A stretch of DNA of 64,000 bases, taken from a virus. Its lineage: Duplodnaviria > Caudoviricetes. How positions within the stretch are numbered: the stretch's first letter is position 1; the number at the start of each line of letters is the position of its first letter. A program made the position numbers and the translations under genes. Below the pieces are notes generated by a model. It did no database searches. It worked only from the letters and a program-made list of their open reading frames with translations, and had not been told where the DNA came from. The stretch lies in the IMG/VR virus record IMGVR_UViG_3300037041_001930. One strand, given 5' to 3'. Below, piece by piece: positions 1-64,000 of the stretch.

Positions 1-252
1 AATCAAACTGGCATCCGAGAAGTGATCCTTGAGGAACCGCATGATCAGACCGGTCATCGTGCGTGGGGTCATCCCCACTGAGCACAGGTTCCGGACTCTG
101 TCGAGGTTGTGCCGCCAGATCCAGCCGCCATCAGGATTATCTGGTACCGTGCCGGCTTCGATAGCACTGGAAGGCGTATCGATTTGCTCACCAAACCCCG
201 TCATCGGGGATAGGCAGCTCTCATTGCCGGTTTGTGCGTTACTGGCGGTCAT
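1..252 (-). CDS. Partial gene running off the left edge; probable tail-completion/neck protein
   Basis: Manual translation: ATG at 252, open to base 1 (MTASNAQTGNESCLSPMTGFGEQ...GMTPRTMTGLIMRFLKDHFSDASLI). The function is a positional inference only (follows two neck-like genes). Confidence 0.55.
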   Translation of the reverse strand, partial: MTASNAQTGNESCLSPMTGFGEQIDTPSSAIEAGTVPDNPDGGWIWRHNLDRVRNLCSVGMTPRTMTGLIMRFLKDHFSDASLI

Positions 253-434
253 GTGAGTTTGAGCACCGATCGAATCGGGAGACGTGACATCGTGGCCGTG
301 CAGATCTTCTCGACCCCTCGGGATTCAGCAACACCCCTGGAGTCTCCAGGCTGGAGACTATTGAGGTCGAGGGTCTTCGGCGCCGGGATCGCGGCGAGCC
401 CACGCGCTTTACGAATTATTGGCTTGGGGGTCAT
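249..434 (-). CDS. Possible 61-aa hypothetical protein
   Basis: 3' part of the 249..686 ORF (MTPKPIIRKARG...VLKLT). It fills the gap between two genes and its TGA overlaps the next ATG (ATGA). No recognisable motif. Confidence 0.3.
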   Translation of the reverse strand: MTPKPIIRKARGLAAIPAPKTLDLNSLQPGDSRGVAESRGVEKICTATMSRLPIRSVLKLT

Positions 435-1350
435 ACGTGCTCTGGTTTGGCAATGGGATCTTGTAGGCGACATGGGTTGTCGGGAGTTCGAGTAACCGGA
501 GACCCAGGATGACATCGACGCCGCGATGTCTGGCCAGTTTCTCGATGTCGCCTTGAATCTGGTATCTGGTGTCCCCAACCGTGCTCGCCCAGATGTCGGC
601 GGCTTCTGGAGCCGGGTGGGCCAGGCAGCGCACGGACTCGATGACCACGGTACGGGTTTCACCGGTTTCCGCGATCTTGACGGCACGGAGTCCGGGTTGC
701 TGGATCACCCAATACTCCAGGGGATCATAGAACCCCTTGGTGACCCCGGTACCCAAACAGATCGGGCAGTTGGAATCCGTGGCCGTCGCCGAGTTCTTGT
801 CGAGACAACGTGGGCAGGGATCCCCGAATTGCCGCGCCTTGATGAGCCAGCCCTTGGTTCCCGCTCCTCGTGCTCTGGCCTGTCCATTGCGGACCCCCTG
901 GATCAGGAGCTCCTTGCGGACGATCTCGCGGACGAGACGCCAGTCATTGTGGTTCCAGATGACATCGAAGCTGACGGGGTGACCCCAGTAGACGACACCA
1001 TTGCCATCCGTGATCTTGAGACGGTAGTACATGCTGCGTTCATGGGGCCTCAGCAGGGGGCGGTTGTCGTACAACCAGGGCCGATCCACGACTTCCGAGA
1101 TCTTCTCCCAGGCGTCGTCGTTGATGGCACGCCCGCGATACAGCTCGAACTTGTATGGCCCGGGTTCCACGAACTCGGGTACCATAGCCCAGGACACCTT
1201 GATGGACTTACTCACGGCGAGGTGATAGCACCCCTCGACCACCATGCGTTTAATGGGGTCAAACAATGAATTAGTGTGCTTTGGTGGCAGCGCCCCAAAG
1301 GAGACCCCGGATCCCGGGAAGTTGACGACATCAGGTGTTGAGTTTGCCAT
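409..1350 (-). CDS. Probable head-closure/neck protein with CxxC...CxxC zinc-finger insert
   Basis: Start re-assigned to ATG 1350, directly after the upstream stop at 1352. Beta-rich N-terminus (YKFELYRG...YYRLKITD), then CPRC...CPICLGTG..GFYDP, a pattern I associate with phage neck/head-closure proteins. Follows the adaptor-like gene. Confidence 0.6.
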   Translation of the reverse strand: MANSTPDVVNFPGSGVSFGALPPKHTNSLFDPIKRMVVEGCYHLAVSKSIKVSWAMVPEFVEPGPYKFELYRGRAINDDAWEKISEVVDRPWLYDNRPLLRPHERSMYYRLKITDGNGVVYWGHPVSFDVIWNHNDWRLVREIVRKELLIQGVRNGQARARGAGTKGWLIKARQFGDPCPRCLDKNSATATDSNCPICLGTGVTKGFYDPLEYWVIQQPGLRAVKIAETGETRTVVIESVRCLAHPAPEAADIWASTVGDTRYQIQGDIEKLARHRGVDVILGLRLLELPTTHVAYKIPLPNQSTYDPQANNS

Positions 1351-1351
1351 A

Positions 1352-2239
1352 TCAGAGATAGTAGTTTGTGGACCACGCCCGGTCCATGTTTTGACGCCGC
1401 TTCTCCATCTTGAACCATTCGTCGAACTCTTGGAACTCACGCGCCGCGATCTGTTCGTATTCCGCGGACTTGTTCTGATCGTCGATTGTTATACCCCCGG
1501 CTTGGTAGGCGAGTCGGTTTCGGGCATAACGCTTCGCCGCCATGCGCATGAGCTCGATGCAGGTACCCTTGAGCCACCAGTACCGGAATGGGAAGTTGAA
1601 ATAGGAATAGGTGTTCACGGGTGGGGGTGTATTGTTCCAACGGTCGACGACCCAGCGAATCGCCATGGCGATCTCGGTGTCATCGAACTCAAAGGAGTCG
1701 AGAAGGTTGACTTCGCCTTGGGTGGAGTCCCCTAGGGCAGCCCGGATTTCAGGCAGGGTGATCATACCCCTGGCCTGGAACTGACTCAGGAGATTGGGCT
1801 CAATGGCGAGGTAGGCGGGGTACGCGTCGACTTGGTAGCCACCATGAACAAAGCGGGAGATCTGGGCCTTGTAGATCCCGGGGCAGAAGTCTTGGCCGGC
1901 TTCCAGCTTGAACTCGACGACCCCCTTGCAGTCCAGGCATTCCTTGCTGTCCGGGATGAGTTCACCGAGGACATCGAGGAGGAGTCGGTTGCTTTGCTCA
2001 CCGGGGACCTCGTCGAGGACGAGGAGCCGAATCGCCACGGTTCCCGCGGCTACCTCGGTCTGGTATCCAAACCGGGGTTTCTCCGCTGGGATGTTCTCGG
2101 GTTCCTTGGCGAGGTCGACAGGTCTGCCTTCCTCGTCAACGATGCGGACGACGACCTGCTTGCGGCTCCCGTTCAACCACCGAATGGTCTTCCAGGTCTC
2201 CGCTTTGGAGGATGGCCGGATCTCGACTGGGTCGATCAT
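1352..2239 (-). CDS. Probable head-tail adaptor (neck) protein
   Basis: N-terminal beta domain (VVEFKL..GIYKAQI), then helical EIRAALGD...EFDDTEIAMAI..VVDRWN...AGGITIDDQNK..Y, resembling head-tail connector proteins. Position downstream of the capsid module. Confidence 0.65.
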   Translation of the reverse strand: MIDPVEIRPSSKAETWKTIRWLNGSRKQVVVRIVDEEGRPVDLAKEPENIPAEKPRFGYQTEVAAGTVAIRLLVLDEVPGEQSNRLLLDVLGELIPDSKECLDCKGVVEFKLEAGQDFCPGIYKAQISRFVHGGYQVDAYPAYLAIEPNLLSQFQARGMITLPEIRAALGDSTQGEVNLLDSFEFDDTEIAMAIRWVVDRWNNTPPPVNTYSYFNFPFRYWWLKGTCIELMRMAAKRYARNRLAYQAGGITIDDQNKSAEYEQIAAREFQEFDEWFKMEKRRQNMDRAWSTNYYL

Positions 2240-2242
2240 GGT

Positions 2243-3772
2243 TCAGACCTGACGGGCCGTGCGTTGGCCGAGGACGACGTGACGATCTTGGGTGCGCAAG
2301 ATGCCCAGGGCGAGGCCGACGCGTTGAGTGACGACTTCCAACCATTCCGAGGCGGCTACCGCGGCCTGATCGGGATGCCCGGGGACCAGAAACTCTTTTT
2401 CGACGAGCATCCCGGTGACCAGGCTTCTGATGTCCTGGTACAGGAAGACGCCTTGAATGTTCTCTGGAGTCGCCCCAAAGGTACCACCGAAGTCGACATT
2501 GGCGGGGCCATAGCGATCGACGAGGAGACGATCAATGAAGTTGAGGTCGATGCCAACCCGTGCCCACACCGAACCCTTCTTGGGTTCCAGGGGTTCGCGG
2601 ACCACAGATGATAGTGGGTAGTCTGAGTTCGGGGTCCCTATCTTGGAGGCATTGATGACCTCGAGATCGCGGATCGATTTCAGGGGGTACCCACTCGAGG
2701 TCCAATCGCCAACACTGGCGTCATAGGTGAGCAAGACGACATCACTGTACTGGAACGAGTTCGCAAAGGTGACGATGAGGTCACGGGGGTCCTGTCCCGA
2801 GACTACCCCTGTGGGGGCAACAATCAAACCATTGACGGTGAAGCCAAGTCCGAGGAGGTAGTCCGTGGAGACCACGGGGGTCGAAAACGACAAGGTCAGG
2901 ACTTCGGGATCGATTTGATTGAAAGCGATTACAGCGGCCTGCAGAGTGGCGTGGTTCGAGATATTGGTGGCCACGTAATCCGTGAAGGTCACCAGGGGGA
3001 AAGAACCCGTGGCGTTGGTGAGGTCACCCTTGGTGTCATCATAATTCGCCTTGACGGTGTCGCGATCACTGATGACCCCAGCCATGGTGAGCCTGAGCAG
3101 GGAGTCCGTGATGAACACGGCATCATCGGGATACGCGGCGACTCCATTGACAGTGATCCGGAACCCCTCGCCATCACGTCCCGTCGGGGATCGGATGGGC
3201 TGGTCAAAGGTGATGTCGATCTCGGTTTCCCGCGCCGTGACATCAACGACCACTGGGGATGCGGCGACACGGTGGACCACCTGAGTCGCCGTGGCCACAG
3301 AGGCGCCCTCATCATTCCAGACCACGACGGCGTAGTAATGGGTTTCCGGAGTCAGCGGGATCGGGGCACCCACGACATGAACGAAGTAGATGTCTTCAGC
3401 GAGGTTGTTGCGGCTGAACCGGGTCGTGCCCACAGGGGGCAGCCCATAAACGGACTCACCCACGGGGATCCATGGTGCGTCCTCATCGATGATGACATTG
3501 GTATTCGAGGGTACGCCCCCATAGTTCACTGGGGGCACCATCGGGGTCAGCACGGGGTCCACTGGCGGCGGCTGCATAGTTTTTGCAGCGAGATGCGCGG
3601 CGATATCGGCGTTGGCCTGGGCAAGGGCATCGGCCAGACTAACCACGCTATGGAAGTATTTGTATCCCAGGATCTCCGGGAATACCCCTTGTGGCTCATC
3701 ATGGCGCAACGTGATCGCGGAGACCATGTCGGAGATAGCTGCGAGACGAGAGATGGCATTTGGAATCGGCAT
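2243..3772 (-). CDS. Virion protein with two SwmB-like (Ig-like) repeats
   Basis: Two ~100-aa repeats: IDITFDQPI...FRITVNG...LRLTMAGVISDRDTVKANYD and LTLSFSTPV...GFTVNG...LIVTFANSFQYSDVVLLTYD. Confidence 0.65.
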   Translation of the reverse strand: MPIPNAISRLAAISDMVSAITLRHDEPQGVFPEILGYKYFHSVVSLADALAQANADIAAHLAAKTMQPPPVDPVLTPMVPPVNYGGVPSNTNVIIDEDAPWIPVGESVYGLPPVGTTRFSRNNLAEDIYFVHVVGAPIPLTPETHYYAVVVWNDEGASVATATQVVHRVAASPVVVDVTARETEIDITFDQPIRSPTGRDGEGFRITVNGVAAYPDDAVFITDSLLRLTMAGVISDRDTVKANYDDTKGDLTNATGSFPLVTFTDYVATNISNHATLQAAVIAFNQIDPEVLTLSFSTPVVSTDYLLGLGFTVNGLIVAPTGVVSGQDPRDLIVTFANSFQYSDVVLLTYDASVGDWTSSGYPLKSIRDLEVINASKIGTPNSDYPLSSVVREPLEPKKGSVWARVGIDLNFIDRLLVDRYGPANVDFGGTFGATPENIQGVFLYQDIRSLVTGMLVEKEFLVPGHPDQAAVAASEWLEVVTQRVGLALGILRTQDRHVVLGQRTARQV

Positions 3773-3835
3773 CGTGAACCCCTGTGCTGTAAGTGTGGTG
3801 ACTGTAGTGGCCTGGCAACCCCATCTATTATTCGA

Positions 3836-6820
3836 CTACCCAACGGTCCATGTATCCGTGAGTCTATTGATGTTAATGCTGCAAAGTTTTCCAACGTATC
3901 GATTAGCCCACATCGTGCGTGGTATGTCAAATCTAGCACGTGAGACCCATACCCCATCAGCGACCTCACCTATGTAAACATAACCCCCGAGATCTGTTAT
4001 TGGCCCTGGGCCATCTGTGTCTTGATTTGAGTAATTTATGTATAAGTCTGCCGTTAGTGTCGTTTGCCCCTCGGGTGTCACATAGCGATTTCTCCAACCA
4101 ATACCACCACCATGAAAACCACCACTATTTTCATAGGGGCATGTAATCGATACATCTGTCCAGACTAAGCCAGTTGGCTGCCCTGGGTTTGGTTTATACC
4201 CGCAACTAATCGCTACTTCGACTGCAATTGCAGATACGCAACCAGTGGGCACCTGGCTTGGTGTACGTGGGGCCAACGCGGTACACACCAGCTTTGCGCT
4301 TCCAGGAATCACTGAACATGAAACCAGGTCAACTATTTTAGTCAGCGGCTGTACTAATTGAATGTCAGTGACGTAGCATCTGTCACTAGTATCCCATTCT
4401 ACACTGGATACGGGTTCCAACCCAGGCAACAAAGAACCAGGTTGGCAGGAGCACGGTCTGGTTTCAAGCGCGGGTTCACAACTATAGAAATCACTTTTAC
4501 AACAGAAAATGTTGATGGCTTTAGAATTATCACCATGGTACGCCGCAGGGCGATGTCCTGCATAATAAGTGTTCGCTAGCTCCTCGCTAGCTGCGAATAA
4601 AAACTCAGTTTTAGTAAGAACCCAATGATATAAATCATAATTCCAGACATCAACTTGCAGAACAGCTACTCTAAAATCACAGCAATCGCAATCGCAGGAA
4701 GCTATGGGTTCTGTTGCTCCGAGGCATGCTTCACCCCGTACAAATAGCTTAACGGTAGCCGATGCACCGTCGGAGCACACCTCAACTTGCTCCGGTACAT
4801 ATTCATAGCCACCAACGCAAAGCCTTGATATCAAGGCTTCTTCGGCATCAGTGCACGCTGTCTCAATAAACACATCAGCCTTGAGATCTGTGGGTGTGAT
4901 GTCGACTCCATCATGAGTATGTGTTTCGCAATCCGAGCACGTATCCGGTGGGGGCGTGCACGCAGGGCCAGTGGGGCCACTCGGGCCAGTCGCCCCGGTG
5001 TCTGAGTCTGCGCCCCGGGGTCCAAGCCTCCCTTTTTCACCATGTGGCCCTGGATCTCCCGGATACACGTTGCCATCAAAGCCTGTGGGGCCCCTTGGTC
5101 CCCGTTTTCCGTAGTCCCCACGTGGACCCTGACGTCCTGGGTCACCATCTGGACCCCTTGGACCAGTTGGTCCCATGGGTCCATTCACGTTACCACCTCC
5201 GGGTCCCATGGGTCCCGCGGGGCCACGGGGACCCGTGGGACCCGGAGGCCCATCTTCACCGATTTCACCTGTGCTACCGTCTGGACCCTGAACCCCGGTG
5301 GGCCCCGGTGGCCCAAGTGGGCCAACATCGCCTTTAGGACCGACTCCACCGGCAACCCCTGCGGGTCCCTTGTCACCGGGGGGGCCTTCTACACCAGGGA
5401 TACCACGTGGACCCTTGTTGCCATCCAGGCCTGGGAGACCAGGTTTACCTGCGATTCCGGGGTCACCTTTGATACCACGAACACCAGGTGGCCCCTCAGG
5501 CCCCATATCACCTTGTGGGCCTACTATTCCCTGAACCCCCTGTGGACCCGTGACAGATAAACCAGTGGGGCCCTCCTCACCTTGAGGGCCCTGAACACCT
5601 TGTAGCCGCCTCTGTGGACCCTGTGCACCAGTTATACCTGGTAACCCAATGATGCCCTGCAGCCCCGTAAACCCACGTGGACCCGTGACCCCCGTAGACC
5701 CAGCGATGCCATGTAACCCCATCTGCCCCTGTGGACCCCGAGGTGCCCATGCCTGAGAATCCCATGTTGATGCCTCCGTACGTGTGTAAACAACGGCGAA
5801 ATCAACGGCGAGATAGGTATAGCCAGTGGGAACACTGATCGCCTGTGGTCGGTCTGCTAGGGTCCCTACTCCGTTCAAAGACTTAGTGCTATCGACACCC
5901 CGCGGCCCCATGACACCAGTTGGACCAGCTGCACCCACACCAGGAGGGCCCTGGATACCACGTGATCCCGGGACCCCCACTGTGCCTTGAACCCCTGTGG
6001 GGCCCACTATTCCAGTGTCCCCGTCTACTCCCTGTTGCCCCTGTGGACCCTGGAGCCCTTGGGGACCCTCGACGCCCTGGGGACCCGTGTACCCTTGTAA
6101 GCCCTGTAAACCCACTGGGCCAGTGGGGCCTAGAAGCCCAGGCCCCGTGATTCCTTGGGGGCCTCGAGGTCCGCTCGCACCTTGGGGTCCCGTGGCACCT
6201 ACTCCGACCTCAGTCCAATCTGCAATAGTGTTTGTTCGTGTGTTAGCTGTACATAACCACAGCGAGAAGTTTCCAGCGTCTTCGATCCAACGATCACCCT
6301 GTGAATACTCTCTGGTGAGAACCCACCCACGTGTTCCCCGCCATTCCTTGAACGGAGACGACAGTGACAGTGAGCTCGGGTAAATCTTAGCAGCGATTAC
6401 CCATGCTCGGATGAACCAAATGTAGAGTTCGTTGCGGTCTGTATCAAACCATCGAAACCCAGTATCAGCACGACTCAACGAAGTCGCGACACGCTGAGCA
6501 GTGGATCCGAATTGAACCTGGAGCTCGGCGATGTGCTCCGATGTACTTACGAGACCAACGAGTTCCTGTGCGGCGTGTCGGATGGCTGTGGTGCCTTGGA
6601 GACCACGAGAGAGCCCCATCAAGTATCTACCAGAAATCGAGGTATATCTGATGACTTCACTGGGGGTACCCACTAATCCCGTGCCCACTACGACGACCCC
6701 ACCCTGAGGTGGCAGCTTCGCGGCATCCACGACTTCAACAAAAGAGCCAGGCCCCTCGGTATCAGCGAGAAGTGCCGTGGCCAGGCGAGTTAGTGTGTCG
6801 TTTTGAATTGGCAGTGCCAT
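3836..6820 (-). CDS. Collagen-like fibre protein with Cys-rich C-terminal tip
   Basis: ~410 aa of nearly continuous Gly-X-Y triplets. N-terminal module shared with the 7886..12214 and 12237..16148 proteins. Cys-rich C-terminus (CSDC, CDCDCCD, CCKS). Confidence 0.85.
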
Positions 6821-7855
6821 TTAGTACCCCAGGATCGTCTTGATTTCGCCACAAGTCTCGACTACGATAGGTTTCGCGGTTTTCCCCGCAACAATGAGAG
6901 ACCGCGCACGTAGAGTAATCGTGTCAAGAATTGGTGTAGTCACTGCCACCGCTTTGGTTCGTGCTGGAAACAGAGTGTCTCCGGCATGGTCGTGATTGCA
7001 GGGGGGCTGTGGTGGCCACTCTGTGAGATCACATGGTCCGATTTCCCCTGTGGGGCCCCTGGGTCCCGTGAGAACCCTCCCCTGGGGTCCCTGATCACCT
7101 GTATGACCAGTATCCCCCTGCGGCCCCATCGGTCCGAATCCACCATCCTTACCTGGTACCCCCTGGGTACCGCGTCCTCCCGGTGGCCCCTGGAGTCCCC
7201 GCTCACCCAGGGGTCCCTTGTTTCCCTGGGGGCCCTGGGGGCCCTGGGGGCCCGTTGATGACTTGCCGTCTGGACCTCGAGGTCCCGTGATTCCCTGGGG
7301 GCCTTGTGGACCCACACCAGTGGATCCCCGTGGCCCCTGGATCCCCCTGATCCCCTTGATACCGGGATCCCCCTGGTGTCCGCGTGGACCCTGGTCACCT
7401 TGGAGACCTGGGATTCCATCTGGACCCGGGTCTCCAGGAGGCCCCCAGGGACCCTGGGGGCCCTGGGGGCCAATATCCCCTGGTGGACCCATTTGACCAT
7501 CGCGCCCAGGATTCCCATTCTTTCCAGCATCGCCGGCATCCCCAGGAAGCCCTTTAGGTCCCTGCCGGAGTGGACCAACTGGACCCGGGTCCCCCTGGGG
7601 TCCACGGGGACCCGTGATGCCATCAAACCCAGGTATACCTGTTACCCCTGGCATACCAGTGATCCCCTGAGGGCCGGTACCCCCGGTGGCTCCTTGTGGA
7701 CCCTGAGGCCCCTGGATACCCCGTGGACCCCTAGGGCCAGATAACCCTTGTGGACCCTGAGCACCCACAGGACCACGTGGCCCCGTAGGACCCCGCGGTC
7801 CTGTTGCTCCCACTGCTCCCTTTCCAGGTAAAGGACCTAACCAGAGATCAGCCAT
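6821..7855 (-). CDS. Short collagen-like protein
   Basis: ~260 aa Gly-X-Y region, then [13 protein letters not shown]..., similar to the post-collagen segments of the neighbouring fibres. Lacks their N-terminal module. Confidence 0.8.
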
Positions 7856-7885
7856 GGCATCACCTTGATTTCGAGATTACAGAGT

Positions 7886-10800
7886 TCATGCGATGAGATC
7901 CCACTCTACCAACGTGGTCTCCCAGTTAGTATTATCACCTGTACCTCTTGCAGATCCATCTGCTCTCAAACATAGGTAGTGGTCTGAGCCCACCCCCAGT
8001 TTCACGGCTGGAGCAAGTGCGGCAACAGGAACCGCTGCAGTGGACACCACTGTTCCGTCTGCTTTACGCCCAAAGGTTGTGATCACGTTACACGCGATCT
8101 CCACGATCCCGGTCCACGCCCCGATATTACATTGCCCGTTGGTGTTTGACCCCGTGGCGACCAGGGTGCCGTCGGCCTTCAATCCCACTGAATGCTGGGA
8201 CCCCGCTGCGATCGCGATGATACCTGTCCACCCCGAGACATTGCACTGCCCCGCGGAGTTCTGCCCCGTGGCCACAACTGTGTTGTTTGCCTTGAGGCCC
8301 AGTGTGAAATACCCTTGGTAACCCGCAGCAATAGATATCAGAGTTGTCCAGGCCCCCACGTTGATCTGCCCGTTTACGTTGGATCCCACTCCCACCGCGG
8401 TACCATTGGCTTTCCTACCCACTGAGAAGTTGGGGCCACTGGATACCTGGGCGATGTCGGTCCAGGCACCGACATTGCATTGCCCATAATCGTTCAACCC
8501 TGTGGCCACAACTCCACCAGAAGACAACAGCCCCAGCGTGGTCTTCGCACCACACGCGATCTGAGTTACCCCAACCCATGCCCCCACGTTACATTGGCCG
8601 ACATCGTTGTTACCCTTGGCAAAAACAACTCCATCCGCACGGAGGACAACTGTGTTTCTGCTGCCACCAGCGATTCCAATTAGGTTATGCCACCCACTAT
8701 TGAACTCGAGTTCGCCATAATAAGTGTAACCAATAGGATGGGTAGTGGACACCAGGGTTCCATCTGCTTTAACACCGACGACGGAGTATTTCCCCACAGA
8801 AATCGAGACAATGTCTGTCCACCCAGAAACATTCAGCATCCCCTTGCTATTATCCCCAACGGCGACCACTGTACCATCACTCTTTAACCCAACAGTGATG
8901 CTCTGCCCACATTTTACGGATACAAGTCCAGTCCATGTCGAGACGTTCATTTCACCATAATTGGATAAACCAGTTGCTCTTGCAGTGCCATCGGCTAGGA
9001 CGGCAACGAGATGGTGCTCCGCGATATCAAAATCAACAACATTCACGAAGCTGGCGAGGTCCAGCAGGCCACCGGGCTGGTAGTAACTGTAATCCCCACC
9101 AGTTGTCGCCAGCAGAGTCCCATTCGATTTCAAGGCGACTACACAGCCATAATGTGTACGAACCTTCGTGATTCCAGAGAACGGGAATATAGAGATCTGA
9201 CCGTCGGCATTGTTACCAGTGGCGACCACAGTGCCATCCGGCTTTAGCCCGATGGTATGTGTAGGCCCGCATGCGATCGCCGAAATCCCAGACCACGTGG
9301 TCACGTTAGTCTGGCCATCAGTGTTCTGCCCAGTGGCTACTACGGTACCGTCTGTACGCAGGCCAACCGAGTGATTCCGCCCACAGGCCACCGAGGCTAC
9401 TCCTGTCCAAGGGGTAAACCCACGAAGACCGATGTCGTTGGTACTCACCCCAACCACGGAGCCGTCTGCACGACGCCCGACGAGATGGCGAGGTCCCGCG
9501 TAGATCTCCACGATCCCGGTCCATGAGTTTGCGGCGTAGAGCGGATTCTCGGGGTTTGACGTTGAAACGACTACAGTCCCATCTGCATGCAAACCTGCCG
9601 CGAAGATATAGCCGGCAGCAATGGCCACGATCCCCGACCACATCGACACTGCATCGTAGACTTCTGAGTACCCGGTGTTCCCTGCGTACTGGACGTACCC
9701 CGAGGAGTCCAGCGCTAATGAGAAATCCTCCCCAGCTGCAATCGCGACGATACCATAGAACCAAGAAAAGTTTAACTGTCCAGAGTAGTTGCTGCCCACC
9801 CCACGAACAAATCCGCCGGAATCCAACGCTAGGGTGTGGTATGGCCCCATGGCAATCGAAACTAATCCATACCATGGGTACTGGTACCCATAGATATCGT
9901 CATATAAATTCAATTGACCGTAGTCATTCTTACCCACTGCGATCGCGTTTCCGTACTCCTCATAAATCGCAATAGTGGCGTATTCCGCGCAGTAAATCTT
10001 CTGGACACCGGACCACCCGGATACCGCGCACTGCCCATAGTTATTCAGCCCCGCAGAGAGCACGTTCCCGGCGAGTACCCCGACGGCATGCCCATTTCCA
10101 ACTGCAATGGGCCACACCCCAGGCCCCCATGTTGGAATCGCGCTGAGTTGCCCATAGGCATTACTCCCCAAGGTGAGGTACGCACCAGCGTTGTTCGTGG
10201 CAACCACGTTTTCATACCCACATGCGATATGAAACTGTGCAATAGATGACCACCCCGCGGTGTTCGTTTGCCCATAAGTGTTGTCACCTGCACCAGTCAC
10301 GGTACCGTCCGTTTTGACCCCTAAACTGTGGTTATCCCCACATGCGATATCAGTGATACCTGCCCAGCCGGATACCGCGATTTGGTTATTCGCGTTGTTC
10401 CCTGCACCCACAACAGTACCGTCAGATAGCAACCCAAGGGAGTGCGCGCCACCCCCACTAACCTTGGCAACCCCTGCCCAAGCCGAGACGTTGAGCTGGC
10501 CAGACGTGTTTAACCCAGTGGCAACAACAGTCTGATCTGCGCGGAGGCCTAGTGTGTGGTTGTACCCGCACGCCACCTGGGTAAGCGCTGCCCAGGTGGT
10601 CACATCACATTCGCCGTTCACGTTGTACCCGGTGCCCACTGCCGCGCCGTCTGCCGTCATCCCTATCGTGAACTCGAACCCGCACGCGAGCTGGGCGATA
10701 TTGGACCACCCCGATGTATTAAGCTGCCCATTGACGTTTCTACCCTTGGTTGCCACAGTCCCATCGTTTTTGATGCCAACTGTGCTCTGGTTACCAGCGG

Positions 10801-12214
10801 CGACTTGACTCACGAGGAGCCAGCCCGCCAGGTTACGCCGCCCTCCATAGTTATTACCAGCACTCAGCAGTGTACCGTCTGCACGAAGCCCGACAGACAG
10901 ACCAGTCGCCGCTGAAATAGCGATGACTTCAGACCACCCGGATACGTTACACTCCCCAGAATAATTGTAGCCAACCGCAATCGCGGTTCCGTCGGTTTTC
11001 AGACCAAGGATATGATTTCCGTTGGAGGCCACCCCTTTGATCCCAGTCCAGGCTGCACAGCCGGATTCTCCATAATAACTGTAACCCGCGAAGTAGACTC
11101 CCCCACTTGGTTTAACCGCAGCAGTGTTCTGTGTGTACCCATTCGCTGAGATTCTTTCATCGTAACTGACAGTTCCAGATGACCGAAACCAGACTTGGTC
11201 CACCGCGATATCCCACCACATGAACCCTCCTGGCTGGGAGTCATAATTCGAGCGAGGACCATCTAGCGAGGTCGCGCTTGCGACAGTACCCCCACGAGGT
11301 CCCGCTGGACCCTGGCCTCCCTGTGGACCCGTGGGACCCGTTGCACCAGGGGGTCCTTGTGGTCCTGGTGTAGTCCCCTGGGGTCCCTGGTCTCCACGTG
11401 TCCCTTGGTCTCCGCGTTGACCCCGTGGCCCCTGGGGCCCTGTTTCTCCCTGCGGACCCGTGATTCCCTTGGGGCCTACGGCACCTTGCACACCGCGAAT
11501 ACCTATAGGCCCTTTGGGGCCCAGTGGTCCCTGGATACCATCTAACGGTGGTATACCAGGGATCCCACGTGGACCGGGTTCTCCAGTGGGACCGCGAGAT
11601 CCGGGGGCGCCTGAGACAGGTATCCAGTCAGAAAGTGTGCGAGTCCTGGGGGATACCACACATCTCAGGAGTTCATTGGTGTCCGTGTTGATCCAGCGAT
11701 CTCCACCATTGTAATCCGCGTTGGCCAGGATCTCAGTGGTGCCCCCGATGAACTCTCGAACCGCGATCCCAGTACCCGCGACGCGGTCTAATAGGGGTAC
11801 AACCCAATCAGATCCCGTCCACTCGTAGAACTCATTATCGTCTGTATCAAACCATGTCTTACCGACATCCTGCGCAGTAAGGGTCATCTCACCAAGGAGT
11901 AGGCGCTCAATGGTGTCGCCCTCGCCGACCTGGAGTTCCGTGATATGCGCCGCTAATATGCTAAGCCCGCAGTAGGCCCCTGCGGGATGGCTGCTACGCG
12001 GTGTACCCATCATAGCACGTTCGGACAACATCAGGGCATGGTCAGTCTTCGAGCTATATCTAACTATCTCAGTGATCCCCGGATTCACCGTCGCGATGAC
12101 AACCACGCCCTGTGCAGGAAACAGTTCTGTATCTGCGACATGAGCTATGGTGCCCTCAGCGTCTAACACGGAGGTCAACTTGGTCAAAGCGTTGTTGGAT
12201 ACTGGTAATGGCAT
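7886..12214 (-). CDS. Fibre protein: anchor module, short collagen stalk, ~25 RCC1/BLIP-II-type repeats
   Basis: Repeated ~40-aa unit [33 protein letters not shown] over ~1050 aa; Gly-X-Y segment at aa ~200-310. Confidence 0.88.
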
Positions 12215-12236
12215 GGTTCTGTCCGGGGTGTGTTAG

Positions 12237-15200
12237 TTAATTCTCGATGACTTCTGAACCAATCAATGGGTTACCTGGCAGACCGCTTCCTGGTGTCTTC
12301 GTGTGGAATTTGCAGTCCGGGAGATGTCGCTCGAGGACCCATGTCGTGGTCTTCCCGCGAATCACGATGACGAGTGTGGCTAAACAATCATTTTTTTCAT
12401 CGAATGTTAGATGGGCATTGAGAACTGTACTGCCACCCGGTAAGCCTTCACAAGTCAGATCGAAAGACCCCACGTCGAGTACCCATTTCCTGGGAAATGA
12501 CTGTCTCAACCTCAGGTTGAGATTGCAGTCTCCAATTGATGGAATTTCAATGATACTGAAGTTAAAGTCAAACTCTGTCGGAGGCATACTGCACCCGCAC
12601 TCTTCGTAAGGGGTGCTTGACCCGCTTGAGTGATGGGATCCACTGGAGACATGGGACCCACTTGAGTGATGGGATCCACTGGAGACATGGGACCTACTTG
12701 AGTGATGGGATCCACTGGAGACATGGGACCCACTAGAATGGTGAGACCCACTGGAGGCATGCGCCACACTGCGCGACTTACCACTAGAAACCGATCGGCT
12801 GGATCCGTGTCCTGATGGTTGGCTATGTGGCTGACTATGTGGCTGACTATGTGGCTGACTATGTGGCTGACTATATGGCTGACTGTATGGCTGACTCAGG
12901 CAGCAGCCACTTCTCACAGGTCCCTTCCAACCTGTTGGTGGGTTTGTATTGGGGTCTGGTGGATTACCGGCTTCAGGTGACACCTCTCGCATCACATATC
13001 TCGTACAGTCAAACTGCGTGCAGGGATCCACTATCACAGATTTCATATACACGAATCGGCAAGGATCTGGATCTGCGACAGGGTCCAGCGTTATGTCGGC
13101 GACACTGACCCCTTCTCCACCGTCGTGTGTGCAGACCACACATGTACCCACACATTTGATTCTATCTCCGGTATCCGTGAACCGCATTGTGCCAACTACT
13201 TGAACCTCGGCACCTGGATACCAACCATCGGGGACGTCTCTGAACGGCCCAGCCCAGACTACCCTATCTGTGAGTTCCCATAACATAGTATCACAGTTAA
13301 ACGTGTACTCACTGATCACGAGTTCCTTCATGAGATCGCAGTTGCATTCGCATGGGTGGCTATATGGCTGACTGTGCGAATGACTCGAATGACGTGATGA
13401 CCCAGAGTGTTTACCACTGGGGGTGTGCGATGACCCAGAATGTAGATGTGATGACCCAGAGTGTTTACCACTGGGGGTGTGCGATGACCCAGAATGTAGA
13501 TGTGATGACCCAGAGTGTTTACCACTGGGTAAGTGGGATGACCCACTGGGTAAGTGGGATGACCCACTGGGTAAGTGGGATGACCCACTGGGTAAGTGGG
13601 ATGACCCACTGGGTAAGTGGGATGACCCACTGGGTAAGTGGGATGACCCACTGGGTAAGTGGGATGATCCACTGGGTAAGTGGGATGACCCACTGGGTAA
13701 GTGGGATGACCCACTGGGTAAGTGGGATGACCCACTGGGTAAGTGGGATGATCCACTGGGTAAGTGGGATGATCCACTGGGTAAGTGGGATGACCCACTG
13801 GGTAAGTGGGATGATCCAGATGGTTGCTGGGATGACCCAGATGGTTGCTGGGATGACCCACTGACAAGTCCCGATCCCGATCCCGATCCTGATCCTGATC
13901 CCGATCCCGATCCCGATCCTGATCCTGATCCCGATCCCGATCCTGATCCTGATCCCGATCCCGATCCTGATCCTGATCCTGATCCCGATCCCGATCCCGA
14001 TCCCGATCCTGATCCCGATCCCGATCCCGATCCCGATCCCGATCCCGATCCCGATCCACTTTGAGTAGGACACTCAGTTACATCACAGTCACATTCGGGG
14101 CCAGCTCCGCATGGAACAAGAACACCGATGCACTTGAACCCAGTTGATACGCATGCTTTGATTACGTCTGGGCACCAACCCACCCCATCAACAGTGAGTG
14201 TGTTCGTCAAACCTAGAGTGGCGTCTAGTGTGGTCGTGCAGAGATTCTCGGTGATTACTGCCTCCGGTGCTAAACTATCCCCTCCATCCTTTGGATCCCC
14301 TGTACCAAGGATTCCATCACATATGCAATCACTCTTGCAGTGTTGATGTGGTGCGCACTCTGGTTTGCCTACGGCGTCCCCGAGATCGCCACGTGGACCC
14401 GTGGGTCCAGTGATGCCATCAGGGCCTACTAATTCGGCTGCAGCTGGACCAACGGGTCCAGTGGGTCCCGTGTCGCCAGCGGGGCCCATTAATCCAGGGA
14501 CACCATCGAAACCCTGTATGCCGCGTGGTCCTGTTTGGGTCCCGTCAGGACCAGTGAGTCCACGTGGGCCCACGTCTCCGACTTCCCCTTTTGGACCCGG
14601 GATTCCCTGTGGACCCGTGCTACCGTCTGGGGGGCCATCATAATCGTTACCACGTGGGCCAATTGGACCCGTGATACCACGTGGGCCAGTCACTGAAACC
14701 CCTACGTCTCCCCTCTCACCCCTATCACCTTGTTCACCGGTGGCACCGGGTGGGCCTGTTGGTCCAGGTAACCCCCTCGGTCCTTTTATTACTTTTCCCA
14801 TGGGTCCGCGGGCTCCACGTGGACCCTGAATACCGGCGGGCCCCTGGGGTCCCTGGGGGCCCGGACCACCGGGGTTTCCTGGTGCCCCATCTGCACCAGG
14901 GGCACCCTGTGGACCCTTATCGCCCTGAGGTCCTTGTGGACCCGGGTTTACCTGTGGAGGCCCCTTGAGGCCTTGTAAACCCTGGGGCCCAGTGGGACCG
15001 ACACCAGTTATACCTTGCGGTCCCTGGGGTCCCTGCTGCCCTGGGGGCCCCTGCGGACCCACTGGACCCTCGAGTCCAGTGTTTCCTGGAACACCCTGCT
15101 CGCCCTGGGGCCCCACGGCGCCGTCGATGCCACGCGGGCCCGTGTAACCCTGTGCCCCCTGGAGACCCTGGGGCCCCTGGGGGCCTTGGTCGCCTTGTCG

Positions 15201-16148
15201 TGCAGTCAGACCTGAACCAGTGGGCCCCTGCGGTCCCGTGATACCCTGGGGTCCCCGGGGTCCCGTGGCACCGGCAACACCAGTCAAACCCTGTGGCCCC
15301 GTGAGTCCCTGGGGCCCAGTGGGACCCTGTAAACCCTGATAACCCATGGGACCCTTGGGACCCAGGGGTCCCATGATCGGCGATGTGTCTCCAATAGGCC
15401 CCTGGACCCCCTCAGGGCCTACTTCACCGATGTCACCTCGTGGTCCCTGTGGCCCCGTGGACCCCGGCGTTCCTGGTCCGGTGTCACCACGGGGCCCCGT
15501 GGGACCAAGAGGTCCCTGTGGCCCCGTGGCGCCAACAAGAATCGGAGACCAGTCCGATAACTGTCCCGTTGGGGTCACCGTACAAATATGTAGAGTGTTG
15601 TCGTCTACCCTTAACCAGCGATCTCCAAAAGAATATGGAAGATCCACAATATCTTCAGCCGGTGCTATGAAATCCTTTATACTCCGGCTTGGCCCAGTTT
15701 TCCCACTACCATGTGTTAGCACGGCAGCATTAAACTTGCTGCCATCCCACCTCGTAAATATATCCCCTGGGGTGTCTAGGTAGATGTATCCACGTTCACG
15801 TAACCCCAGGGTCAACTCGGCACGCTGCTCCGGAGTCATTTCATGAATCCGGAGTTCCTGGATGTGTTCAGCTGTAATCGTGGACCACAGCTTGGTACCG
15901 ATGTCCCATGCCCTCGGCGTCGTGCCCCCGAACCCACGACCATTCTGCGGCAGGAGTTCAACGAAGAGGAGCCCTGCACCAACGTTCTTGTTTGACAGCC
16001 GGATGAGTTCGACCCCGGTGGAACGTGACCCCAGGGCAACAATAATTGGTGTCGCTATCTTGGAGGCGTCGCTGACTTCGATCACGGTTCCCGAGACCCC
16101 CAGCGGGGCCGTAAGCGTGACAACGGCGTTGTTCTGGATCGGTAGCAC
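12237..16148 (-). CDS. Collagen-like fibre protein with (SG)n, (PSGSSHL)n, His/Ser-rich repeats and Cys-rich domains
   Basis: GTG start, shared anchor module, ~390 aa of Gly-X-Y, then tandem repeats that keep the frame, interspersed with Cys-rich segments. Confidence 0.85.
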   Translation of the reverse strand: MLPIQNNAVVTLTAPLGVSGTVIEVSDASKIATPIIVALGSRSTGVELIRLSNKNVGAGLLFVELLPQNGRGFGGTTPRAWDIGTKLWSTITAEHIQELRIHEMTPEQRAELTLGLRERGYIYLDTPGDIFTRWDGSKFNAAVLTHGSGKTGPSRSIKDFIAPAEDIVDLPYSFGDRWLRVDDNTLHICTVTPTGQLSDWSPILVGATGPQGPLGPTGPRGDTGPGTPGSTGPQGPRGDIGEVGPEGVQGPIGDTSPIMGPLGPKGPMGYQGLQGPTGPQGLTGPQGLTGVAGATGPRGPQGITGPQGPTGSGLTARQGDQGPQGPQGLQGAQGYTGPRGIDGAVGPQGEQGVPGNTGLEGPVGPQGPPGQQGPQGPQGITGVGPTGPQGLQGLKGPPQVNPGPQGPQGDKGPQGAPGADGAPGNPGGPGPQGPQGPAGIQGPRGARGPMGKVIKGPRGLPGPTGPPGATGEQGDRGERGDVGVSVTGPRGITGPIGPRGNDYDGPPDGSTGPQGIPGPKGEVGDVGPRGLTGPDGTQTGPRGIQGFDGVPGLMGPAGDTGPTGPVGPAAAELVGPDGITGPTGPRGDLGDAVGKPECAPHQHCKSDCICDGILGTGDPKDGGDSLAPEAVITENLCTTTLDATLGLTNTLTVDGVGWCPDVIKACVSTGFKCIGVLVPCGAGPECDCDVTECPTQSGSGSGSGSGSGSGSGSGSGSGSGSGSGSGSGSGSGSGSGSGSGSGSGSGSGSGSGSGSGSGSGLVSGSSQQPSGSSQQPSGSSHLPSGSSHLPSGSSHLPSGSSHLPSGSSHLPSGSSHLPSGSSHLPSGSSHLPSGSSHLPSGSSHLPSGSSHLPSGSSHLPSGSSHLPSGSSHLPSGKHSGSSHLHSGSSHTPSGKHSGSSHLHSGSSHTPSGKHSGSSRHSSHSHSQPYSHPCECNCDLMKELVISEYTFNCDTMLWELTDRVVWAGPFRDVPDGWYPGAEVQVVGTMRFTDTGDRIKCVGTCVVCTHDGGEGVSVADITLDPVADPDPCRFVYMKSVIVDPCTQFDCTRYVMREVSPEAGNPPDPNTNPPTGWKGPVRSGCCLSQPYSQPYSQPHSQPHSQPHSQPHSQPSGHGSSRSVSSGKSRSVAHASSGSHHSSGSHVSSGSHHSSRSHVSSGSHHSSGSHVSSGSHHSSGSSTPYEECGCSMPPTEFDFNFSIIEIPSIGDCNLNLRLRQSFPRKWVLDVGSFDLTCEGLPGGSTVLNAHLTFDEKNDCLATLVIVIRGKTTTWVLERHLPDCKFHTKTPGSGLPGNPLIGSEVIEN
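12620..12896. repeat. Coding tandem repeats: ~36-bp unit (SSGSHHSSGSHV, ~3x) and 12-bp unit (SQPH/SQPY, ~6x)
   Basis: CTTGAGTGATGGGATCCACTGGAGACATGGGAC repeats at ~12620-12750; TGGCTGACTATG repeats at ~12821-12896. Confidence 0.85.
13394..13860. repeat. Coding tandem repeats: 21-bp unit x14 (PSGSSHL) plus 2 variants, and 54-bp unit x~2.5
   Basis: ACCCACTGGGTAAGTGGGATG head-to-tail from ~13521 to ~13815; 54-bp unit (PSGKHSGSSHLHSGSSHT) at ~13394-13529. Confidence 0.95.
13869..14057. repeat. Hexamer microsatellite (GATCCC/GATCCT) x~31 encoding a Ser-Gly linker
   Basis: Directly visible; in frame in the 1303-aa minus-strand gene. Confidence 0.97.
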
Positions 16149-16159
16149 TGGAGCCCCTG

Positions 16160-16480
16160 TTAGATCGTAGTGGCCACGAGAGCCTTGGTCTTCCTGACTT
16201 CATCGACATATCCGCGTAACACGACTTTATTGCGGTAGACATCCCCCGTGGACAGGACTCGGAATCTCACGATGGCCTGGGTGAACCCGATGATGGGGTC
16301 GACCACATTGGCCAAGGAGAACGTGTAGAGCCCGGGGTCCAGCAGACACTCCTGCGCCATGTTATCGGAGAGCGCAAGGAGTGTCATGGTTTCCATATTC
16401 AGGATCTGGACCTCGACGGCACCGAGCCCCGGCTGGAACTCGGCACCAACAATCACAGTCTCATGGCCGTCATATCTCAT
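16160..16480 (-). CDS. Small hypothetical virion protein (beta-rich)
   Basis: 106-aa ORF tightly packed between two virion genes; AGGA-like RBS upstream. Confidence 0.7.
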   Translation of the reverse strand: MRYDGHETVIVGAEFQPGLGAVEVQILNMETMTLLALSDNMAQECLLDPGLYTFSLANVVDPIIGFTQAIVRFRVLSTGDVYRNKVVLRGYVDEVRKTKALVATTI

Positions 16481-16489
16481 AGTGTTTCC

Positions 16490-19201
16490 TTAGTCCCATT
16501 CGAGGCGACGTGCGCCCAGAGTTGATAAACCACCGCCACTGACGTTGACGACAAGGGCGAGGCGAGACGTCGCCTGAGCCGGAGCGTTGCCTCCAGGAGA
16601 GGTGTCCACGTCGACCACGGTCAGGGCGACCACGGCGTTGCGCCCATTGTCGGCCTGGGGGTATGTATGCGAGAACGTGGGTCCAGTTCCCGAGTTATCA
16701 AATCTGGCCAGATTCCACCACGTCGGGAACGCGGGGTCATTGACACCTAGAGGTGGCAGTGCTGTCATCGATGACCGGATCTCCCAGGCATACGATGCAA
16801 TCGCGGCAGGGGTACCCCCCGATTCGATTTCGTAGTCGTTGGCGGTACGGAAGTGCTGAACCCCGGCACCATAGGTGATATTGGCACCGATAACTGAGGT
16901 ATCCAACCAGACCTTGGTGGGGTTCGTGGTATCGATGTCCACGATGGGGATGACTTTGGTGATCGCCCCGGCGAGATCAGTGAGGACGAGAACCGCGTGC
17001 CCCCCGGTGCGGAGACCACCATTGATGAGGTTGGGATCCGTGAATGCGATTGAGGGGTGCCCGGCCAAAATTGTGCCCGCTGCGGCGAGGACTGGATCGG
17101 TGCCCAGGGGATCCCCTTGCACCCAGACGACATCGGTGCCGTAGGAACGTCGACCATCGAAGACGTATGTTTTCGCGCTGCCAGGTACGGATGCAGGTGA
17201 GGGAATGATTGCTGCGGGGTTCAGGTTGTCCACCGCGCCGGTCTGCGAGTAGACCACTGGAGTAGCCCCAAACAGTTTCCAGGGCTGGCCAATCGTATTT
17301 GACCACCCCGTGGTGGACTTCACGGTAGCCCTGACATCCAGGGAGTCGTTGACCCGTTGTGGCAGCTTCAGAGGTTTTGATGGGAACCCGATAGCGATGG
17401 TGTCCGAGGGCTGGACAAGGCCAGGCAGCGGGGAACCCACAACTAAAACAATCTGGTCATCACTAGGCACACTTGCGATGGGGTACCATCCGCGCATGCC
17501 ACCGTTGACGACGACGAAGAAAGATCCCGGCCAGGCGTGTAAACCGATACCAGGGGAATTGATGGTGATCCCGGGGCCAACTGCGCTACCCCCGAGCTGA
17601 GTGTAATCCAGTCCCACACCTTCCCAGCCAAAACCACCCGCATTGATCTCCCACTCCCAGCTCGTGTGGTTGCCACCCCCGGGTTCGTTGGAGATAAAGA
17701 ACCAGTCGGCTGACGTGTAGACCTGGGTTGAACCCGTCACCGCGATAACAATGGAATCCACTGACGCCGAGGCCACAATGGGGTAACTGTGAAGAATTGG
17801 AGCCGCGAGACCGCCACCAGCAGGGGTCTGCGTGACCACGTTGAGGAACCCTCTGATCTCCCCTGCGGCGAGATCTCCGGCCTGGATACCGCGACCAATG
17901 TTGGTCACGTTAATCGTGAGGTTTCCGCCTATGGCGGCGTTGAGATCCACGTTACCCGTGAATCTCGAGTAGATCTGCCCAGACGACCAGGGGTCATTGC
18001 GTACCGCGACTCTACCAGTGCCGTTAAGGGCGACCACGGAGCCCGCGGGGGCGTCCTGATAGCGTGCGGCGACGACAAGAGTGTTGTCGGCACCGGAGAG
18101 CACAGGGGACACCATGGCGACGTCACGAATCGTGTTGGGGGCTGAGGACGAGAACACTGGGGAACCCGAACTCGCGACGAGATCGTTCCAGGAAGCCCAC
18201 TCACGTGCAGCGAAACTGAAACCAGGGGCTCGATAGGTAGTCCGGAGATAGAACGTCGCCGTGGCCGTTCTTGCCGGGTTGAGTTCACCAAGCGCACCGA
18301 CACCGGCGTCATCCTTGGATGTCAGCTGCACCGGCCAGATGTCGATATGATTCCAGGTATGCGTCTGACTCGGGAAACCAGGTCCGGGGTAAACGACTTC
18401 GGTGCCCCCGACAAGGGTTCCACCTGCACCGGGAACTAGGGTTCCAAAAGCGTTGCCGTAGCGCGATCCAATCGAGAACGCGAAACGGGTGCCGTCTACA
18501 GGGGAGCCGTCTGAATTCTGGACCCCACCACTGGGGCGGTGAGCCCCGCTGATTTGCTCGAAGAGGACCTGAGCAAACTCGGAGTAGAACTGCCCCGTGG
18601 TCCGCCCACCCGCGGTGACTCGATTCTCGTTGTCACTTGAGCTGTTTCCAAGGATCCTGGCGACTGCACGAGAGATATCAGTGGGGTTCACGGGATCGAG
18701 GCTGACCCCGGTGATGACTGCACTGGGTCCCTGGTTGAGTTGGAGATCAATGTTTCCGTTGATGTCGCCGACACCACCGCCGTCTGGGGTAGCGTTCCAG
18801 GCATCTCCAGTCAGCGTGAATAGAACACTGGCGAACTGGTCAGCGGTGGCATAGTTGGCTATCGCTGACGCCCCATTGTCATATTTGAAGCCGAGGAGAT
18901 GGTCGCCACCGCTGCCGTCTGTCGGCGACTGGTTCTCGTATGCAGAACCCGGGGGATCCACCGGGGTGACATCGCTCTTTCTCCAGAAGAGCACCACGAG
19001 TTTATCACCGTTCTGGCAAACCCAGTTGGTGCCCATGAAATTGTCTTCACTGATCGCGACTTGATAGATGCCTGCGTTATCGGTGAGGCGGACCACACGC
19101 CGCCACCGTGTTACAGTACCTGGGCGCGAGTAAATCGCGGTGTAGTAAACACCAGGAGTGTTGACCCCTGCAACCTTGACGAAACCTTGGGCGGTGGACA
19201 T
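16490..19201 (-). CDS. Large virion protein with PKD-like domains
   Basis: PKD-like motifs: GPSAVIT...NSSSDNE...THTWNHIDIWPVQLTSKDDAG and YVFDGRRSYG...IASYAWEI...GPTFSHTYP...VALTVVD. Gly/Thr/Val-rich; RBS GGAG. Confidence 0.7.
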   Translation of the reverse strand: MSTAQGFVKVAGVNTPGVYYTAIYSRPGTVTRWRRVVRLTDNAGIYQVAISEDNFMGTNWVCQNGDKLVVLFWRKSDVTPVDPPGSAYENQSPTDGSGGDHLLGFKYDNGASAIANYATADQFASVLFTLTGDAWNATPDGGGVGDINGNIDLQLNQGPSAVITGVSLDPVNPTDISRAVARILGNSSSDNENRVTAGGRTTGQFYSEFAQVLFEQISGAHRPSGGVQNSDGSPVDGTRFAFSIGSRYGNAFGTLVPGAGGTLVGGTEVVYPGPGFPSQTHTWNHIDIWPVQLTSKDDAGVGALGELNPARTATATFYLRTTYRAPGFSFAAREWASWNDLVASSGSPVFSSSAPNTIRDVAMVSPVLSGADNTLVVAARYQDAPAGSVVALNGTGRVAVRNDPWSSGQIYSRFTGNVDLNAAIGGNLTINVTNIGRGIQAGDLAAGEIRGFLNVVTQTPAGGGLAAPILHSYPIVASASVDSIVIAVTGSTQVYTSADWFFISNEPGGGNHTSWEWEINAGGFGWEGVGLDYTQLGGSAVGPGITINSPGIGLHAWPGSFFVVVNGGMRGWYPIASVPSDDQIVLVVGSPLPGLVQPSDTIAIGFPSKPLKLPQRVNDSLDVRATVKSTTGWSNTIGQPWKLFGATPVVYSQTGAVDNLNPAAIIPSPASVPGSAKTYVFDGRRSYGTDVVWVQGDPLGTDPVLAAAGTILAGHPSIAFTDPNLINGGLRTGGHAVLVLTDLAGAITKVIPIVDIDTTNPTKVWLDTSVIGANITYGAGVQHFRTANDYEIESGGTPAAIASYAWEIRSSMTALPPLGVNDPAFPTWWNLARFDNSGTGPTFSHTYPQADNGRNAVVALTVVDVDTSPGGNAPAQATSRLALVVNVSGGGLSTLGARRLEWD

Positions 19202-19260
19202 TCGTGATCTCCTGTAGTCTGGATACTAAGCCAGTGTCTGTCGGGGAGAAGCCTGTGCTC

Positions 19261-20298
19261 TCACGCCGCATTGGGACCGGGGAGGTCGTCAGCATTCTGC
19301 CGATTCGTGCGTTTCGTGGCCTTCGAGCCCTCGTCATGGTAGATACCGTTGGTTCGATTCTTGGTCTCATTCAGCCCAGTGTTTAGGCAGTTCTCGACAC
19401 GAATCTTAGTGGAGGCCACACGTCGCCCCACGGCTTCATCGGTGTGATCCGTGCTCTCGGAAGCCGACACTAACATTTCGCGGATGAGTGCCCAGATGAG
19501 ATCAACTGTTAGGTAGGATCCATCGGGATGACTCGGAAAAAATAGCTTGTGGTCAATGGAGAGCTGGTAATTCGCGAGGCCGCGTTCGGCGTGGAAGAAT
19601 ATCGCATTGAGATCCCTGCAGACACGATCCGTGATGAACGGTGCCTCGCGCTTCCAGTTGTTCTTCTGAATCGAGGTTGTGACTACATCGAAGACTTGGG
19701 GCTTCACGGAGCGCTCAAAGCACTCCTCGATGATGCGTATGGAGTCAGCGATGTTAATGACCCCCTTCTGGCGATCCAGGAGTTCACGTAACACGGATTG
19801 CAGACTGATGAAGGTTTGGTCTAGCCTGCGCTCCCTGGTGTTCTCGCGCTCCGTACTCGTGCGATCGTGGGCTGACAGGGCACTCGCAAAGGACTCGGCC
19901 TGGGAGGTCGTCAATGTCTCGAGTCTGGAGCCATGATCAACCATGTCCTTGCGGAGCCCGTGGATCTCTTTACCCAGCCCTTCAATGCAGGCCCCGTGGC
20001 GTTGGAGCCCACGCATTACGAGCTCATTGGAGTCCGTTATCGCCTTGGCGATGCTCTCGTTGGATGCCGCGATGAGTTCTGCTCTACGGGTTTTCCCGTC
20101 CTGCTCGATCTCGAGCTTCTTGTTCTCAGCTGTCTTCGCATCTTTCTTGGAGCGCAGCCATAACCAGAACGCGATGACACCCAAGACCAGGACGATGATC
20201 AGGAACACGATCCCACCTGTCTCCAAGCGGTTAGCTGCGTTCATGATACGTTCAGATGCCGCCGCGGCGTCTGCTGGATTCGTGGGTAGATCGGCCAT
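19261..20298 (-). CDS. Membrane-anchored coiled-coil protein (holin-like N-terminus possible)
   Basis: Start re-assigned to ATG 20298. One strong TM helix (GGIVFLIIVLVLGVIAFWLWL) followed by RSKK and a long helical region. Confidence 0.7.
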   Translation of the reverse strand: MADLPTNPADAAAASERIMNAANRLETGGIVFLIIVLVLGVIAFWLWLRSKKDAKTAENKKLEIEQDGKTRRAELIAASNESIAKAITDSNELVMRGLQRHGACIEGLGKEIHGLRKDMVDHGSRLETLTTSQAESFASALSAHDRTSTERENTRERRLDQTFISLQSVLRELLDRQKGVINIADSIRIIEECFERSVKPQVFDVVTTSIQKNNWKREAPFITDRVCRDLNAIFFHAERGLANYQLSIDHKLFFPSHPDGSYLTVDLIWALIREMLVSASESTDHTDEAVGRRVASTKIRVENCLNTGLNETKNRTNGIYHDEGSKATKRTNRQNADDLPGPNAA

Positions 20299-20359
20299 GT
20301 TGTTTCCGTGCTGGTGGTGTCGCCACAGAATACCGGAGATCCGCGTTACGCCAATGGGC

Positions 20360-20965
20360 TCACCAAGGCGCCGGGGCCTCATCGAGACCGAGATTATTCA
20401 ACCGAACCAGAATGCGCGCCCCATCGACGAGGGCCAACGGGGTATGCGCAGTCCCCAGGGTGATTCGTACCCCACGTGGCTCCCATTTGTAGTCACCGTC
20501 GTCATCCCAGAACAGGGGGAAGTTGGCTTGAGAGTTCAGAGGAGTCGCCCCGGGGAAGAAGTCCCAAACCGTGGCAGCCTTCTGGTCGATCATGGAGCAT
20601 CGGGTCACGATGTCGCCGGAGACCACTGCACCTAGGCCCTGGCGTTGGTTGATCTGGATAATCAGGCTGTGCACCGTGGTGACCAGACCCCAGAAGGGGT
20701 GTGGCGCCATCCGGGTCATCCAGCCACCGGGATGCCCAGATGCCGCGAGGACAACATCGGGATCCCATTCCATCTCTGCAGTGCTGAAGTCCCCATCGGT
20801 GAGGTATGGTAGCGTGACTTCAGATGTCCTGGTGACACCACCGGGTTCAATGGGAAGCCAGAGCACGTTGTCTTGACCGTCGCCACCGGGGCCAGCATCA
20901 GGGATCTGGTTTTTAGCTGCCAGCGAATGGATGAATGGACCCATGAGGCCTTGAAGAGTTGGCAT
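20360..20965 (-). CDS. Hypothetical virion protein, paralog of the C-terminus of 22021..22947
   Basis: Shared motif W(D/T)(F/Y)FPGATP(L/I)N...DD.D....RG..I.L...P.AL.D...I.+.L..L. Confidence 0.7.
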   Translation of the reverse strand: MPTLQGLMGPFIHSLAAKNQIPDAGPGGDGQDNVLWLPIEPGGVTRTSEVTLPYLTDGDFSTAEMEWDPDVVLAASGHPGGWMTRMAPHPFWGLVTTVHSLIIQINQRQGLGAVVSGDIVTRCSMIDQKAATVWDFFPGATPLNSQANFPLFWDDDGDYKWEPRGVRITLGTAHTPLALVDGARILVRLNNLGLDEAPAPW

Positions 20966-20974
20966 CGTGACCTC

Positions 20975-21970
20975 TCAGACGTCGTTTTCTCGGAACAGGA
21001 ATTGGTGGATGCTCAGGTAACTCGAACCCTTCCAGGTAATCGAAACCTTGACGGTGTAGTTGGTCTCGAAGATGAGATCACTGGCACCTGTCTTCACTAC
21101 TTTGAAGATGCCACGGGAATCCGCACCAGAGATCCAGACTTCAGCACCTGCGCTGTGGTAGGCGCGTGTGGTCCCCAGGGAGGCCCGGGTGACGGTTACC
21201 AGGGTTGGGGCGTCCACGGTGACCACTGTCATGAGTTCATTGTCGCATGCCAGGATTCTTCCAGCGGTGAGCCCTGCGGTCGAGGGTACCGTGAGCTGAA
21301 CGGCACCCGCACTGCTGCCAAGGGGGACACTGAGGAGCTGGGAGTACACTGGGGTATCGGTGCCCACGAAGATTGGGGAGACCCCATCGACTTCGTAGAG
21401 TTCCACTGTGGCGTGGTGCAGGAACTTGTCGGTGATCGCGGCCCCATTGACCTGGAGCGAGGGGTAGAACCCGATGAGATCGTTGGCGGGGACCCCGGTA
21501 TCCGTGTACTCGAACCCCAGGAGGCACATGGACACCGTACTCGAGCCCAGACGGTTGTAGATCGAGGTGAGGTCGCGGTGGTCGTCGCCAGTGATCGCGT
21601 CGATTTGATCTTCCCCACCACCAAAGACGAGTTTGTTGATGTCCCGATTATCCGCATTGGCGTCATCATAGATCTCGATGAGCAAGGCGTGTTCTTCGTA
21701 GGGCGGGAACTTGGTGGCGAAGGTGCCGGCACCATTGGCTTGCTCGTAGGCATACCCGATGTCGATGCTATAGCACCGCAAGAGGGGCTGCGGGGTGCAG
21801 GTCTCATACCCCGTGATGTCCAGGGCTTCACCGGTGAGCCCACTGGCGAGCAACTTGAGCACGCGAGCTCTCACGGTTCCCGTGGGGGCCACGGGGAGGA
21901 CGCCGACGGCGATGTGTCCGGCGTTCACGGTACCTGGGGTCGCATTGGTCACGAATGATGGATATTTCAC
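20975..21970 (-). CDS. Hypothetical virion protein containing the fibre-anchor-like module
   Basis: QLTVPSTAGL..GRILACDNELMTV...VTVTRASLGTTRAYHSAGAEV resembles the N-terminal module of the collagen fibres. Confidence 0.7.
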   Translation of the reverse strand: MKYPSFVTNATPGTVNAGHIAVGVLPVAPTGTVRARVLKLLASGLTGEALDITGYETCTPQPLLRCYSIDIGYAYEQANGAGTFATKFPPYEEHALLIEIYDDANADNRDINKLVFGGGEDQIDAITGDDHRDLTSIYNRLGSSTVSMCLLGFEYTDTGVPANDLIGFYPSLQVNGAAITDKFLHHATVELYEVDGVSPIFVGTDTPVYSQLLSVPLGSSAGAVQLTVPSTAGLTAGRILACDNELMTVVTVDAPTLVTVTRASLGTTRAYHSAGAEVWISGADSRGIFKVVKTGASDLIFETNYTVKVSITWKGSSYLSIHQFLFRENDV

Positions 21971-22020
21971 AGGTCTCTCCGATACAGGAAATCTTGGTGT
22001 TGGTCGTGAGCTGACAATGC

Positions 22021-22947
22021 CTACCAGGCCCAGAGCGAGGTCAGCGGGGTGAGATGAATGATGACTTCGCCGGCATCACGCAAAGCGCTGGGATTGGCTT
22101 CCCTGGTGAGTTCTATAATGAACCCCCTGGACTCCTTGTCGCCGTCTTCGTCGTCAACAATGGGAGTCCAGTTCGGGATCGCATTGATTGGAGTGGCCCC
22201 AGGGAAGTAGGTCCACCTGGATTTCTCGTAGACGCTACCACGGGGGCCGCCAACACTATCAACCCGAGTCGTCGTATAGGGGTGATAGGGGTTACAGTAG
22301 GCATCGTAGATCATAGGGGTCCCCGCGGGATGGTACCCCGCGGAGGTCCCCAGTCTGCCACGCACGACTTGGACTTGATAGCCGGATACCGCGGTGACCC
22401 GCATGGCTTCGTAGCCGATGACGGCGTAGTGCCCCTGGATAAACAGCCCACTCACAGGGGTCGTGAGATTGAACACAGTAGTCGATGGCAATATAGTTTC
22501 TGCGAGGATGCGATTCCCGACGGCACCGGCGCTGAGGACCCCGAGGGCGCGATGATTGGGTTCGTCCCCGGGGCGCCGGTAGTGAATGTTGAGTTGGCGG
22601 ACGATATCAGAGATCCGAGTCGGTAGCCTGGGCCATGTGCCCACGGGGTACGCGGGGTCACCACCGGTATTGATGTCAGAGTAACCCCAGGATCTCGAGT
22701 CGTCATCCCACTTCATCATGGCCAGGGATAGTGTCTCGGCTCCCAGGGGCTGCGGGAAGCATGCCGCGGGGATCGAGATGTCATGCGACAGGTTTACGTT
22801 GGCGCCCACGGCATCACGGAAGCCCTCGGGGAGCACGATATCAAGGGTTCCGCAATACTGCACTTCAGTGGGCTCCGTGAGGGGAAGGCCAGCAAACGTG
22901 GCGTTATCGGTAAGAGGCAGGGCACCGGGTATAATGTTCATGGCCAT
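22021..22947 (-). CDS. Hypothetical virion protein containing the fibre-anchor-like module
   Basis: Start re-assigned to ATG 22947, 2 nt after the upstream TAA. Contains GHYAVIGYEAMRVTAVSG..VQVVRGRLGTSAGYHPAGT. Confidence 0.7.
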   Translation of the reverse strand: MAMNIIPGALPLTDNATFAGLPLTEPTEVQYCGTLDIVLPEGFRDAVGANVNLSHDISIPAACFPQPLGAETLSLAMMKWDDDSRSWGYSDINTGGDPAYPVGTWPRLPTRISDIVRQLNIHYRRPGDEPNHRALGVLSAGAVGNRILAETILPSTTVFNLTTPVSGLFIQGHYAVIGYEAMRVTAVSGYQVQVVRGRLGTSAGYHPAGTPMIYDAYCNPYHPYTTTRVDSVGGPRGSVYEKSRWTYFPGATPINAIPNWTPIVDDEDGDKESRGFIIELTREANPSALRDAGEVIIHLTPLTSLWAW

Positions 22948-22949
22948 GG

Positions 22950-23711
22950 TTATGGCCCCATGTTCAGCACGCGGGTCACCGACGTCAAGGTTTCTGAAAG
23001 GGGAGTCGAGTCCTGGGGTGCCCATGCAAACGTGAGCGTGAGCACGGCACCATCACGAATTCGTGTGATCCTCTTGATATGGAGGAGTCCATTGGGGTGC
23101 CAGGTATAGGAGACCACAAATAACACTGCTGTCTTCGTGGCATCCGAGTAATGCGTTTTAGTCGTGAGATCCCCGGTTACCGGGCTCCACGCGTACTCGG
23201 TGTAATAAGCCTGGTTGTCGAGCTCGAACTCGATGTCGAGGCCAATCTGGTCACAGCAGTCACCACTCGGAGTCGGCCCGGGTTCCCCTGAAGTCGCCCC
23301 GGGGGCGTACGTCAGGATACCCTTAACCGCCGTGATCTCGCGTGGAGTCTGGGAGTCGAAGACGCCGATGAGACGCCACTCGAGGTCAATGGGGTTCAGG
23401 GTGTCGAGAACATTGAAGGCGGGGCTGCCACCATGGATCTGGTACGGGATGCGACCTGCGTTGGGGTTCTCGAGATCCCAGGTCGCTGCCCCGGGGACAT
23501 AATTCACGCTCAGGATCAGAGCACCCTTCTCGGTGAAGACACCGAGACGGGGATACGGGGCCTTGAGGACCAAGGGTTCAGAATCGTATTCGAGGACAAG
23601 ACGTACGCTGAGATCATCTGCGGAATCCAGAACCAAGGGGGTCTGGGGACGCAGGGGGACCAGCGTGGTCAGCGCGGACTTCAAATCGAGGCGGAGCTCA
23701 GCGATTCGCAT
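22950..23711 (-). CDS. Hypothetical virion protein
   Basis: 253-aa ORF in the operon; beta-rich, with a YD-repeat-like C-terminal part (YYTEYAWSPVTGDLTTKTHY...SYTWHPNGLL). Confidence 0.7.
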   Translation of the reverse strand: MRIAELRLDLKSALTTLVPLRPQTPLVLDSADDLSVRLVLEYDSEPLVLKAPYPRLGVFTEKGALILSVNYVPGAATWDLENPNAGRIPYQIHGGSPAFNVLDTLNPIDLEWRLIGVFDSQTPREITAVKGILTYAPGATSGEPGPTPSGDCCDQIGLDIEFELDNQAYYTEYAWSPVTGDLTTKTHYSDATKTAVLFVVSYTWHPNGLLHIKRITRIRDGAVLTLTFAWAPQDSTPLSETLTSVTRVLNMGP

Positions 23712-23740
23712 GAATAGTCTCCAGCCCCGAGACAGTTGAA

Positions 23741-24214
23741 TCAGGGGGCCTGAATCAGGGCTTCCTGGGGTTCCCTGGCATCTTCAGTGGTTTCGACATC
23801 TGCGCTAGAGGCTGGATCCACCGCGGAGATGTCACCCTGTGAAGTCAGGGCGAGCTCGATGCCCTGGATGCGTGCCAGGTTGGCGTAGAAGTTGAGATTG
23901 ACTTGGAGAGGCCCGATAACACCGGGTTCCGGGATCCTGCCGTTCTTCTCGGCCCGGATCACGGAATCCCGGATATCGGCCTGACAGCGTCGGAGATGGC
24001 GGAGTAGGAACTCCTTGGTGTCCCCGACCTCAAAGAAGAGGTCGATGGCACCGCGTTGGATGTCCTGGCGCTGTGACATCGTCCTGATATTGCCCCGGTG
24101 GTCACCAACGAAGTGGTAGACCCCGGGTCCCAGAGTCCGGTTCGGCTTAATCCAGGTGAGTATAACTCTTGGATATTTAACTACAACAATGGTGTGTGCT
24201 ATTGACGTATTCAT
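23741..24214 (-). CDS. Hypothetical protein
   Basis: 157 aa; ATGA overlap with the upstream gene. Confidence 0.7.
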   Translation of the reverse strand: MNTSIAHTIVVVKYPRVILTWIKPNRTLGPGVYHFVGDHRGNIRTMSQRQDIQRGAIDLFFEVGDTKEFLLRHLRRCQADIRDSVIRAEKNGRIPEPGVIGPLQVNLNFYANLARIQGIELALTSQGDISAVDPASSADVETTEDAREPQEALIQAP

Positions 24215-24540
24215 TTTGCAGACTTCTTTGCAGCCTTGTGACGACTCGCCAACTTGGTCAACGCGATGTCGCCATCGAGGCGTCCTGGGCGAGGTGCCGC
24301 TGCCTTGAACTGGGCTGCTTGTTTTTCCAGGAATTTGTTTACAATTCCCGCCTTCTTCTCATTCTTAGCCTTCTTCGGACTCCCCATCGCAGGGGTGATG
24401 TTACCCTTGGCGTTGGTACTCGGCTGAGTAGGCTGCTCGGGTGGCGGCGGCGCATTGGTTCCACTCCGCGGTTTAACAGGGGTGGAAGTGTGGGCTGCAA
24501 TCTTCTGTGCAGCCCGGAAGAGTAATTCACGGGGTTTCAT
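24211..24540 (-). CDS. Small basic hypothetical protein
   Basis: Start re-assigned to ATG 24540 with GGAG RBS; Lys/Ala/Pro-rich; carries KIAA and KLAS motifs. Confidence 0.65.
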   Translation of the reverse strand: MKPRELLFRAAQKIAAHTSTPVKPRSGTNAPPPPEQPTQPSTNAKGNITPAMGSPKKAKNEKKAGIVNKFLEKQAAQFKAAAPRPGRLDGDIALTKLASRHKAAKKSAK

Positions 24541-24605
24541 GGGTGCTCCGATGCGATAGGATAGTCTTGGAAATCCCTCGAACAAGTCGGGGTAGGCAGG
24601 CTGCC

Positions 24606-24642
24606 AAAGAAGGACGCCACCCGGTTTCCCAGGTGGCGTCCT
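24606..24642 (-). terminator. Probable intrinsic terminator downstream of the major capsid gene
   Basis: Minus strand AGGACGCCACCTGG-GAAA-CCGGGTGGCGTCCT is a 14-bp stem (one G-U) with a GNRA loop (24611-24642), followed by a short TCTTT. Confidence 0.75.
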
Positions 24643-24670
24643 ATTACAATCTCAAATCCAACCTATCAGC

Positions 24671-25609
24671 TCAATTCTGCGAGATGGTCACCAGGGCGAC
24701 CGCAGCGGGGTTGGCGATGGTGGCGCCGCGTTCAGCGTACGCGAAGAATTCCAGGTTGTATGCGCGCTTGTCGACATACATCGTGGTGTCTTCGAGGACG
24801 TAGGACTTGCCCAGGAACTCCGGGGAAGCGAACACCCAGAAGCTGGATTCGGCGACGAGCTCGGTCTTGTTGGTAACGACCCAGTTGCAGCCGATCAGTT
24901 TCTTCTGTTGGAAGCCGTCGACCAACATGTCTTGCGACAAGTCGCCACCGGCTTCGTCACGGGTGAACTTACTGACGTCATGGATGGTGATGTTGTTGAC
25001 CAGGATGGTCACGCCGTCCAAGTGGGCGAAAGTACGTGGCAGGATCTTTTTGATCTCGAACAACGAGTTACGGGTGATGCCCGCGGGATCAACGAACTTG
25101 ACGTTTTGGACGATGCCGGTTTCAGGAACGATACCGCCCTGAGGTCCCACGATGGCTTGGCAAGCCGACAGCATCTTGCGGTCGAACTCGAAATCCATGT
25201 CGAGGATGGCGTTGTCCGAGATGACCTGGCGGATGTCCATACCGTAGGTACGGAGTTCCGAGGTATCCTTCGTGAACTTATGGGTCACGATACGATCGAA
25301 GTAGACCGGGTAACGGTCACCACGGAAGTAGTATTGGATGGGCTGCTGACCCAGGGGGATCGTGATAGCAGCGGGTGAGTTGGGTTCGCGTTCAACCAGC
25401 TTGACGTTCTTGTCATTGCTGAGTTGTGGGGTGAGTTCGTCATCCCCAATCTTGATCGCTGGCAGAATCTTCTCGAAGAACGAGGATTCACGGATGCGAA
25501 CGCGGGTGAAATCGGTCACCATGTCCGCTGCGGCTTTGATATGACCCTTTTCGAGCATACCGAAGAATGCAGCATTGGACTGGGCCGCGGACAGCTTTTT
25601 CTGACTCAT
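24671..25609 (-). CDS. Major capsid protein (HK97-fold type)
   Basis: 312 aa. RIRESSFFEKIL, YPVYFDRIVTHKFTKDTSEL..YGMDIRQVISDNAILDMDFEFDRKML and C-terminal FFAYAERGATIANPAAVALV match the HK97-type MCP pattern. Canonical order protease-scaffold-decoration-MCP-terminator; strong AAGGA RBS. Confidence 0.85.
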   Translation of the reverse strand: MSQKKLSAAQSNAAFFGMLEKGHIKAAADMVTDFTRVRIRESSFFEKILPAIKIGDDELTPQLSNDKNVKLVEREPNSPAAITIPLGQQPIQYYFRGDRYPVYFDRIVTHKFTKDTSELRTYGMDIRQVISDNAILDMDFEFDRKMLSACQAIVGPQGGIVPETGIVQNVKFVDPAGITRNSLFEIKKILPRTFAHLDGVTILVNNITIHDVSKFTRDEAGGDLSQDMLVDGFQQKKLIGCNWVVTNKTELVAESSFWVFASPEFLGKSYVLEDTTMYVDKRAYNLEFFAYAERGATIANPAAVALVTISQN

Positions 25610-25651
25610 GGTCTCAATTCCTTGTTGGTTTGTGGTTGGAGGCTACCGAGC

Positions 25652-26263
25652 TCACAGGCTGGCAGGCAGGGTGTTTCCGGCGCGGAGGAGTTCCAGGCCG
25701 GGATAGAACGCCAGGGTGGCGTAGCCATCGGGTCCAGTGAACTTGCCGGCGGGGGCGACGCGACCGATGATGATATCGGTAGCAGGGGTCGCGAGGTCGC
25801 GGATAACACCAGCGTTGGCGTTACCAGTAGCCACGCAGGTCAGGGGCTGACCGGGGACATAGGTCTTCGAGGCATCGAATGCAGTGGTACTGAGTTCGAC
25901 AGCCGATTTACCCGTGATGGTGCCGAAGCGGGCTTCACCGGCGTAGGGCATGGCGTAGCCATTGCCGCCAGTGGAGTTCGAGCGGGTTTGGGCATTCAGG
26001 GCGCCACTGAGCAGGCCGTCGCGGACGACGTCTGGAGCATTGTTGGCGTCGGTGCCAGACACGGCGAACAGCGGGAGCTGGTTCAGGGCATCAGCTGCGT
26101 CGAGGCCAGCGCGGAGCTTGCCGGTGAGGGGAGAGATGGAGCAGACAGAACCTGCGTCGATGAGGACGCCGGGGCCGAGTTGACCAGTAAAGTCGACCAG
26201 GGTATTACGGTCGCCTTTACGGACTTCGAGCTTCTTGCCACCCATACTGGTTGGGATACTCAT
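25652..26263 (-). CDS. Probable capsid decoration/cement protein
   Basis: 203 aa, Gly/Ala/Thr-rich and beta-rich, immediately upstream of the MCP; YVPGQPLT...GVI...IIGRV resembles beta-tulip cement proteins. Confidence 0.6.
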   Translation of the reverse strand: MSIPTSMGGKKLEVRKGDRNTLVDFTGQLGPGVLIDAGSVCSISPLTGKLRAGLDAADALNQLPLFAVSGTDANNAPDVVRDGLLSGALNAQTRSNSTGGNGYAMPYAGEARFGTITGKSAVELSTTAFDASKTYVPGQPLTCVATGNANAGVIRDLATPATDIIIGRVAPAGKFTGPDGYATLAFYPGLELLRAGNTLPASL

Positions 26264-26324
26264 GTTAATCTTCCTTTGGTGAAGACATGTGAAGGGGACA
26301 TATGCCCCGGTTAATCAGGTAGGT

Positions 26325-26762
26325 TCAGTTACCCGAAGGGATGTGCTGACGAGCATGACGATCCCAAACCGCATCTGAACACTCGGCTTGGGCTTCAGGA
26401 TCCTCGACAACGCTGGCCACTTTGGTGGCCCGGCTTGCGACTTCAGCAAACTTGTGCAGTGCCGTGACAGCCTTGGAGTGATCCATGACTTCGTTGGCAA
26501 AGGCTTCTGCGCGTTCGGGACTCGAGATCATGCCGGATTGCAACAGGGTTGCAGCGGCGCGCTTGGCGAGTCCACGCAGATTTGCCACCTTGGCCTGGTC
26601 GGCTTCGCTGGCGGTCTTTTGCGTTTTCTGCGCTGCGGCGAGTTCGGCCTTGAGGGCTGTATTCTCCGCGGCTTGTTTTTGGATGATACCCTGGGCTTGT
26701 TCCAGGGTGGAGGCGAGACCATCAATAGTGCTCGCAACTTTCTTGAGCTCGTTGCCAGTCAT
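26325..26762 (-). CDS. Coiled-coil scaffold-like head protein with 7 KxA motifs
   Basis: Start re-assigned to ATG 26762. Heptad-rich; KVAS, KQAA, KTAS, KVAN, KRAA, KFAE, KVAS. Confidence 0.7.
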   Translation of the reverse strand: MTGNELKKVASTIDGLASTLEQAQGIIQKQAAENTALKAELAAAQKTQKTASEADQAKVANLRGLAKRAAATLLQSGMISSPERAEAFANEVMDHSKAVTALHKFAEVASRATKVASVVEDPEAQAECSDAVWDRHARQHIPSGN

Positions 26763-26766
26763 GGGA

Positions 26767-28302
26767 TCAGGCTTTCTTGTTGGTGGAGGTTTGCGCGATT
26801 TGGAGAGCAGCTGCCTTCTTGAAGATCGCTGCGCTGACACGAGCCTTGTAACTCGCGACTTTGTCCATCGCGGGCACCGGGGCTGCGCGGAGGTTGGCGA
26901 GTTCCTGGGGATCGATGCCCATTTCCTGGAGAACTTGCATCAGAGCTGCTTGTTCCTCAGGAGTCTTGGCTTCGAGGCCAGCCAGGGGGTCACCGTTAAT
27001 CGGGGAGCCCGTGGGGGCTGCACCAGGGATACCAGCGGCGGGATCACCACCGGGGATACCTGCGGCAGCGGCGGCGGGATCACCACCGGGGATACCGGCT
27101 TCTTCACCACCAGGGAGATGTTCGGCGTTTTCTTGGGCAGGGGATTCGCCTTGCTCGTGCGCAGCAGAGTCGCCTTCCTTCTTGCCTTCTTCAGCCTTCG
27201 CGCCTTCGGAGCCCTCGTGGCCTTCGCCTTCACCGGCTTCATGCCGTGCGGCTTCTTCGAGTTCTTGAGCAGTCTTGATAGCCAAATTGAAACCAAAAGT
27301 GTGCGCGGCTTTGTGGAGCGTGCGCAGCTTCTGGGGGTAATCGGGATGACCGGGGCCGACATCCAATGCAGCCACTTTCATGGCCTGGAGGTCTTCAGGA
27401 GGCAGTTCACCGCCGGCGTCGCCGCCAGGGGGAAGTGCACCAGCGGGACCAGCGCCACCCATGGCATCAGCAGGGGGAGCCCCGGCGTCGCCACCAGGAG
27501 GAGCTCCAGCAGCGGCGGGATCACCACCAGCACCGGCGGCTCCACCCATCTGTTCACTCAAGGCTTGGAGTTCTTGGAGGTCCTCAGGGGACAATGCACC
27601 GCTACGGGCGGCTTCCTGAAGGATCTGTGCGGCTTGCTCGTCGTCGATCTCACCGTTCTGCAGGGCTTGCATGAGCTCTTGAGCCCCGGCTTGCGCTGCG
27701 CCTTGTTCGCCACCAGGGATGGCTTCGCCGCCTGCGGCTTCCATCGCCTTTTTGGCGATGTATGCGCTCATGCCGGTCAGGGGCTTGGCGGCTTCAGGCT
27801 GACCGTTGGATTTTCCCAGGATACTGGCGACTTTCTGTTGGGCCGCAGCTGCGTTGGCATCAACCGGTGCTTTTTCAGCAGCCGATTTCAGATACGCGGA
27901 AATCTTGCGTCCAGTCGAGATGAGTTCAGCAGCGGACTTCGAGAGTTCACTTTGGGGTACGGGACCATTGTCGGCTTCACCTTTGACTTCGAGATCGGCA
28001 CCCTTGCCGCCCTCTTGGCCATCAGTGGACACCGCGGTGGCACCCTCTGTGGAGGCTTCCACGCTTGCGCCGGGCTTGTTGGCTTCGGCGCCGCCGTCGA
28101 CTTTGGCTGCGGTATGCTTACCGGCCTCCTCGACGTTCTTGTTGTAGTGTTCACCTTTTTTAACGGCTTCAGTGCCGTTATCGCTGTCCAGGGGATCAGC
28201 GGGGCTCGCGGCTTTGCGGAGACCTTCGGTGGGAACTTCGGAGGCGCGTTTGATCATGAGGTCGAGATCCTCCATGATCGTGCGCTGTGTCTTTTGAGTC
28301 AT
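26767..28302 (-). CDS. Probable capsid scaffold/internal head protein, low complexity, KxA-rich
   Basis: 511 aa, Ala/Gly/Glu/Pro-rich, directly after the protease; about ten K-x-A motifs. Confidence 0.7.
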   Translation of the reverse strand: MTQKTQRTIMEDLDLMIKRASEVPTEGLRKAASPADPLDSDNGTEAVKKGEHYNKNVEEAGKHTAAKVDGGAEANKPGASVEASTEGATAVSTDGQEGGKGADLEVKGEADNGPVPQSELSKSAAELISTGRKISAYLKSAAEKAPVDANAAAAQQKVASILGKSNGQPEAAKPLTGMSAYIAKKAMEAAGGEAIPGGEQGAAQAGAQELMQALQNGEIDDEQAAQILQEAARSGALSPEDLQELQALSEQMGGAAGAGGDPAAAGAPPGGDAGAPPADAMGGAGPAGALPPGGDAGGELPPEDLQAMKVAALDVGPGHPDYPQKLRTLHKAAHTFGFNLAIKTAQELEEAARHEAGEGEGHEGSEGAKAEEGKKEGDSAAHEQGESPAQENAEHLPGGEEAGIPGGDPAAAAAGIPGGDPAAGIPGAAPTGSPINGDPLAGLEAKTPEEQAALMQVLQEMGIDPQELANLRAAPVPAMDKVASYKARVSAAIFKKAAALQIAQTSTNKKA

Positions 28303-28304
28303 AG

Positions 28305-29705
28305 CTACTTCCTTGGTGACAAGGGTGATGGTAACGGGGTTGCGCGCCTCGACAAGGCCATGCCCTGAACGAGGGCTCCGAGCGTGGCTTCATCTGCGTT
28401 GTTATTGGGATGCACGGCGAAAGCTACTTTGTAGTGGAGATAGAGGTCGGCAAGACCCCTACTCGCCGTGACATCAGGAGCACGACCAGCACCGGCCAAC
28501 TTCACATTCGGCTGACCGGAGATTGTGGCGTGGAGAACCCGACGACTCGGGTGGTCTCCGCGCATCGATGTCGCGTAATCCAGGGAGCCCACGACCTCGT
28601 CCTCGAGACGAATTGGGGTCGTGGATTCAGCGCCATCTAAAGAGTTGATTTCGATAGCAGATTTCAAGAGGCCATGAAAGCCTTGTTTAACAGCGAGATC
28701 ATGTGCCAGGTGAACATCTGGAGAGATCGATGCCATCGGGATCTCGACGACAAAGTCTGCGAAGTCCCGGATACTGAGGACACACCCACGCTTGTGGAGC
28801 CAGTTCAGCATCGAGGGGGCACCATGGGCCTCAAACGCCTTCTTGATCTCCTTGCGGGTCTCGAGATCGAGATCCTTGGGTTCTGGACCAATATCGGCGA
28901 GCTGGGCGAGACCGCCGATTCGCTTCTCGATGGTGGCCAGCCGCATCATCATCGCATACTTCGATGAGTTCAGTTTCCGCATCGAGGTCTGCAGGGCAGC
29001 CTCGAAACCAGGGACTCCTGGTCGCTCTAGTGCCACCTTCCGCAGAGTATAACCAATGCGGTCAGCGGGTTTCCATACCGTGGACTGGTCCATGTAGTAC
29101 GGATTCGGATTCTGCATGTAAACTTTTTGCCCATCCTTGGTGACTTCACCAAGCATGTGCTTGACGTGTTCGCAGTGATCCTTGGCCTCAGGTGCCTTGT
29201 GGCCACACACTGAACAGACGTCATAGGCCTGCATGGATCCCATGGATACCGGGACATCCTTGCCTTCTTCGAGAGCCTGGACCTCGTCAGCATTCTTTTC
29301 ATTGTCGAGTGCTGAGAGAAGCTCGATTCTCGACATGGGTCCGTTGTGACCCGTGAACAGGATGTCGCCCGTCTTCTTATCGGGGTCATCGTTGTCATGG
29401 TTCTTGAAGACATGACCATGAGTCTTAAATCTGGTATGACAAGTCTTGTTGTCTTTCTCGCTGAAGCCATCGTTGTTACGATTATCCCCGTAGCGTTCCT
29501 CGTCACCCACTGCGATGGTATGGATGATGGTCTTCCCTGGGATCGGCTTCATCTCGGCGAGTTCCTTCTGGAACAGGAGACCGCCGGCCTCCTTCGCCGT
29601 CTTCATGAACAGCTCTTTGTCGAACCCATGACTCGAGAATCTCACCAGGGTTACCTCAGGGGCCTGGAAGTCGTAGGTGTGCGGAGAAAGAATCTTGGCA
29701 ATCAT
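28305..29705 (-). CDS. Prohead (capsid maturation) serine protease, HK97-gp4/assemblin-like fold, with Zn-finger insert
   Basis: Start re-assigned to ATG 29705, after the upstream TAATAA. Motifs NRNNDGF, VFKNH (putative catalytic His), VSMGS (putative catalytic Ser), CSVCG...HCEH, DQSTVWKPAD; position upstream of scaffold and MCP. Confidence 0.8.
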   Translation of the reverse strand: MIAKILSPHTYDFQAPEVTLVRFSSHGFDKELFMKTAKEAGGLLFQKELAEMKPIPGKTIIHTIAVGDEERYGDNRNNDGFSEKDNKTCHTRFKTHGHVFKNHDNDDPDKKTGDILFTGHNGPMSRIELLSALDNEKNADEVQALEEGKDVPVSMGSMQAYDVCSVCGHKAPEAKDHCEHVKHMLGEVTKDGQKVYMQNPNPYYMDQSTVWKPADRIGYTLRKVALERPGVPGFEAALQTSMRKLNSSKYAMMMRLATIEKRIGGLAQLADIGPEPKDLDLETRKEIKKAFEAHGAPSMLNWLHKRGCVLSIRDFADFVVEIPMASISPDVHLAHDLAVKQGFHGLLKSAIEINSLDGAESTTPIRLEDEVVGSLDYATSMRGDHPSRRVLHATISGQPNVKLAGAGRAPDVTASRGLADLYLHYKVAFAVHPNNNADEATLGALVQGMALSRRATPLPSPLSPRK

Positions 29706-29709
29706 TTTA

Positions 29710-30954
29710 TTACTTGCCCCATATCTTCTCACCCAGCATGGATGCCCCGGATCCCATGAAGCCATACCCGAGTGCGCGTGCTGCGACTCCACCAAGTGTT
29801 GGCTTGGTACTAATGCGTTGAGCACCCGCGATACCATGGGGGACCCCAACGATGTTGACTACCCTGGACCCCAGACCAGACGTAAACCCCTCACGGAGTC
29901 TATGAGCCGCTTGCTCCTGCGCGGAGAGTGCCTGGTGCTTTGTGATATCCGGCGTGTTCGCATTGAAGTCAAGTTTACGTTGACCTGAATCCGCGAAGCC
30001 CACCAGTTTCTCCGCATTGGCTTGTTGAATCGCCAAGTTGGGATCACTGTTGTTACCGAAGACTCGTTTGAGGATTGACTGCTTACTGGGGTCCGGAGTC
30101 ATCGGGCCCTTCGCGGTGCCCTGATTCACGGCGTTGACCAATTCTTTGTTATCAAACAAGTCTTTGTTGTTCAGGATTGCCAGGGGGTGACTGGGATTGA
30201 CCATAGAACCCGCGGCGAACGTGTGTACCGCATTTCCGGCTTCAAGGGGAGCACGTGGCCCCTTGTCACCCTCGAGTCCTGCTGCGGTGCCCATAGCACG
30301 CAGATGGGGCTCTGCGGCTTCACCGCCCTGATTGAGTTTGTTGATGAGACCGCCAGTGGTCTGGATACCATGATCGGGGCCACCCGGCAGTTTCTTCAGC
30401 GCAGGTACAGTGCCATGGAGGACCCCAAGACCAGCACCTAAACCAAAAGCACCAGTTCCAGTGGGGGTGTTGTCCTGCAACCACGCACTCATCTTCTCAC
30501 GGGAGTCCCCGAAGATGCGACCACCAAGAGCCTTGTCGATTTCTTTGCGGTACACGTAGGCGGCGCCAAGACCAGCGGCGAGACCACCACTGGCCAAGGC
30601 CAGGGTCAACCATTCCTTGGCACCCCAGCCCTTGTCGTCCTCCTCGTCCTCGGAGTCATCCGAGACGGGATACACGGCTTCAGCGGCACACTTGATAGCT
30701 ATGTCTGCAACGTTGTACGCTGTCCTCCCCGCTGACGCATAGTCATCTGCACGCCAGTCCTTCATGTCACGTGTTTTCCAGAAATCGGGGTCGGTTACCT
30801 TACCCATAACATTGGAAACCATACCCTTACTGCTACGCCTTTTTTTGGGACTAGCGTGATTCGTTTTACTACGTGTACAGTCACCGTCTGAATCGGGGTA
30901 AACCTCTTCAGCGGCCTGCTTTGCAAAGGCGTCGTGGTCAGCATGGGTTACCAT
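29710..30954 (-). CDS. Glycine-zipper, probably membrane-associating head protein
   Basis: KQAA and KCAA motifs, acidic run, then WLTLALASGGLAAGLGAAYVY; further GAFGLGAGLG and ALGYGFMGSG segments. Confidence 0.7.
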   Translation of the reverse strand: MVTHADHDAFAKQAAEEVYPDSDGDCTRSKTNHASPKKRRSSKGMVSNVMGKVTDPDFWKTRDMKDWRADDYASAGRTAYNVADIAIKCAAEAVYPVSDDSEDEEDDKGWGAKEWLTLALASGGLAAGLGAAYVYRKEIDKALGGRIFGDSREKMSAWLQDNTPTGTGAFGLGAGLGVLHGTVPALKKLPGGPDHGIQTTGGLINKLNQGGEAAEPHLRAMGTAAGLEGDKGPRAPLEAGNAVHTFAAGSMVNPSHPLAILNNKDLFDNKELVNAVNQGTAKGPMTPDPSKQSILKRVFGNNSDPNLAIQQANAEKLVGFADSGQRKLDFNANTPDITKHQALSAQEQAAHRLREGFTSGLGSRVVNIVGVPHGIAGAQRISTKPTLGGVAARALGYGFMGSGASMLGEKIWGK

Positions 30955-30956
30955 GT

Positions 30957-32456
30957 TCAGCCCTTCGCGTGATGTTTCTGGAGTTTCAAGAGGACATCGG
31001 TGTCGAGGTCACCGCCACTGGCGAGCTGATCCTTGACGAGTCGGCGGATCATGGAGGCATCGGCATCGGGATTCGCGGCCATGACAGCATTGAAGGCTTT
31101 AACAGTTTCTGGGATCGGGCGCTGGGCGATATAGGGGTCATCCATGAGCCCGGCCAGGGAAACCGCAGCACCCGTGTTCTTGACCCGCTGTTGACCTCCG
31201 GAACCCAGAGGAGACTTGGGGGTCACCCCGTAATCCGGGGATTCGCCGCTACCACGGCTACCCATGGCACCACCAATGACATCTTCGATGGCTTCGCCAC
31301 CCATGGCAGCCTGGGGCAGCGTTGCCGCGGTATCCGAGAGATCCTTGACGTAGCCGCCGGCATCACCGGCGATCTTGGCAATCCAGGGGCCGGCTTCGGC
31401 GAGCCTGCGGTCGACTTCATTCTTGGCGGCCAAACAGTGCGAGGCGTGTTTCCACAAAGTCTCCAGCGTCGAGACTGAGTCGACGACTGCTTTCTCTTGT
31501 GGGGTGCATGTCGCGATGACGTCGCCAGCGATCTTCATCGCCGGGGTCGCCCTGTGGTGCCCACGGTTCTCGAGACCACCGGTGACCCAGATGACATCCA
31601 GGGTTGCGGGGTCGACACCAGCACGTTTCGCCAGGGTCTCCACACGGGAGAACGCTGGGGAATCAATGCGGGCAAAGGACTCCACGATTCGAGCCAGTTT
31701 AACGAAGGCGGCGTCGCGGTGTTCAGAGAACTTGGTTCTCGCGGCTTCCGCGGCAGCCTTCATGTTCTGAAGTTTGATAAAGGGGTTGTCGGCGAGGCGG
31801 GAGCAGTCGATGCCATGAAGCCCGGAGTCCAGGGCTTCCCGGATCCGTGCGGCTTCCATACCGAAATCAGCGCTGACCCCGACTCCATTGATATCGCATG
31901 CAATCTTGGTGCGACCACGGCGAAGTGCCATGGGGTCGCTGCCAAAGACTTCACGCGCAGTCTTGAAGAGTTCGGCGTCTTCGGCCTCGGCTTCGTCATC
32001 ACTGATGACGTCCTTGAAGTCGCCATCCTCTTTGTAGGACTCATCGACTTCTTCGGCGTCGGCTTTACCCGAGCTCTCAGATGCCGTCTTCTTGGCACCC
32101 GGCAACTTGTTCGGGGATTCGACGTCAGGGTAGTCCCCTGGTTTCGTACCATTCGCTGGCTTCTTGTCTTCAGCATCGGGTTCCGGGAATAACTCCTGGG
32201 TGACTTCATCCGCATTGGTCAACGGAAAGGGATCCGCTTTGGCCTCGGCTTCTGAGTTCGCGAGATGACTGAGGGTGCGTGAGTTATTGACGGCATGGCT
32301 GACCAAGGCGACCTCTTTAGCATTGAGGTCGAACTCCTGGGCTGCCTTGCGGAGTGCTGCATTGGGTGCAGCGCCATCGTTCATGCAGTCAACACAGGCC
32401 TCGGCAGCTTTGATAAGAATGGCGTGACGCCGGGGTCCCATGAGTTCAAGGCTCAT
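30957..32456 (-). CDS. Hypothetical head protein, KxA-rich
   Basis: 499 aa; KAAE, KAAQ, KTAS, KTAR, KIAC, KAAA, KIAG x2; ATGA coupling. Confidence 0.75.
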   Translation of the reverse strand: MSLELMGPRRHAILIKAAEACVDCMNDGAAPNAALRKAAQEFDLNAKEVALVSHAVNNSRTLSHLANSEAEAKADPFPLTNADEVTQELFPEPDAEDKKPANGTKPGDYPDVESPNKLPGAKKTASESSGKADAEEVDESYKEDGDFKDVISDDEAEAEDAELFKTAREVFGSDPMALRRGRTKIACDINGVGVSADFGMEAARIREALDSGLHGIDCSRLADNPFIKLQNMKAAAEAARTKFSEHRDAAFVKLARIVESFARIDSPAFSRVETLAKRAGVDPATLDVIWVTGGLENRGHHRATPAMKIAGDVIATCTPQEKAVVDSVSTLETLWKHASHCLAAKNEVDRRLAEAGPWIAKIAGDAGGYVKDLSDTAATLPQAAMGGEAIEDVIGGAMGSRGSGESPDYGVTPKSPLGSGGQQRVKNTGAAVSLAGLMDDPYIAQRPIPETVKAFNAVMAANPDADASMIRRLVKDQLASGGDLDTDVLLKLQKHHAKG

Positions 32457-33385
32457 ACAGAGGTCTCCTCGAGCACCGTGGCTTCCACGGTGCGAATCAT
32501 TTCGTGAACACGAGCCTCCCGAGCCGGGAGTTGTTTGTTGGCTTCCAGTGAAGGATTCGCCACTGAGAACGGGATTTCTTGCAGGAACGTCATGACGGCG
32601 TCAGCATTGGTATCCCCGGTGCCCACACCACCCAGGGCATGGATGGCACGATCCTTGATCATCATGAGCACGGATCGCATGGTCTCCAGACTGCGTTCGT
32701 CTCCACGGGTCTTGCAGAAAGAGGAAATCAAGGTCTGGCGATACGCGATTTCTTCAATCTGAGAGGCCAGGGCTTCACGGAGTGCGCCACCCTTCATGGT
32801 AGTCTGGAGGGCGCCCTTGGGGTCCACATAGGTCTCCAGGATCTTGGATCCCAGAAGCCAGCCGGCACGATGGTGTTCACCGAGTCGACTCGTATTACTG
32901 ATGTCCCTGATAAGACCAAGGATGTCCCCAAACAACAGGGTGCAGATCCACTCAGGCTTGTTCAGGATCCCACGGACATCGAAGAAGGTTTCCGTGTACG
33001 CGTAGATGTCGCCGAGTTTAAGCCCGGCTTCATTCCCCTGCGTCCACTTGGACAGGATGTCTTCAACCTCGATGTCGGAACACAGGAGGTAGGCCTCCAG
33101 AGAGGACCTCAGCCCGGGGGCCTCAGTGAACAACGTGTACGCGTTTTTAATACAGGAGTATTCTTCGCCGACGTCGAGTTCACGATCTCTGAAAGTCTTG
33201 AACTCATACGCCGAGGTCACCCCGAGATCATTGATCTCCTCGAGGCGAACTCGTGCCGCGGTCTCCCGCATCGCACTGAGCTCACAGACCCGACCCCACC
33301 GCCAGTCCGCACGGAACAGAGAGCTACCCTGGATATCCCGGGAGCGTCCGTACTTCTTTGCGTAGATGTCGCCTACGAGCTTCAT
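32453..33385 (-). CDS. Hypothetical protein
   Basis: 310-aa ORF with normal globular composition; few KxA motifs. Confidence 0.75.
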   Translation of the reverse strand: MKLVGDIYAKKYGRSRDIQGSSLFRADWRWGRVCELSAMRETAARVRLEEINDLGVTSAYEFKTFRDRELDVGEEYSCIKNAYTLFTEAPGLRSSLEAYLLCSDIEVEDILSKWTQGNEAGLKLGDIYAYTETFFDVRGILNKPEWICTLLFGDILGLIRDISNTSRLGEHHRAGWLLGSKILETYVDPKGALQTTMKGGALREALASQIEEIAYRQTLISSFCKTRGDERSLETMRSVLMMIKDRAIHALGGVGTGDTNADAVMTFLQEIPFSVANPSLEANKQLPAREARVHEMIRTVEATVLEETSV

Positions 33386-33388
33386 GGA

Positions 33389-33592
33389 TTACTTCTGGGC
33401 GGCCTGAGCAGCGGCGAAGGCATCGAGCTTGGCATGGGCAACCTTGGCGAGGCCATGGACCTGCTCATCGCTGAGGCCCATACCACGTGCGGCTTCATAG
33501 AAGCCGAGATCGACAGCATTGGCACCGTCGACTTGATCAGCGGCAGCCAACTTTTTCAAGGTGACTTCTTCAGCGGTCTTGGATAACGACAT
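33389..33592 (-). CDS. Small (67 aa) KxA-motif protein
   Basis: Start re-assigned to ATG 33592 with AAGGAATCCACC RBS; MSLSKTAEEVTLKKLAAAD. Confidence 0.7.
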   Translation of the reverse strand: MSLSKTAEEVTLKKLAAADQVDGANAVDLGFYEAARGMGLSDEQVHGLAKVAHAKLDAFAAAQAAQK

Positions 33593-33626
33593 GGTGGATT
33601 CCTTTTCTGGGAAATTGAAGACGGGA

Positions 33627-35879
33627 TTAGCCGTCCATGGTTGAATTGATGCCGAGACCGTAGAACTCGGGGTCTCCTGATAGCGTGCGTTTGCGCAAGA
33701 AAATGACAAGGTCACCTAAGCCCTCAAAGGACGACTTCAGGTTGTCACCGAGTTCAACACTGTCTTCCTTGCCAAACTTCTCCTGGAACTCATCGTAGTG
33801 CCAGTGCATCAGGAACAGGATGCGACCGAGGCGGTCCATTCCGGCGACAATAGTGGGCAGGAAGCGCTCAATCATTTCAATGGGGGCGTGAGCCTTGGTC
33901 AGGCTACCGAGTACAGCGGAGTCAAAGACTTCTTTTTGGCCAGTCTTCGCGGCTTGATCAATGGCATCGAAGGGGTCCCCACCACCTTCGTTTTCGGCGT
34001 CTCCATGCCCAAAGGGCGAGAAGTATTGGTATTGCTGCCGATTGTCGGGGATCTGTGCCGGTCTCGCCTGGGTCTCCCAGGGCACCTTGGTTGTATGGAA
34101 ACTCGACATCACACCACCTTCAGAGGTGTCATTGATGTCGGGGAACGCCATCATGTTTTCAGAGGCGGCTTGCTTGACTAACCAGTTCTGAGGAGCCCGG
34201 AGGGCATGCTTGAGCATGCTGCGGGTGTCGACCTCGGAGCACCCGTGCTTCTTCATGAGATAGCTGATCGCAGCTGTCTTCCCGAAGTAGTGGCTGCCGA
34301 AATCATCCTTGATGTTGATTCCGGTTTCGTCGGTCCAGACTTTAACAGCACTGGCCTGCTTCTTGAGGACTTCGATGATCGTGTTGTGGTCGCCGAAGTC
34401 AGAAGCCTCGAGATGTTTTTCCAGACGGGCCTTCTCGCGATCATCCCAGCTCACCTTGGAGTCGTCTTCACGATTACCATAGACAACGGCACTGTAATAC
34501 TTCGAGTTCACGTACAGAGTTGAATTTGTTTTCTTGAGGTCACGGTTCCCGGCAGCGGAAACGATGACTTGGTCGCAGTCGTGTTCGCCAATGTAGCCCA
34601 AGGGGCGATTGATAGCGAAGACACCACGATCCTTGTGAGCGAAGCGCTCGGGGATCGAGCGGAGATCCCATGTGGAACCCCCATGGGTCTTATAGGTCGT
34701 GATGCCGTCATCACTGACCGCGGTGAAGACATCCAGGGGAGCCGAGGTCTTCACACCATCATTGGCGACGAAGATGACTTGGTCGCCAGGGCGAACTTTA
34801 TCGGCGCCCACGCTGACCTTCTCGAGTTCCTTGGCGAAATCGGTTTCCGTGTATTGCCGCAGAGTCGCGATGACACCAGATGCTGTGATACAGGTTTTTT
34901 CATCCGAGCATCGGATCACGAAGACCCTGCCGTTGTCCTGCGACATCGGGATCACAAGTGTGGGTTCCACGGAGCCGTCTGAATACAGGACGTCGTAGAG
35001 GCCGCCACCAGTGGGACTCGTGAGCTGCTGCTTGGTCTGCGTCGAGTACACAATGGACTTCGACATCTCGGGACGCTTGTCGACAACGGCGACGTCACCC
35101 TCGAGGATCTGCTTGCGTTGGGCATCCGTGAGGTCGTCGACGCCTTCTTGGTCAATGGTCGAGATCACAGTGATGGGCTCACCCTTTTGCTCCGCGGCGA
35201 GTTTAACAACACCGGGAACCGTGAAGGCGAGATCGGGGTAGAACTTACGAACCGCATTGGCGAGTTTAACATGCCCTGCGGTCTGGGGGTTCGTGATGGT
35301 ATCCAGGAACATCGAGGCGACATCGTGACCCATGGCTTCGAGCCCACTGGGGAGATCAATGGCACCCGCGATCTTGCGGATATGGGTAATCTTGTGGACG
35401 GGGACCACGGGGCAGCCCCCTGCTGATTTCCGAGCCGCGGCGCGTTTGGACAAACTGCTGCCACCACCATCGCCGTCGTAAATACCGGCGGGGAGCGTGC
35501 GGAGACGATTGTAGTCTGGGGTGCGGACCCCACGTTGGACCCGGTTCCGCTTGTCGGCTTCACCGAGAACCGTGGGACGACGATTGATAATCGAGTTGAC
35601 CCAGTCTTCACTCAAAGGCACGAAGAGGTCTGAGTTCACGGAGTAGATGGAATCGAGCCCCTTGATCTCACCGTTAAGGAAGAACACGGGGCTGTAATGC
35701 CAGTCCCCGCCGATCTCGAACGCGAACATGCCGACCGCACGACCGCCATCTTCATCGGCATCAATGAGTTGAAACCCGACGAGATAGTCGAGGAGAACCG
35801 GTGACTTATCACGGAGTCTGGCGTTGGCGAGATCAGAGAACGTCTGTTCCAGCGCGGACTCAGAGGTATCTTGCGGCAT
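33627..35879 (-). CDS. Large hypothetical head protein with KxA motifs between domains
   Basis: 750 aa; globular N- and C-terminal regions; KRAA, KSAG, KIAG, KLAA, KQAS, KTAA, KQAA; GGAG RBS. Confidence 0.8.
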   Translation of the reverse strand: MPQDTSESALEQTFSDLANARLRDKSPVLLDYLVGFQLIDADEDGGRAVGMFAFEIGGDWHYSPVFFLNGEIKGLDSIYSVNSDLFVPLSEDWVNSIINRRPTVLGEADKRNRVQRGVRTPDYNRLRTLPAGIYDGDGGGSSLSKRAAARKSAGGCPVVPVHKITHIRKIAGAIDLPSGLEAMGHDVASMFLDTITNPQTAGHVKLANAVRKFYPDLAFTVPGVVKLAAEQKGEPITVISTIDQEGVDDLTDAQRKQILEGDVAVVDKRPEMSKSIVYSTQTKQQLTSPTGGGLYDVLYSDGSVEPTLVIPMSQDNGRVFVIRCSDEKTCITASGVIATLRQYTETDFAKELEKVSVGADKVRPGDQVIFVANDGVKTSAPLDVFTAVSDDGITTYKTHGGSTWDLRSIPERFAHKDRGVFAINRPLGYIGEHDCDQVIVSAAGNRDLKKTNSTLYVNSKYYSAVVYGNREDDSKVSWDDREKARLEKHLEASDFGDHNTIIEVLKKQASAVKVWTDETGINIKDDFGSHYFGKTAAISYLMKKHGCSEVDTRSMLKHALRAPQNWLVKQAASENMMAFPDINDTSEGGVMSSFHTTKVPWETQARPAQIPDNRQQYQYFSPFGHGDAENEGGGDPFDAIDQAAKTGQKEVFDSAVLGSLTKAHAPIEMIERFLPTIVAGMDRLGRILFLMHWHYDEFQEKFGKEDSVELGDNLKSSFEGLGDLVIFLRKRTLSGDPEFYGLGINSTMDG

Positions 35880-35908
35880 CTGGGGGACTCCTAGCGGTGC
35901 ATCAAAGA

Positions 35909-38900
35909 TTAGCGTGGGGATCGCGGAGGGGAAGTCGGTAGCGGCGGCGTGCCATAAGACCCCGTGGTCTTCAGGGTATCCCCGAAACCAGTGGCCTTGG
36001 CGAGAGCGGGGACATAGGACGTCGAGTTGGGATCCGAGACCCTGGAGCGATGAACACTGTCCAGGAATCCTGAGGAGGTATAGAAACCGGATAGCCTGGT
36101 CTGCCAGTCATTGTCGTTGTAGACCCCGAGGACCCCCCGCTGCATCACGGGCTGGAAATCGGGTTCGTCGTCATGGGCGTCGACATCCTTGACCCCCCAC
36201 TTCTGGAGATCCCCGGCGACCTTCTTGGTAATCCGGGTTCCCGGGGTGTAGTGGAGCACGGGTTCCTCGAGGTACTTGCCGACCCCAGAGTTCGGAGCAA
36301 CCCGCTTGGTCCCTGCTCTGGCCTTGTAGGCCCCGGCGACTGAGTTGTAAGACGCGACATCATCGACGATGTGGTCACCGACCCCGTTGGGATTCGTGAC
36401 CTTGACCCAGTTGATGAGCCCGGCGACCACGGTCTCGATGTTGCGACGATGAGTCTTGATCCCTGAGTTCGTCAGAGCCTCCTGGAGCATCTCGGCGTAT
36501 CTGCGGCGGGCTTCCCCGACTCCCTTGAGCCTGACGAGCTGCTCGGGGTGCGGGGCGCCATCGCTGATGTCATCCCCGGCTTCCAGGGCATCTCCGGGCT
36601 TCACCACGGGTTCGACACCGGGGTGGAGATAGTAGTCGCGGTCATCCACGGTGACGAACTGGCCACCCTGGGGTGCCTTGCGGATCCCCTTGACGACACC
36701 ATCGACCTCGGCGAGTGGACCTGACTCCGGGAATGTTTCAGGAGATTCTATAACACGGTTGAGGTACTCGAAACCAGTACGAAGATTCTTTTTAGCCCCG
36801 ATGGCACCAGACTGGTGCTTTGAGTTACTTACGATCATGCCATTACCCAGCACGAATAGGTGGTCGGGGTGAGCTACCTCGATATCATAGACATGAAGAT
36901 GCCCGGCATCTGTCCTGTCTTCCTGACGCCACCACTCTTCGCGAGTAACGCTCTCAACTGCTGTCTTTATTCGGTCGGCCGCTCTCTCACACTTCACGCC
37001 AAATAACCGTATGCTTCTATAAAAACGAATAACATCCCGATATTTAGTAATGCAGACGTTGTAATGTCGTCTCTTTTTCTTCGAGTTGGAGCTGCTCTTT
37101 GTCGCATAGATGCCGAACCTAATGCGCAGCAACTCCATTACGCCATCGATGAGTTTCTCACTGCTAGATGCAAATGAAAACCCCATACCATCTTTTTTCC
37201 GACTAAATACTGAGCCGTCGGTGACAAACAACCCGGCCAGGAGCTCACTCACTGCCTGGTTATCCCATTGATTCACAAACGAAGGTATTTCTTTTTCATG
37301 CGCGTATTTCCCATAAAGACCCTCATCTCTGAACCACTGCAAAATTGGATTTTCAGTGACCGTGCGCATCACACGTCCCGTGATTGTATCCCTCACGATA
37401 CGCCCGTACGACCGCTGGCTCAACCTGGTCAACGCATAATAAATGGTCTGCCCCCCGCATATATGGAACTGTAAATCATGTGGTGCTAAGTAGCCATTGA
37501 GGTGGTCAATCTGAGTCTGGTCTGCACAGGAAAGATGGATCCCGGTCACTGATTCAGTGTAGCATCCGTCCCCGAGAAGCACCCCGAGCAACTTAGCTCT
37601 CCAATCGTAGATCAGATGATTTTCGCTAGATAGCCCTCCCTCACAACGTATTCCAGATGCTTTACTCATGTCTCCAATCGCGCACACGGCATCACGGTGC
37701 ATTTCCCCATACTCAGAACTATAGTGAATGTGCGTTAAAACCTTGTGGGCAGGGGTGCATGTAATGGTATGAAACGTATGGTGGCTACAGCTCTGTCTGA
37801 AACGATAAGTAACACACGGCTGTACACCATTATCAAACGTATGGGTAACCTCCACTGGAAAGGTCTTTCCGGAGATGTCTGCCCCAAGCACGAACTCACC
37901 AGGCTTTATGGTCTCTATCTGACGTAAGCTAAAGTCAGCCATGCGAACAAGCGTACCCTTGGATAGACAATTCAGGGACCCCTGCGACAACGGGGCGCCT
38001 ATGCTCTGGGCAGCCGCGATACCTATCGCATCCCCAATGTTACTGAGTTCTGTTCTGTCTCTGCGCCCTGCTGCGATACGTGAGATCCCCCCGTCTTCAG
38101 TGGGCTCTGTCATCGGGCTGTGAACCAAGATGTCCTCAACCCCATCCTCTGACAGAGATTCCAGTATGTCTGGTGTAATTCTCTCTCCGGCTTTATGTGC
38201 GCCTGCATCCCTGGCAAGCACCGCGCCGATGTTATCAGTGTCGCTGACCTTGGATGGTAGCCCAACTGGTAGCCTGGTCATGGGAGCAGTGTCTTTATTC
38301 ACGACGATACGATGCGCTGCGTTAGCCAACTTCTTGCTTAAAAACCCTGCGTCAGCTGTCGCGAGCTTGACCTCTAGCATACCTTTTCTCTGCCCATAGG
38401 TCCCTGCCCAGTATTCCACGGGATCCAGGCCTTCACTGAGGCTGTGGAGAATCGGGATCGGAACGATTTCATTGCGGTGGTCATTGACGAGACCAGATGC
38501 CCCACGAATCGCGTTGTAGTCTGACATCTTCCCACGGGCACCAGATTTAACCTGAAACCAATATGGGTTGTTCTCGGATTCACCGGACTCCTCGAGCGCT
38601 TTCTGCATCTTCTCGACCATTGGAAACATGACATCGGTGATGGCTTGCTTCTTAGCATCGGGGTCGAGGTCAGAGGTCTCAATGGCCATGACCCTGGAGC
38701 GCGCACGCTGTATCAGCTTTTTCTCTTTGTCTGTTTTCCTGAGCCCGCTGAGACTGACGCTGACACCCTCGGTGAACGCGGCATCCCTGCCGACATCGTT
38801 CATGGTCTTGATGACGTCTTTGTAGCGATCGGGGTACTTCTCGGCGATGTGCCGCAGAATCGACATCAGCTCTTTTTTGTCGATGGCTTTACCCCGGATC

Positions 38901-38959
38901 TGGAGTTCCGGGGGAAGGCTGTCATTGAGCAAAAGGGTGCCGACCGTGGTGGGGTCCAT
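35909..38959 (-). CDS. rpoC: DNA-directed RNA polymerase beta' subunit, C-terminal half, intein-containing
   Basis: TTVGTLLLN, NPYWFQVKSGARG, SLSEGLDPVEYW, bridge helix KLATADAGFLSKKL, trigger-loop GIAAAQSIGAPLSQ...SKH, GIKTHRRNIETVV; all align by eye with bacterial beta' regions E-H. Confidence 0.92.
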   Translation of the reverse strand: MDPTTVGTLLLNDSLPPELQIRGKAIDKKELMSILRHIAEKYPDRYKDVIKTMNDVGRDAAFTEGVSVSLSGLRKTDKEKKLIQRARSRVMAIETSDLDPDAKKQAITDVMFPMVEKMQKALEESGESENNPYWFQVKSGARGKMSDYNAIRGASGLVNDHRNEIVPIPILHSLSEGLDPVEYWAGTYGQRKGMLEVKLATADAGFLSKKLANAAHRIVVNKDTAPMTRLPVGLPSKVSDTDNIGAVLARDAGAHKAGERITPDILESLSEDGVEDILVHSPMTEPTEDGGISRIAAGRRDRTELSNIGDAIGIAAAQSIGAPLSQGSLNCLSKGTLVRMADFSLRQIETIKPGEFVLGADISGKTFPVEVTHTFDNGVQPCVTYRFRQSCSHHTFHTITCTPAHKVLTHIHYSSEYGEMHRDAVCAIGDMSKASGIRCEGGLSSENHLIYDWRAKLLGVLLGDGCYTESVTGIHLSCADQTQIDHLNGYLAPHDLQFHICGGQTIYYALTRLSQRSYGRIVRDTITGRVMRTVTENPILQWFRDEGLYGKYAHEKEIPSFVNQWDNQAVSELLAGLFVTDGSVFSRKKDGMGFSFASSSEKLIDGVMELLRIRFGIYATKSSSNSKKKRRHYNVCITKYRDVIRFYRSIRLFGVKCERAADRIKTAVESVTREEWWRQEDRTDAGHLHVYDIEVAHPDHLFVLGNGMIVSNSKHQSGAIGAKKNLRTGFEYLNRVIESPETFPESGPLAEVDGVVKGIRKAPQGGQFVTVDDRDYYLHPGVEPVVKPGDALEAGDDISDGAPHPEQLVRLKGVGEARRRYAEMLQEALTNSGIKTHRRNIETVVAGLINWVKVTNPNGVGDHIVDDVASYNSVAGAYKARAGTKRVAPNSGVGKYLEEPVLHYTPGTRITKKVAGDLQKWGVKDVDAHDDEPDFQPVMQRGVLGVYNDNDWQTRLSGFYTSSGFLDSVHRSRVSDPNSTSYVPALAKATGFGDTLKTTGSYGTPPLPTSPPRSPR
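36824..37969 (-). mobile_element. 382-aa intein with LAGLIDADG homing endonuclease, inserted in the beta' trigger loop
   Basis: Starts CLSKGT, block B TCTPAHKVLT, LLGVLLGDGC and LLAGLFVTDGS, block F VYDIEV..DHLFVLGNG, ends IVSN followed by Ser(+1). Removing it restores QSIGAPLSQGSLN|SKHQSG. Visibly more AT-rich than the gene's 3' part. Confidence 0.92.
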
Positions 38960-39177
38960 TATCGGGATCCAGTACGGATGACCTCAACGGGGGTCGGGGT
39001 CAAACCAAGTTTGCGAACCGTGGATGAGAAATCTGACTTCGTGGCATCGGTATGCGCAACCAACCCATTTTCCTCATACGACAGCGCCAGGGGTTGTCCG
39101 AAGTCATCGGTAACGACGACTTCGGCAACGCTGATGTGGATCTGGCGTCCATCGGAGAGTCGGATGCGAGCACGCAT
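38959..39177 (-). CDS. Small hypothetical protein coupled to the beta' C-terminal gene
   Basis: 72 aa; stop overlaps the beta'C start (TAATG). Confidence 0.65.
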   Translation of the reverse strand: MRARIRLSDGRQIHISVAEVVVTDDFGQPLALSYEENGLVAHTDATKSDFSSTVRKLGLTPTPVEVIRTGSR

Positions 39178-39178
39178 G

Positions 39179-40060
39179 TTACCTCTGCGCTAAAACGGGG
39201 GCAGTTGAACTCTTTGGTGCCGTGATCGCAGCTGTCGTGGCGCTCGCCGAGGGGTCTTCGACTGGTTGATTATTGACGGACACGATGCCTGACTTGGTAC
39301 CCTTGGCGACAGGTGGAAATGAGAGTGTCTTCTTAGGAGCACTCGCCGCAGACTTGGAGAGACCAAGTCGGGACAAGATTTCCTTGGCCATCTTCACCGT
39401 GTTGCCACCGATAGCGCTGGGGTCGAGTTGGCCACCCAGTGAACCCATGGGCCCACCGCCACCTTGGGGTTGGCCAGTGATAGCACCATTGGCCGTTGCG
39501 GCGGCGTCGGCATCCGACTTCTTGCCCTTGTTCTCTTGTTCTTTCTTCTTGCCTTCTTGTTCGAGCTCGAACTCGGCTTGAGCTTGTTCTTTGGTGCGGC
39601 CTTCACCAATGGAGGCCATGGCGCGTTCAACGATGCCCATGACGACATCGGCTTGTCCACGTGTCACGGAATCATCGGGACTACCCTTGACGTCAGGAGT
39701 TCCCGGAGCCGTGGGATCCGGGGCACCAGCGCTGGGGTCACCACCTGCGGCGGGGTCACCACCACCAATAGCACTCAGCATGTCGCCTTCGGGTGGCATG
39801 CCACCTGCAGCTGCGAGGTCACCGCCCGGTGGCATCCCACCCATGGCTGCAGGATCCCCGCCTGGAGGCATCCCACCCATGGCCATGGGATCACCGCCTG
39901 GAGGCGCCGGAGGAGCTCCTGCGGCGGCGGGGTCACCACCAGGAGGTGCACCACCAGCGGCGGCGGCGGGATTGCTGCCCGGAGGAGGCGCGGCCACAAA
40001 GGCCAGCTTCTGTGCGAACTCATTGAGGCTGCGTTGAAAGAGTCTTGCGGAGATGTCCAT
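39179..40060 (-). CDS. Low-complexity Pro/Gly/Ala/Met-rich head protein
   Basis: Repeats GGDP(A/M)A(A/M)GG(M/A)PP; KLAF, KMAK, KSAA motifs. Confidence 0.7.
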   Translation of the reverse strand: MDISARLFQRSLNEFAQKLAFVAAPPPGSNPAAAAGGAPPGGDPAAAGAPPAPPGGDPMAMGGMPPGGDPAAMGGMPPGGDLAAAGGMPPEGDMLSAIGGGDPAAGGDPSAGAPDPTAPGTPDVKGSPDDSVTRGQADVVMGIVERAMASIGEGRTKEQAQAEFELEQEGKKKEQENKGKKSDADAAATANGAITGQPQGGGGPMGSLGGQLDPSAIGGNTVKMAKEILSRLGLSKSAASAPKKTLSFPPVAKGTKSGIVSVNNQPVEDPSASATTAAITAPKSSTAPVLAQR

Positions 40061-40079
40061 GGTGACCTCTAAAGGGTGT

Positions 40080-41096
40080 TCACTTTGTGGCGGGGCCAGT
40101 CGCGGTTACCGGAGGTGTCGATTTGATTGCACCGTTTGTGGCGCTGGCCGGAGGTGCTGGGGGTGTGATCGGGACTACCGCACCGTTTGTCGCACTGCCC
40201 GGTGACTTACGTTGTAGCTGTGCCAACTCCGCTTTCAGGTCATCATTCGTCGGCAATTTAACTGGTGGAGCCCCCACGGGATCAGGTTTTAATAGCATGT
40301 TCATTGGATTTATGTTATGCGCTGCGTCGAATATCTCCGGTCCAGCTTTATTCAAGTCTACATCGTTGCCAGCCTGTGGCTGCTTTTCCGGCGCTGTCGC
40401 TGGGGTTAGTGCATCCTGCGCTTTACCAAGCCCTTCCCGAATCTGGGGGAATGCCTTGTCGACATGGGGTCCCGCGAAGTAACCCGCGGTTCCGCCGGCG
40501 AGGGCAGCGATGAGAGCATTGCGCCACTTGTTCTTCTTACTCAGGAGGGCAGCACCCCCACCGGCGAGAGCGGCACCAGTAACGGCACCGATATTGGCGG
40601 GGTCCTTGTAGAACGGGGTTGTCGGGGCGGCGTCTTGGGCAGTCTTCTTGCCAACAACCTTAGCAGGGGCCACCTTTGGTGCAGGGGCTGCTTTTGGCAA
40701 CACGGCTGGCTTCGTCGCCGAGCGCGGGGCCATCTTGGCGCCAAGTGCTTCGAGAAAATCCGGTGAAGTCCCCACTGCGTTGCCATCGAAGTCGGCACGT
40801 GATGCCGCCGCTGTTTTGGCGACATCCTTGGCACCTGCTCCAGAGAGAGCACCGAGGCCCTGGCGGATCTGGGGGACCGCTTTGTCGACATGGGGACCCG
40901 CGACATAACCAGCGGCACCCCCAGCCAAAGCAGCGATGAGGGCGTTACGCAACTTGTTCTTCTTACTCAAGAGAGCTGCGCCACCACCGGCGAGAGTGGC
41001 ACCAGCGACGGCACCGATATTGGCGGGGTCCTCATAGAAGGGGACTTCAGCAGCTGTTTTAGTCAGGCACAGGGCAAGAAGACGTGTTGGGCGCAT
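40080..41096 (-). CDS. Protein with a duplicated 64-aa glycine-zipper hairpin module
   Basis: PFY(E/K)DPANIGAV..ALAGGGAALLSKKNK.RNALIAALAGG.AGY.AGPHVDKA.PQIR.GLG twice (40851-41042 and 40425-40616), each preceded by KTA. Confidence 0.8.
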   Translation of the reverse strand: MRPTRLLALCLTKTAAEVPFYEDPANIGAVAGATLAGGGAALLSKKNKLRNALIAALAGGAAGYVAGPHVDKAVPQIRQGLGALSGAGAKDVAKTAAASRADFDGNAVGTSPDFLEALGAKMAPRSATKPAVLPKAAPAPKVAPAKVVGKKTAQDAAPTTPFYKDPANIGAVTGAALAGGGAALLSKKNKWRNALIAALAGGTAGYFAGPHVDKAFPQIREGLGKAQDALTPATAPEKQPQAGNDVDLNKAGPEIFDAAHNINPMNMLLKPDPVGAPPVKLPTNDDLKAELAQLQRKSPGSATNGAVVPITPPAPPASATNGAIKSTPPVTATGPATK

Positions 41097-41165
41097 GGTG
41101 GATTCCTACTATGGGTTATGGGATGACAGGATAACAACTGGATCGGAGACACCAAGATGGTGTGT

Positions 41166-42110
41166 TCATGGGGCAGGCTGGGCTTCCCCTTGTCTGCGGA
41201 TGGTATCGAAAACTACTTGTTGGGCCTTACGCCTCGCCGCTGCCTTGATCTTAGCCAATGCGATTTCCTGGGCTTTAATGGCAGCCGCGGAGCCGACTAT
41301 GCGCTCTACAGCTTTCACTTTTACCTGGGTCTCCGGGGATTTCCAGGCAGCTTTGGCGTCATCAACGGCCTCGCCTGCGATTTCCTTGCGGTCGTTCCAG
41401 ACATCAACGAGAGTCTTAAATATGGCTGAGTTCTTGAAATCGTCTTTATTCGAGTGCATCAGTGCCGCTGCTAAACGCTTGCCAGTATCCACTCGTGTCG
41501 GAGCAAAGACATTGCCTGCTCCAGTCATCGCGGCACGTGGGATGGTGTCACCGACGACATTGGGCAGCGTGAGCGCCTTCCGGGGCTGTGTGTAATCCTT
41601 GAATACGGGTTGTTCCTTGAATGTCCGCAGGAGCTCATCGAGGTAGACACGCCCCATCGCACGATTCACGGGGTTGGTGATATTCAGGGATCGCAAAGCA
41701 AACATGGGGAGATGCTCGGCGACCCGTGCAGGGGATACCGGCAACCCGGTTTCCTTCACGATCATGGCGGCCGCGGAATCATTGGCCCTACTGGCAGCAT
41801 CCCCGGCTGCGTATAGTCCGGTTCCCGCTGCGGTGGCCCCGAGCCCTGTGGCCAGGAACTTACCAGGTCTGGTGCCCATGCCCATGACAAGTCTGGGGAT
41901 CGAGGAGGGGCCCACCTTAGTGGTCCCCGTCCATTGCTGATACGGAGTCATCTGCCCCTTGGGGGTCATCACGGGTGTGTGGAATTTCTGCACGGCATCA
42001 GTGGCCTTGTTGACCACTGGTTTCACCGCGCTGACCCCGGACTTCGCCGCGTTCCATATCCCGCTAAGACTGGCAGCTGCGGTCTTCGAGATTACACAGG
42101 GCAGCCGCAT
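41166..42110 (-). CDS. Hypothetical head protein with N-terminal KTAA and glycine-rich helix
   Basis: MRLPCVISKTAAAS...LATGLGATAAGTGLYAAG; TAATG coupling to the RNAP gene. Confidence 0.75.
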   Translation of the reverse strand: MRLPCVISKTAAASLSGIWNAAKSGVSAVKPVVNKATDAVQKFHTPVMTPKGQMTPYQQWTGTTKVGPSSIPRLVMGMGTRPGKFLATGLGATAAGTGLYAAGDAASRANDSAAAMIVKETGLPVSPARVAEHLPMFALRSLNITNPVNRAMGRVYLDELLRTFKEQPVFKDYTQPRKALTLPNVVGDTIPRAAMTGAGNVFAPTRVDTGKRLAAALMHSNKDDFKNSAIFKTLVDVWNDRKEIAGEAVDDAKAAWKSPETQVKVKAVERIVGSAAAIKAQEIALAKIKAAARRKAQQVVFDTIRRQGEAQPAP

Positions 42111-45100
42111 TACTTGGACCCCTTACCAGAGTTCAGGATAACCACGGGGTCGGCGACACCAAGATCCCCCCTGAGGTAGGCCTGGTAGGCGTCCTCCTTG
42201 GAGGCAAAGGTGCGCGGAGTCTTGTTCTTCTTGATACTGGTGGCCAAGTAGAGCCCGGCGAGATAATCCTTGTCAGGCTTGAGATGGACGTCGAAATCAG
42301 CGGGGTGCCAGAGGTTCTTCGAGGGCATCATCTTCTCGATGACATCCCTGACGGCGTCGTGATGCGAGGGCACATGCAAATTGATCTTGTCGCCGTCGAA
42401 GTCCAGGTTCGCCCCGGGTTCGACGACCTGGGGGACCCCAATGTTGTTGCCTCTGGAGAGCACGGGCCAGGCCCCAACATAGTTGTAGCGTTGCAGTGCA
42501 GGGGCGCGATCCCAGTACACGGGGCGAGTCTTCATCTCGTTCTGGAGCTCACGGAGTGCAGCGGGCTTCTGTTCCCGTACAGCCATGACGGCCTCACGAG
42601 CACTCCACCCCGATCGGACGAGACGCCGGATCACATAGGGGCGATACACGGTCCACGCCATGTCCTTGGGGATCGAGACCTGGTCCATGTCGAGTTCGGG
42701 GTCCGGGGTGGCGACACCACGACCCACGGTATCCACGGCCTGGCCGAGCACCTTGCGCTGGAATCTCGCAAACTTGGGGGAGTCGCCGACACCAATGGCG
42801 TTCTGGAGAAGCCCCTTGACGCCCTGTTCGACATGCTTGGGGTTAATGGGGGCACCTAGACCCGCGACGGCTTTGGCAGCCGCGTACATGGCACCGTATT
42901 CCTCACCGGCATCCCCAAAGGTCTTCTGGGCCTCCGTGTAATTCTTCCCGGACTCCATGAGATCATGGTAGAGATAGTTGGCGTCATGGATGATATCCAT
43001 TTTACCAGCACGTATAACAGGCCTGAACTTCGGAGGTATAACAGGGATCTTGGAGATCATGAGGTCTCCGGGATCGACGCCTGCGGACTTCAGACCACTG
43101 AGATAGTTGAGGGCACGGACATGGACATCACGGGATGACTTCGATCCCGTCTTGACCCCCTGGATGTGCATGGCGATCTCGCGTTCAACATTGATCCCCT
43201 TGAGCGCAGTCTCAATGGCTTCAGGCCCAGTCTTGTCGCCAATCTTCTCCTGCCCACTGAGGACATCGAGGAACCTCTGCTTGGTGAGGCCAAGTATCCG
43301 GATGATGGGTTCCTCCATCACGGGATTCGGGATCTTCTGGGGCAACTCGATCTTGGTGAAGTGGCGGCCATCGGCACCACCTGTCTTCGCGAGATCGAAG
43401 AGGCCGCCATCCTTGGGCTGCATGGTCTCGAAGTCAAAAGTCTCCGATGTCGAGACTGAGTGCTGGGCCAGGGCATCGGTGTCCGCATCAGTCATCGGGG
43501 CGAGCTTGAGCCTGCCCTGGTTCTCACGCACGTTGACCCCGGCACCCTTGAGGAGGGTGAGGAAGTGACCGTGTGCACCCGACGCCTCGGGCATCACGGG
43601 ATCCATACCAAGTTTCACGGAGCGCCAGTAGTCATCGTTGCGTTGCCCACGAATCAGCTTGGCGTCTTTCAAAACATTTGTGGCACCGGCACTTAGGAGG
43701 CATTGCACGCCAAGCAGAGCAATTTTCTTACTACCTGAGCTGCCACCTTTGGCAGGCGAATCATCGGATGTGTAACCCCCGGTGTCCCGTGCGGCGAGGC
43801 CAGACTCCGCGGTGTGATGTAACCGCATGAGATGCTGGACCCCAGTGAAGATGCCCTTGATCTTCCGCCCCGTCCTGGGATCAGTGACATCATCGAGTTC
43901 ATCGACACCGTTGGCCTTGGCCTCGTTCAACGCGAACTCACCGAGGTCATCGTGGTCAAATGATTTTAGAACGTATGGTTTCCCGGTTTTCTGGGCCACC
44001 TTACCTAGCAGGGTCTCCGCGAGCACTGATGGGTTCGCTCGGGAGATGACCCCAAGGGCATTAACGATGACATCCAAGGGCTTGCCATCCGCACCCACTG
44101 GCATCTCACCATCGGGAACTATCTGGGAGACGACACCTTTGTTGCCATAGCGTGCTGAGAGCTTGGAGCCCTCAGTCATGGGCTCCACACTGGAGATCAT
44201 GACCTTGATGCCCTTGCGGGTTCTCACGACATCTGTGACCTGACCGGGGGTCGAGTGATCCCAGGTCTGCGAGGCATCAGAGAACGCTGATCTCGCCGAT
44301 GGGGTGACGACCCCACCAGGTCTCGGGGTCTTCTTGCGCACCGCGAGGAGCACGGGATCCCCGGGCTGCACAATGGTGCCCTCTTTGATCACACCGTCGT
44401 CATCGATACCCGAGATCTGCTCAGGTTTGTACTTACCCTGGAAGATCGAGGAGTAATCCGCTTTCTTCGTGGAATGAATGTTCTTATCGAGTTCAAGTTC
44501 ATGTTTGTAGGCGTGCTGTGAGGACAGCCGGCGAGCCGCGGATTCCGAGATGACAAAACCATCTTCATATGTTCTGCCGCTTCCAACCATATAACCAACA
44601 TTTAAGTTTGTACCCAGTGTTGCCTGGCCTTTGTCATCCGTGAAGTTCGATTTCGCGAGGACATCCCCGGGTTTGAAACTATCACCTTCGCGAACCAATG
44701 GTGTGTTGTGCAGACTTGTTTTACGCGCCAGGGGGTAGTTGTTATACAACTCATGTCGTTCCTTCTTGCCCCCAGCGTAGACGACATCGATGTGGTCTGG
44801 TGTCACGGCGACAACACGCCCGGGTGCCTTGGCCTTCACGGCGCCCATCCAGGTACCCATGGAGTCATGAATCGAGGTGCCGTCGGGATTCGCGGCTTGA
44901 ACTAAAGGGGCCTCAGGCGCTTGTAGCGGGAGGGCCTGTGACGTCATTCTTGCCCCCATCAGGGTTCTCTGTGACTTCGCACCTTGGGTCATCGGGACCA
45001 TATTGGTGAGCCTGGAGAACATCGAGGACCCATGGGGGAGTTCGTAGTCGACCTCTGCGGCGGGCTTCCACTTAATGTCTTCGCCATCGAGAACGCGTAC

Positions 45101-46657
45101 CATCGGTGGCAATGGCTTCCCGAGACCGTGCATGCCCACGGACGCCGAGAGCTCGGGATCCCTGGAGATGTCATCCATGGTGACCACGTGGTCCACATAC
45201 TTTCCATCATCACCAGGCAGGGGTACCTTGTAGAACTCGCGCTTCGCCGCTTTCGCGAACTCACCAGGAAACGCAATGGGCTTCTGGGAGGCCTGAAGTG
45301 CAGACAGCGTGACTTCCTCACCCTTGCGTGATCGCACCTTGAAATAAAGGCGACCATCGGAACCCTTGAGGGCGCCATCGGTGAGACGCATGTCGACACC
45401 GATGTTCTGGCCTTCAGGTGCCCGGATGGGATCAATGATACCGAAGTAGCTGGGCTGGACACCGCGTGCTGAACGCGGTACGGCTTGGTTGGACGAAATC
45501 CCGCCCTCGCCGAGGCGCGTTATGGTCTGACGGGCATCCATGATCTCCAGGGGATTCGTGTCTTCCACTGAGCTCATGAGTCCACTTTGAAACACGCCAT
45601 CCACTGCTGGGTTCAGGAGTCCTGGGGATACGTTTCCAAGATTGCCCTCACGGGTCGCCCGCCACAGCAATTTTCGCATGGCGTCACTGCCACGACTCAA
45701 GCGTTCCTCGAAGAAGTCCTCGGGGCCATGGAAACTCTGAAAGGCCTGAGAATCCCGGACATCGTCGGGGACCTCATCACGACTCCGCTTCAACATCTTC
45801 GTAGTCGCATTCAACATGGTGTCGAGATTGAAATTCTTGTACTTGGCTCCCAGCGTGGTCTCAGTGGTTTCCTCGTCGAGCTCGGCTCTTCCAAGGATCT
45901 CATGGAGTTTGTCTTTGAGGAGTTCGGTTGCCGTGTCTTGGTCACCTCGACGCCCCATCTTGGCCACGATCTTACGAGCCTCCTGGGCGTCGTGCCCACC
46001 AGGTGGGCGCCAGTTCGCCTTGAATAGATCATCCCCCCAGGCTTCCCTGATGGTTGCATCGGGGACCCCCATGGATCTCAGCAAGGGGTACAGCCGGGTT
46101 CCACTCTGGCCCACGTTCAACTTGAACACGCCTGTGGAGGGCTCGAGCTGGAGATCGAAGCCCCGACCACTGCCTGGCTTCGGATTCACCTGAGCCTTGA
46201 CGTCCCCGTTCTGCTGGCGGAGCACGTAGACCCCGGGGCGCAGGCGCTGCTGGTTCTTGGCGGCCCAAATGGTGCCCCCGCGAACAAAGATGCCACGTGG
46301 GGTCAAATGGGGGACATGCGCAAGGGTGGTCTCGGTTTCATCGACGACTGCACCGGATGCCTTGTCGACCAAGCGAACCCTGCCCTTGATGGCGCGCTGC
46401 ATGCTCTGACGAGACATCAGCGCTTTCTTCTCATCACTGAGGCTGGGGTTGTAGTCCTGGGCGTAATCGGAGTCTGCGATCTCAACCCTGTACTTCTCAT
46501 TCTCGACAGGCTTCAGGGCACGGACCCCGCGCAGTGCATTCGAGTAGATGGCGTCGCGTTGTCCGCTGACGTCATCAAAACTTCTATGGGTCACCGGGGC
46601 TACGGGACTCGGGCTACCCACGGGGGTATCAAAGGCGCCTTTGAGATCGCCTATCAT
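42110..46657 (-). CDS. rpoB: RNA polymerase beta subunit fused to the N-terminal (catalytic) half of beta'
   Basis: Beta motifs: VPHLTPRGIF..QRLRPGVY, DTNPLE..RLGEGG, QPSYFGIIDPIRAPEGQNIG, RTLMGARMTSQALPL, TYEDGFVIS, GSKLSARYGNKGVVS, LDVIVNALGVISR, GIFTG..LMRLHH. From ~43530: GGLFD, IPVIPPKFRP, RFQRKVLGQAVDTVGRGV, RAPAL, catalytic NLDFDGD (42389-42409), KDYLAGLY. Confidence 0.95.
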   Translation of the reverse strand: MIGDLKGAFDTPVGSPSPVAPVTHRSFDDVSGQRDAIYSNALRGVRALKPVENEKYRVEIADSDYAQDYNPSLSDEKKALMSRQSMQRAIKGRVRLVDKASGAVVDETETTLAHVPHLTPRGIFVRGGTIWAAKNQQRLRPGVYVLRQQNGDVKAQVNPKPGSGRGFDLQLEPSTGVFKLNVGQSGTRLYPLLRSMGVPDATIREAWGDDLFKANWRPPGGHDAQEARKIVAKMGRRGDQDTATELLKDKLHEILGRAELDEETTETTLGAKYKNFNLDTMLNATTKMLKRSRDEVPDDVRDSQAFQSFHGPEDFFEERLSRGSDAMRKLLWRATREGNLGNVSPGLLNPAVDGVFQSGLMSSVEDTNPLEIMDARQTITRLGEGGISSNQAVPRSARGVQPSYFGIIDPIRAPEGQNIGVDMRLTDGALKGSDGRLYFKVRSRKGEEVTLSALQASQKPIAFPGEFAKAAKREFYKVPLPGDDGKYVDHVVTMDDISRDPELSASVGMHGLGKPLPPMVRVLDGEDIKWKPAAEVDYELPHGSSMFSRLTNMVPMTQGAKSQRTLMGARMTSQALPLQAPEAPLVQAANPDGTSIHDSMGTWMGAVKAKAPGRVVAVTPDHIDVVYAGGKKERHELYNNYPLARKTSLHNTPLVREGDSFKPGDVLAKSNFTDDKGQATLGTNLNVGYMVGSGRTYEDGFVISESAARRLSSQHAYKHELELDKNIHSTKKADYSSIFQGKYKPEQISGIDDDGVIKEGTIVQPGDPVLLAVRKKTPRPGGVVTPSARSAFSDASQTWDHSTPGQVTDVVRTRKGIKVMISSVEPMTEGSKLSARYGNKGVVSQIVPDGEMPVGADGKPLDVIVNALGVISRANPSVLAETLLGKVAQKTGKPYVLKSFDHDDLGEFALNEAKANGVDELDDVTDPRTGRKIKGIFTGVQHLMRLHHTAESGLAARDTGGYTSDDSPAKGGSSGSKKIALLGVQCLLSAGATNVLKDAKLIRGQRNDDYWRSVKLGMDPVMPEASGAHGHFLTLLKGAGVNVRENQGRLKLAPMTDADTDALAQHSVSTSETFDFETMQPKDGGLFDLAKTGGADGRHFTKIELPQKIPNPVMEEPIIRILGLTKQRFLDVLSGQEKIGDKTGPEAIETALKGINVEREIAMHIQGVKTGSKSSRDVHVRALNYLSGLKSAGVDPGDLMISKIPVIPPKFRPVIRAGKMDIIHDANYLYHDLMESGKNYTEAQKTFGDAGEEYGAMYAAAKAVAGLGAPINPKHVEQGVKGLLQNAIGVGDSPKFARFQRKVLGQAVDTVGRGVATPDPELDMDQVSIPKDMAWTVYRPYVIRRLVRSGWSAREAVMAVREQKPAALRELQNEMKTRPVYWDRAPALQRYNYVGAWPVLSRGNNIGVPQVVEPGANLDFDGDKINLHVPSHHDAVRDVIEKMMPSKNLWHPADFDVHLKPDKDYLAGLYLATSIKKNKTPRTFASKEDAYQAYLRGDLGVADPVVILNSGKGSK

Positions 46658-46659
46658 GG

Positions 46660-47427
46660 TTACCCCGTGATCTCAGTAGCCGGATCACGTTTCTTGAGAG
46701 TTGGAACCATAACAGCCATCGGGGTACTCGCCCCCACGTTGTTGAGGTAGTCGCGCATCGCCTTGGCTTTGGCGCGATACTTATTCTCGTCTTTGTTCTT
46801 GTTATACGCGTTCATGGCCACGATGGTTCCCGCGATACCCAGAGGGATCCCAATGGGGGCCAGGACTTCACCGACACCGGCGGCACCACGCATCCCGAGG
46901 TCCGCGATGAAGCCTGCGGTCTTCGGTAACTCAGCGGTATGACTACCGACTTCCGAGGTACCCAGGTTTTCCACATAGACGTCTTCGGCAACCTTCATGG
47001 CGCGGGAGAGCCCGGCATCCGCGGGGTCGGGTTCACCATTGATCAAGGCCTGGACACGTTTTCTGCTGCGCTCCAGTGAGCTCATCGCTTTGGCTTTTCG
47101 CTTCTTGTCCAGGAAACTATCGAGGGCAGACCAGCCACCAACTGCGGACAGGGTGCCAATGCTGCCTTGCACCGCTGTATCCAGAATGTTGTCGGCTGCT
47201 GTTTTAACTTTGATGCCCTGCTTCTTGAGCTCCTTGGCCTCTTCCTCACTGACATCCACGGGGACCTCAACCGCTGAGCTCTCCCCCGGGGGCAACTTGA
47301 CAGGAGCACGGGTGCCCGACTTATTGGCGATGTCGTAACCCCATCGGGCCAGACGAGCACCAACACCGAGTCCGAGACCGGCGATAGCTGGGAACGCGAC
47401 ATCACTGTAAGTAAGATTGAGTGCCAT
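46660..47427 (-). CDS. Glycine-zipper head protein
   Basis: Three Gly-rich hydrophobic segments, two directly after KTAA and KTAG; KVAE also present. Confidence 0.75.
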   Translation of the reverse strand: MALNLTYSDVAFPAIAGLGLGVGARLARWGYDIANKSGTRAPVKLPPGESSAVEVPVDVSEEEAKELKKQGIKVKTAADNILDTAVQGSIGTLSAVGGWSALDSFLDKKRKAKAMSSLERSRKRVQALINGEPDPADAGLSRAMKVAEDVYVENLGTSEVGSHTAELPKTAGFIADLGMRGAAGVGEVLAPIGIPLGIAGTIVAMNAYNKNKDENKYRAKAKAMRDYLNNVGASTPMAVMVPTLKKRDPATEITG

Positions 47428-47436
47428 GACGGGATC

Positions 47437-47859
47437 CTATTGTTCCGGGGACGCCTGTAGAGGGGCGAATCGGCGCGGGGGTCGAGGTGATCCAGGAAGT
47501 CCGTAATCGAGTGCAGACCATCGCATGAATGCTTTATACTTTCCGGTCTTCTCGGAGAAATCCACCCGATTCTCAGATAACACTGCACGGGCCTCAGCGA
47601 TGTCCTGCCAAACCCTACGATAGGCTTCCAGGTGGTCTGGGTTATCGAGATCGAATACGGCGACCTCAGGAGTATAGAACTCCTGGACTTGTTTGGAGTC
47701 GGGATCCTTGGGATGGATCAGTGGGACTTCCCCAGTGATCGGGACTTCACGTGGTGCCGTGTGGCGTACCACCCGCATGCCCTGAGGCAGGGGTACCCGG
47801 GTGCCCTGGAGGACCTGGTTGGCGTTAATGGTTCCTGGAGGCAGGGGGTTAGAGCTCAT
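47437..47859 (-). CDS. Hypothetical protein
   Basis: 140-aa ORF within the operon, with short spacing on both sides. Confidence 0.7.
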   Translation of the reverse strand: MSSNPLPPGTINANQVLQGTRVPLPQGMRVVRHTAPREVPITGEVPLIHPKDPDSKQVQEFYTPEVAVFDLDNPDHLEAYRRVWQDIAEARAVLSENRVDFSEKTGKYKAFMRWSALDYGLPGSPRPPRRFAPLQASPEQ

Positions 47860-47862
47860 CTC

Positions 47863-48591
47863 TCAGAACCTCATGGATTGTTTGGGGGCCGTGCGCTTGG
47901 CAAGAATAGATGACAAAATCTTATTCGTGCGCTGTGACTTCAACTGATCCGCTTTCTGCTCTAGGAGTCGCTTCTCAACCATGACACGCTCGATGTCTTC
48001 ATCAGTGGCGTCTTCCCCAAAGATATGCCCCATTGTGGTCCCCGCGGTACCATAGAGCCCAGCGGACGCCGAGGTCACACCTTTGATCGGTGCGGTGACC
48101 AGAGTGGGGTCCACGAGAAACGAGGCGGCTTCCTTGACGTGACCAGTCTTACAGAACCCGGGGTGATCGATGAGCCCAGAGGCCCGGGCACCCTCGAGGT
48201 ACCCAAGTCTGACCGCGTTGCGGACGTCCCGCTCAATCGCGAGTTTAATGAGTTCTGCCGGCTTCATTTTTGCTGTCTCCATTCCAGTTTTCATATTGAG
48301 TAGCGTCCCCAACCCAGCCCCAATGGTCTTCATTGTCGACGCCGTGGAATCGCTGACCCCCAGCCACTTCGCCGCGAGGGCACCGATGCCGAGGCCGACG
48401 CCGGCGCCCAGGGCACCCTGGACGACCTGAGTAGGCGTGATCCAGGGTTTGGCTGCCGGCTGCTGAGCTGCGGCACGATCAATGATCTCAATGCTCTTCA
48501 CCTTGTCCCAAAGATTCAAGGATGGGTCAGTGAAGACCCTGTCCTTGGCATCGCTCACCGCGATCATAGCCGCTGCGGATTCCATAGTCAT
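47863..48591 (-). CDS. Glycine-zipper head protein
   Basis: GALGAGVGLGIGALAAKWLG and IGAGLGTLL; KEAA motif; ATGA overlap. Confidence 0.75.
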   Translation of the reverse strand: MTMESAAAMIAVSDAKDRVFTDPSLNLWDKVKSIEIIDRAAAQQPAAKPWITPTQVVQGALGAGVGLGIGALAAKWLGVSDSTASTMKTIGAGLGTLLNMKTGMETAKMKPAELIKLAIERDVRNAVRLGYLEGARASGLIDHPGFCKTGHVKEAASFLVDPTLVTAPIKGVTSASAGLYGTAGTTMGHIFGEDATDEDIERVMVEKRLLEQKADQLKSQRTNKILSSILAKRTAPKQSMRF

Positions 48592-51500
48592 GGTTTCTTA
48601 CCTCCCGCCAAGCCCCAAGAACGCAGTTTTAGATCAGTATTGTTGGCTAAGCCAGTCAGGCTCCATCTGCTCGCCTTTGGTTTACCAATGCGGTTTCCAG
48701 TCAGATATGCCAGCAGGGCCTCAAACTGGTCATCGTTGATGCCTTTGAAATAGGGGTCCGAGGCCTCGACACGAGATTTCAAAAAACTGGGCATGAAGTC
48801 ATGTGCGAGTTCAAGGCTGTTAAAGAATCTGGCGTTATCAGGGGACTTCATCCACTGCTGCCATTTCCCCTCGTCTGCCGAAGCCTGCCGCATGACTTCC
48901 AAGCGCTCCTTGACCACCTTGGCACGATAATCATCCATCTTCTTGGGATCCGCCTTGATCTGTGCGAGAAGATCTGGATCCGTGGGTGGTGGGATCTCAC
49001 CACCTGCGTTGTTCAAGGACTGATATCTCTGGTATGCCCCATAAGCGCCACCACCTAGGACAAGTGCCCCCATGATGGCGCCGGCCTTACCACCCATGAG
49101 CATGAGCACGAGACCCACGGGGATCGCGGCGAGGTCGAGGTTGTACTTTTGCGCCCAGTCCATGCCCTCTTGGGCCTTCGCCTTGGCCTGATCCCATACC
49201 GAGGGGGCCTGAGGAGGCTTCGTGGCATCGGGGCTGGTGGGTGTGGCCTGCGTCGTCGCTGAGACAGTCGTGCTGGTAGCCGTGGTCTGCGGTGCCTGTG
49301 TCGACTTCCGCTTGGCAGCCTGTGATTTCGCCACCGCATCTGACTTTTCCTGCTGGGTCAACGCAGGGGTCCCCGTGTTGCCACCAGTCCCAGGAGGGGG
49401 CTGGGGAGCCGACGGGGGTGTCTTGATCGAGTTTGTGTACGTCTTCCCCATGTCGCCGGCGTCAGGAGTTGCCGGAGGGGGCTGTGACGTGGGCTGTTTC
49501 TGCATCCCCATCATATTCTTCGCCCAGTCTATGGCGCCCTCAGCCAGAGGCCTCATCGGCTTCACGACGTTTTCGAGAGGGGTCCCACCATCAGCGGATT
49601 CCGCGGCGAGCTTGCACCCACGCCCCCACACCTTTGCGAAAGCCTTCTTTGGGTTGCCAATTACAGGCGGAGTATTCGAGACAACAGGTTTCACGGGTTG
49701 GATCTCCGTAGGCTTGACCTTAGCGGGTTCTTGGGGTAGGGGAACCACTGGGGCTTTCGGTGCCTCGACTTTAGTAAGATTTTTCCGGTAAGCCTCGTAA
49801 TCCTTTATGGCCTGTGCTCGGTTTCCACCTGCTCTCTTGTCCCAGTACGCCGAACTCCAGCTCTGCTCAGCGGGATCCCCTGGTGGCGTCTGTGGTGTCG
49901 AGTGACCCCTGAAGCCGCCTGGGAACATGTCACGGTACACCTTGGGGTTCTCGTGCATGTGAGTGATGACATCCTCCCGGGTCACCGGGCGTGCATTAGC
50001 ACCCTCACCAATGCTCTGAGTGGGTTTTCCATCAGCACCCATGATGTATTCAGGTGCGGGTTGAAAGGGGTCAGGGGCTTCGCCTGCTTTGGCCTGGTGC
50101 TGCCGCCAGTACGCATCCATGTTCTTGAATGTCTCCGGGGACTTCGCAGCCCAGAACTCGGGGTGCGCGGTCTGATACCTGGATACCCCGGTGAGGTAGA
50201 GGCCTGGGTTGGTAAGCGGGGAGTCGACTTGGTACCCACGACGGATGGCCTCGGGGCTCACCTGCATGATGCGGCCAGTGGTCTTATTGAAAGTCCACGC
50301 CGGCGCATTGTCGCCCTGGGGATCCCACTTCGAGGAGTCAAACCCATAGGCTTGTTCCTTGAACCCCTTGGGGGCCTCCTGGCCCTCGGCGAGGTCATGT
50401 GAGTTACCCTTGGCATCGACGTAGTACCTGCCCTGCACAGCCGGGGGTTCTACTTTATCAAAGCCATACTTCTCTCCAAGTTCCTGTAACAGTTTATTGG
50501 TTGCCTCTGGGTTTACGAAAGTGTTATCTTTGAATCTCTCAAATCCAGCAGCGCCTCCCAGGGTATGGCCGCCTTGAGACCGGACATCCTGGTTCAGGGC
50601 GTGCAGGGAAGCATTGGCACGTGTAAATGGCGCCAGGACTGCCTTGGCCGTGGTCTCCGGGAGTCTGGACAACTTGGCCTGGAAAATGGACTCAGCGTTG
50701 GGATCCTTGGGGTCGATGTCCAGGCGCTGATACGCCGCGGCTTTCGCGGCCTCCCTGCGGTCCTCGAGTACGATGCGTTGGTTCTTCAGGGAGTCACCCC
50801 CCATGGAATCAAACCCGTATCTGGAGTTCATGGGGTTACCGGGTCCCCCGAATGTCTTCCCGCCCCATGAATACTTGTCACTGGTGCGATCGCTGCCCCG
50901 GTACTCGACGAGGAGATCCCCGAGTCCGTTCTTCTTGAGATCATCTACGATCTCTTGTTTTCTCAGCGCACCTCGCTGGAGCATCTTGGGCTTCATGACA
51001 TCCGTGTAATCCGTGGTCTTCACCCTGGCCTTGGCCATGATCTGCTCAGGTGTGAGCCCCGTGGAATCCGTGATCAGCTTCGTGGTCTCCGGGGCCCCCA
51101 GTGCCTGGATGTCCTGGGGGTCCATTAGGGTGTCCAGGATACCCTGGACCCCGCGGTGGATGGCATGTGGGGAGTTCCGGGAGATATCGAACCGAGGCTT
51201 CTCGCCAAACCCTGCCCCAGTGGAGAAATCGTTAATCTGCTGTGTCGCCGGCGCAATCGCCGTGGAGGCCTGCGATAGCACTGAGGCGAGTTCGTCGTGG
51301 GTCTTCACGGACTCCAGGTTATTGACGATGCCATCAGTCTTGGACTGCCAGTGGGCCTGAGCACGTTGCGCCAACTGGTCCTTGTACGCCGCGGGGAGGT
51401 GCATGTATAACGGACTGGTGTCCAGGGCATCCCGCACCGTTGTCCTCACGCGATCATGAGTCGCCGCAACTGAGGTCCTCGCGATGTCCCTGAGATCACG

Positions 51501-54293
51501 ATCCCCGAGGACATTGAAGAGCCCCCTGAGCTGCCCCGCAGATTTATTCTGTTGTTCCCATGTCGAGGCATCGAGTCCAGGGGGTGCATTACCCCTGGGC
51601 TTCGAGGCCCCCGTGATCCTGGAGATCAAGGAGTCGTAGGGATTCCCGGCGCCTTTACCCAGGGTGTCGATGTCGATGACACCTGTGTTAAACGGCTCGG
51701 CTTCCTGCTTCATGATGTTGAATGCACGGTCCCCAATCGTGCTCGCCAACATCAATCTGAGATCTGGGGGGAGCCCAGCGAACAATGGGCTGTCTTTAAC
51801 AGTCCCATTCGCGAACTCAATGGCCCCCTGCATCAACTTGGCATCCACCAGCATCTTGGCGCCGCGTTTGTACCCGGCACCTAGCATGTTTAACTTGGAT
51901 TCATCACCAAGATTGTTGATATAGTTCTGTTTTCCCTGTCTTACATTAAAGGCTTGGAGAGGGGACAATGCAGTACCCCAGAAACCCATACCATGGCCAC
52001 CGTTTGCGAATGTGTTCTGGGCAACCTGAGCAATCTTCTCGTCTTCGTACCCCGTGGTATCCGTGAGCAGCCCATACGCCCATCTCCCGATATCCAGTGT
52101 GGACGAGACACCCTCCATGATTACGGCGCCAGCTGCAGTGTTCGCACTCAGAGCACGGATTCCCTTGAGGACAGAAGCTAGTCTAACAGCGGAGGATGCC
52201 CCAGCGGCGGCCCCACTACTCGGAGATCCCGTGAGGACTCTAGCAGTGGATTTCATGCGATCGAGAGCACCAGTGTAAGCCTTCCCTGCAGTAGCCGCGG
52301 GGTTCAGCACTGCGCCTGCAACGGACTTCGTGGCATCAATGGGGTGCCTGACGGTTTGATAAACCTTGTTCAGGATTCCCGTGGGGCTGGCCCCTGGGGG
52401 CGCACTGGCCTTCACGGCATCCTGGGTGGCCTTGTCGAGTCCACGCCACCAGAGCTGCTGGGCACCGAAATGTGCGGACATGTCCAGGGTCTGCTGGCCA
52501 ATGTTGAGAGCTGAACTCTTGATCCATTCAGATGTCGGGACATCTACGTTCGTGGGGTTGTTCCACCTGTTATAGATTGCCCCGCCAACGCCGGCTAGGG
52601 TGCCCCATAAAGGCATACCAATAAGGCTACCATTCCTGGACATCAGCGCTGACGCCATTATCCCAGCGTTCTGAGTCACGTTTCCGAAATTATCACGATC
52701 ACGAAGTTCTCGATAGAGATCAGACCCGGGTGGAATCTTTTTGTCCAGGATGGAGTTCACCCTGGCCTGGGCTTCCTGCACAGGTAACCCACGAACCTCG
52801 TGGAGTGCATCCTGCATCGCATTGAAGTGGTTGTGATAATTGATGACATTGGGGTCCCCCCCAACAATCCTAGCCCCCTTCTTATCGATCCGGTTTATGT
52901 TGAGATCAGTCGGCATGAATGGGGCTGCTACAGGAGTGCATGCCCCGAGTCTCGGCAAGAATAGTTCAACTGGTACGTCGAGAAAGTTGGAAAGCGAACT
53001 AGCGACTTCAGCGACGGGGCGTGTCCCCGAACTCACCATGTTATGGTGATCTTTGATTGCGCGTAAGGTGTGGTCAACTTGGAGTTGAGCCCGGATCCCA
53101 GACTCAGATTTTACCCTCTCATAAACTCGAGTCGCGGCTGCAACAGCATTATCCAGGAACTCTGGGTTCTTCTCACTCCACTGCTGGATCTCAGCCGGAG
53201 TCTCCGGGATCCCCATCTTGAGGAACTCAGTGGCCATGGTATGCGCGGGGTTCAGGGGATCCCCAGCCGCAGCCTTCATCCCAGTGGTGACATCGGCGAT
53301 GTAGCCAGCACGCAGCTTGGCCCCGAGATTCCGAGATTCCGGGTGATCTGGGTTATCTACGAACGCAGACAACATACCCTCGGGGTTCAGCCCCTTATTC
53401 GCGGTGTCCACGCGGTACGCCTTCAAGGCGTCGGCAAGATTTGATGGTTTCCCTGTCCTCTCGGATTCAATGATCGCTGCCTGCGCTGACTTCAGGAGCA
53501 TGTAATCATCGGTGTTGGGTTCACCATTCTCTAGGTGTAATAAAACTGGAAGTCCAGTTTTCCTATGAGTGTGGTAGTCCACTGCGGTATCAATGATGTC
53601 TCTGGCAGTCTTGTCCGCAGAAGCACGGTTCCAGATGTCACCAGTGGCACCAGTATCGGCTTTCCAGAATCTAATGATTTTATCAGTGGGTGCCCCAGAC
53701 GCCTTTCCGACTTCCCAGGCCTGGGCAGCAAAGTATCTCTTGGCCATCCAGGCCTTCGCGGCCTCGTCAGGATTCGGCCCATCCAGTTTCGGAGGCGGTG
53801 CCCATCTGGAATCAAACTTGAACTCGCCATCCTTGGCCTGGGCATCACTGGCCAACATGTCGACGTATTGGTCGCGAACCCCAGGTGACAGTGTCTTTGG
53901 TATCGCGGCGAGATCAGGGGTCATCGTGGCGGCACCATCGTTGACCTGCTTGGTGAGCTCCTTCGAGGGAGTCTTGCCGCCTGCGATGGTATCGACGAGA
54001 TCACTGACCCCTGGGATCCTCATGGCTCCAATAGAAGTCAGGGCCGCTCGAGCCTTATCTGGGTAATTCTTGATCCAGATGTAACCCGCGGCGCCAAGAC
54101 CACCGATGGCAGCCAACCAGATCCATGTATCGGACTTTTCTTCATCCTCGTCGTCATCCGGGGTCCGGGAGTTCGCGGCGAGTTTACGTGTCTTACCATG
54201 CCCAAAGAAATTGGGCGTGTTATTGCGGAGTTCATCAATAGGAAAATGAGCGCGTCGATTCTTGACGCGCTTGATCTCCGACTTTGGTTTCAT
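48588..54293 (-). CDS. 1901-aa protein, probable internal-head/ejection protein (tape-measure-like alternative)
   Basis: Follows the portal with an ATGA overlap. KLAA near the N-terminus followed by an acidic run and TM-like WIWLAAIGGLGAAGYIWI; a second KLAA before a Pro/Thr-rich linker and a C-terminal hydrophobic hairpin. Confidence 0.7.
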   Translation of the reverse strand: MKPKSEIKRVKNRRAHFPIDELRNNTPNFFGHGKTRKLAANSRTPDDDEDEEKSDTWIWLAAIGGLGAAGYIWIKNYPDKARAALTSIGAMRIPGVSDLVDTIAGGKTPSKELTKQVNDGAATMTPDLAAIPKTLSPGVRDQYVDMLASDAQAKDGEFKFDSRWAPPPKLDGPNPDEAAKAWMAKRYFAAQAWEVGKASGAPTDKIIRFWKADTGATGDIWNRASADKTARDIIDTAVDYHTHRKTGLPVLLHLENGEPNTDDYMLLKSAQAAIIESERTGKPSNLADALKAYRVDTANKGLNPEGMLSAFVDNPDHPESRNLGAKLRAGYIADVTTGMKAAAGDPLNPAHTMATEFLKMGIPETPAEIQQWSEKNPEFLDNAVAAATRVYERVKSESGIRAQLQVDHTLRAIKDHHNMVSSGTRPVAEVASSLSNFLDVPVELFLPRLGACTPVAAPFMPTDLNINRIDKKGARIVGGDPNVINYHNHFNAMQDALHEVRGLPVQEAQARVNSILDKKIPPGSDLYRELRDRDNFGNVTQNAGIMASALMSRNGSLIGMPLWGTLAGVGGAIYNRWNNPTNVDVPTSEWIKSSALNIGQQTLDMSAHFGAQQLWWRGLDKATQDAVKASAPPGASPTGILNKVYQTVRHPIDATKSVAGAVLNPAATAGKAYTGALDRMKSTARVLTGSPSSGAAAGASSAVRLASVLKGIRALSANTAAGAVIMEGVSSTLDIGRWAYGLLTDTTGYEDEKIAQVAQNTFANGGHGMGFWGTALSPLQAFNVRQGKQNYINNLGDESKLNMLGAGYKRGAKMLVDAKLMQGAIEFANGTVKDSPLFAGLPPDLRLMLASTIGDRAFNIMKQEAEPFNTGVIDIDTLGKGAGNPYDSLISRITGASKPRGNAPPGLDASTWEQQNKSAGQLRGLFNVLGDRDLRDIARTSVAATHDRVRTTVRDALDTSPLYMHLPAAYKDQLAQRAQAHWQSKTDGIVNNLESVKTHDELASVLSQASTAIAPATQQINDFSTGAGFGEKPRFDISRNSPHAIHRGVQGILDTLMDPQDIQALGAPETTKLITDSTGLTPEQIMAKARVKTTDYTDVMKPKMLQRGALRKQEIVDDLKKNGLGDLLVEYRGSDRTSDKYSWGGKTFGGPGNPMNSRYGFDSMGGDSLKNQRIVLEDRREAAKAAAYQRLDIDPKDPNAESIFQAKLSRLPETTAKAVLAPFTRANASLHALNQDVRSQGGHTLGGAAGFERFKDNTFVNPEATNKLLQELGEKYGFDKVEPPAVQGRYYVDAKGNSHDLAEGQEAPKGFKEQAYGFDSSKWDPQGDNAPAWTFNKTTGRIMQVSPEAIRRGYQVDSPLTNPGLYLTGVSRYQTAHPEFWAAKSPETFKNMDAYWRQHQAKAGEAPDPFQPAPEYIMGADGKPTQSIGEGANARPVTREDVITHMHENPKVYRDMFPGGFRGHSTPQTPPGDPAEQSWSSAYWDKRAGGNRAQAIKDYEAYRKNLTKVEAPKAPVVPLPQEPAKVKPTEIQPVKPVVSNTPPVIGNPKKAFAKVWGRGCKLAAESADGGTPLENVVKPMRPLAEGAIDWAKNMMGMQKQPTSQPPPATPDAGDMGKTYTNSIKTPPSAPQPPPGTGGNTGTPALTQQEKSDAVAKSQAAKRKSTQAPQTTATSTTVSATTQATPTSPDATKPPQAPSVWDQAKAKAQEGMDWAQKYNLDLAAIPVGLVLMLMGGKAGAIMGALVLGGGAYGAYQRYQSLNNAGGEIPPPTDPDLLAQIKADPKKMDDYRAKVVKERLEVMRQASADEGKWQQWMKSPDNARFFNSLELAHDFMPSFLKSRVEASDPYFKGINDDQFEALLAYLTGNRIGKPKASRWSLTGLANNTDLKLRSWGLAGGKKP

Positions 54294-56161
54294 TGGGGAG
54301 CTCCGCCACCAGGGGCCTGACCTCCCTGCCCACCCTGGAGAAGCATTTGCTGGCCCTGTGACGAGGCCTGCTGACGTATTTCATCCAGCTTGGCCTTGAC
54401 GAGGCCATGGAGATCTTTGTTGCCTTCGCGAAGCGCCTTGAGCTGCTGCTTGCGGTCGTACTCGGGCATCCCGGCTAATTGACCCGCGATCTGCTCGGCC
54501 TGGGAAGCCATGCCGCCCAGGGTACTCGCATTTGCGCCGCCACCTGCGGGGAGTCCCCCCATAGGAGATCCACCCATGGGCATACCAGGAGGTGGAGGTG
54601 CACCGGCACCGCCTTGCTGCTGGGCCTGCTGTTGCTGCAGCATCGCCGAGGGGCTCTGGGCTCCGGCGAGGGCACTGACAGCTCCCATCTCCTGATCCTT
54701 GACCGCCTTGTCGTCCTGCTCCTTCTGGAGCTCCTGGATAAACTCTTGATGCTTGAAGACTTTCCTGGCCTCGTCGCCGGCGAGGACACCCAGGGGTTCC
54801 AGCGCGGTCTGAGGACTGATCTGATTCGCAGCCATGAGCTGCATGAGAATGTTCTTGCGTTCCTGGTCGTCAGCAATGGTACTCCGCTGAATCCGGACAT
54901 CGGTTTCCTCGAGACCAAAGTTGCGTGCGGCAACTTTAACGATCCATTGCAGGATCGAGGTGTACATCGCGGGCACCGCAGACCACGCGGACTCAAACAG
55001 ACGCAGGGCCATCGGAGCCGCCTGTGCTGTCAGTGTCATCTGGTGGTACTCAAGTGGGACATTGCACTGGTTCAAGGATTCCTGCTGACGGAACTTCAAC
55101 TTGTCCGCGGGGAGGAGATCCTTGCCCTCACCACCCAGGAACTGGTAGTTCACGGGGTACGGTGCGGTGTGGTAAGACATGGGTTCAGCGCGATGTGCAT
55201 TGATGATACGATTCATACCACCAACGAAGTTGTCCATGCCATGCTGGATCATGGGGTCGTTCTGATTCGCCATTGCTGGAGAAATCAAACGGAGGCCCAG
55301 GGTGTAGTCCGATGCAATGGCTTGGTCGGCACGGTTCAGGATCTGCTGCAACCAGAATGTCCGGAAGTTGGAGATCGAGGCGGGGACACCCCAGCCACGA
55401 GTCCGCATCCCCGAGATCACGGGTTCATCGACGTGGTAAATCATGTCCTCGTCGAAGAGGAGACGACCATTAACCGCGACGGCCTCGAGGACCTCGATGG
55501 GAGTGTCATCAATGAAGATGCGGGCCTTCGACATGATGTCTTGACGGAAGTCGTTGGGGATCCTCCACCAAATGTTCTTGCGCTGGGACCAGAAGTTCTG
55601 GGCGAGCTCGATCTCGAAGGGGGAGTACCGGAGGACACGGATCCGGGAGATATCGGGATCCTTGCGATCCCGGAGCACGAAGTCCTGGGTATTCCCACAG
55701 GAAGGGCATGGCTTCTTGCGGAGCCAGCGGACCCCTCGCTGAGAAGTCAGATCAATGGTGTAATCGACATGCTTGATGGGCTGCTCGAAGTAGCAGTGTG
55801 GGCATGACAGGTTACGCTTGAATGGTAAGTATATGGACAGGAAGCAGTTACCATAACATAGGAAATCGGATCCTGCCGCCTTTAGCTCGCGGCTATAGTT
55901 GAGATGCTTCTGGAAGAGATCCTTGAACTCGGACTCCTCATTCTCGGAGAGTGCCGGGAATTGAACATTGGTAATGAAATGTGCGATGACACGCCCGAAA
56001 GCAGAACGATAGTTGCCATCGGTGAGCCAGAGGTACTGGGCCCACCACATGATGAGCTCATGGTTAGTGGGCATCACCGTGGAGGCATAGTCGAGCCAGG
56101 GGACATGGAGTTGACGTACGGCCTGGCCGCGATCCCCACCATTGACATTGAGATTCGCCAT
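54290..56161 (-). CDS. Portal protein with Zn-finger insert and Q/G/P-rich C-terminal tail
   Basis: GSDFLCYGNCFLS, IRVLRYSPFEIE, IYHVDEP..GWGVP, QILNRADQAIA, NVPLEY and coiled-coil segments follow the generic portal layout; CPHC...CPSC insert; first gene of the head module. Confidence 0.75.
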   Translation of the reverse strand: MANLNVNGGDRGQAVRQLHVPWLDYASTVMPTNHELIMWWAQYLWLTDGNYRSAFGRVIAHFITNVQFPALSENEESEFKDLFQKHLNYSRELKAAGSDFLCYGNCFLSIYLPFKRNLSCPHCYFEQPIKHVDYTIDLTSQRGVRWLRKKPCPSCGNTQDFVLRDRKDPDISRIRVLRYSPFEIELAQNFWSQRKNIWWRIPNDFRQDIMSKARIFIDDTPIEVLEAVAVNGRLLFDEDMIYHVDEPVISGMRTRGWGVPASISNFRTFWLQQILNRADQAIASDYTLGLRLISPAMANQNDPMIQHGMDNFVGGMNRIINAHRAEPMSYHTAPYPVNYQFLGGEGKDLLPADKLKFRQQESLNQCNVPLEYHQMTLTAQAAPMALRLFESAWSAVPAMYTSILQWIVKVAARNFGLEETDVRIQRSTIADDQERKNILMQLMAANQISPQTALEPLGVLAGDEARKVFKHQEFIQELQKEQDDKAVKDQEMGAVSALAGAQSPSAMLQQQQAQQQGGAGAPPPPGMPMGGSPMGGLPAGGGANASTLGGMASQAEQIAGQLAGMPEYDRKQQLKALREGNKDLHGLVKAKLDEIRQQASSQGQQMLLQGGQGGQAPGGGAPQ

Positions 56162-56173
56162 GGGGTCAGCGCC

Positions 56174-56371
56174 TTATCGGGGGCTCGGGTGGTAGTCGCG
56201 TAACAGAGTGGCCTGAGCACATGAGCGCTGGATGTCTTCGGCGGCGACTTCATCACTTATCCCGACAACAGCGAAAACACGGGAGTTCATACGAATCGCG
56301 GTTTCGGCCCCGGCGTCTTCAGCGATCGCGGCGAGCACGGGTTCCGTCGAGGCATTAGCGCAGTGTGGCAT
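56174..56371 (-). CDS. Small hypothetical protein
   Basis: 65 aa from ATG 56371; fills the gap before the portal; weak RBS. Confidence 0.45.
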   Translation of the reverse strand: MPHCANASTEPVLAAIAEDAGAETAIRMNSRVFAVVGISDEVAAEDIQRSCAQATLLRDYHPSPR

Positions 56372-56434
56372 AGGAGTTCCCAATCTAGGTAGCAGCGGTG
56401 TCCCAGCGTACCCCGGGGGGCAAATCGGACAAGG

Positions 56435-57316
56435 CTACTGGGCGACGGGAACAATCACGAAGACGAAATACAGCTTGTTGTCCTTCTCAGCTGACCACCC
56501 CCCATAGATGCACTGATACGAGTTCGCATCGATCTGGAGTTGTAGAGGTGCCTTGGCACCCGCGGGGTTGGGTTCGTAGATGGTCTCGGCGTCGGCATCA
56601 TAGATCAGGATGATGATGCTGGGACTCAGGATGATGTCGTCGACCTGGGAGCGCACCTTGCTGCCATCTGCGGGCATGAAGACGACACGGCGGCGTGGGG
56701 GCTTCGGAGGCGGCACGTGAACCGCTGGGGTCACCGGGGCTCCACGGGGCACCCGCTCCGCCATCACAGGGGTCTCCTCGGCAATCTTGACCGTAGGGGT
56801 CACTGCGCGGACTTCACCTGCGTCTCCAACAGTTACCGACTTTGTGGCATTGATGCGACTGCCCCCTGCTGCGGTGCCATCTGAAGCGAACACCTTGGGC
56901 TTGAAACCCTCGGGGTCACTGGGTATCCCAAACTTGTCGACATCGGCATTAGACTGAATCAGGATCGGGCGTTCGGAGAGCCCGAGATCACGGGAGCTCA
57001 TCACGGCACCCTTGCCACGTTTCGCGGGGCCATCACCACGTTGGACCTCGACTGCCCTTGGCTTCATGACCACGGTGGCACCATCGGGGAGACCATCCTG
57101 GTTCGCGGCGAGGAGGACTTCCTGTGCGGTTCCCTGAGGATTCGGGGACTGCAGGGTCACGATGCCATCGGCATCTGCACTCTCGGCCACCGATGGCGTC
57201 GAGGCCTGGCGGCGATCAATGTGCTGGTCGAGATGGTACTCGACACGCTCCAGGGGTTCACGTGTTTTGGGAGTAGGGCTCAGCGAGTCCACGGCTGCGT
57301 CGAATTCACCTGGCAT
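56435..57316 (-). CDS. Hypothetical protein (disordered N-terminus, beta-rich C-terminal domain)
   Basis: Start re-assigned to ATG 57316 with AAGGA RBS. Confidence 0.7.
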   Translation of the reverse strand: MPGEFDAAVDSLSPTPKTREPLERVEYHLDQHIDRRQASTPSVAESADADGIVTLQSPNPQGTAQEVLLAANQDGLPDGATVVMKPRAVEVQRGDGPAKRGKGAVMSSRDLGLSERPILIQSNADVDKFGIPSDPEGFKPKVFASDGTAAGGSRINATKSVTVGDAGEVRAVTPTVKIAEETPVMAERVPRGAPVTPAVHVPPPKPPRRRVVFMPADGSKVRSQVDDIILSPSIIILIYDADAETIYEPNPAGAKAPLQLQIDANSYQCIYGGWSAEKDNKLYFVFVIVPVAQ

Positions 57317-57350
57317 CTTGTATTCCTTGTACGACAAGGCTAGATGGGGT

Positions 57351-58214
57351 TCACTGAGCGTCAAGCCCTGCTATGTAGCCGTCGAGGTCGCTGCCATTGA
57401 TCTCGGTGAGTAAAACACGCTCCCAGAGCACACGGACTCCATTGAGATTCCGCTTGGCTTCTGGGGTGTCACCCTCGAGGTCGGCATAGGGAACGAAGGC
57501 ATCAAGGGTGCCCGGATCAGTCTCCTGTGTCGAGACTATCCAGTTGTGGTTCCCTGCCGTATTGGTGTCGAAAGGATGCAACAGTGTGAAGTCCGCGAAG
57601 AGGAGGCTGCGAGGTGCCACCCCAGCGGCGACGAGATCCTGGAGCATGGTCTTCATGGGGTCAATGTTGGGGCGACCAATGATATTGATCCAGATGTTCC
57701 GAGTAATCGCGGCACAGGCCTTGAAGAAGGCGACCTGATCCCCGGTGATCAGAGACTTGCCATCATAGGCGTCGTGGAGGATAAAATCGTAGGGGTAATT
57801 GTCACGCGGGCTCCCCGCGATGAGGGGGATCATGGCGAGGGCATCAGCGGTGAATACCCGAAGACGGCCGGACTCGATGGCAGCATTGACCTCAGGGAAT
57901 CCTTGCTTGCACAAATGGACTGCCACGGGGTCAATTTCGATGACATCGATGCGGACCCCAGGGAAGTTGGTGAGCACGGCGACGGCACCGGCACCACTGC
58001 CGAGACCAATCATGAGACCTCTCCCCCTTGGGTTCATCGCTGCGGCGGCAAGCCACCCCAGGGTGTACGGGGATGCCGAGACGACACCGGGGCCGCCGTG
58101 CTTAGACGGGGGATCCAGGAACGCGGCACCCTGGACCTGCCCATTGATTCGGAGCTGGCGTGCGCCATTGACGTCGATGACATCGACGACGCCGAACATA
58201 CCCGGGGCCATCAT
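57351..58214 (-). CDS. Spermidine-synthase-like / class I SAM-dependent transferase
   Basis: RQLRINGQVQG, GLMIGLGSGAG, IDVIEIDP, VFTADAL, YDFILHDAYDG. Confidence 0.8.
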   Translation of the reverse strand: MMAPGMFGVVDVIDVNGARQLRINGQVQGAAFLDPPSKHGGPGVVSASPYTLGWLAAAAMNPRGRGLMIGLGSGAGAVAVLTNFPGVRIDVIEIDPVAVHLCKQGFPEVNAAIESGRLRVFTADALAMIPLIAGSPRDNYPYDFILHDAYDGKSLITGDQVAFFKACAAITRNIWINIIGRPNIDPMKTMLQDLVAAGVAPRSLLFADFTLLHPFDTNTAGNHNWIVSTQETDPGTLDAFVPYADLEGDTPEAKRNLNGVRVLWERVLLTEINGSDLDGYIAGLDAQ

Positions 58215-59158
58215 GCCGACTGCAACTCAGGATGGGTATGGTCAGCAGGGGCGTACTTCCGACGTAGTTTAGTGGGTCTGACATCCCCACTGTAGGGGTC
58301 ATCAGATGACCGACGTTTCTTTGTAGACTCCACAGGACGATTAGACATTTTGTATAAGAGATACAATAGTCCAGCAGTGGCTACACCAGCAGTACCCAGG
58401 ACAAGAGGTGATGTCAAAGTTTTAACAGCATCGCCCATGTTTTCGACACCACGTGATGTCCGCTCACCAGTGGCGGCTACATCTTTAGAAAGTTGTTCAA
58501 CATTCTTCGCCGTATTTGCCGTACTTGTCAAGCCTTCAACAACTGGTTTATTTGATTCCTCGATGAGTTTCTTGGAGGCTCCAGCTGCCCCCTCGAAAGC
58601 ATTGGCTGCACTACTAATTGACTTCGCAGATCTAGCGGCTTCCAACCCAAGACCAATTCCAGCTTTAACACCGATATTCTTCATGATTGCGTCAGTTCCA
58701 GCCCTTGATTTCAAGGGGTCAAGAATGGCAAGCGCACGCTGGGGATTCGCAGATGAAATCTCGAGCTGTCCCCCCTTCGTAGTGGGGTGATCAATCCGCA
58801 TCGTAAATGCCCCTGGATTTTTGGGGTCTGGTGACCAGATATTAGATTTAGATAGATCGGGTTGTCCTTTACCTGCTTTTAAGGCATCTTGGAGTTCGCT
58901 GTGTCCAGCGTGTAAGTGGCCCCCACGCATTGCGTGTCGCTGCCCCTTCGTAGTCGCCAGTGCCCCTATCGCAGAGAAAGTTGCGGCTTGCAGTGGATCG
59001 ATGGGTTGTCCACGAATCTTATCAATGGCAATGGGAATGGTGCCACCAGCTACACCTGTGGCCACTGGCCAAATGATGTCACGGAGTGCCGCCGCCGCCT
59101 CCTTTTGCATGGCCACTTTACGAGTGAGATAAAACAACATGATCTGTGCTGGGCTCAT
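58211..59158 (-). CDS. Glycine-zipper/TM protein with N-terminal KVA/KEAA leader
   Basis: MSPAQIMLFYLTRKVAMQKEAAAA; hydrophobic segments incl. LVLGTAGVATAGLLYLLY; AT-richer than neighbours; ATGA overlaps at both ends. Confidence 0.75.
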   Translation of the reverse strand: MSPAQIMLFYLTRKVAMQKEAAAALRDIIWPVATGVAGGTIPIAIDKIRGQPIDPLQAATFSAIGALATTKGQRHAMRGGHLHAGHSELQDALKAGKGQPDLSKSNIWSPDPKNPGAFTMRIDHPTTKGGQLEISSANPQRALAILDPLKSRAGTDAIMKNIGVKAGIGLGLEAARSAKSISSAANAFEGAAGASKKLIEESNKPVVEGLTSTANTAKNVEQLSKDVAATGERTSRGVENMGDAVKTLTSPLVLGTAGVATAGLLYLLYKMSNRPVESTKKRRSSDDPYSGDVRPTKLRRKYAPADHTHPELQSA

Positions 59159-61245
59159 ATCTGGGGCTCCTGTGCAGACGTTTGTAGCGGTGCTTCGGCT
59201 ACTGCCTCTGGGTTCTGGATCTCGGGGGTCTCCGGCTTCACCGCCTTCGACCTCCGAATCGCACGGTGGATCACCCTCGCCCTGGCACGATCAAGATTAC
59301 GGAATGGCTTATTGATGGCTAGACCCATGGACCCGTAGACCTGCTTGAGGACCTGGTCATGGGGGATCCACTCACCGGGGAAATCCGCGGGTGCCTCGCC
59401 TTCACCGAGATGAAAGGCGTAGTCGTAGCCGTGGTACCCAGGCTCCGGCGCCCCTTCATCAGGGATCACGCGGACGTTGGACGAGTAGGGGGCTGGGGCC
59501 CCCTTACCCTCAGTCGGGAAATGAAATCGACGGTTGCTGTCACGTCGAACCAATACTTTACCTTCGGGATCCAAATAGACGTACTCAGTTTTAGGAAGCA
59601 GCGCGGCAGCATCTGCCTGCTTCTTCAGTGGCATCTCGGTGTGCGTGGCCAGGACGTCCTCACCGACCCCGCCTGTGAAAAACTCTTTCTCATCGAAGTA
59701 GGTGACCCCAGCGGTCTCTGCGGCGTCATGATCGTCATCGGTGTTGCCAACCATGCAGATCACGGGATCCAAGGAGAACGCTTCCTCGGCGTATTCGAGC
59801 ATCGCCGGCGAGGGTTTCCTACCCGCATCGTCTTCATCGGTGCAGAACACGATGTCGTCGATCTCAGGCAGGAGCTCAAGGGTCTCGTCATTGAAGTCGA
59901 GGACATCAGCTAGGGTGCTCGTCCCCATGACACTGCGATTCGTGACCCCGATGATGCGGACCCCCGCTGCCTTAAACTTCTTCAGGAGTTCCTTGACCCC
60001 AGGCTGTATCTTCTGAGTAGCATCGATGCCGGCGTCGTCATCCCATTCGGCGACCACGGTGCCATCGAGATCAACGAGGAGCCCAGGCGCCGTCGATGGT
60101 GTCTTGTCCTGGAACTTCTGGGTGCGCATGGATCCCGAGATCTCAGCGGCATGCTTCTCGGCGAGAGTATTGGTGTGCTTGGCCATCGTGAAATCCCCGT
60201 TGGTCGGGGAGTCCCCGCTGCGGAGGACAAGGAGAACCCGGCCATCCGGGAATCTCCGGACTTCATCGAAGTAGTGGCCATGGGCGGCCTCGAGGTCCTG
60301 GAGGGCCTTCACGAAGACCTTGGGGTCCTTGGGCGCATAGATACGGCGAAGACTATTGCGGTACAGTGCCCAGCCGTGGTGCTGACGCGGAACACTGGCC
60401 AGCTTCTTGCCCTTGAGTTCGGGATCCTTCTTCGCCATGCCCCTGGCGGCCTCGACGAGTTCGAGGCGGACCTCGTTGGCCCTCTTGGCCCAGTCGTTCT
60501 TGGCTACGAGTTCTTTGAGACGGGAGATCAGCGTGGCGAAGGGGATCACATCGAAGTCCTCCCGATCCGGGTGTGTGGTCCCCAGCTTGCCGTCATGGAC
60601 TCCAGTGAAGAAGTAGGTTCGTTCACCGTCGAATGCGGAGTCGTCCCAGAAGTCGTTGACCCCCTGGGGCCAAATCGACTCCACGATCTCACGGGTCTCC
60701 GGGGAGATGATCTTGAGATCGGCTTCCTCAATGGCCTCCCGAATCGCGGCGAGCAATGGGGGTTCGCCATCGTCGATGCCACCCCCGGGGAACAGGATGT
60801 AGTCTCCCTTGTCGATGCCGACGACTCCATCCTTGTCGAACGCGACGATCTCGGATCTCGGCCTCAGGAGCTGGCTCGGGGAGCCCTCGTGTTTATCCGG
60901 TGTGGGTTCATTCTCGGCGGCACGCTTGCCCAGCCCTCTGGCGAAGCTGTGATCCCTGCGTTGTCTTGCCAAGGCGGCCTCATCGGGCGCGACATCCTTG
61001 GGCTTCGCCGGCATCATCTTTGTCGCATTGGTCCAGATCTTCGCTGCTGGAGACGGCAGGCTGTGGTCCTCGGATGTCCCCCTGCAGTCACCGCCACTGA
61101 AGAGTTCAAGAAAGGTTTTGCCCTCGACCATGTGGGCATTCGTGGCTTTAACAGGATTCCCACCCGTTGGCGTCGCCACAGGTGTGTTGGTTACGGGGCG
61201 ATCACTGCCCCGGCCTGGAGATGGAATCTTGGTCTCCGCACGCAT
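59155..61245 (-). CDS. Multi-domain protein: Nudix hydrolase, PCD/PhhB-like domain, HAD-IIIA phosphatase, degenerate Nudix-like domain
   Basis: Nudix box GGIDDGEPPLLAAIREAIEEADL; PCD-like GWALYRNSLRRIY...HGHY...VLLVLRSGD..TNGDFTMAK; HAD motifs DLDGT, VTN, RKPSPAML, VGNTDDD; last domain VYLDPEGKVLVRR....FHFP. Confidence 0.85.
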   Translation of the reverse strand: MRAETKIPSPGRGSDRPVTNTPVATPTGGNPVKATNAHMVEGKTFLELFSGGDCRGTSEDHSLPSPAAKIWTNATKMMPAKPKDVAPDEAALARQRRDHSFARGLGKRAAENEPTPDKHEGSPSQLLRPRSEIVAFDKDGVVGIDKGDYILFPGGGIDDGEPPLLAAIREAIEEADLKIISPETREIVESIWPQGVNDFWDDSAFDGERTYFFTGVHDGKLGTTHPDREDFDVIPFATLISRLKELVAKNDWAKRANEVRLELVEAARGMAKKDPELKGKKLASVPRQHHGWALYRNSLRRIYAPKDPKVFVKALQDLEAAHGHYFDEVRRFPDGRVLLVLRSGDSPTNGDFTMAKHTNTLAEKHAAEISGSMRTQKFQDKTPSTAPGLLVDLDGTVVAEWDDDAGIDATQKIQPGVKELLKKFKAAGVRIIGVTNRSVMGTSTLADVLDFNDETLELLPEIDDIVFCTDEDDAGRKPSPAMLEYAEEAFSLDPVICMVGNTDDDHDAAETAGVTYFDEKEFFTGGVGEDVLATHTEMPLKKQADAAALLPKTEYVYLDPEGKVLVRRDSNRRFHFPTEGKGAPAPYSSNVRVIPDEGAPEPGYHGYDYAFHLGEGEAPADFPGEWIPHDQVLKQVYGSMGLAINKPFRNLDRARARVIHRAIRRSKAVKPETPEIQNPEAVAEAPLQTSAQEPQI

Positions 61246-61988
61246 CAGATACCCCCGAGATACCGGATCGCATAGGCGCCGAGACGCCGGAGTTCCACTG
61301 CTGTCTTGGGGAGATTGGGGCCCATGCCATAGCTGGCGCCCGTGGACTGTGTTGGCGGGCTCCCGGGCTGCCCACTCGCCGTGGAGGTCATGGGTTGGGC
61401 TTGGGCGACACCACCGGAACCGATACCAGGAGTGGACCCCTGGGCTCCACTGACCTGACCACCTCCAGCGGGGATGATGGTCTTTGAGCGATGCTGGGGG
61501 TCCACGGCGAGATCGCCGGGACCCTGGTTCTTCTGGATCCCCACGCCACCCGGTGCGGGCATCCTGCTCACATTGGGGGTCGAGGATGCCGTATTGGAGA
61601 CTGACATCGATGTGTTCGGCAGCCTGCCACCAGCCATCGCCTTCTTTTCCAACTTCTCGGATTCCGTATAATACTTTGGATTCTTGGCGAGGTGGTCGAT
61701 GGAGATTTCTTTACGTGCCTCGAGGTTGGGGGTGTGCTCACCCTCTTCCTTGATCCCCTTGATGAGTTCCTTGACACTGAGCTTGCCATGCCTTGGTGTC
61801 TGCCCCCCGAGGATGGCAGCTGCGACCTTGCCAACACCTAACCCCAGGAATGCCGCCTCTTTCTTCCAGTTCTCCGGTTTACGCCCCTGCTTGTTGGCAG
61901 TAGCGTAGAACACACGCTCAGCCTTTTCCTTACTGTAGGTGTCTCGCATGGAATTAAGAACTTTCTTGGCATCCCCGACGATAGGCAT
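61245..61988 (-). CDS. Basic protein with a DUF5661-like domain and a low-complexity tail
   Basis: ELIKGIKEEGEHT..LEARKEISIDHLAKNPKYYT matches my recollection of DUF5661; N-terminal KKVLNSMRDTYSKEKAERVFYATANKQG module; TGATG overlap. Confidence 0.7.
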   Translation of the reverse strand: MPIVGDAKKVLNSMRDTYSKEKAERVFYATANKQGRKPENWKKEAAFLGLGVGKVAAAILGGQTPRHGKLSVKELIKGIKEEGEHTPNLEARKEISIDHLAKNPKYYTESEKLEKKAMAGGRLPNTSMSVSNTASSTPNVSRMPAPGGVGIQKNQGPGDLAVDPQHRSKTIIPAGGGQVSGAQGSTPGIGSGGVAQAQPMTSTASGQPGSPPTQSTGASYGMGPNLPKTAVELRRLGAYAIRYLGGI

Positions 61989-62004
61989 AGCTGCTTCCTT
62001 TCGC

Positions 62005-62406
62005 TTACATCAGGGCCTGTAGACTGGCGAGAACGGTTACCGGGATCTCGTTGGTGTCCAACTGTAGGTCGGATTCAACGATCTTCTCCGCGTTAATCTC
62101 GACTTCCTGATCTAAGATCTTTTCGAGTTCCGCGCTAAACTCGACCACGCGGTCAGCCGGGATATGGTTTCTCACCGCGAACTGTTGCTCGAGCCCAGCA
62201 CGCGCCTTGTCAAATACTTCGGCGGCGTTGCGGATCTCGTGAAACAGCTTGCTGAGACGAAAACGGAATGTGCCAGTGAAGTTGTAGGGCTTCACGTAGA
62301 CGCCGCCACGCTCCCCATCAGCTCCGGGAGTGGTAGGTACGGCGCGACCGTCTAGCGCTGCCATGTGCTGGCGAAGTTCGGCGATACGGCGGTTGGTCAA
62401 TTTCAT
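62005..62406 (-). CDS. Conserved-type helical phage protein often adjacent to tail-fibre genes
   Basis: Start re-assigned to ATG 62406 with GAGGAGGAG RBS; FRFRLSKLF..I.NA.EVFDKAR..L.QQF...EF..EL..ILDQEVEI. Confidence 0.7.
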   Translation of the reverse strand: MKLTNRRIAELRQHMAALDGRAVPTTPGADGERGGVYVKPYNFTGTFRFRLSKLFHEIRNAAEVFDKARAGLEQQFAVRNHIPADRVVEFSAELEKILDQEVEINAEKIVESDLQLDTNEIPVTVLASLQALM

Positions 62407-62511
62407 AGTAACTCCTCCTCTCGCTACGGAGAGATTGGGGTGGGTGCACTGCGTGAAATACGCGGATGGGCACAAGTATGGCAGCAAGGCGTCACCTGCA
62501 ACCCGCCGCTA

Positions 62512-63270
62512 CTAGGGGGTCACTGGCACCTCACTCAGAGCCTCTAGCTCTGCAACTCTAGCGATTTCTCGTGTGTCACGTATGCCCTGCAGATGCCTCC
62601 CCAGGGAGTAAATCATGGTGTGAATACTGCCAAGCGTTGTGAGACCGATCTCAACGTCATCCACGCTCCGACGTAAGATTACAACCTCGTCTGGGTTAGT
62701 CGGATAATGAATAAGTTGTGGAAACTGGCGTGACACCGAACGCTCGACTAGCTCCCCATCAAGCAGAAACAACCCTACGCACTCCTCATACATTATCGCA
62801 TAGGGTGAAGCGCCCAGGGGGTTGTTGTTTTCATTGCGCCAGATGCGCCGCCTCGTGGTCCCCAACACCGTCAATGGCGCGTAGTTAGGTGCACTGTAAT
62901 TCCCGAGACCATCTCGAGCATAACGGGCAGCTTCGGCGGCATCCCGCAAGGACTGCATGTGCCGCCCCAGGGAGTAGATCATGGTGTGGACCACGCCTAA
63001 AGTTGTCAGCTGTATCAACTCATCGGTGATGACGTGGCGGAGCTCAACTACCTCTTCAGGACGTACAGGGCAGTGAATCAGGGCGACACTGTGAGTTCGT
63101 ACAGGAACCTCGCGCTGGGTGCCGTCAATAAGCCCCAGCCCGACATCCTCCTCGTGCATCGTCGCGAATGGAGCGTGGTCTACCGGGTTGTCATTCTCAT
63201 TCCTCCATATCCGACGCCGCGTACTGCCGAGCGAAGACAATGGGGAATAATTGGGTATAAAGTAGGGCAT
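62512..63270 (-). CDS. Tail-fibre-associated hypothetical protein made of two tandem ~115-aa copies
   Basis: NY(S/A)PL..LG(S/T)TRRRIWRNEN.NP...HTMIYSLGRH.Q..RD occurs twice; GAGGAG RBS. Confidence 0.75.
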   Translation of the reverse strand: MPYFIPNYSPLSSLGSTRRRIWRNENDNPVDHAPFATMHEEDVGLGLIDGTQREVPVRTHSVALIHCPVRPEEVVELRHVITDELIQLTTLGVVHTMIYSLGRHMQSLRDAAEAARYARDGLGNYSAPNYAPLTVLGTTRRRIWRNENNNPLGASPYAIMYEECVGLFLLDGELVERSVSRQFPQLIHYPTNPDEVVILRRSVDDVEIGLTTLGSIHTMIYSLGRHLQGIRDTREIARVAELEALSEVPVTP

Positions 63271-63375
63271 GGTATACTCCTCTCCCCTGGGTGGTTAGTG
63301 AACTTCGCGAAACCCTATGCTCCCCTGATAAGTCTGGTCTGAGCCGTTTACCGTAGAGACTGGCAGGGGGAGGAT
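63271..63375 (-). promoter_or_regulatory. Possible structured 5' leader with alternative pairing over the RBS
   Basis: On the minus strand, TCCTCCCCCTG is complementary both to CAGGGGAG (closing a hairpin with an inner AGTCT/AGACT stem) and to a second CAGGGGAGAGGA that contains the SD. Confidence 0.35.
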
Positions 63376-63405
63376 ATCGCTCGTCTGATAGTCATTTCAA
63401 ATCCC

Positions 63406-64000
63406 TTAGAATATGGTCCAATCAGTACCAATCGCAGTGAGCGAGAATGCCTCACCTGGGGAGATGGTGAAATTAGCAGTTGACCCCTCAATTGTATCAG
63501 CCCCTGCACGCGACACTGTGATAGCCACAGTGCCGGAATTACGAATCCAGACATCCCGCCCATTCCCTGCCGCGGGGAGCTCGAAGACCTGCCCAGCAAT
63601 AGACCCCGTGAATCTGACGCGTGAAGCCGTGATCACCGAAGTGGTCGTGACCGACTGAGTGCTGTTCTTCAGAAAACCGCCAATGCCGACATCTCCATTT
63701 ACTGTCACGCTGCCACCAACACCAACTCCTCCGGCCACCTGTAACGCGCCAGTCGCCGGGCTAATTGAATCAGTGGTGTATTTGATTTGCAGGGCCCCGG
63801 TCCCCAGGTTACCGCCGGTAAACTGAGCGACTTCACTTGTGTTAATACCTATAATTATAGGCTTGTTCGTGTTGTATATCCCAAATAACAATCTATCTGG
63901 CGCAAAGCTACCCGACGACAAAATAATTGATGACGACGACCTGGTGGAATAGCCGAACAACGACGAGGGTAGTGGGCCTGGCTGTGGAGACGCCCCAACC
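63406..64000 (-). CDS. C-terminal part of a probable tail-fibre/spike protein (5' end outside the window)
   Basis: The frame stays open to the window edge. TGALQVAGGVGVGGSVTVNGDVGIGG beta-spiral-like repeat and C-terminal ELPAAGNGRDVWIRNSG..ITVSRAGADTIEG...ISPGEAFSLTAIGTDW. Confidence 0.7.
   Translation of the reverse strand, partial: VGASPQPGPLPSSLFGYSTRSSSSIILSSGSFAPDRLLFGIYNTNKPIIIGINTSEVAQFTGGNLGTGALQIKYTTDSISPATGALQVAGGVGVGGSVTVNGDVGIGGFLKNSTQSVTTTSVITASRVRFTGSIAGQVFELPAAGNGRDVWIRNSGTVAITVSRAGADTIEGSTANFTISPGEAFSLTAIGTDWTIF

Follow-up and report, generated by a model that had tools for sequence, protein, structure and literature searches.

The head-gene block and its polymerase genes

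The window (the whole 64,000-nucleotide stretch that was analyzed) is the virion-morphogenesis block of an uncultured freshwater-sediment phage with a genome of ~200 kb, nearly all of which is transcribed in one direction. Judged by its gene sequences, this phage groups with Salmonella phage Arash and Vibrio phages D69, D148 and D181 in a lineage that has no formal taxon. On the minus strand the genes for the portal protein, an RNA polymerase β+β'N chain, a β'C chain, a 750-aa protein, the prohead protease and the capsid protein follow one another in that order (Table 1); from 24671 to 57316, 97.7% of the bases are coding, all on a single strand, and at 17 of the 21 junctions the genes either overlap or lie ≤30 nt apart. 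The preliminary description had placed the polymerase genes inside a portal-to-capsid operon with no replication genes nearby, and both points hold, as no replication genes were detected within the window. It had also read the TAATG overlaps of the polymerase genes as coupling to K-x-A-bearing head genes. Both overlaps exist (at 38959 and 42110), but their partners are the 72-aa ORF and the 314-aa gene, neither a demonstrable K-x-A head gene, and since stop and start codons overlap at 5 of the 21 junctions in this head/polymerase operon, the overlaps mark the polymerase genes as part of the operon and not as specially tied to these neighbors.

Table 1. Features of the head/polymerase block, in order of transcription (window coordinates)
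Feature	Position	Strand	Basis or remark
Promoter-like motif CTTGACGCTCAGTGAAC, candidate start of the head/polymerase unit	57349-57365	-	One mismatch to CTTGAC-N4-AGTAAAC
Portal protein, 623 aa	54290-56161	-	Weak PF05133 and phrog_64 matches
1901-aa protein, candidate internal or ejection protein	48588-54293	-	4-nt overlaps at both ends
Three small genes, 242, 140 and 255 aa, Ala/Gly-rich with hydrophobic stretches	46660-48591	-	Directly upstream of β+β'N
β+β'N fusion, 1515 aa	42110-46657	-	Pfam Rpb2_3, Rpb2_6, then Rpb1_1, Rpb1_2
314-aa gene, strain-specific insertion	41166-42110	-	TAATG overlap with β+β'N end
Two low-complexity Ala/Pro/Gly-rich genes, 293 and 338 aa	39179-41096	-	Between the polymerase genes
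72-aa ORF, candidate small polymerase-associated protein	38959-39177	-	Stop overlaps β'C start (TAATG)
β'C, 1016-aa precursor, ~634 aa once spliced	35909-38959	-	Pfam Rpb1_5
LAGLIDADG intein in β'C trigger loop, between SLN and SKH	36824-37969	-	PF14528; aa 331-712, Cys1 ... Asn, +1 Ser
750-aa conserved virion protein	33627-35879	-	Homologue of Arash gp218, D69 0266, G002 and L026 genes
Prohead maturation protease	28305-29849	-	phrog_18299; 31-32% identity to Arash gp222, D69 0270
Major capsid protein, 312 aa	24671-25609	-	26-27% identity to Arash gp226, D69 0275
Intrinsic-terminator-like hairpin, candidate unit end	24611-24642	-	14 pairs then UUCUUUGG, directly after capsid gene

We compared the block with Arash and D69, with a complete close relative, G001 (216,043 bp, terminal repeats, CheckV 100%), with a metagenomic relative closer than Arash and D69, G002, and with the contigs L025 and L026. 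The portal protein is 27-28% identical to Arash gp204 and its D69 counterpart over ~75% of its length and, among 50,697 phage records, is common only to Arash and three Vibrio phages. The 1901-aa protein has no Pfam or PHROG match and is variable in the family, being absent from Arash and D69 and represented in G002 by a short C-terminal match only. The 242-, 140- and 255-aa genes also lack family matches, and all three are kept at the equivalent position of G002 (29-39% identity); the β+β'N start lies 2 nt past the stop of the gene upstream. Neither of the low-complexity genes between the polymerase genes has a family match, and the 293-aa one is partly conserved in G002. The 72-aa ORF, which contains no K-x-A, has homologues at the same position in G001, G002 and L026, the last a 35%-identity lineage in which it likewise overlaps the β'C start. 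Downstream, 27 nt with a GGAG separate the β'C stop from the next start, and the 750-aa gene, whose protein gave no informative fold match, always lies 0-2 genes downstream of β'C. The segment 41158-42134 is without counterpart in G001, so that the 314-aa gene, which has no family match and no K-x-A enrichment (3 observed vs. 3.9 expected), is absent there. The region accepts insertions, as illustrated by this gene, by inteins at different sites and by a 1-kb insert in G001.

K-x-A enrichment in the block is real and begins further downstream, in the 750-aa gene (K-x-A z 3.3, K-x-A[ASG] z 8.4), a 499-aa gene, the protease (z 4.5; its true start is probably near 29705), a 511-aa gene and a 124-aa gene, while the capsid protein has an N-terminal K-x-A site whose alignment position is conserved. 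The polymerase chains show neither K-x-A enrichment (z 1.4 and 0.9) nor a conserved N-terminal targeting peptide, and thus no packaging signal was found in them.

A two-chain, bacterial-type polymerase

The larger chain carries Rpb2_3 and Rpb2_6 followed by Rpb1_1 and Rpb1_2 in a single polypeptide, which identifies it as a β+β'N fusion (PF00562, E 2e-40; PF04565, E 2e-7; PF00623 also matched). Its catalytic Asp triad is intact (NLDFDGD at aa 1417-1423 of the 1515-aa chain; the bacterial form is NADFDGD), a GNKGV motif is present, and it is 29-30% identical to Arash gp206 and D69 0261 over 97% of its length. The closest solved chains are bacterial β and β' and cyanobacterial γ, with the best PDB matches to bacterial β and β' at E 1e-57 to 1e-30 (bacterial β at E 1e-57). 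The second chain, homologous to Arash gp216, combines Rpb1_5 (PF04998, E 4e-16) with a LAGLIDADG domain in its 1016 aa, identifying it as β'C plus an intein. It is 88-91% identical, in two blocks, to a 634-aa intein-less allele in G001, which defines the insertion point exactly; G001 has Glu at the position of the window's +1 Ser, and the spliced β'C corresponds to the G001 allele except at that residue. The trigger-loop His is kept, and β'C would first have to splice the intein out of the trigger loop.

The polymerase is therefore a bacterial-type catalytic core in two chains. Its homologues form a family under strong conservation, some members of which have the whole of β and β' in one chain of 1963-2155 aa. 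As to other subunits, the search covered α: neither complete G001 nor Arash gave a PF01193 match at E ≤ 1, whereas 14 of 14 control genomes did. The rifampicin pocket is heavily substituted relative to E. coli β (Q513S, a gap at F514, D516E, H526A, R529T, S531T), because of which we predict that the enzyme is rifampicin-insensitive.

Probable packaging of the polymerase

As far as sequence features allow its bounds to be drawn, both polymerase genes lie inside one tightly packed unit running from the promoter-like motif to the hairpin behind the capsid gene. The motif CTTGACGCTCAGTGAAC sits at a gene boundary ~1.2 kb upstream of the portal gene, and the same one-mismatch copy occurs at the syntenic G001 position, 161579. 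Seven exact copies of CTTGAC-N4-AGTAAAC occur in G001, each at a gene boundary and on the coding strand, against 0-4 in shuffled sequences even at ≤2 mismatches, and there is no other credible copy between CTTGACGCTCAGTGAAC and the capsid gene. The motif is a putative promoter and contains TTGAC, which resembles a host -35 element. Because motifs of this class also occur in the replication region, its presence does not single the unit out as late. The hairpin at the other end (dG -34.5 kcal/mol, z -4.9; none of 200 shuffles was as stable) is the sole strong intergenic one on the minus strand, and G001 has a hairpin at the same place whose stem differs in sequence and whose TCTTTGG tail is identical. 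Inside the unit there is no excess of sigma70-type promoters or terminators. Given this position, the enzyme would be made together with the portal, internal proteins, protease, scaffold and capsid protein, presumably late in infection; the timing of expression is not readable from metatranscriptome contigs, in which DNA carry-over is possible.

The head-gene location was what had led the preliminary description to suggest a virion-packaged polymerase, and the relatives support that suggestion through four observations: kept gene order, virion peptides, a single polymerase and a sigma gene in a structural operon. Like Arash, the window has β+β'N with a separate β'C, and portal, protease, capsid protein and a gp218-like gene in the same order; Arash and D69 share, at ~25-30% identity, the sequence portal, polymerase, 750-aa protein, protease, capsid protein. 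G002 keeps it to the contig end, which lies ~4 kb beyond the 750-aa gene; in L026 the polymerase genes and the 750-aa gene are retained, and in L025 the portal gene lies 3.3 kb upstream of a full β-β' fusion. In Arash virions, Gp206 gave the most spectra of any protein (3516, with 128 unique peptides), and Gp216, Gp218, the portal protein and the sigma factor Gp10 gave 40, 36, 32 and 24 unique peptides, respectively (PMC10585845). With the same enzyme in the virions of a cultured relative, it probably goes into the head and is injected to begin transcription in the next host.

The search for a second RNA polymerase, also put forward in the preliminary description, found none: G001 has one Rpb2_6 locus and one Rpb1_2 locus, with no paralogue in its complete genome by phmmer or a DFDGD motif scan, Arash has one set, and neither genome has a PF00940 match to T7-like polymerases. 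G001, G002 and Arash each have a sigma70-family homologue. In G001 it is the one sigma-like gene (homologous to Arash Gp10; profile match to the sigma70 family at E 1e-11, regions 2-4) and lies in the baseplate operon, two genes upstream of Baseplate_J.

On this evidence, we consider it likely that the polymerase is packaged in the virion of the sequenced phage. The core would be built into the procapsid, probably with the phage sigma70-family factor from the baseplate operon, and ejected with the DNA into the next host, where it would transcribe the first genes without the host polymerase; ejection, early transcription and sigma dependence are steps that we infer.

Could the enzyme instead stay out of the virion, serving as a middle or late transcriptase that is expressed by read-through or from unrecognized internal promoters, with the host polymerase starting the infection and the Arash signal reflecting carry-over of a large, abundant DNA-binding enzyme? 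A sucrose gradient was the only purification step for the Arash virions, ribonucleotide reductases were among the 116 proteins (of 272) that were detected, and the authors themselves offered carry-over of abundant proteins as an alternative (PMC10585845). In addition, the polymerase chains carry no recognizable packaging signal, the TTGAC of the promoter-like motif would suit a host enzyme, and with the genome transcribed almost all in one direction, read-through could express the polymerase genes at other times. Nevertheless, we regard this explanation as unlikely. Clear contaminants in the Arash preparation, namely the ligase, the primase and two helicases, gave only 2 unique peptides each (PMC10585845), against 128 and 40 for the polymerase chains, whose counts match those of neighboring structural proteins. 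Furthermore, the genes lie ~10-20 kb inside the head operon, so that the enzyme would be made too late to be of much use unless carried over, their position is held down to 25-30% protein identity, and the sigma gene likewise resides in a structural operon.

That the polymerase is packaged and has a role other than early transcription, for instance as an internal head protein that aids DNA ejection or protects incoming DNA while the host enzyme transcribes the early genes, appears very improbable to us. The long low-complexity and hydrophobic proteins interleaved with its genes would fit such a role, but the catalytic Asp triad, GNKG motif and trigger-loop His are all kept, the intein site must be restored for catalysis, the family is strongly conserved, and there is no second polymerase to take over. 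Least credible of all is that the position among head genes is a functionally meaningless accident of insertion: the region does accept inserted genes and inteins, but without selection one would not expect six core genes to keep the same order in lineages that come from Salmonella, Vibrio and freshwater hosts and share only 25-30% identity.

Comparison with known polymerases

The layout is a variant of the virion-polymerase theme that the Arash paper partly anticipated (PMC10585845). Arash and D69, D148 and D181 share its two chains (β+β'N of ~1520 aa, β'C of ~610-630 aa) and single polymerase set, and Arash (record OQ632216) shares with G001 the Gp10-type sigma homologue. Neither Arash nor D69 has the 1901-aa gene or the low-complexity genes that surround the polymerase in the window; Arash further differs in its "helicase" gene gp217 after β'C, in reverse-strand genes between the polymerase genes, in a second, clearer sigma gene, gp196, and in gp216, in which no intein was seen. 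In the mReC clade the polymerase pairs measure 1373-1386 aa and 1004-1014 aa and the capsid proteins match PF07068 (Weinheimer and Aylward, 2020, PMC7481178); the G001, G002 and L025 contig identifiers are absent from the supplements of that study.

The preliminary description had likened the enzyme to the virion RNA polymerases of N4, crAss-like and phiKZ-like phages, a comparison that stands in functional terms but not as homology to their virion enzymes. The genes for N4 gp50 and for the crAss-like virion polymerase (gp66 of phi14:2) lie among late or structural genes, and both enzymes are packaged and injected. The former is a single-subunit T7-like enzyme and the latter one giant, highly diverged chain, neither with a sequence relationship to the polymerase described here. 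In phiKZ and AR9 (Chimalliviridae, PBS2-like phages) the likeness, again by analogy, is closer, as a multisubunit β/β'-type enzyme without an α homologue is carried in the virion to transcribe early genes; the virion polymerases of phiKZ and AR9 are packaged and injected (PMC7598289). However, those phages carry a virion set and a non-virion set, each of 4-5 highly diverged chains, and no sigma homologue, whereas the sequenced phage has one set of two chains with bacterial-like PDB matches, and a sigma70-family gene in its relatives G001, G002 and Arash.

Among cellular enzymes, cyanobacterial γ is similar in that β'N ends close to the γ end (the 8h3v_E and 8syi_D matches stop near residue 550 of ~625). 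The link from the β C-terminus to the β' N-terminus resembles natural rpoB-rpoC fusions of the Helicobacter type. Unlike these cellular forms, the viral polymerase described here combines the γ-like split with the β-β' fusion, and no α homologue was detected.

Vaccinia RNA polymerase and its early factors are made late and packaged. The analogy with poxviruses would lie in a single viral multisubunit polymerase and in the encoding and production of enzyme and specificity factor with virion components for the next infection, although poxviruses are eukaryotic viruses with an unrelated initiation factor. Does the phage lineage follow a similar programme, in which one bacterial-type polymerase serves throughout infection, core and sigma are produced alongside the virion parts and then packaged and injected as a holoenzyme, and the host polymerase is never needed? 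We offer this as a tentative and rather doubtful possibility. If true, it would be the first sigma-dependent virion polymerase and would break the rule that jumbo phages have either sigma-less polymerases of their own or sigma factors for the host enzyme.

The polymerase genes among the head genes

From about 23.7 kb up to its end, the window has all its large genes on the minus strand, both RNA polymerase genes included; these two lie between the portal gene and the gene for the prohead protease (see table). Family searches of the head region gave weak matches for the portal and the protease and nothing else, and the identities of the head genes were settled by comparison with annotated relatives.

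Features of the head region of the window, in the direction of transcription
Feature	Coordinates	Strand	Remarks
One-mismatch copy of CTTGAC-N4-AGTAAAC	57349-57365	-	just upstream of the gene preceding portal
Portal	54290-56161	-	weak family match; annotated relatives
1901-aa protein		-	directly after portal
Three small genes		-	between 1901-aa gene and beta+beta'N
beta+beta'N	42110-46657	-	domains
Rifampicin-binding cluster I, substituted	45338-45640	-	residues 340-440 of beta+beta'N
Genes of 314, 338, 293 and 72 aa		-	between beta+beta'N and beta'C
beta'C	35909-38959	-	Rpb1_5
Intein of beta'C	36824-37969	-	residues 331-712
750-aa gene, then genes of 108, 310, 499 and 414 aa		-	downstream of beta'C
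Prohead protease	28305-29849	-	weak family match; annotated relatives
511-aa scaffold-like gene, then 203-aa gene		-	between protease and capsid protein
Capsid protein	24671-25609	-	annotated relatives
Hairpin	24611-24642	-	directly 3' of capsid gene

In the 1515-aa product of the first polymerase gene a domain search found Rpb2_3 and Rpb2_6 ahead of Rpb1_1 and Rpb1_2, an order which identifies the chain as a fusion of beta with the N-terminal half of beta' (beta+beta'N); it also contains the catalytic motif NLDFDGD (residues 1417-1423) and the GNKGV motif of beta. The 1016-aa beta'C chain has a LAGLIDADG domain in addition to Rpb1_5, and its intein, which starts with Cys, ends with Asn and is followed by Ser at +1, is inserted in the trigger loop between SLN and SKH. 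In G001, a complete close relative, the beta'C allele is intein-less (634 aa) and aligns exactly across the junction, with Glu in place of the +1 Ser. Among the 60 best matches to solved structures that were listed, the closest include bacterial beta and beta' (the former at E 1e-57) and cyanobacterial gamma; no phiKZ or AR9 enzyme appears in this list. This likeness to bacterial polymerase would make the enzyme a tractable minimal core without alpha for structural and mechanistic work.

Inteins shift position within the polymerase: that of the window is in beta'C, where G001 has none, and G001 carries a 1.3-kb insert (147862-149174) in beta+beta'N after residue 572, equivalent to window 44944/44945. 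LAGLIDADG or Hint domains are carried by many members of the beta+beta'N family, and many of its metagenomic relatives have inteins at varying sites.

An alignment of the rifampicin pocket with residues 499-575 of E. coli beta gave Q513S, deletion of F514, D516E, H526A, R529T and S531T. Because H526 and S531, the classic resistance positions, are both substituted, we predict that rifampicin would not inhibit the phage enzyme, and the rifampicin experiment on early transcription proposed in the preliminary description should, on that prediction, discriminate.

Limits of the proposed transcription unit and the K-x-A signal

Coding sequence makes up 97.7% of the stretch from capsid gene to portal region, where 17 of the 21 junctions overlap or leave a gap of 30 nt or less. 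The preliminary description had placed the polymerase in a portal-to-capsid operon, coupled through TAATG overlaps to head genes bearing K-x-A motifs, and had proposed that it is probably packaged into the virion. Both overlaps, at 38959 and 42110, are present in the sequence; at the other ends of the polymerase genes the gaps to the adjacent genes are 2 nt and 27 nt. The K-x-A part of the claim did not hold: neither polymerase chain of the window is enriched in the motif, nor is any directly adjoining gene. Moreover, one of these neighbors, a 314-aa gene overlapping the end of beta+beta'N (41166-42110, minus strand), is missing from G001, where its flanks abut; it is a strain-specific insertion rather than a core head gene.

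A single head operon is suggested by what bounds the region. The motif CTTGAC-N4-AGTAAAC occurs in G001 as seven exact copies, all on the coding strand and all at gene boundaries, and the one-mismatch copy of the window recurs at the syntenic place in G001. We infer that the motif is a promoter; there is no evident -10-like element 17 nt past its TTGAC. At the other end, the hairpin after the capsid gene (14 pairs and then a U-rich tail; dG -34.5, z -4.9) is the sole strong intergenic hairpin on the minus strand. At the equivalent spot in G001 (about 129095-129125) a hairpin with the same tail has an entirely different stem sequence, and this retention of structure despite a changed stem argues that it is functional. 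Scans for sigma70-type promoters and simple terminators over 33000-52000 and 22000-36000 gave counts below those of shuffles, and a k-mer search of the structural block for a separate late-promoter motif found nothing convincing. As there is no excess of promoter- or terminator-like sequences between motif and hairpin, the simplest reading is that both polymerase genes belong to a single head operon of about 33 kb. Contigs from a freshwater-sediment metatranscriptome partially cover the polymerase genes and bridge three junctions; they have the same depth as the paired DNA run, and they may stem from carried-over DNA, so they are no evidence for expression or co-transcription.

In its wider form, CTTGAC-N4-AGT(A/G)AAC, the motif again marks gene boundaries on the coding strand, at G001 positions 199080, 197186, 182709, 161579, 40027, 23623, 13873 and 3521; it is frequent in non-structural regions, and a single copy heads the structural block of roughly 100 kb. 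Four tail-fibre-like genes follow one another at window 3836-16148 (minus strand), and three of them (starts 6820, 12214 and 16148) have an LP(I/V)-N..LT.L module in common at the N-terminus. G-x-y repeats of collagen type, found throughout 3836-7855 and near 15200-15500, predominate among the strongest predicted RNA hairpins.

The K-x-A signal as such appears to be real. Enrichment is significant in the 750-aa, 499-aa, protease, 511-aa and 124-aa genes, and likewise in gp220, gp223 and the protease gp222 of the cultured Salmonella phage Arash; a K-x-A site about 25 residues from the N-terminus of the capsid protein is kept across the family, including Arash and the related Vibrio phage D69. 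The pattern K-x-A(A/S/G), enriched in a subset of head-module proteins (window 24211-35879, minus strand, and the same three of Arash), fits a prohead-protease cleavage code. We rejected K-x-A as a sign of polymerase processing, the polymerase chains being unenriched in Arash as well. A capsid-targeting peptide at the N-terminus of beta+beta'N was also rejected, since the Pro/Ala-rich extension varies in length and is missing in many family members and its K-G-A (residues 6-8) is not conserved; the polymerase chains yielded no packaging signal.

The AlphaFold model of the 750-aa protein (mean pLDDT 70, pTM 0.38) had no PDB match by Foldseek at E <= 0.001, and the ESM Atlas gave no usable match. 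In BFVD it had one strong match, to an uncharacterised phage protein (E 1e-15), and seven weaker ones to RNA-virus proteins (E 7e-5 to 9e-4) that are uninformative at TM-scores below 0.1. The small ORF over the beta'C start (72-86 aa; window 38959-39177, minus strand; 14981-15241 in the more distant lineage L026) shares the motif R-I...DD..PLAL.Y at down to 35% identity and could encode a small subunit of the polymerase; in Arash and D69 its place is taken by small basic ORFs unrelated to it. Between this ORF and beta'C, G001 has about 1 kb that the window lacks (142044-143094), perhaps a free-standing homing endonuclease. Several Ala/Gly/Pro-rich proteins that contain hydrophobic stretches, possibly internal or ejection proteins, interleave the portal and polymerase genes (39179-41096, 46660-48591 and 58211-59158, minus strand).

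Conservation of the locus and a single polymerase set

How widely is this arrangement kept? Megablast of the 10.7-kb region found no match in 50,697 phage records, and among the same records the full-length fusion and the portal are shared by only Arash and the Vibrio phages D69, D148 and D181, the only four cultured members of the family. More than 100 metagenomic clusters are related to beta+beta'N, and the contigs that carry them, as long as 215 kb, come from freshwater, sediment and other sources; relatives were found in lake water and freshwater sediment, and the window itself comes from a 136-kb sediment metagenome contig. In Arash and D69, at 25-30% identity, the genes follow one another as in the window: portal, beta+beta'N, beta'C, 750-aa homologue, protease, capsid protein. 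The closer IMG/VR contig G002 (48% identity) has the same order as far as its locus goes; the locus stops about 4 kb beyond the 750-aa gene, short of any protease or capsid gene. In a 35%-identity lineage the polymerase genes are still accompanied by the 750-aa gene, and in a 30%-identity lineage with a full beta-beta' fusion, as seen in some metagenomic relatives, the portal is 3.3 kb upstream. In that branch (P0107-P0116; L025 10001-16438) the single chain is 1963-2155 aa, and some such fusions bear one further domain, peptidase M23 (PF01551). The supplements on mReC, a deep-branching phage beta/beta' clade (Weinheimer and Aylward, 2020; PMC7481178), contain none of the contig identifiers of G001, G002 and L025.

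In place of a whole genome of the window's own phage we used its IMG/VR relative G001 (216,043 bp, terminal repeats, CheckV 100%), which is colinear with the window at 80-90% DNA identity. It has one Rpb2_6 locus, and across the whole genome neither phmmer nor a DFDGD motif scan found a polymerase paralogue, nor was there a T7-like polymerase or an alpha homologue. Arash likewise has one polymerase set, so the search for a second RNA polymerase proposed in the preliminary description returned a single set in each genome. The single sigma-like gene of G001 (88549-89232, minus strand), a homologue of Arash Gp10, is two genes upstream of a Baseplate_J gene; a three-sequence profile matched RpoS, SigB and SigA chains over regions 2-4 at E 1e-11. 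This gene, the only one of the sigma70 family in G001, belongs to the baseplate operon and maps outside the window, about 12-13 kb ahead of the window's start. Of the roughly 227 genes called in G001, almost all are on one strand, the large terminase subunit (63220-65265, plus strand) being the sole big gene on the other, and its DNA polymerase A, SF1 helicase and SbcC-like ATPase are at 20-50 kb, far from the structural block.

Probable packaging of the enzyme and known virion polymerases

Is the polymerase carried in the virion? Mass spectrometry of sucrose-gradient-purified Arash virions (PMC10585845) detected Gp206 (beta+beta'N) with the most spectra of all proteins, 3516 from 128 unique peptides, and Gp216 (beta'C), Gp217, Gp218 (the 750-aa homologue), the portal and the sigma factor Gp10 with 40, 38, 36, 32 and 24 unique peptides, respectively. 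Both catalytic core and specificity factor are thus encoded among structural genes and, in Arash, found in virions. We consider packaging the best explanation and probably the correct one. Its main rival, that the enzyme stays outside the virion and the proteomic signal is carry-over, appears unlikely; the authors of that study, who suggested a role in early transcription, also noted that carry-over of abundant proteins may occur, and in the same data DNA ligase, primase and two helicases gave two unique peptides each (PMC10585845). A packaged enzyme with another role, or an accidental gene position, share the little weight remaining.

The idea is partly anticipated in print, for Arash; a literature search found no follow-up work on its polymerase, nor, in the literature searched, discussion of the conserved head-operon placement, the single polymerase set or the sigma gene in the baseplate operon. 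The hypothesis is directly testable, since Arash can be grown on Salmonella Typhimurium ATCC 14028.

According to reviews (including PMC7598289), jumbo phages with a polymerase of their own have no sigma homologue, and those with a sigma factor have no polymerase; the lineage of the window, with polymerase and sigma together, fits neither group. The conserved place of both genes in structural operons could act as a genomic predictor of packaged transcription machinery. Three forms of virion-carried polymerase are known, those of N4, of the crAss-like phages and of phiKZ/AR9. If packaging is true, the enzyme described here would be a fourth, close to bacterial enzymes, made of two chains, the phage's only polymerase and paired with a sigma70-family factor.

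Follow-up and report, generated by a model that had tools for sequence, protein, structure and literature searches.

A five-module gene beside the portal region of a large uncultured phage, with K-x-A motifs at its module junctions: a possible precursor of head cargo

The gene, its neighbourhood and its modules

The window (the whole stretch of phage DNA that was analysed, 64,000 nucleotides) carries on its minus strand, at 59155..61245, a gene for a 77-kDa chain of 696 amino acids plus stop, which is the sole long open reading frame at that place and encodes five modules; its product is referred to below as the polyprotein. The start codon overlaps the stop codon of the upstream gene (TGATG), and the stop codon overlaps the start of the downstream gene (ATGA). 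An apparent second copy of the C-terminal module in an extended frame upstream of the start codon was rejected as spurious (score -1.6), and neither a hidden paralogue nor a frameshift fusion is present. The translationally coupled upstream gene (61245..61988, minus strand, 247 amino acids) gave a weak match to DUF5661 (Pfam PF18905, 4.5e-4, below the cutoff), a domain that occurs as an internal module of the polyprotein in the relatives P0016, P0038 and P0065. The portal gene (54290..56161, minus strand; phrog_64 3.1e-4, PF05133 1.4e-3; 27% identical to its counterpart in Salmonella phage Arash) lies 3 kb downstream within one string of overlapping genes, and a relative with 36% identity keeps the order of the polyprotein and portal genes. 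This large uncultured phage also has a multisubunit RNA polymerase gene adjoining its portal gene. The polyprotein family sits on phage-like contigs of 126-216 kb; DNA and protein searches with the gene against a 50,697-record phage collection gave no homologue among cultured phages. Homologues have been labelled histidinol-phosphatase-like or MutT by the JGI annotators.

The N-terminal module (residues 1-106, 60928..61245, minus strand) holds a conserved motif of about 45 amino acids, N-x-P...T-G-G-x-P...S-N...M...R-Y-x-x-G, and P22, T27, G28, G29, P31 and N36 were nearly invariant in an alignment of 14 homologues. This stretch of about 45 residues is present in 54 family members, frequently at an internal position. 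An Atlas search with the module returned no usable match; it is possibly a targeting or docking peptide.

The second module (residues 110-280, 60406..60918, minus strand) is a Nudix hydrolase, as had been read from the letters alone for the segment after KRAA: Pfam PF00293 is matched above its gathering cutoff (34.7 bits against 21.1; 2.1e-8), and the Nudix box is complete (G155, five residues, E161, seven residues, R169-E170, two residues, E173-E174) and invariant in 26 homologues, with the last Gly of the box replaced by D176. The closest solved structure is 1sjy (3e-4).

The third module (residues 284-363, 60157..60396, minus strand) was assigned to the PCD/DCoH fold from an AlphaFold2 model (pLDDT 90.2; last helix formed by residues 349-365) and Foldseek. 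The best 26 matches in the PDB were all PCD, DCoH or acRAF structures (TM 0.71-0.82, rmsd 1.4-2.7 Å). The middle domain had thus been called PCD-like correctly by the sequence-only reading, for which a fold other than PCD had been named beforehand as evidence to the contrary. Pfam Pterin_4a (PF01329) was not matched in the polyprotein, the homologues P0005 and P0033 reached 23.1 and 25.0 bits under the cutoff of 26, and the top match among PDB profiles was acRAF (4low, E 0.049). The catalytic His triad of PCD consists of H-H-P and the histidine of T-H. The module is without two of these three histidines: H324 alone is conserved, an invariant G323 takes the place of the first, and the T-H histidine of the PCD structure 3jst aligns to a residue other than His, so that the motif is indeed partly degenerate. 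Because the triad is incomplete, the module is regarded as PCD-like in fold and not as a dehydratase.

The fourth module (residues 367-541, 59623..60147, minus strand) is a HAD-IIIA phosphatase (TIGR01662, 47.3 bits against the NCBIfam cutoff of 44.6), in agreement with its earlier description as a GmhB/PNKP-type HAD. The Pfam Hydrolase family was matched at 2.7e-9 and PNK3P at 22.0 bits with a cutoff of 22; the PDB matches include HisB-N (2fpr, 2.9e-6) and GmhB (4pnh, 4.7e-6). Motifs I (D392-x-D394-x-T396), II (T435) and III (K477) were invariant in the alignment of 14 homologues. Motif IV reads G500-N501...D505, the GN in place of GD that had been pointed out before; only D505 is invariant, and the first acid, N501 here, is Asn in seven relatives and Asp in others. 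No particular substrate can be assigned, because the scores against the GmhB, HisB and PGP equivalog models fall far below their cutoffs.

The C-terminal module (residues 545-696, 59158..59613, minus strand), termed here the pseudo-Nudix module, has a Nudix fold from which the catalytic helix and the box are missing, and ends in a basic helix, D-R-A-R-A-R. In its model (pLDDT 93.8) the box helix is absent. The best 50 Foldseek matches were all Nudix folds, with RppH first (E 6e-4, TM 0.5-0.58, a moderate similarity), and the best rows of VIA-align were nearly all Nudix as well (Z 8.2 to 5.5, likewise moderate). No Pfam NUDIX match was obtained for this module, and R-E..E-E was absent from 29 aligned sequences; a degenerate Nudix-like domain had been expected at this place, and fold and missing box both conform to it. 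The MutY C-terminal domain is similar in being a Nudix fold without the box. A complex prediction for the Nudix and pseudo-Nudix modules, which always co-occur, scored 0.00 and carries no weight either way.

K-x-A motifs in the polyprotein, its family and the head-gene block

A K-x-A motif stands at each of the four module junctions. The tetrapeptides KRAA (107-110), KLAS (281-284), KHAA (364-367) and KQAD (542-545) were located exactly where the sequence-only reading had placed them. Site 1 (KRA, residues 107-109, 60919..60927, minus strand) is followed by A-E-N-E-P, and relatives show K-x-A-[GAQ]-E-x-x-E-P. Site 2 (KLA, residues 281-283, 60397..60405, minus strand) has its Lys and Ala invariant in two alignments (14 and 26 sequences). 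Site 3 (KHA, residues 364-366, 60148..60156, minus strand) closes the last PCD helix, and 12 of 14 homologues have K-[TH]-A there. Site 4 (KQA, residues 542-544, 59614..59622, minus strand) is followed by an invariant Asp. Across the 14 homologues (35-96% identity), K281 and A283 as well as K542, A544 and D545 are invariant, and conservation is poor in the residues that separate and surround the sites; in the model of the C-terminal module, K-x-A-D lies in coil of lower confidence.

The raw number of motifs is unremarkable, since seven were counted in the polyprotein against 4.5 expected from composition, and it is their placement that stands out. The three extra copies (254, 425 and 581) fall within folded domains, and the chance of finding a K-x-A in all four linkers (approximately 64, 14, 27 and 12 residues) was estimated from the composition rate at about 4e-4. 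Among 113 metagenomic family representatives, K-x-A-D occurs exactly six residues ahead of the C-terminal module in 83 of 89 cases, and a K-x-A is found within 25 residues upstream of the module for PCD in 15 of 16, for Nudix in 72 of 93 and for HAD in 20 of 31 cases, compared with a background of 28%. Family-wide, K-x-A was counted 726 times (425 expected), R-x-A 435 times (498 expected) and K-x-G 176 times (328 expected). On this sequence evidence the four junction motifs are not a product of chance, the decisive point being their conservation across homologues.

The same positions are those at which modules are exchanged. In relatives the BLAST matches are interrupted at residues 106-111, 283-284 and 540-542, and DUF5661, a C39 peptidase and a LigD phosphoesterase are swapped in and out at these break points; the family shows 17 architectures. 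In P0021 and P0029 the Nudix module is joined straight to the C-terminal module through K-Q-A, five residues and K-x-A-D, and the extra Nudix insert of P0005 and P0009 is bounded by K-I-A and K-S-A. In one relative the LigD 3'-phosphoesterase shares its reading frame with a weak match to a ligase. Genes for stand-alone modules have leaders of 2-15 amino acids with K-x-A at their end, and in them K-x-A is also followed by short tails.

Extended forms of the motif are strongly enriched in the head-gene block: K.AAE was found 12 times (0.7 expected, z 13), K.A.E 32 times (5.1 expected) and K.A[AGS] 61 times (26 expected), compared with counts of 0, 0 and 1, respectively, in the tail block; plain K.A reaches only z = 4 in the head block. 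R-x-A and K-x-G/S are not enriched in the head block or in the family counts, and the phiKZ-type [SAG]-x-E is not enriched in the window (179 against 174 expected). N-terminal leaders terminate in K-x-A, and scaffold-like head-block proteins of unrelated sequence contain 7-14 copies of it. The likely HK97-fold major capsid protein (24671..25609, minus strand; NF042927 1.7e-6, below the cutoff) has K-A-A at residues 25-27. K-x-A was not enriched in the 25 kb of Arash, the nearest isolate, examined with a crude set of open reading frames; over Arash and four metagenomic loci, with sets that included spurious frames, the enrichment was weak or null except in two close relatives, a result given no weight on account of those frames.

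Other definitions of the motif were considered. Of the three-position patterns in the window, K-x-A-x-E is the strongest, and sites 281 and 542 are without the Glu. Cleavage after Glu (phiKZ-like A-x-E) was dropped and K-x-A kept as the motif core, because these two best-conserved junctions never require it. L-x-K, the top i,i+2 pair of the head block, was rejected with Leu at -2 in only two of the four sites and unconserved in relatives, as were leaders of the signal peptidase or lipobox type, the motif being neither A-x-A nor L-x-x-C.

A candidate head-maturation protease of 514 amino acids is encoded at 28305..29849 (minus strand; phrog_18299 'head maturation protease', 1.9e-8, residues 146-248). 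Its neighbours in the language-model search (Atlas) include the S77 and S78 prohead proteases; Pfam, NCBIfam and PDB sequence searches gave no match. The protein itself holds 10 K-x-A, compared with 3.3 expected, and is presumed to be the enzyme that reads the motif.

Proposed role and alternative explanations

The best explanation, to which a probability of roughly 0.55 is given, is that the gene product is a five-module precursor of head cargo that is cut at or near K-x-A by the head-maturation protease, packaged and injected. The earlier proposal that K-x-A marks processing sites has gained strong comparative support (conservation within variable linkers, shuffling, leaders, head-block enrichment and a candidate protease); cleavage itself, the bond that would be cut, packaging and injection are inferred. 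The precursor would be taken into the prohead, where the candidate protease (28305..29849) would cut at or beside K-x-A; the freed modules would remain inside the capsid until they pass into the cell along with the DNA. That the lineage packs enzymes follows from the distant isolate Arash, in which homologous RNA polymerase subunits were the most abundant virion proteins found (PMC10585845). In the cell, the substrate of the Nudix module may be an NDP-X compound, or else a 5' nucleotide cap or triphosphate; the HAD module may strip a terminal phosphate from the Nudix product or from a nucleic-acid 3' end. The substrates proposed earlier (ppGpp, ADPR, Ap4A, RNA caps, 3'-phosphate ends) are guesses; the LigD 3'-phosphoesterase of one relative slightly favours nucleic-acid end processing.

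A wider reading is advanced tentatively, at somewhat under even odds: a new head-protease code, K-x-A, would serve a clade of uncultured giant phages to build cassette polyproteins from a constant frame (N-terminal docking peptide, Nudix, pseudo-Nudix) and interchangeable cargo. The cargo, with cleavage sites flanking every module, would then comprise the HAD phosphatase, the PCD-like module, the C39 peptidase, DUF5661, and the LigD 3'-phosphoesterase accompanied by a probable ligase.

An uncleaved 'polyvalent' multidomain enzyme, packaged or not, in which K-x-A would be a conserved linker element (a hinge, domain-capping residues, or a peptide for docking or capsid targeting), is unlikely, at about one chance in four. 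It would have a precedent in the N4 virion RNA polymerase, a polyvalent protein packaged unprocessed according to the searched text of PMC5512222, and it would suit an offset of K-x-A-D so fixed that the motif could be a structural or binding element of the C-terminal module, the termination of the last PCD helix by K-H-A in the model, and stand-alone genes that retain K-x-A with almost nothing to remove, such as a leader of two amino acids. Against it, the occurrence of K-x-A in leaders and in unrelated scaffold-like proteins fits a shared protease code better than a structural element specific to one domain, and both the poor conservation around the sites and the low-confidence coil at the C-terminal motif speak against it.

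A cytoplasmic enzyme that is never packaged (for nucleotide-pool cleaning, NAD or ADP-ribose turnover, or sugar-nucleotide breakdown) and stands among head genes by chance is improbable. Nudix and HAD-IIIA proteins are ordinary metabolic enzymes, and the JGI names of the homologues are of that kind; however, the place upstream of the portal gene in the overlapping late-gene string is conserved, the polyprotein carries a motif specific to the head block in a family found on phage-like contigs, and two catalytically dead modules (PCD-like and pseudo-Nudix) would be odd in a plain metabolic fusion. That the junction motifs are a functionless by-product of helical linkers rich in Lys and Ala, as the modest count in the polyprotein and the z of 4 for plain K.A might suggest, is on sequence grounds effectively refuted by the invariant columns at 35% identity, the offset fixed in 83 of 89 representatives, the lack of enrichment of R-x-A and K-x-G/S, and the excess of K.AAE.

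Provided that cutting takes place at these sites, the sequence would give a readable rule for the cargo that one phage lineage packs into its capsid and delivers on infection, namely modules of head-gene proteins bounded by K-x-A; repertoires of injected effectors would become predictable straight from metagenomes, a simple route for loading foreign enzymes into phage heads would be at hand, and the prohead-protease family would gain a new specificity. Should the cassette reading be true, insertion of a module between two sites would suffice to load and release a new enzyme. The constant tie of Nudix and phosphatase to the pseudo-Nudix module points to an uncharacterised activity early in infection, where the two may act on nucleotide-derived signals or RNA/DNA ends beside the virion RNA polymerase. 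With the PCD-like and pseudo-Nudix modules, two enzyme folds are reused without their catalytic residues.

Comparison with known systems

In phage T4, the head cargo consists of internal proteins and Alt with capsid-targeting leaders, and gp21 cuts at L/I-x-E; the leaders of stand-alone modules that end in K-x-A resemble these capsid-targeting leaders. The proteases gp175 of phiKZ and gp245 of SPN3US cut at S/A/G-x-E, and heads of the phiKZ/SPN3US type pack and eject enzymes, RNA polymerase included (PMC10052503, PMC5694885). As in the T4 and phiKZ systems, the motif is shared by capsid, scaffold and cargo, leaders end in it, and the head module includes the protease gene. Unlike in those systems, the core is K-x-A and not x-x-E, and in place of the usual loss of one propeptide, four sites would free five modules, which are swapped between phages as cassettes.

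Polyvalent proteins (Iyer, Burroughs, Anand, de Souza, Aravind 2017) are predicted, in the searched text of PMC5512222, to accompany the DNA on delivery and to be processed into functional units. The polyprotein resembles them, as far as that text describes them, in combining unrelated domains in one chain, in its variable architectures and in its place among virion genes. Their hallmarks, in the same text, are the MPTase peptidase, ART and other domains, with self-processing by an embedded peptidase; Pfam searches gave none of these hallmark domains in the polyprotein, some relatives carry a C39 peptidase, and processing here would, unlike theirs, take place in trans through a head protease at a linear motif. 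The frame of N-terminal peptide, Nudix and pseudo-Nudix is not described in the searched text of PMC5512222.

Phage Nudix proteins (T4 NudE-like) have been predicted to be packaged in virions and to act early on molecules derived from NAD or ADP-ribose or on RNA caps (Iyer et al. 2022, PMC9503650). As here, their genes accompany those for terminase, portal or head proteins in large myovirus-like phages. They are described as mostly stand-alone or fused to MuF, portal or protease; the polyprotein Nudix, by contrast, is tied to pseudo-Nudix, PCD-fold and HAD-IIIA modules. A literature search found no papers that link Nudix with ejection proteins.

The PCD-fold module is close to acRAF (4low), a pterin-dehydratase-like RuBisCO assembly factor, with a TM of 0.72 and the same Gly in place of the first His; it differs in having no carboxysome context, and the sequence match is weak. 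A role as chaperone or oligomerisation unit is only an analogy.

In the polyproteins of eukaryotic viruses (pp220 and pp62 of ASFV; picornavirus-like RNA viruses), the units are freed by a viral protease at a short repeated motif. Virus realm and protease are different here, and only accessory enzymes would be released, not core replication or structural proteins. If the cassette reading holds, the system would be the phage counterpart of that polyprotein strategy, put to use for injected effectors.

The polyprotein gene and its surroundings

The stretch 59155..61245, in which the sequence-only reading had placed a multi-enzyme gene, is occupied by a single open reading frame on the minus strand encoding the polyprotein (P0001, 696 aa). 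Start and stop codons overlap on both sides, the ATG with the preceding gene's stop codon (TGATG) and the stop codon with the next gene's ATG (ATGA), so the gene belongs to a translationally coupled string; the upstream coupled gene gave a weak match to DUF5661. In a 36%-identical relative the gene likewise precedes a portal-sized gene and the fused polymerase.

The window is phage DNA, and its minus strand holds all long open reading frames. The following genes were located on that strand: the portal (54290..56161), a 1515-aa RNA polymerase subunit of the fused beta/beta′-N type (42110..46657; Rpb2_6, Rpb1_1, Rpb1_2), a 1016-aa beta′-C subunit (35909..38959; Rpb1_5) into which a LAGLIDADG homing-endonuclease or intein-like element is inserted, a likely capsid protein of HK97 fold (24671..25609) and a head-maturation protease candidate (28305..29849). 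Collagen-like fibre genes occupy the low-coordinate end. The multisubunit polymerase is unusually split, with beta and N-terminal beta′ in one chain and beta′-C in another. The tail/fibre block (1..24214, minus strand) has a strong collagen-like periodicity (P-x-G 220 vs 90 expected, G-x-Q 102 vs 43). A 1901-aa protein encoded directly after the portal (48588..54293, minus strand) found no match in Pfam or PHROG and carries 12 K-x-A, one of them at residue 37 behind a short leader. Two genes downstream of the polyprotein, a 287-aa protein (57351..58214, minus strand) contains no K-x-A; its weak spermine/spermidine-synthase-like match (SAM methyltransferase fold, E 1.6e-4) lies under the cutoff.

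The five modules

The Nudix assignment of residues 110-280 was borne out by Pfam (34.7 bits); the catalytic box is complete, and its residues are invariant. Alignments of this module with solved Nudix enzymes barely extend beyond the box, and therefore no substrate can be read from them.

The middle domain (residues 284-363), which had been proposed to resemble pterin-4a-carbinolamine dehydratase (PCD), was modelled with AlphaFold2 (pLDDT 90.2), and the best 26 structure matches are all PCD, DCoH or acRAF proteins (TM 0.71-0.82, rmsd 1.4-2.7 Å). A fold other than PCD, named beforehand as counting against the proposal, was not found. Two homologues of the module score slightly below the cutoff of Pfam Pterin_4a. 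As had been noticed, the His motif is degenerate: one of the three catalytic histidines is left, and the first is replaced by an invariant glycine. The best profile match is acRAF, a non-enzymatic, pterin-dehydratase-like RuBisCO assembly factor that also has glycine in place of the first histidine.

Residues 367-541 pass the HAD-IIIA model (47.3 bits, cutoff 44.6), in agreement with the HAD assignment; the closest solved structures are HisB-N and GmhB, and the PNK3P score lies at its cutoff. Motifs I-III are invariant, and motif IV has the degenerate form G-N..D that had been pointed out. For the C-terminal domain (residues 545-696), described earlier as Nudix-like, the model (pLDDT 93.8) retrieved Nudix folds in all of the best 50 Foldseek matches, with RppH first and Dcp2 and the MutY C-terminal domain also among them; a second, independent aligner returned top rows that are nearly all Nudix (Z up to 8.2). 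The Nudix box is absent from this module in the alignment of homologues, and the module is therefore termed a pseudo-Nudix.

Beyond the four units of the sequence-only reading, a fifth was detected: a conserved N-terminal peptide module of about 45 aa (aa ~16-60; 61066..61200, minus strand) with the pattern N-x-P, T-G-G-x-P, S-N, M, R-Y/F-x-x-G. It matched no known family and accompanies the Nudix and pseudo-Nudix modules; it occurs in 54 relatives, often internally and in some cases hundreds of residues away from the N-terminus. It may serve in targeting or docking.

K-x-A sites at the module boundaries

The four K-x-A tetrapeptides of the sequence-only reading were found in place, with KRAA at residues 107-110, KLAS at 281-284, KHAA at 364-367 and KQAD at 542-545. 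The polyprotein contains 7 K-x-A against 4.5 expected, a count that says little by itself and would fit the reading of the pattern as chance. That reading is very improbable: judged from sequence, the junction placement is not chance, because the sites are conserved, hold a fixed position family-wide and coincide with module boundaries. Amid varying linkers, K281/A283 and K542/A544/D545 are the same in each of 14 homologues (35-96% identity); 12 of these have K-[TH]-A at site 364, and site 107 reads K-x-A-[AGQ]-E..E-P through a small misalignment.

The family comprises 88 clusters at E <= 1e-30, all metagenomic, on contigs reaching 216 kb. Two near-identical contigs are IMG/VR UViG 3300032236_001859 and 3300045131_002121. 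One HMM was built per module, 164 collected family proteins were scanned, and positions were counted over the 113 proteins with a family-specific module. For the C-terminal module, 83 of 89 cases have K-x-A-D exactly 6 residues upstream; a K-x-A is found no more than 25 residues ahead of the PCD module in 15/16, of the Nudix in 72/93 and of the HAD in 20/31 (random-position background 28%). In the 113 proteins 726 K-x-A were observed vs 425 expected, with no enrichment of R-x-A (435 vs 498) or K-x-G (176 vs 328).

BLAST alignments between the polyprotein and its relatives stop or restart at residues 106-111, 283-284 and 540-542. In two relatives (P0021, P0029) the Nudix directly abuts the C-terminal module and both K-x-A copies are retained, five residues apart; in two others (P0005, P0009) an additional Nudix insert is bounded by K-I-A and K-S-A. 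The most frequent architecture consists of the N-terminal peptide, the Nudix and the pseudo-Nudix, to which relatives add PCD plus HAD, HAD alone, DUF5661, a C39 peptidase or a LigD 3′-phosphoesterase. Within the Nudix/pseudo-Nudix frame, P0047 and P0032 carry C39-type peptidases as cargo, and P0038 carries a LigD 3′-phosphoesterase (58 bits) with a weak ATP-dependent ligase match. Modules also occur as stand-alone genes, in which K-x-A closes a leader of 2-15 residues and precedes a short tail. In the metagenomic locus L005:8735-12922 and in P0033 (1359 aa) the polyprotein is extended to about 1400 aa by 350-600 residues that matched no Pfam family.

Across the window, motif counts were compared with expectations from shuffles. 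The head-gene block (24671..61988) has K.AAE 12 times vs 0.7 (z 13), K.A.E 32 vs 5.1 and K.A[AGS] 61 vs 26; the tail/fibre block contains 0, 0 and 1, respectively. The window shows no enrichment of the phiKZ-type [SAG]-x-E. K-x-A terminates several short N-terminal leaders, and scaffold-like proteins and the protease candidate carry 7-14 copies each. The scaffold/internal-protein-like frames 26325..28302, 30957..32456 and 33627..35879 (minus strand) have 7-14 each, 2-3 times the expectation; one of them weakly matches a phiKZ internal head protein (PF12699, E 0.0039).

Proposed processing and comparison with known systems

The polyprotein is best read as head cargo (probability about 0.55): the head protease, cutting at K-x-A or next to it, would release five pieces of about 12, 19, 9, 19 and 17 kDa that would be delivered together with the phage DNA. 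Cleavage, packaging and injection are the steps that we infer; the sequence does not fix the scissile bond. The main rival, a possible but doubtful one, is that the chain stays uncleaved as a polyvalent enzyme and that K-x-A serves for linking or docking. Less likely again is an enzyme that acts purely in the cytoplasm.

As for the function of the cargo pieces, the Nudix followed by the capless HAD-IIIA phosphatase could fully dismantle an NDP-X compound, for example ADP-ribose. Alternatively, the Nudix could take off a 5′ pyrophosphate or cap, and the PNKP-type HAD a 3′-phosphate, from nucleic-acid ends. End processing is slightly favoured because of the LigD phosphoesterase and weak ligase match in P0038 and the RppH/MutY-like pseudo-Nudix.

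The closest isolates are Salmonella phage Arash and Vibrio phages D69, D148 and D181, with portal and polymerase only 26-30% identical. In the published Arash virion proteome the homologous polymerase subunits have the highest numbers of spectra (PMC10585845). DNA and protein searches of the phage collection found no homologue of the polyprotein in these four phages. The T4 gp21 sites are distributed like K-x-A, at leader ends and in scaffold-like proteins and the protease. The same distribution resembles that of the phiKZ gp175 sites (PMC10052503, PMC5694885). Already known are packaged, protease-processed head proteins of T4, phiKZ and SPN3US, 'polyvalent proteins' (PMC5512222) and predicted virion Nudix proteins (PMC9503650). 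New, and found in no published description in the literature search, are the K-x-A code, the chain of five modules with a site at each joint, the cassette-like exchange of modules at these sites, the constant Nudix/pseudo-Nudix pairing and the PCD-fold module within a phage head gene.
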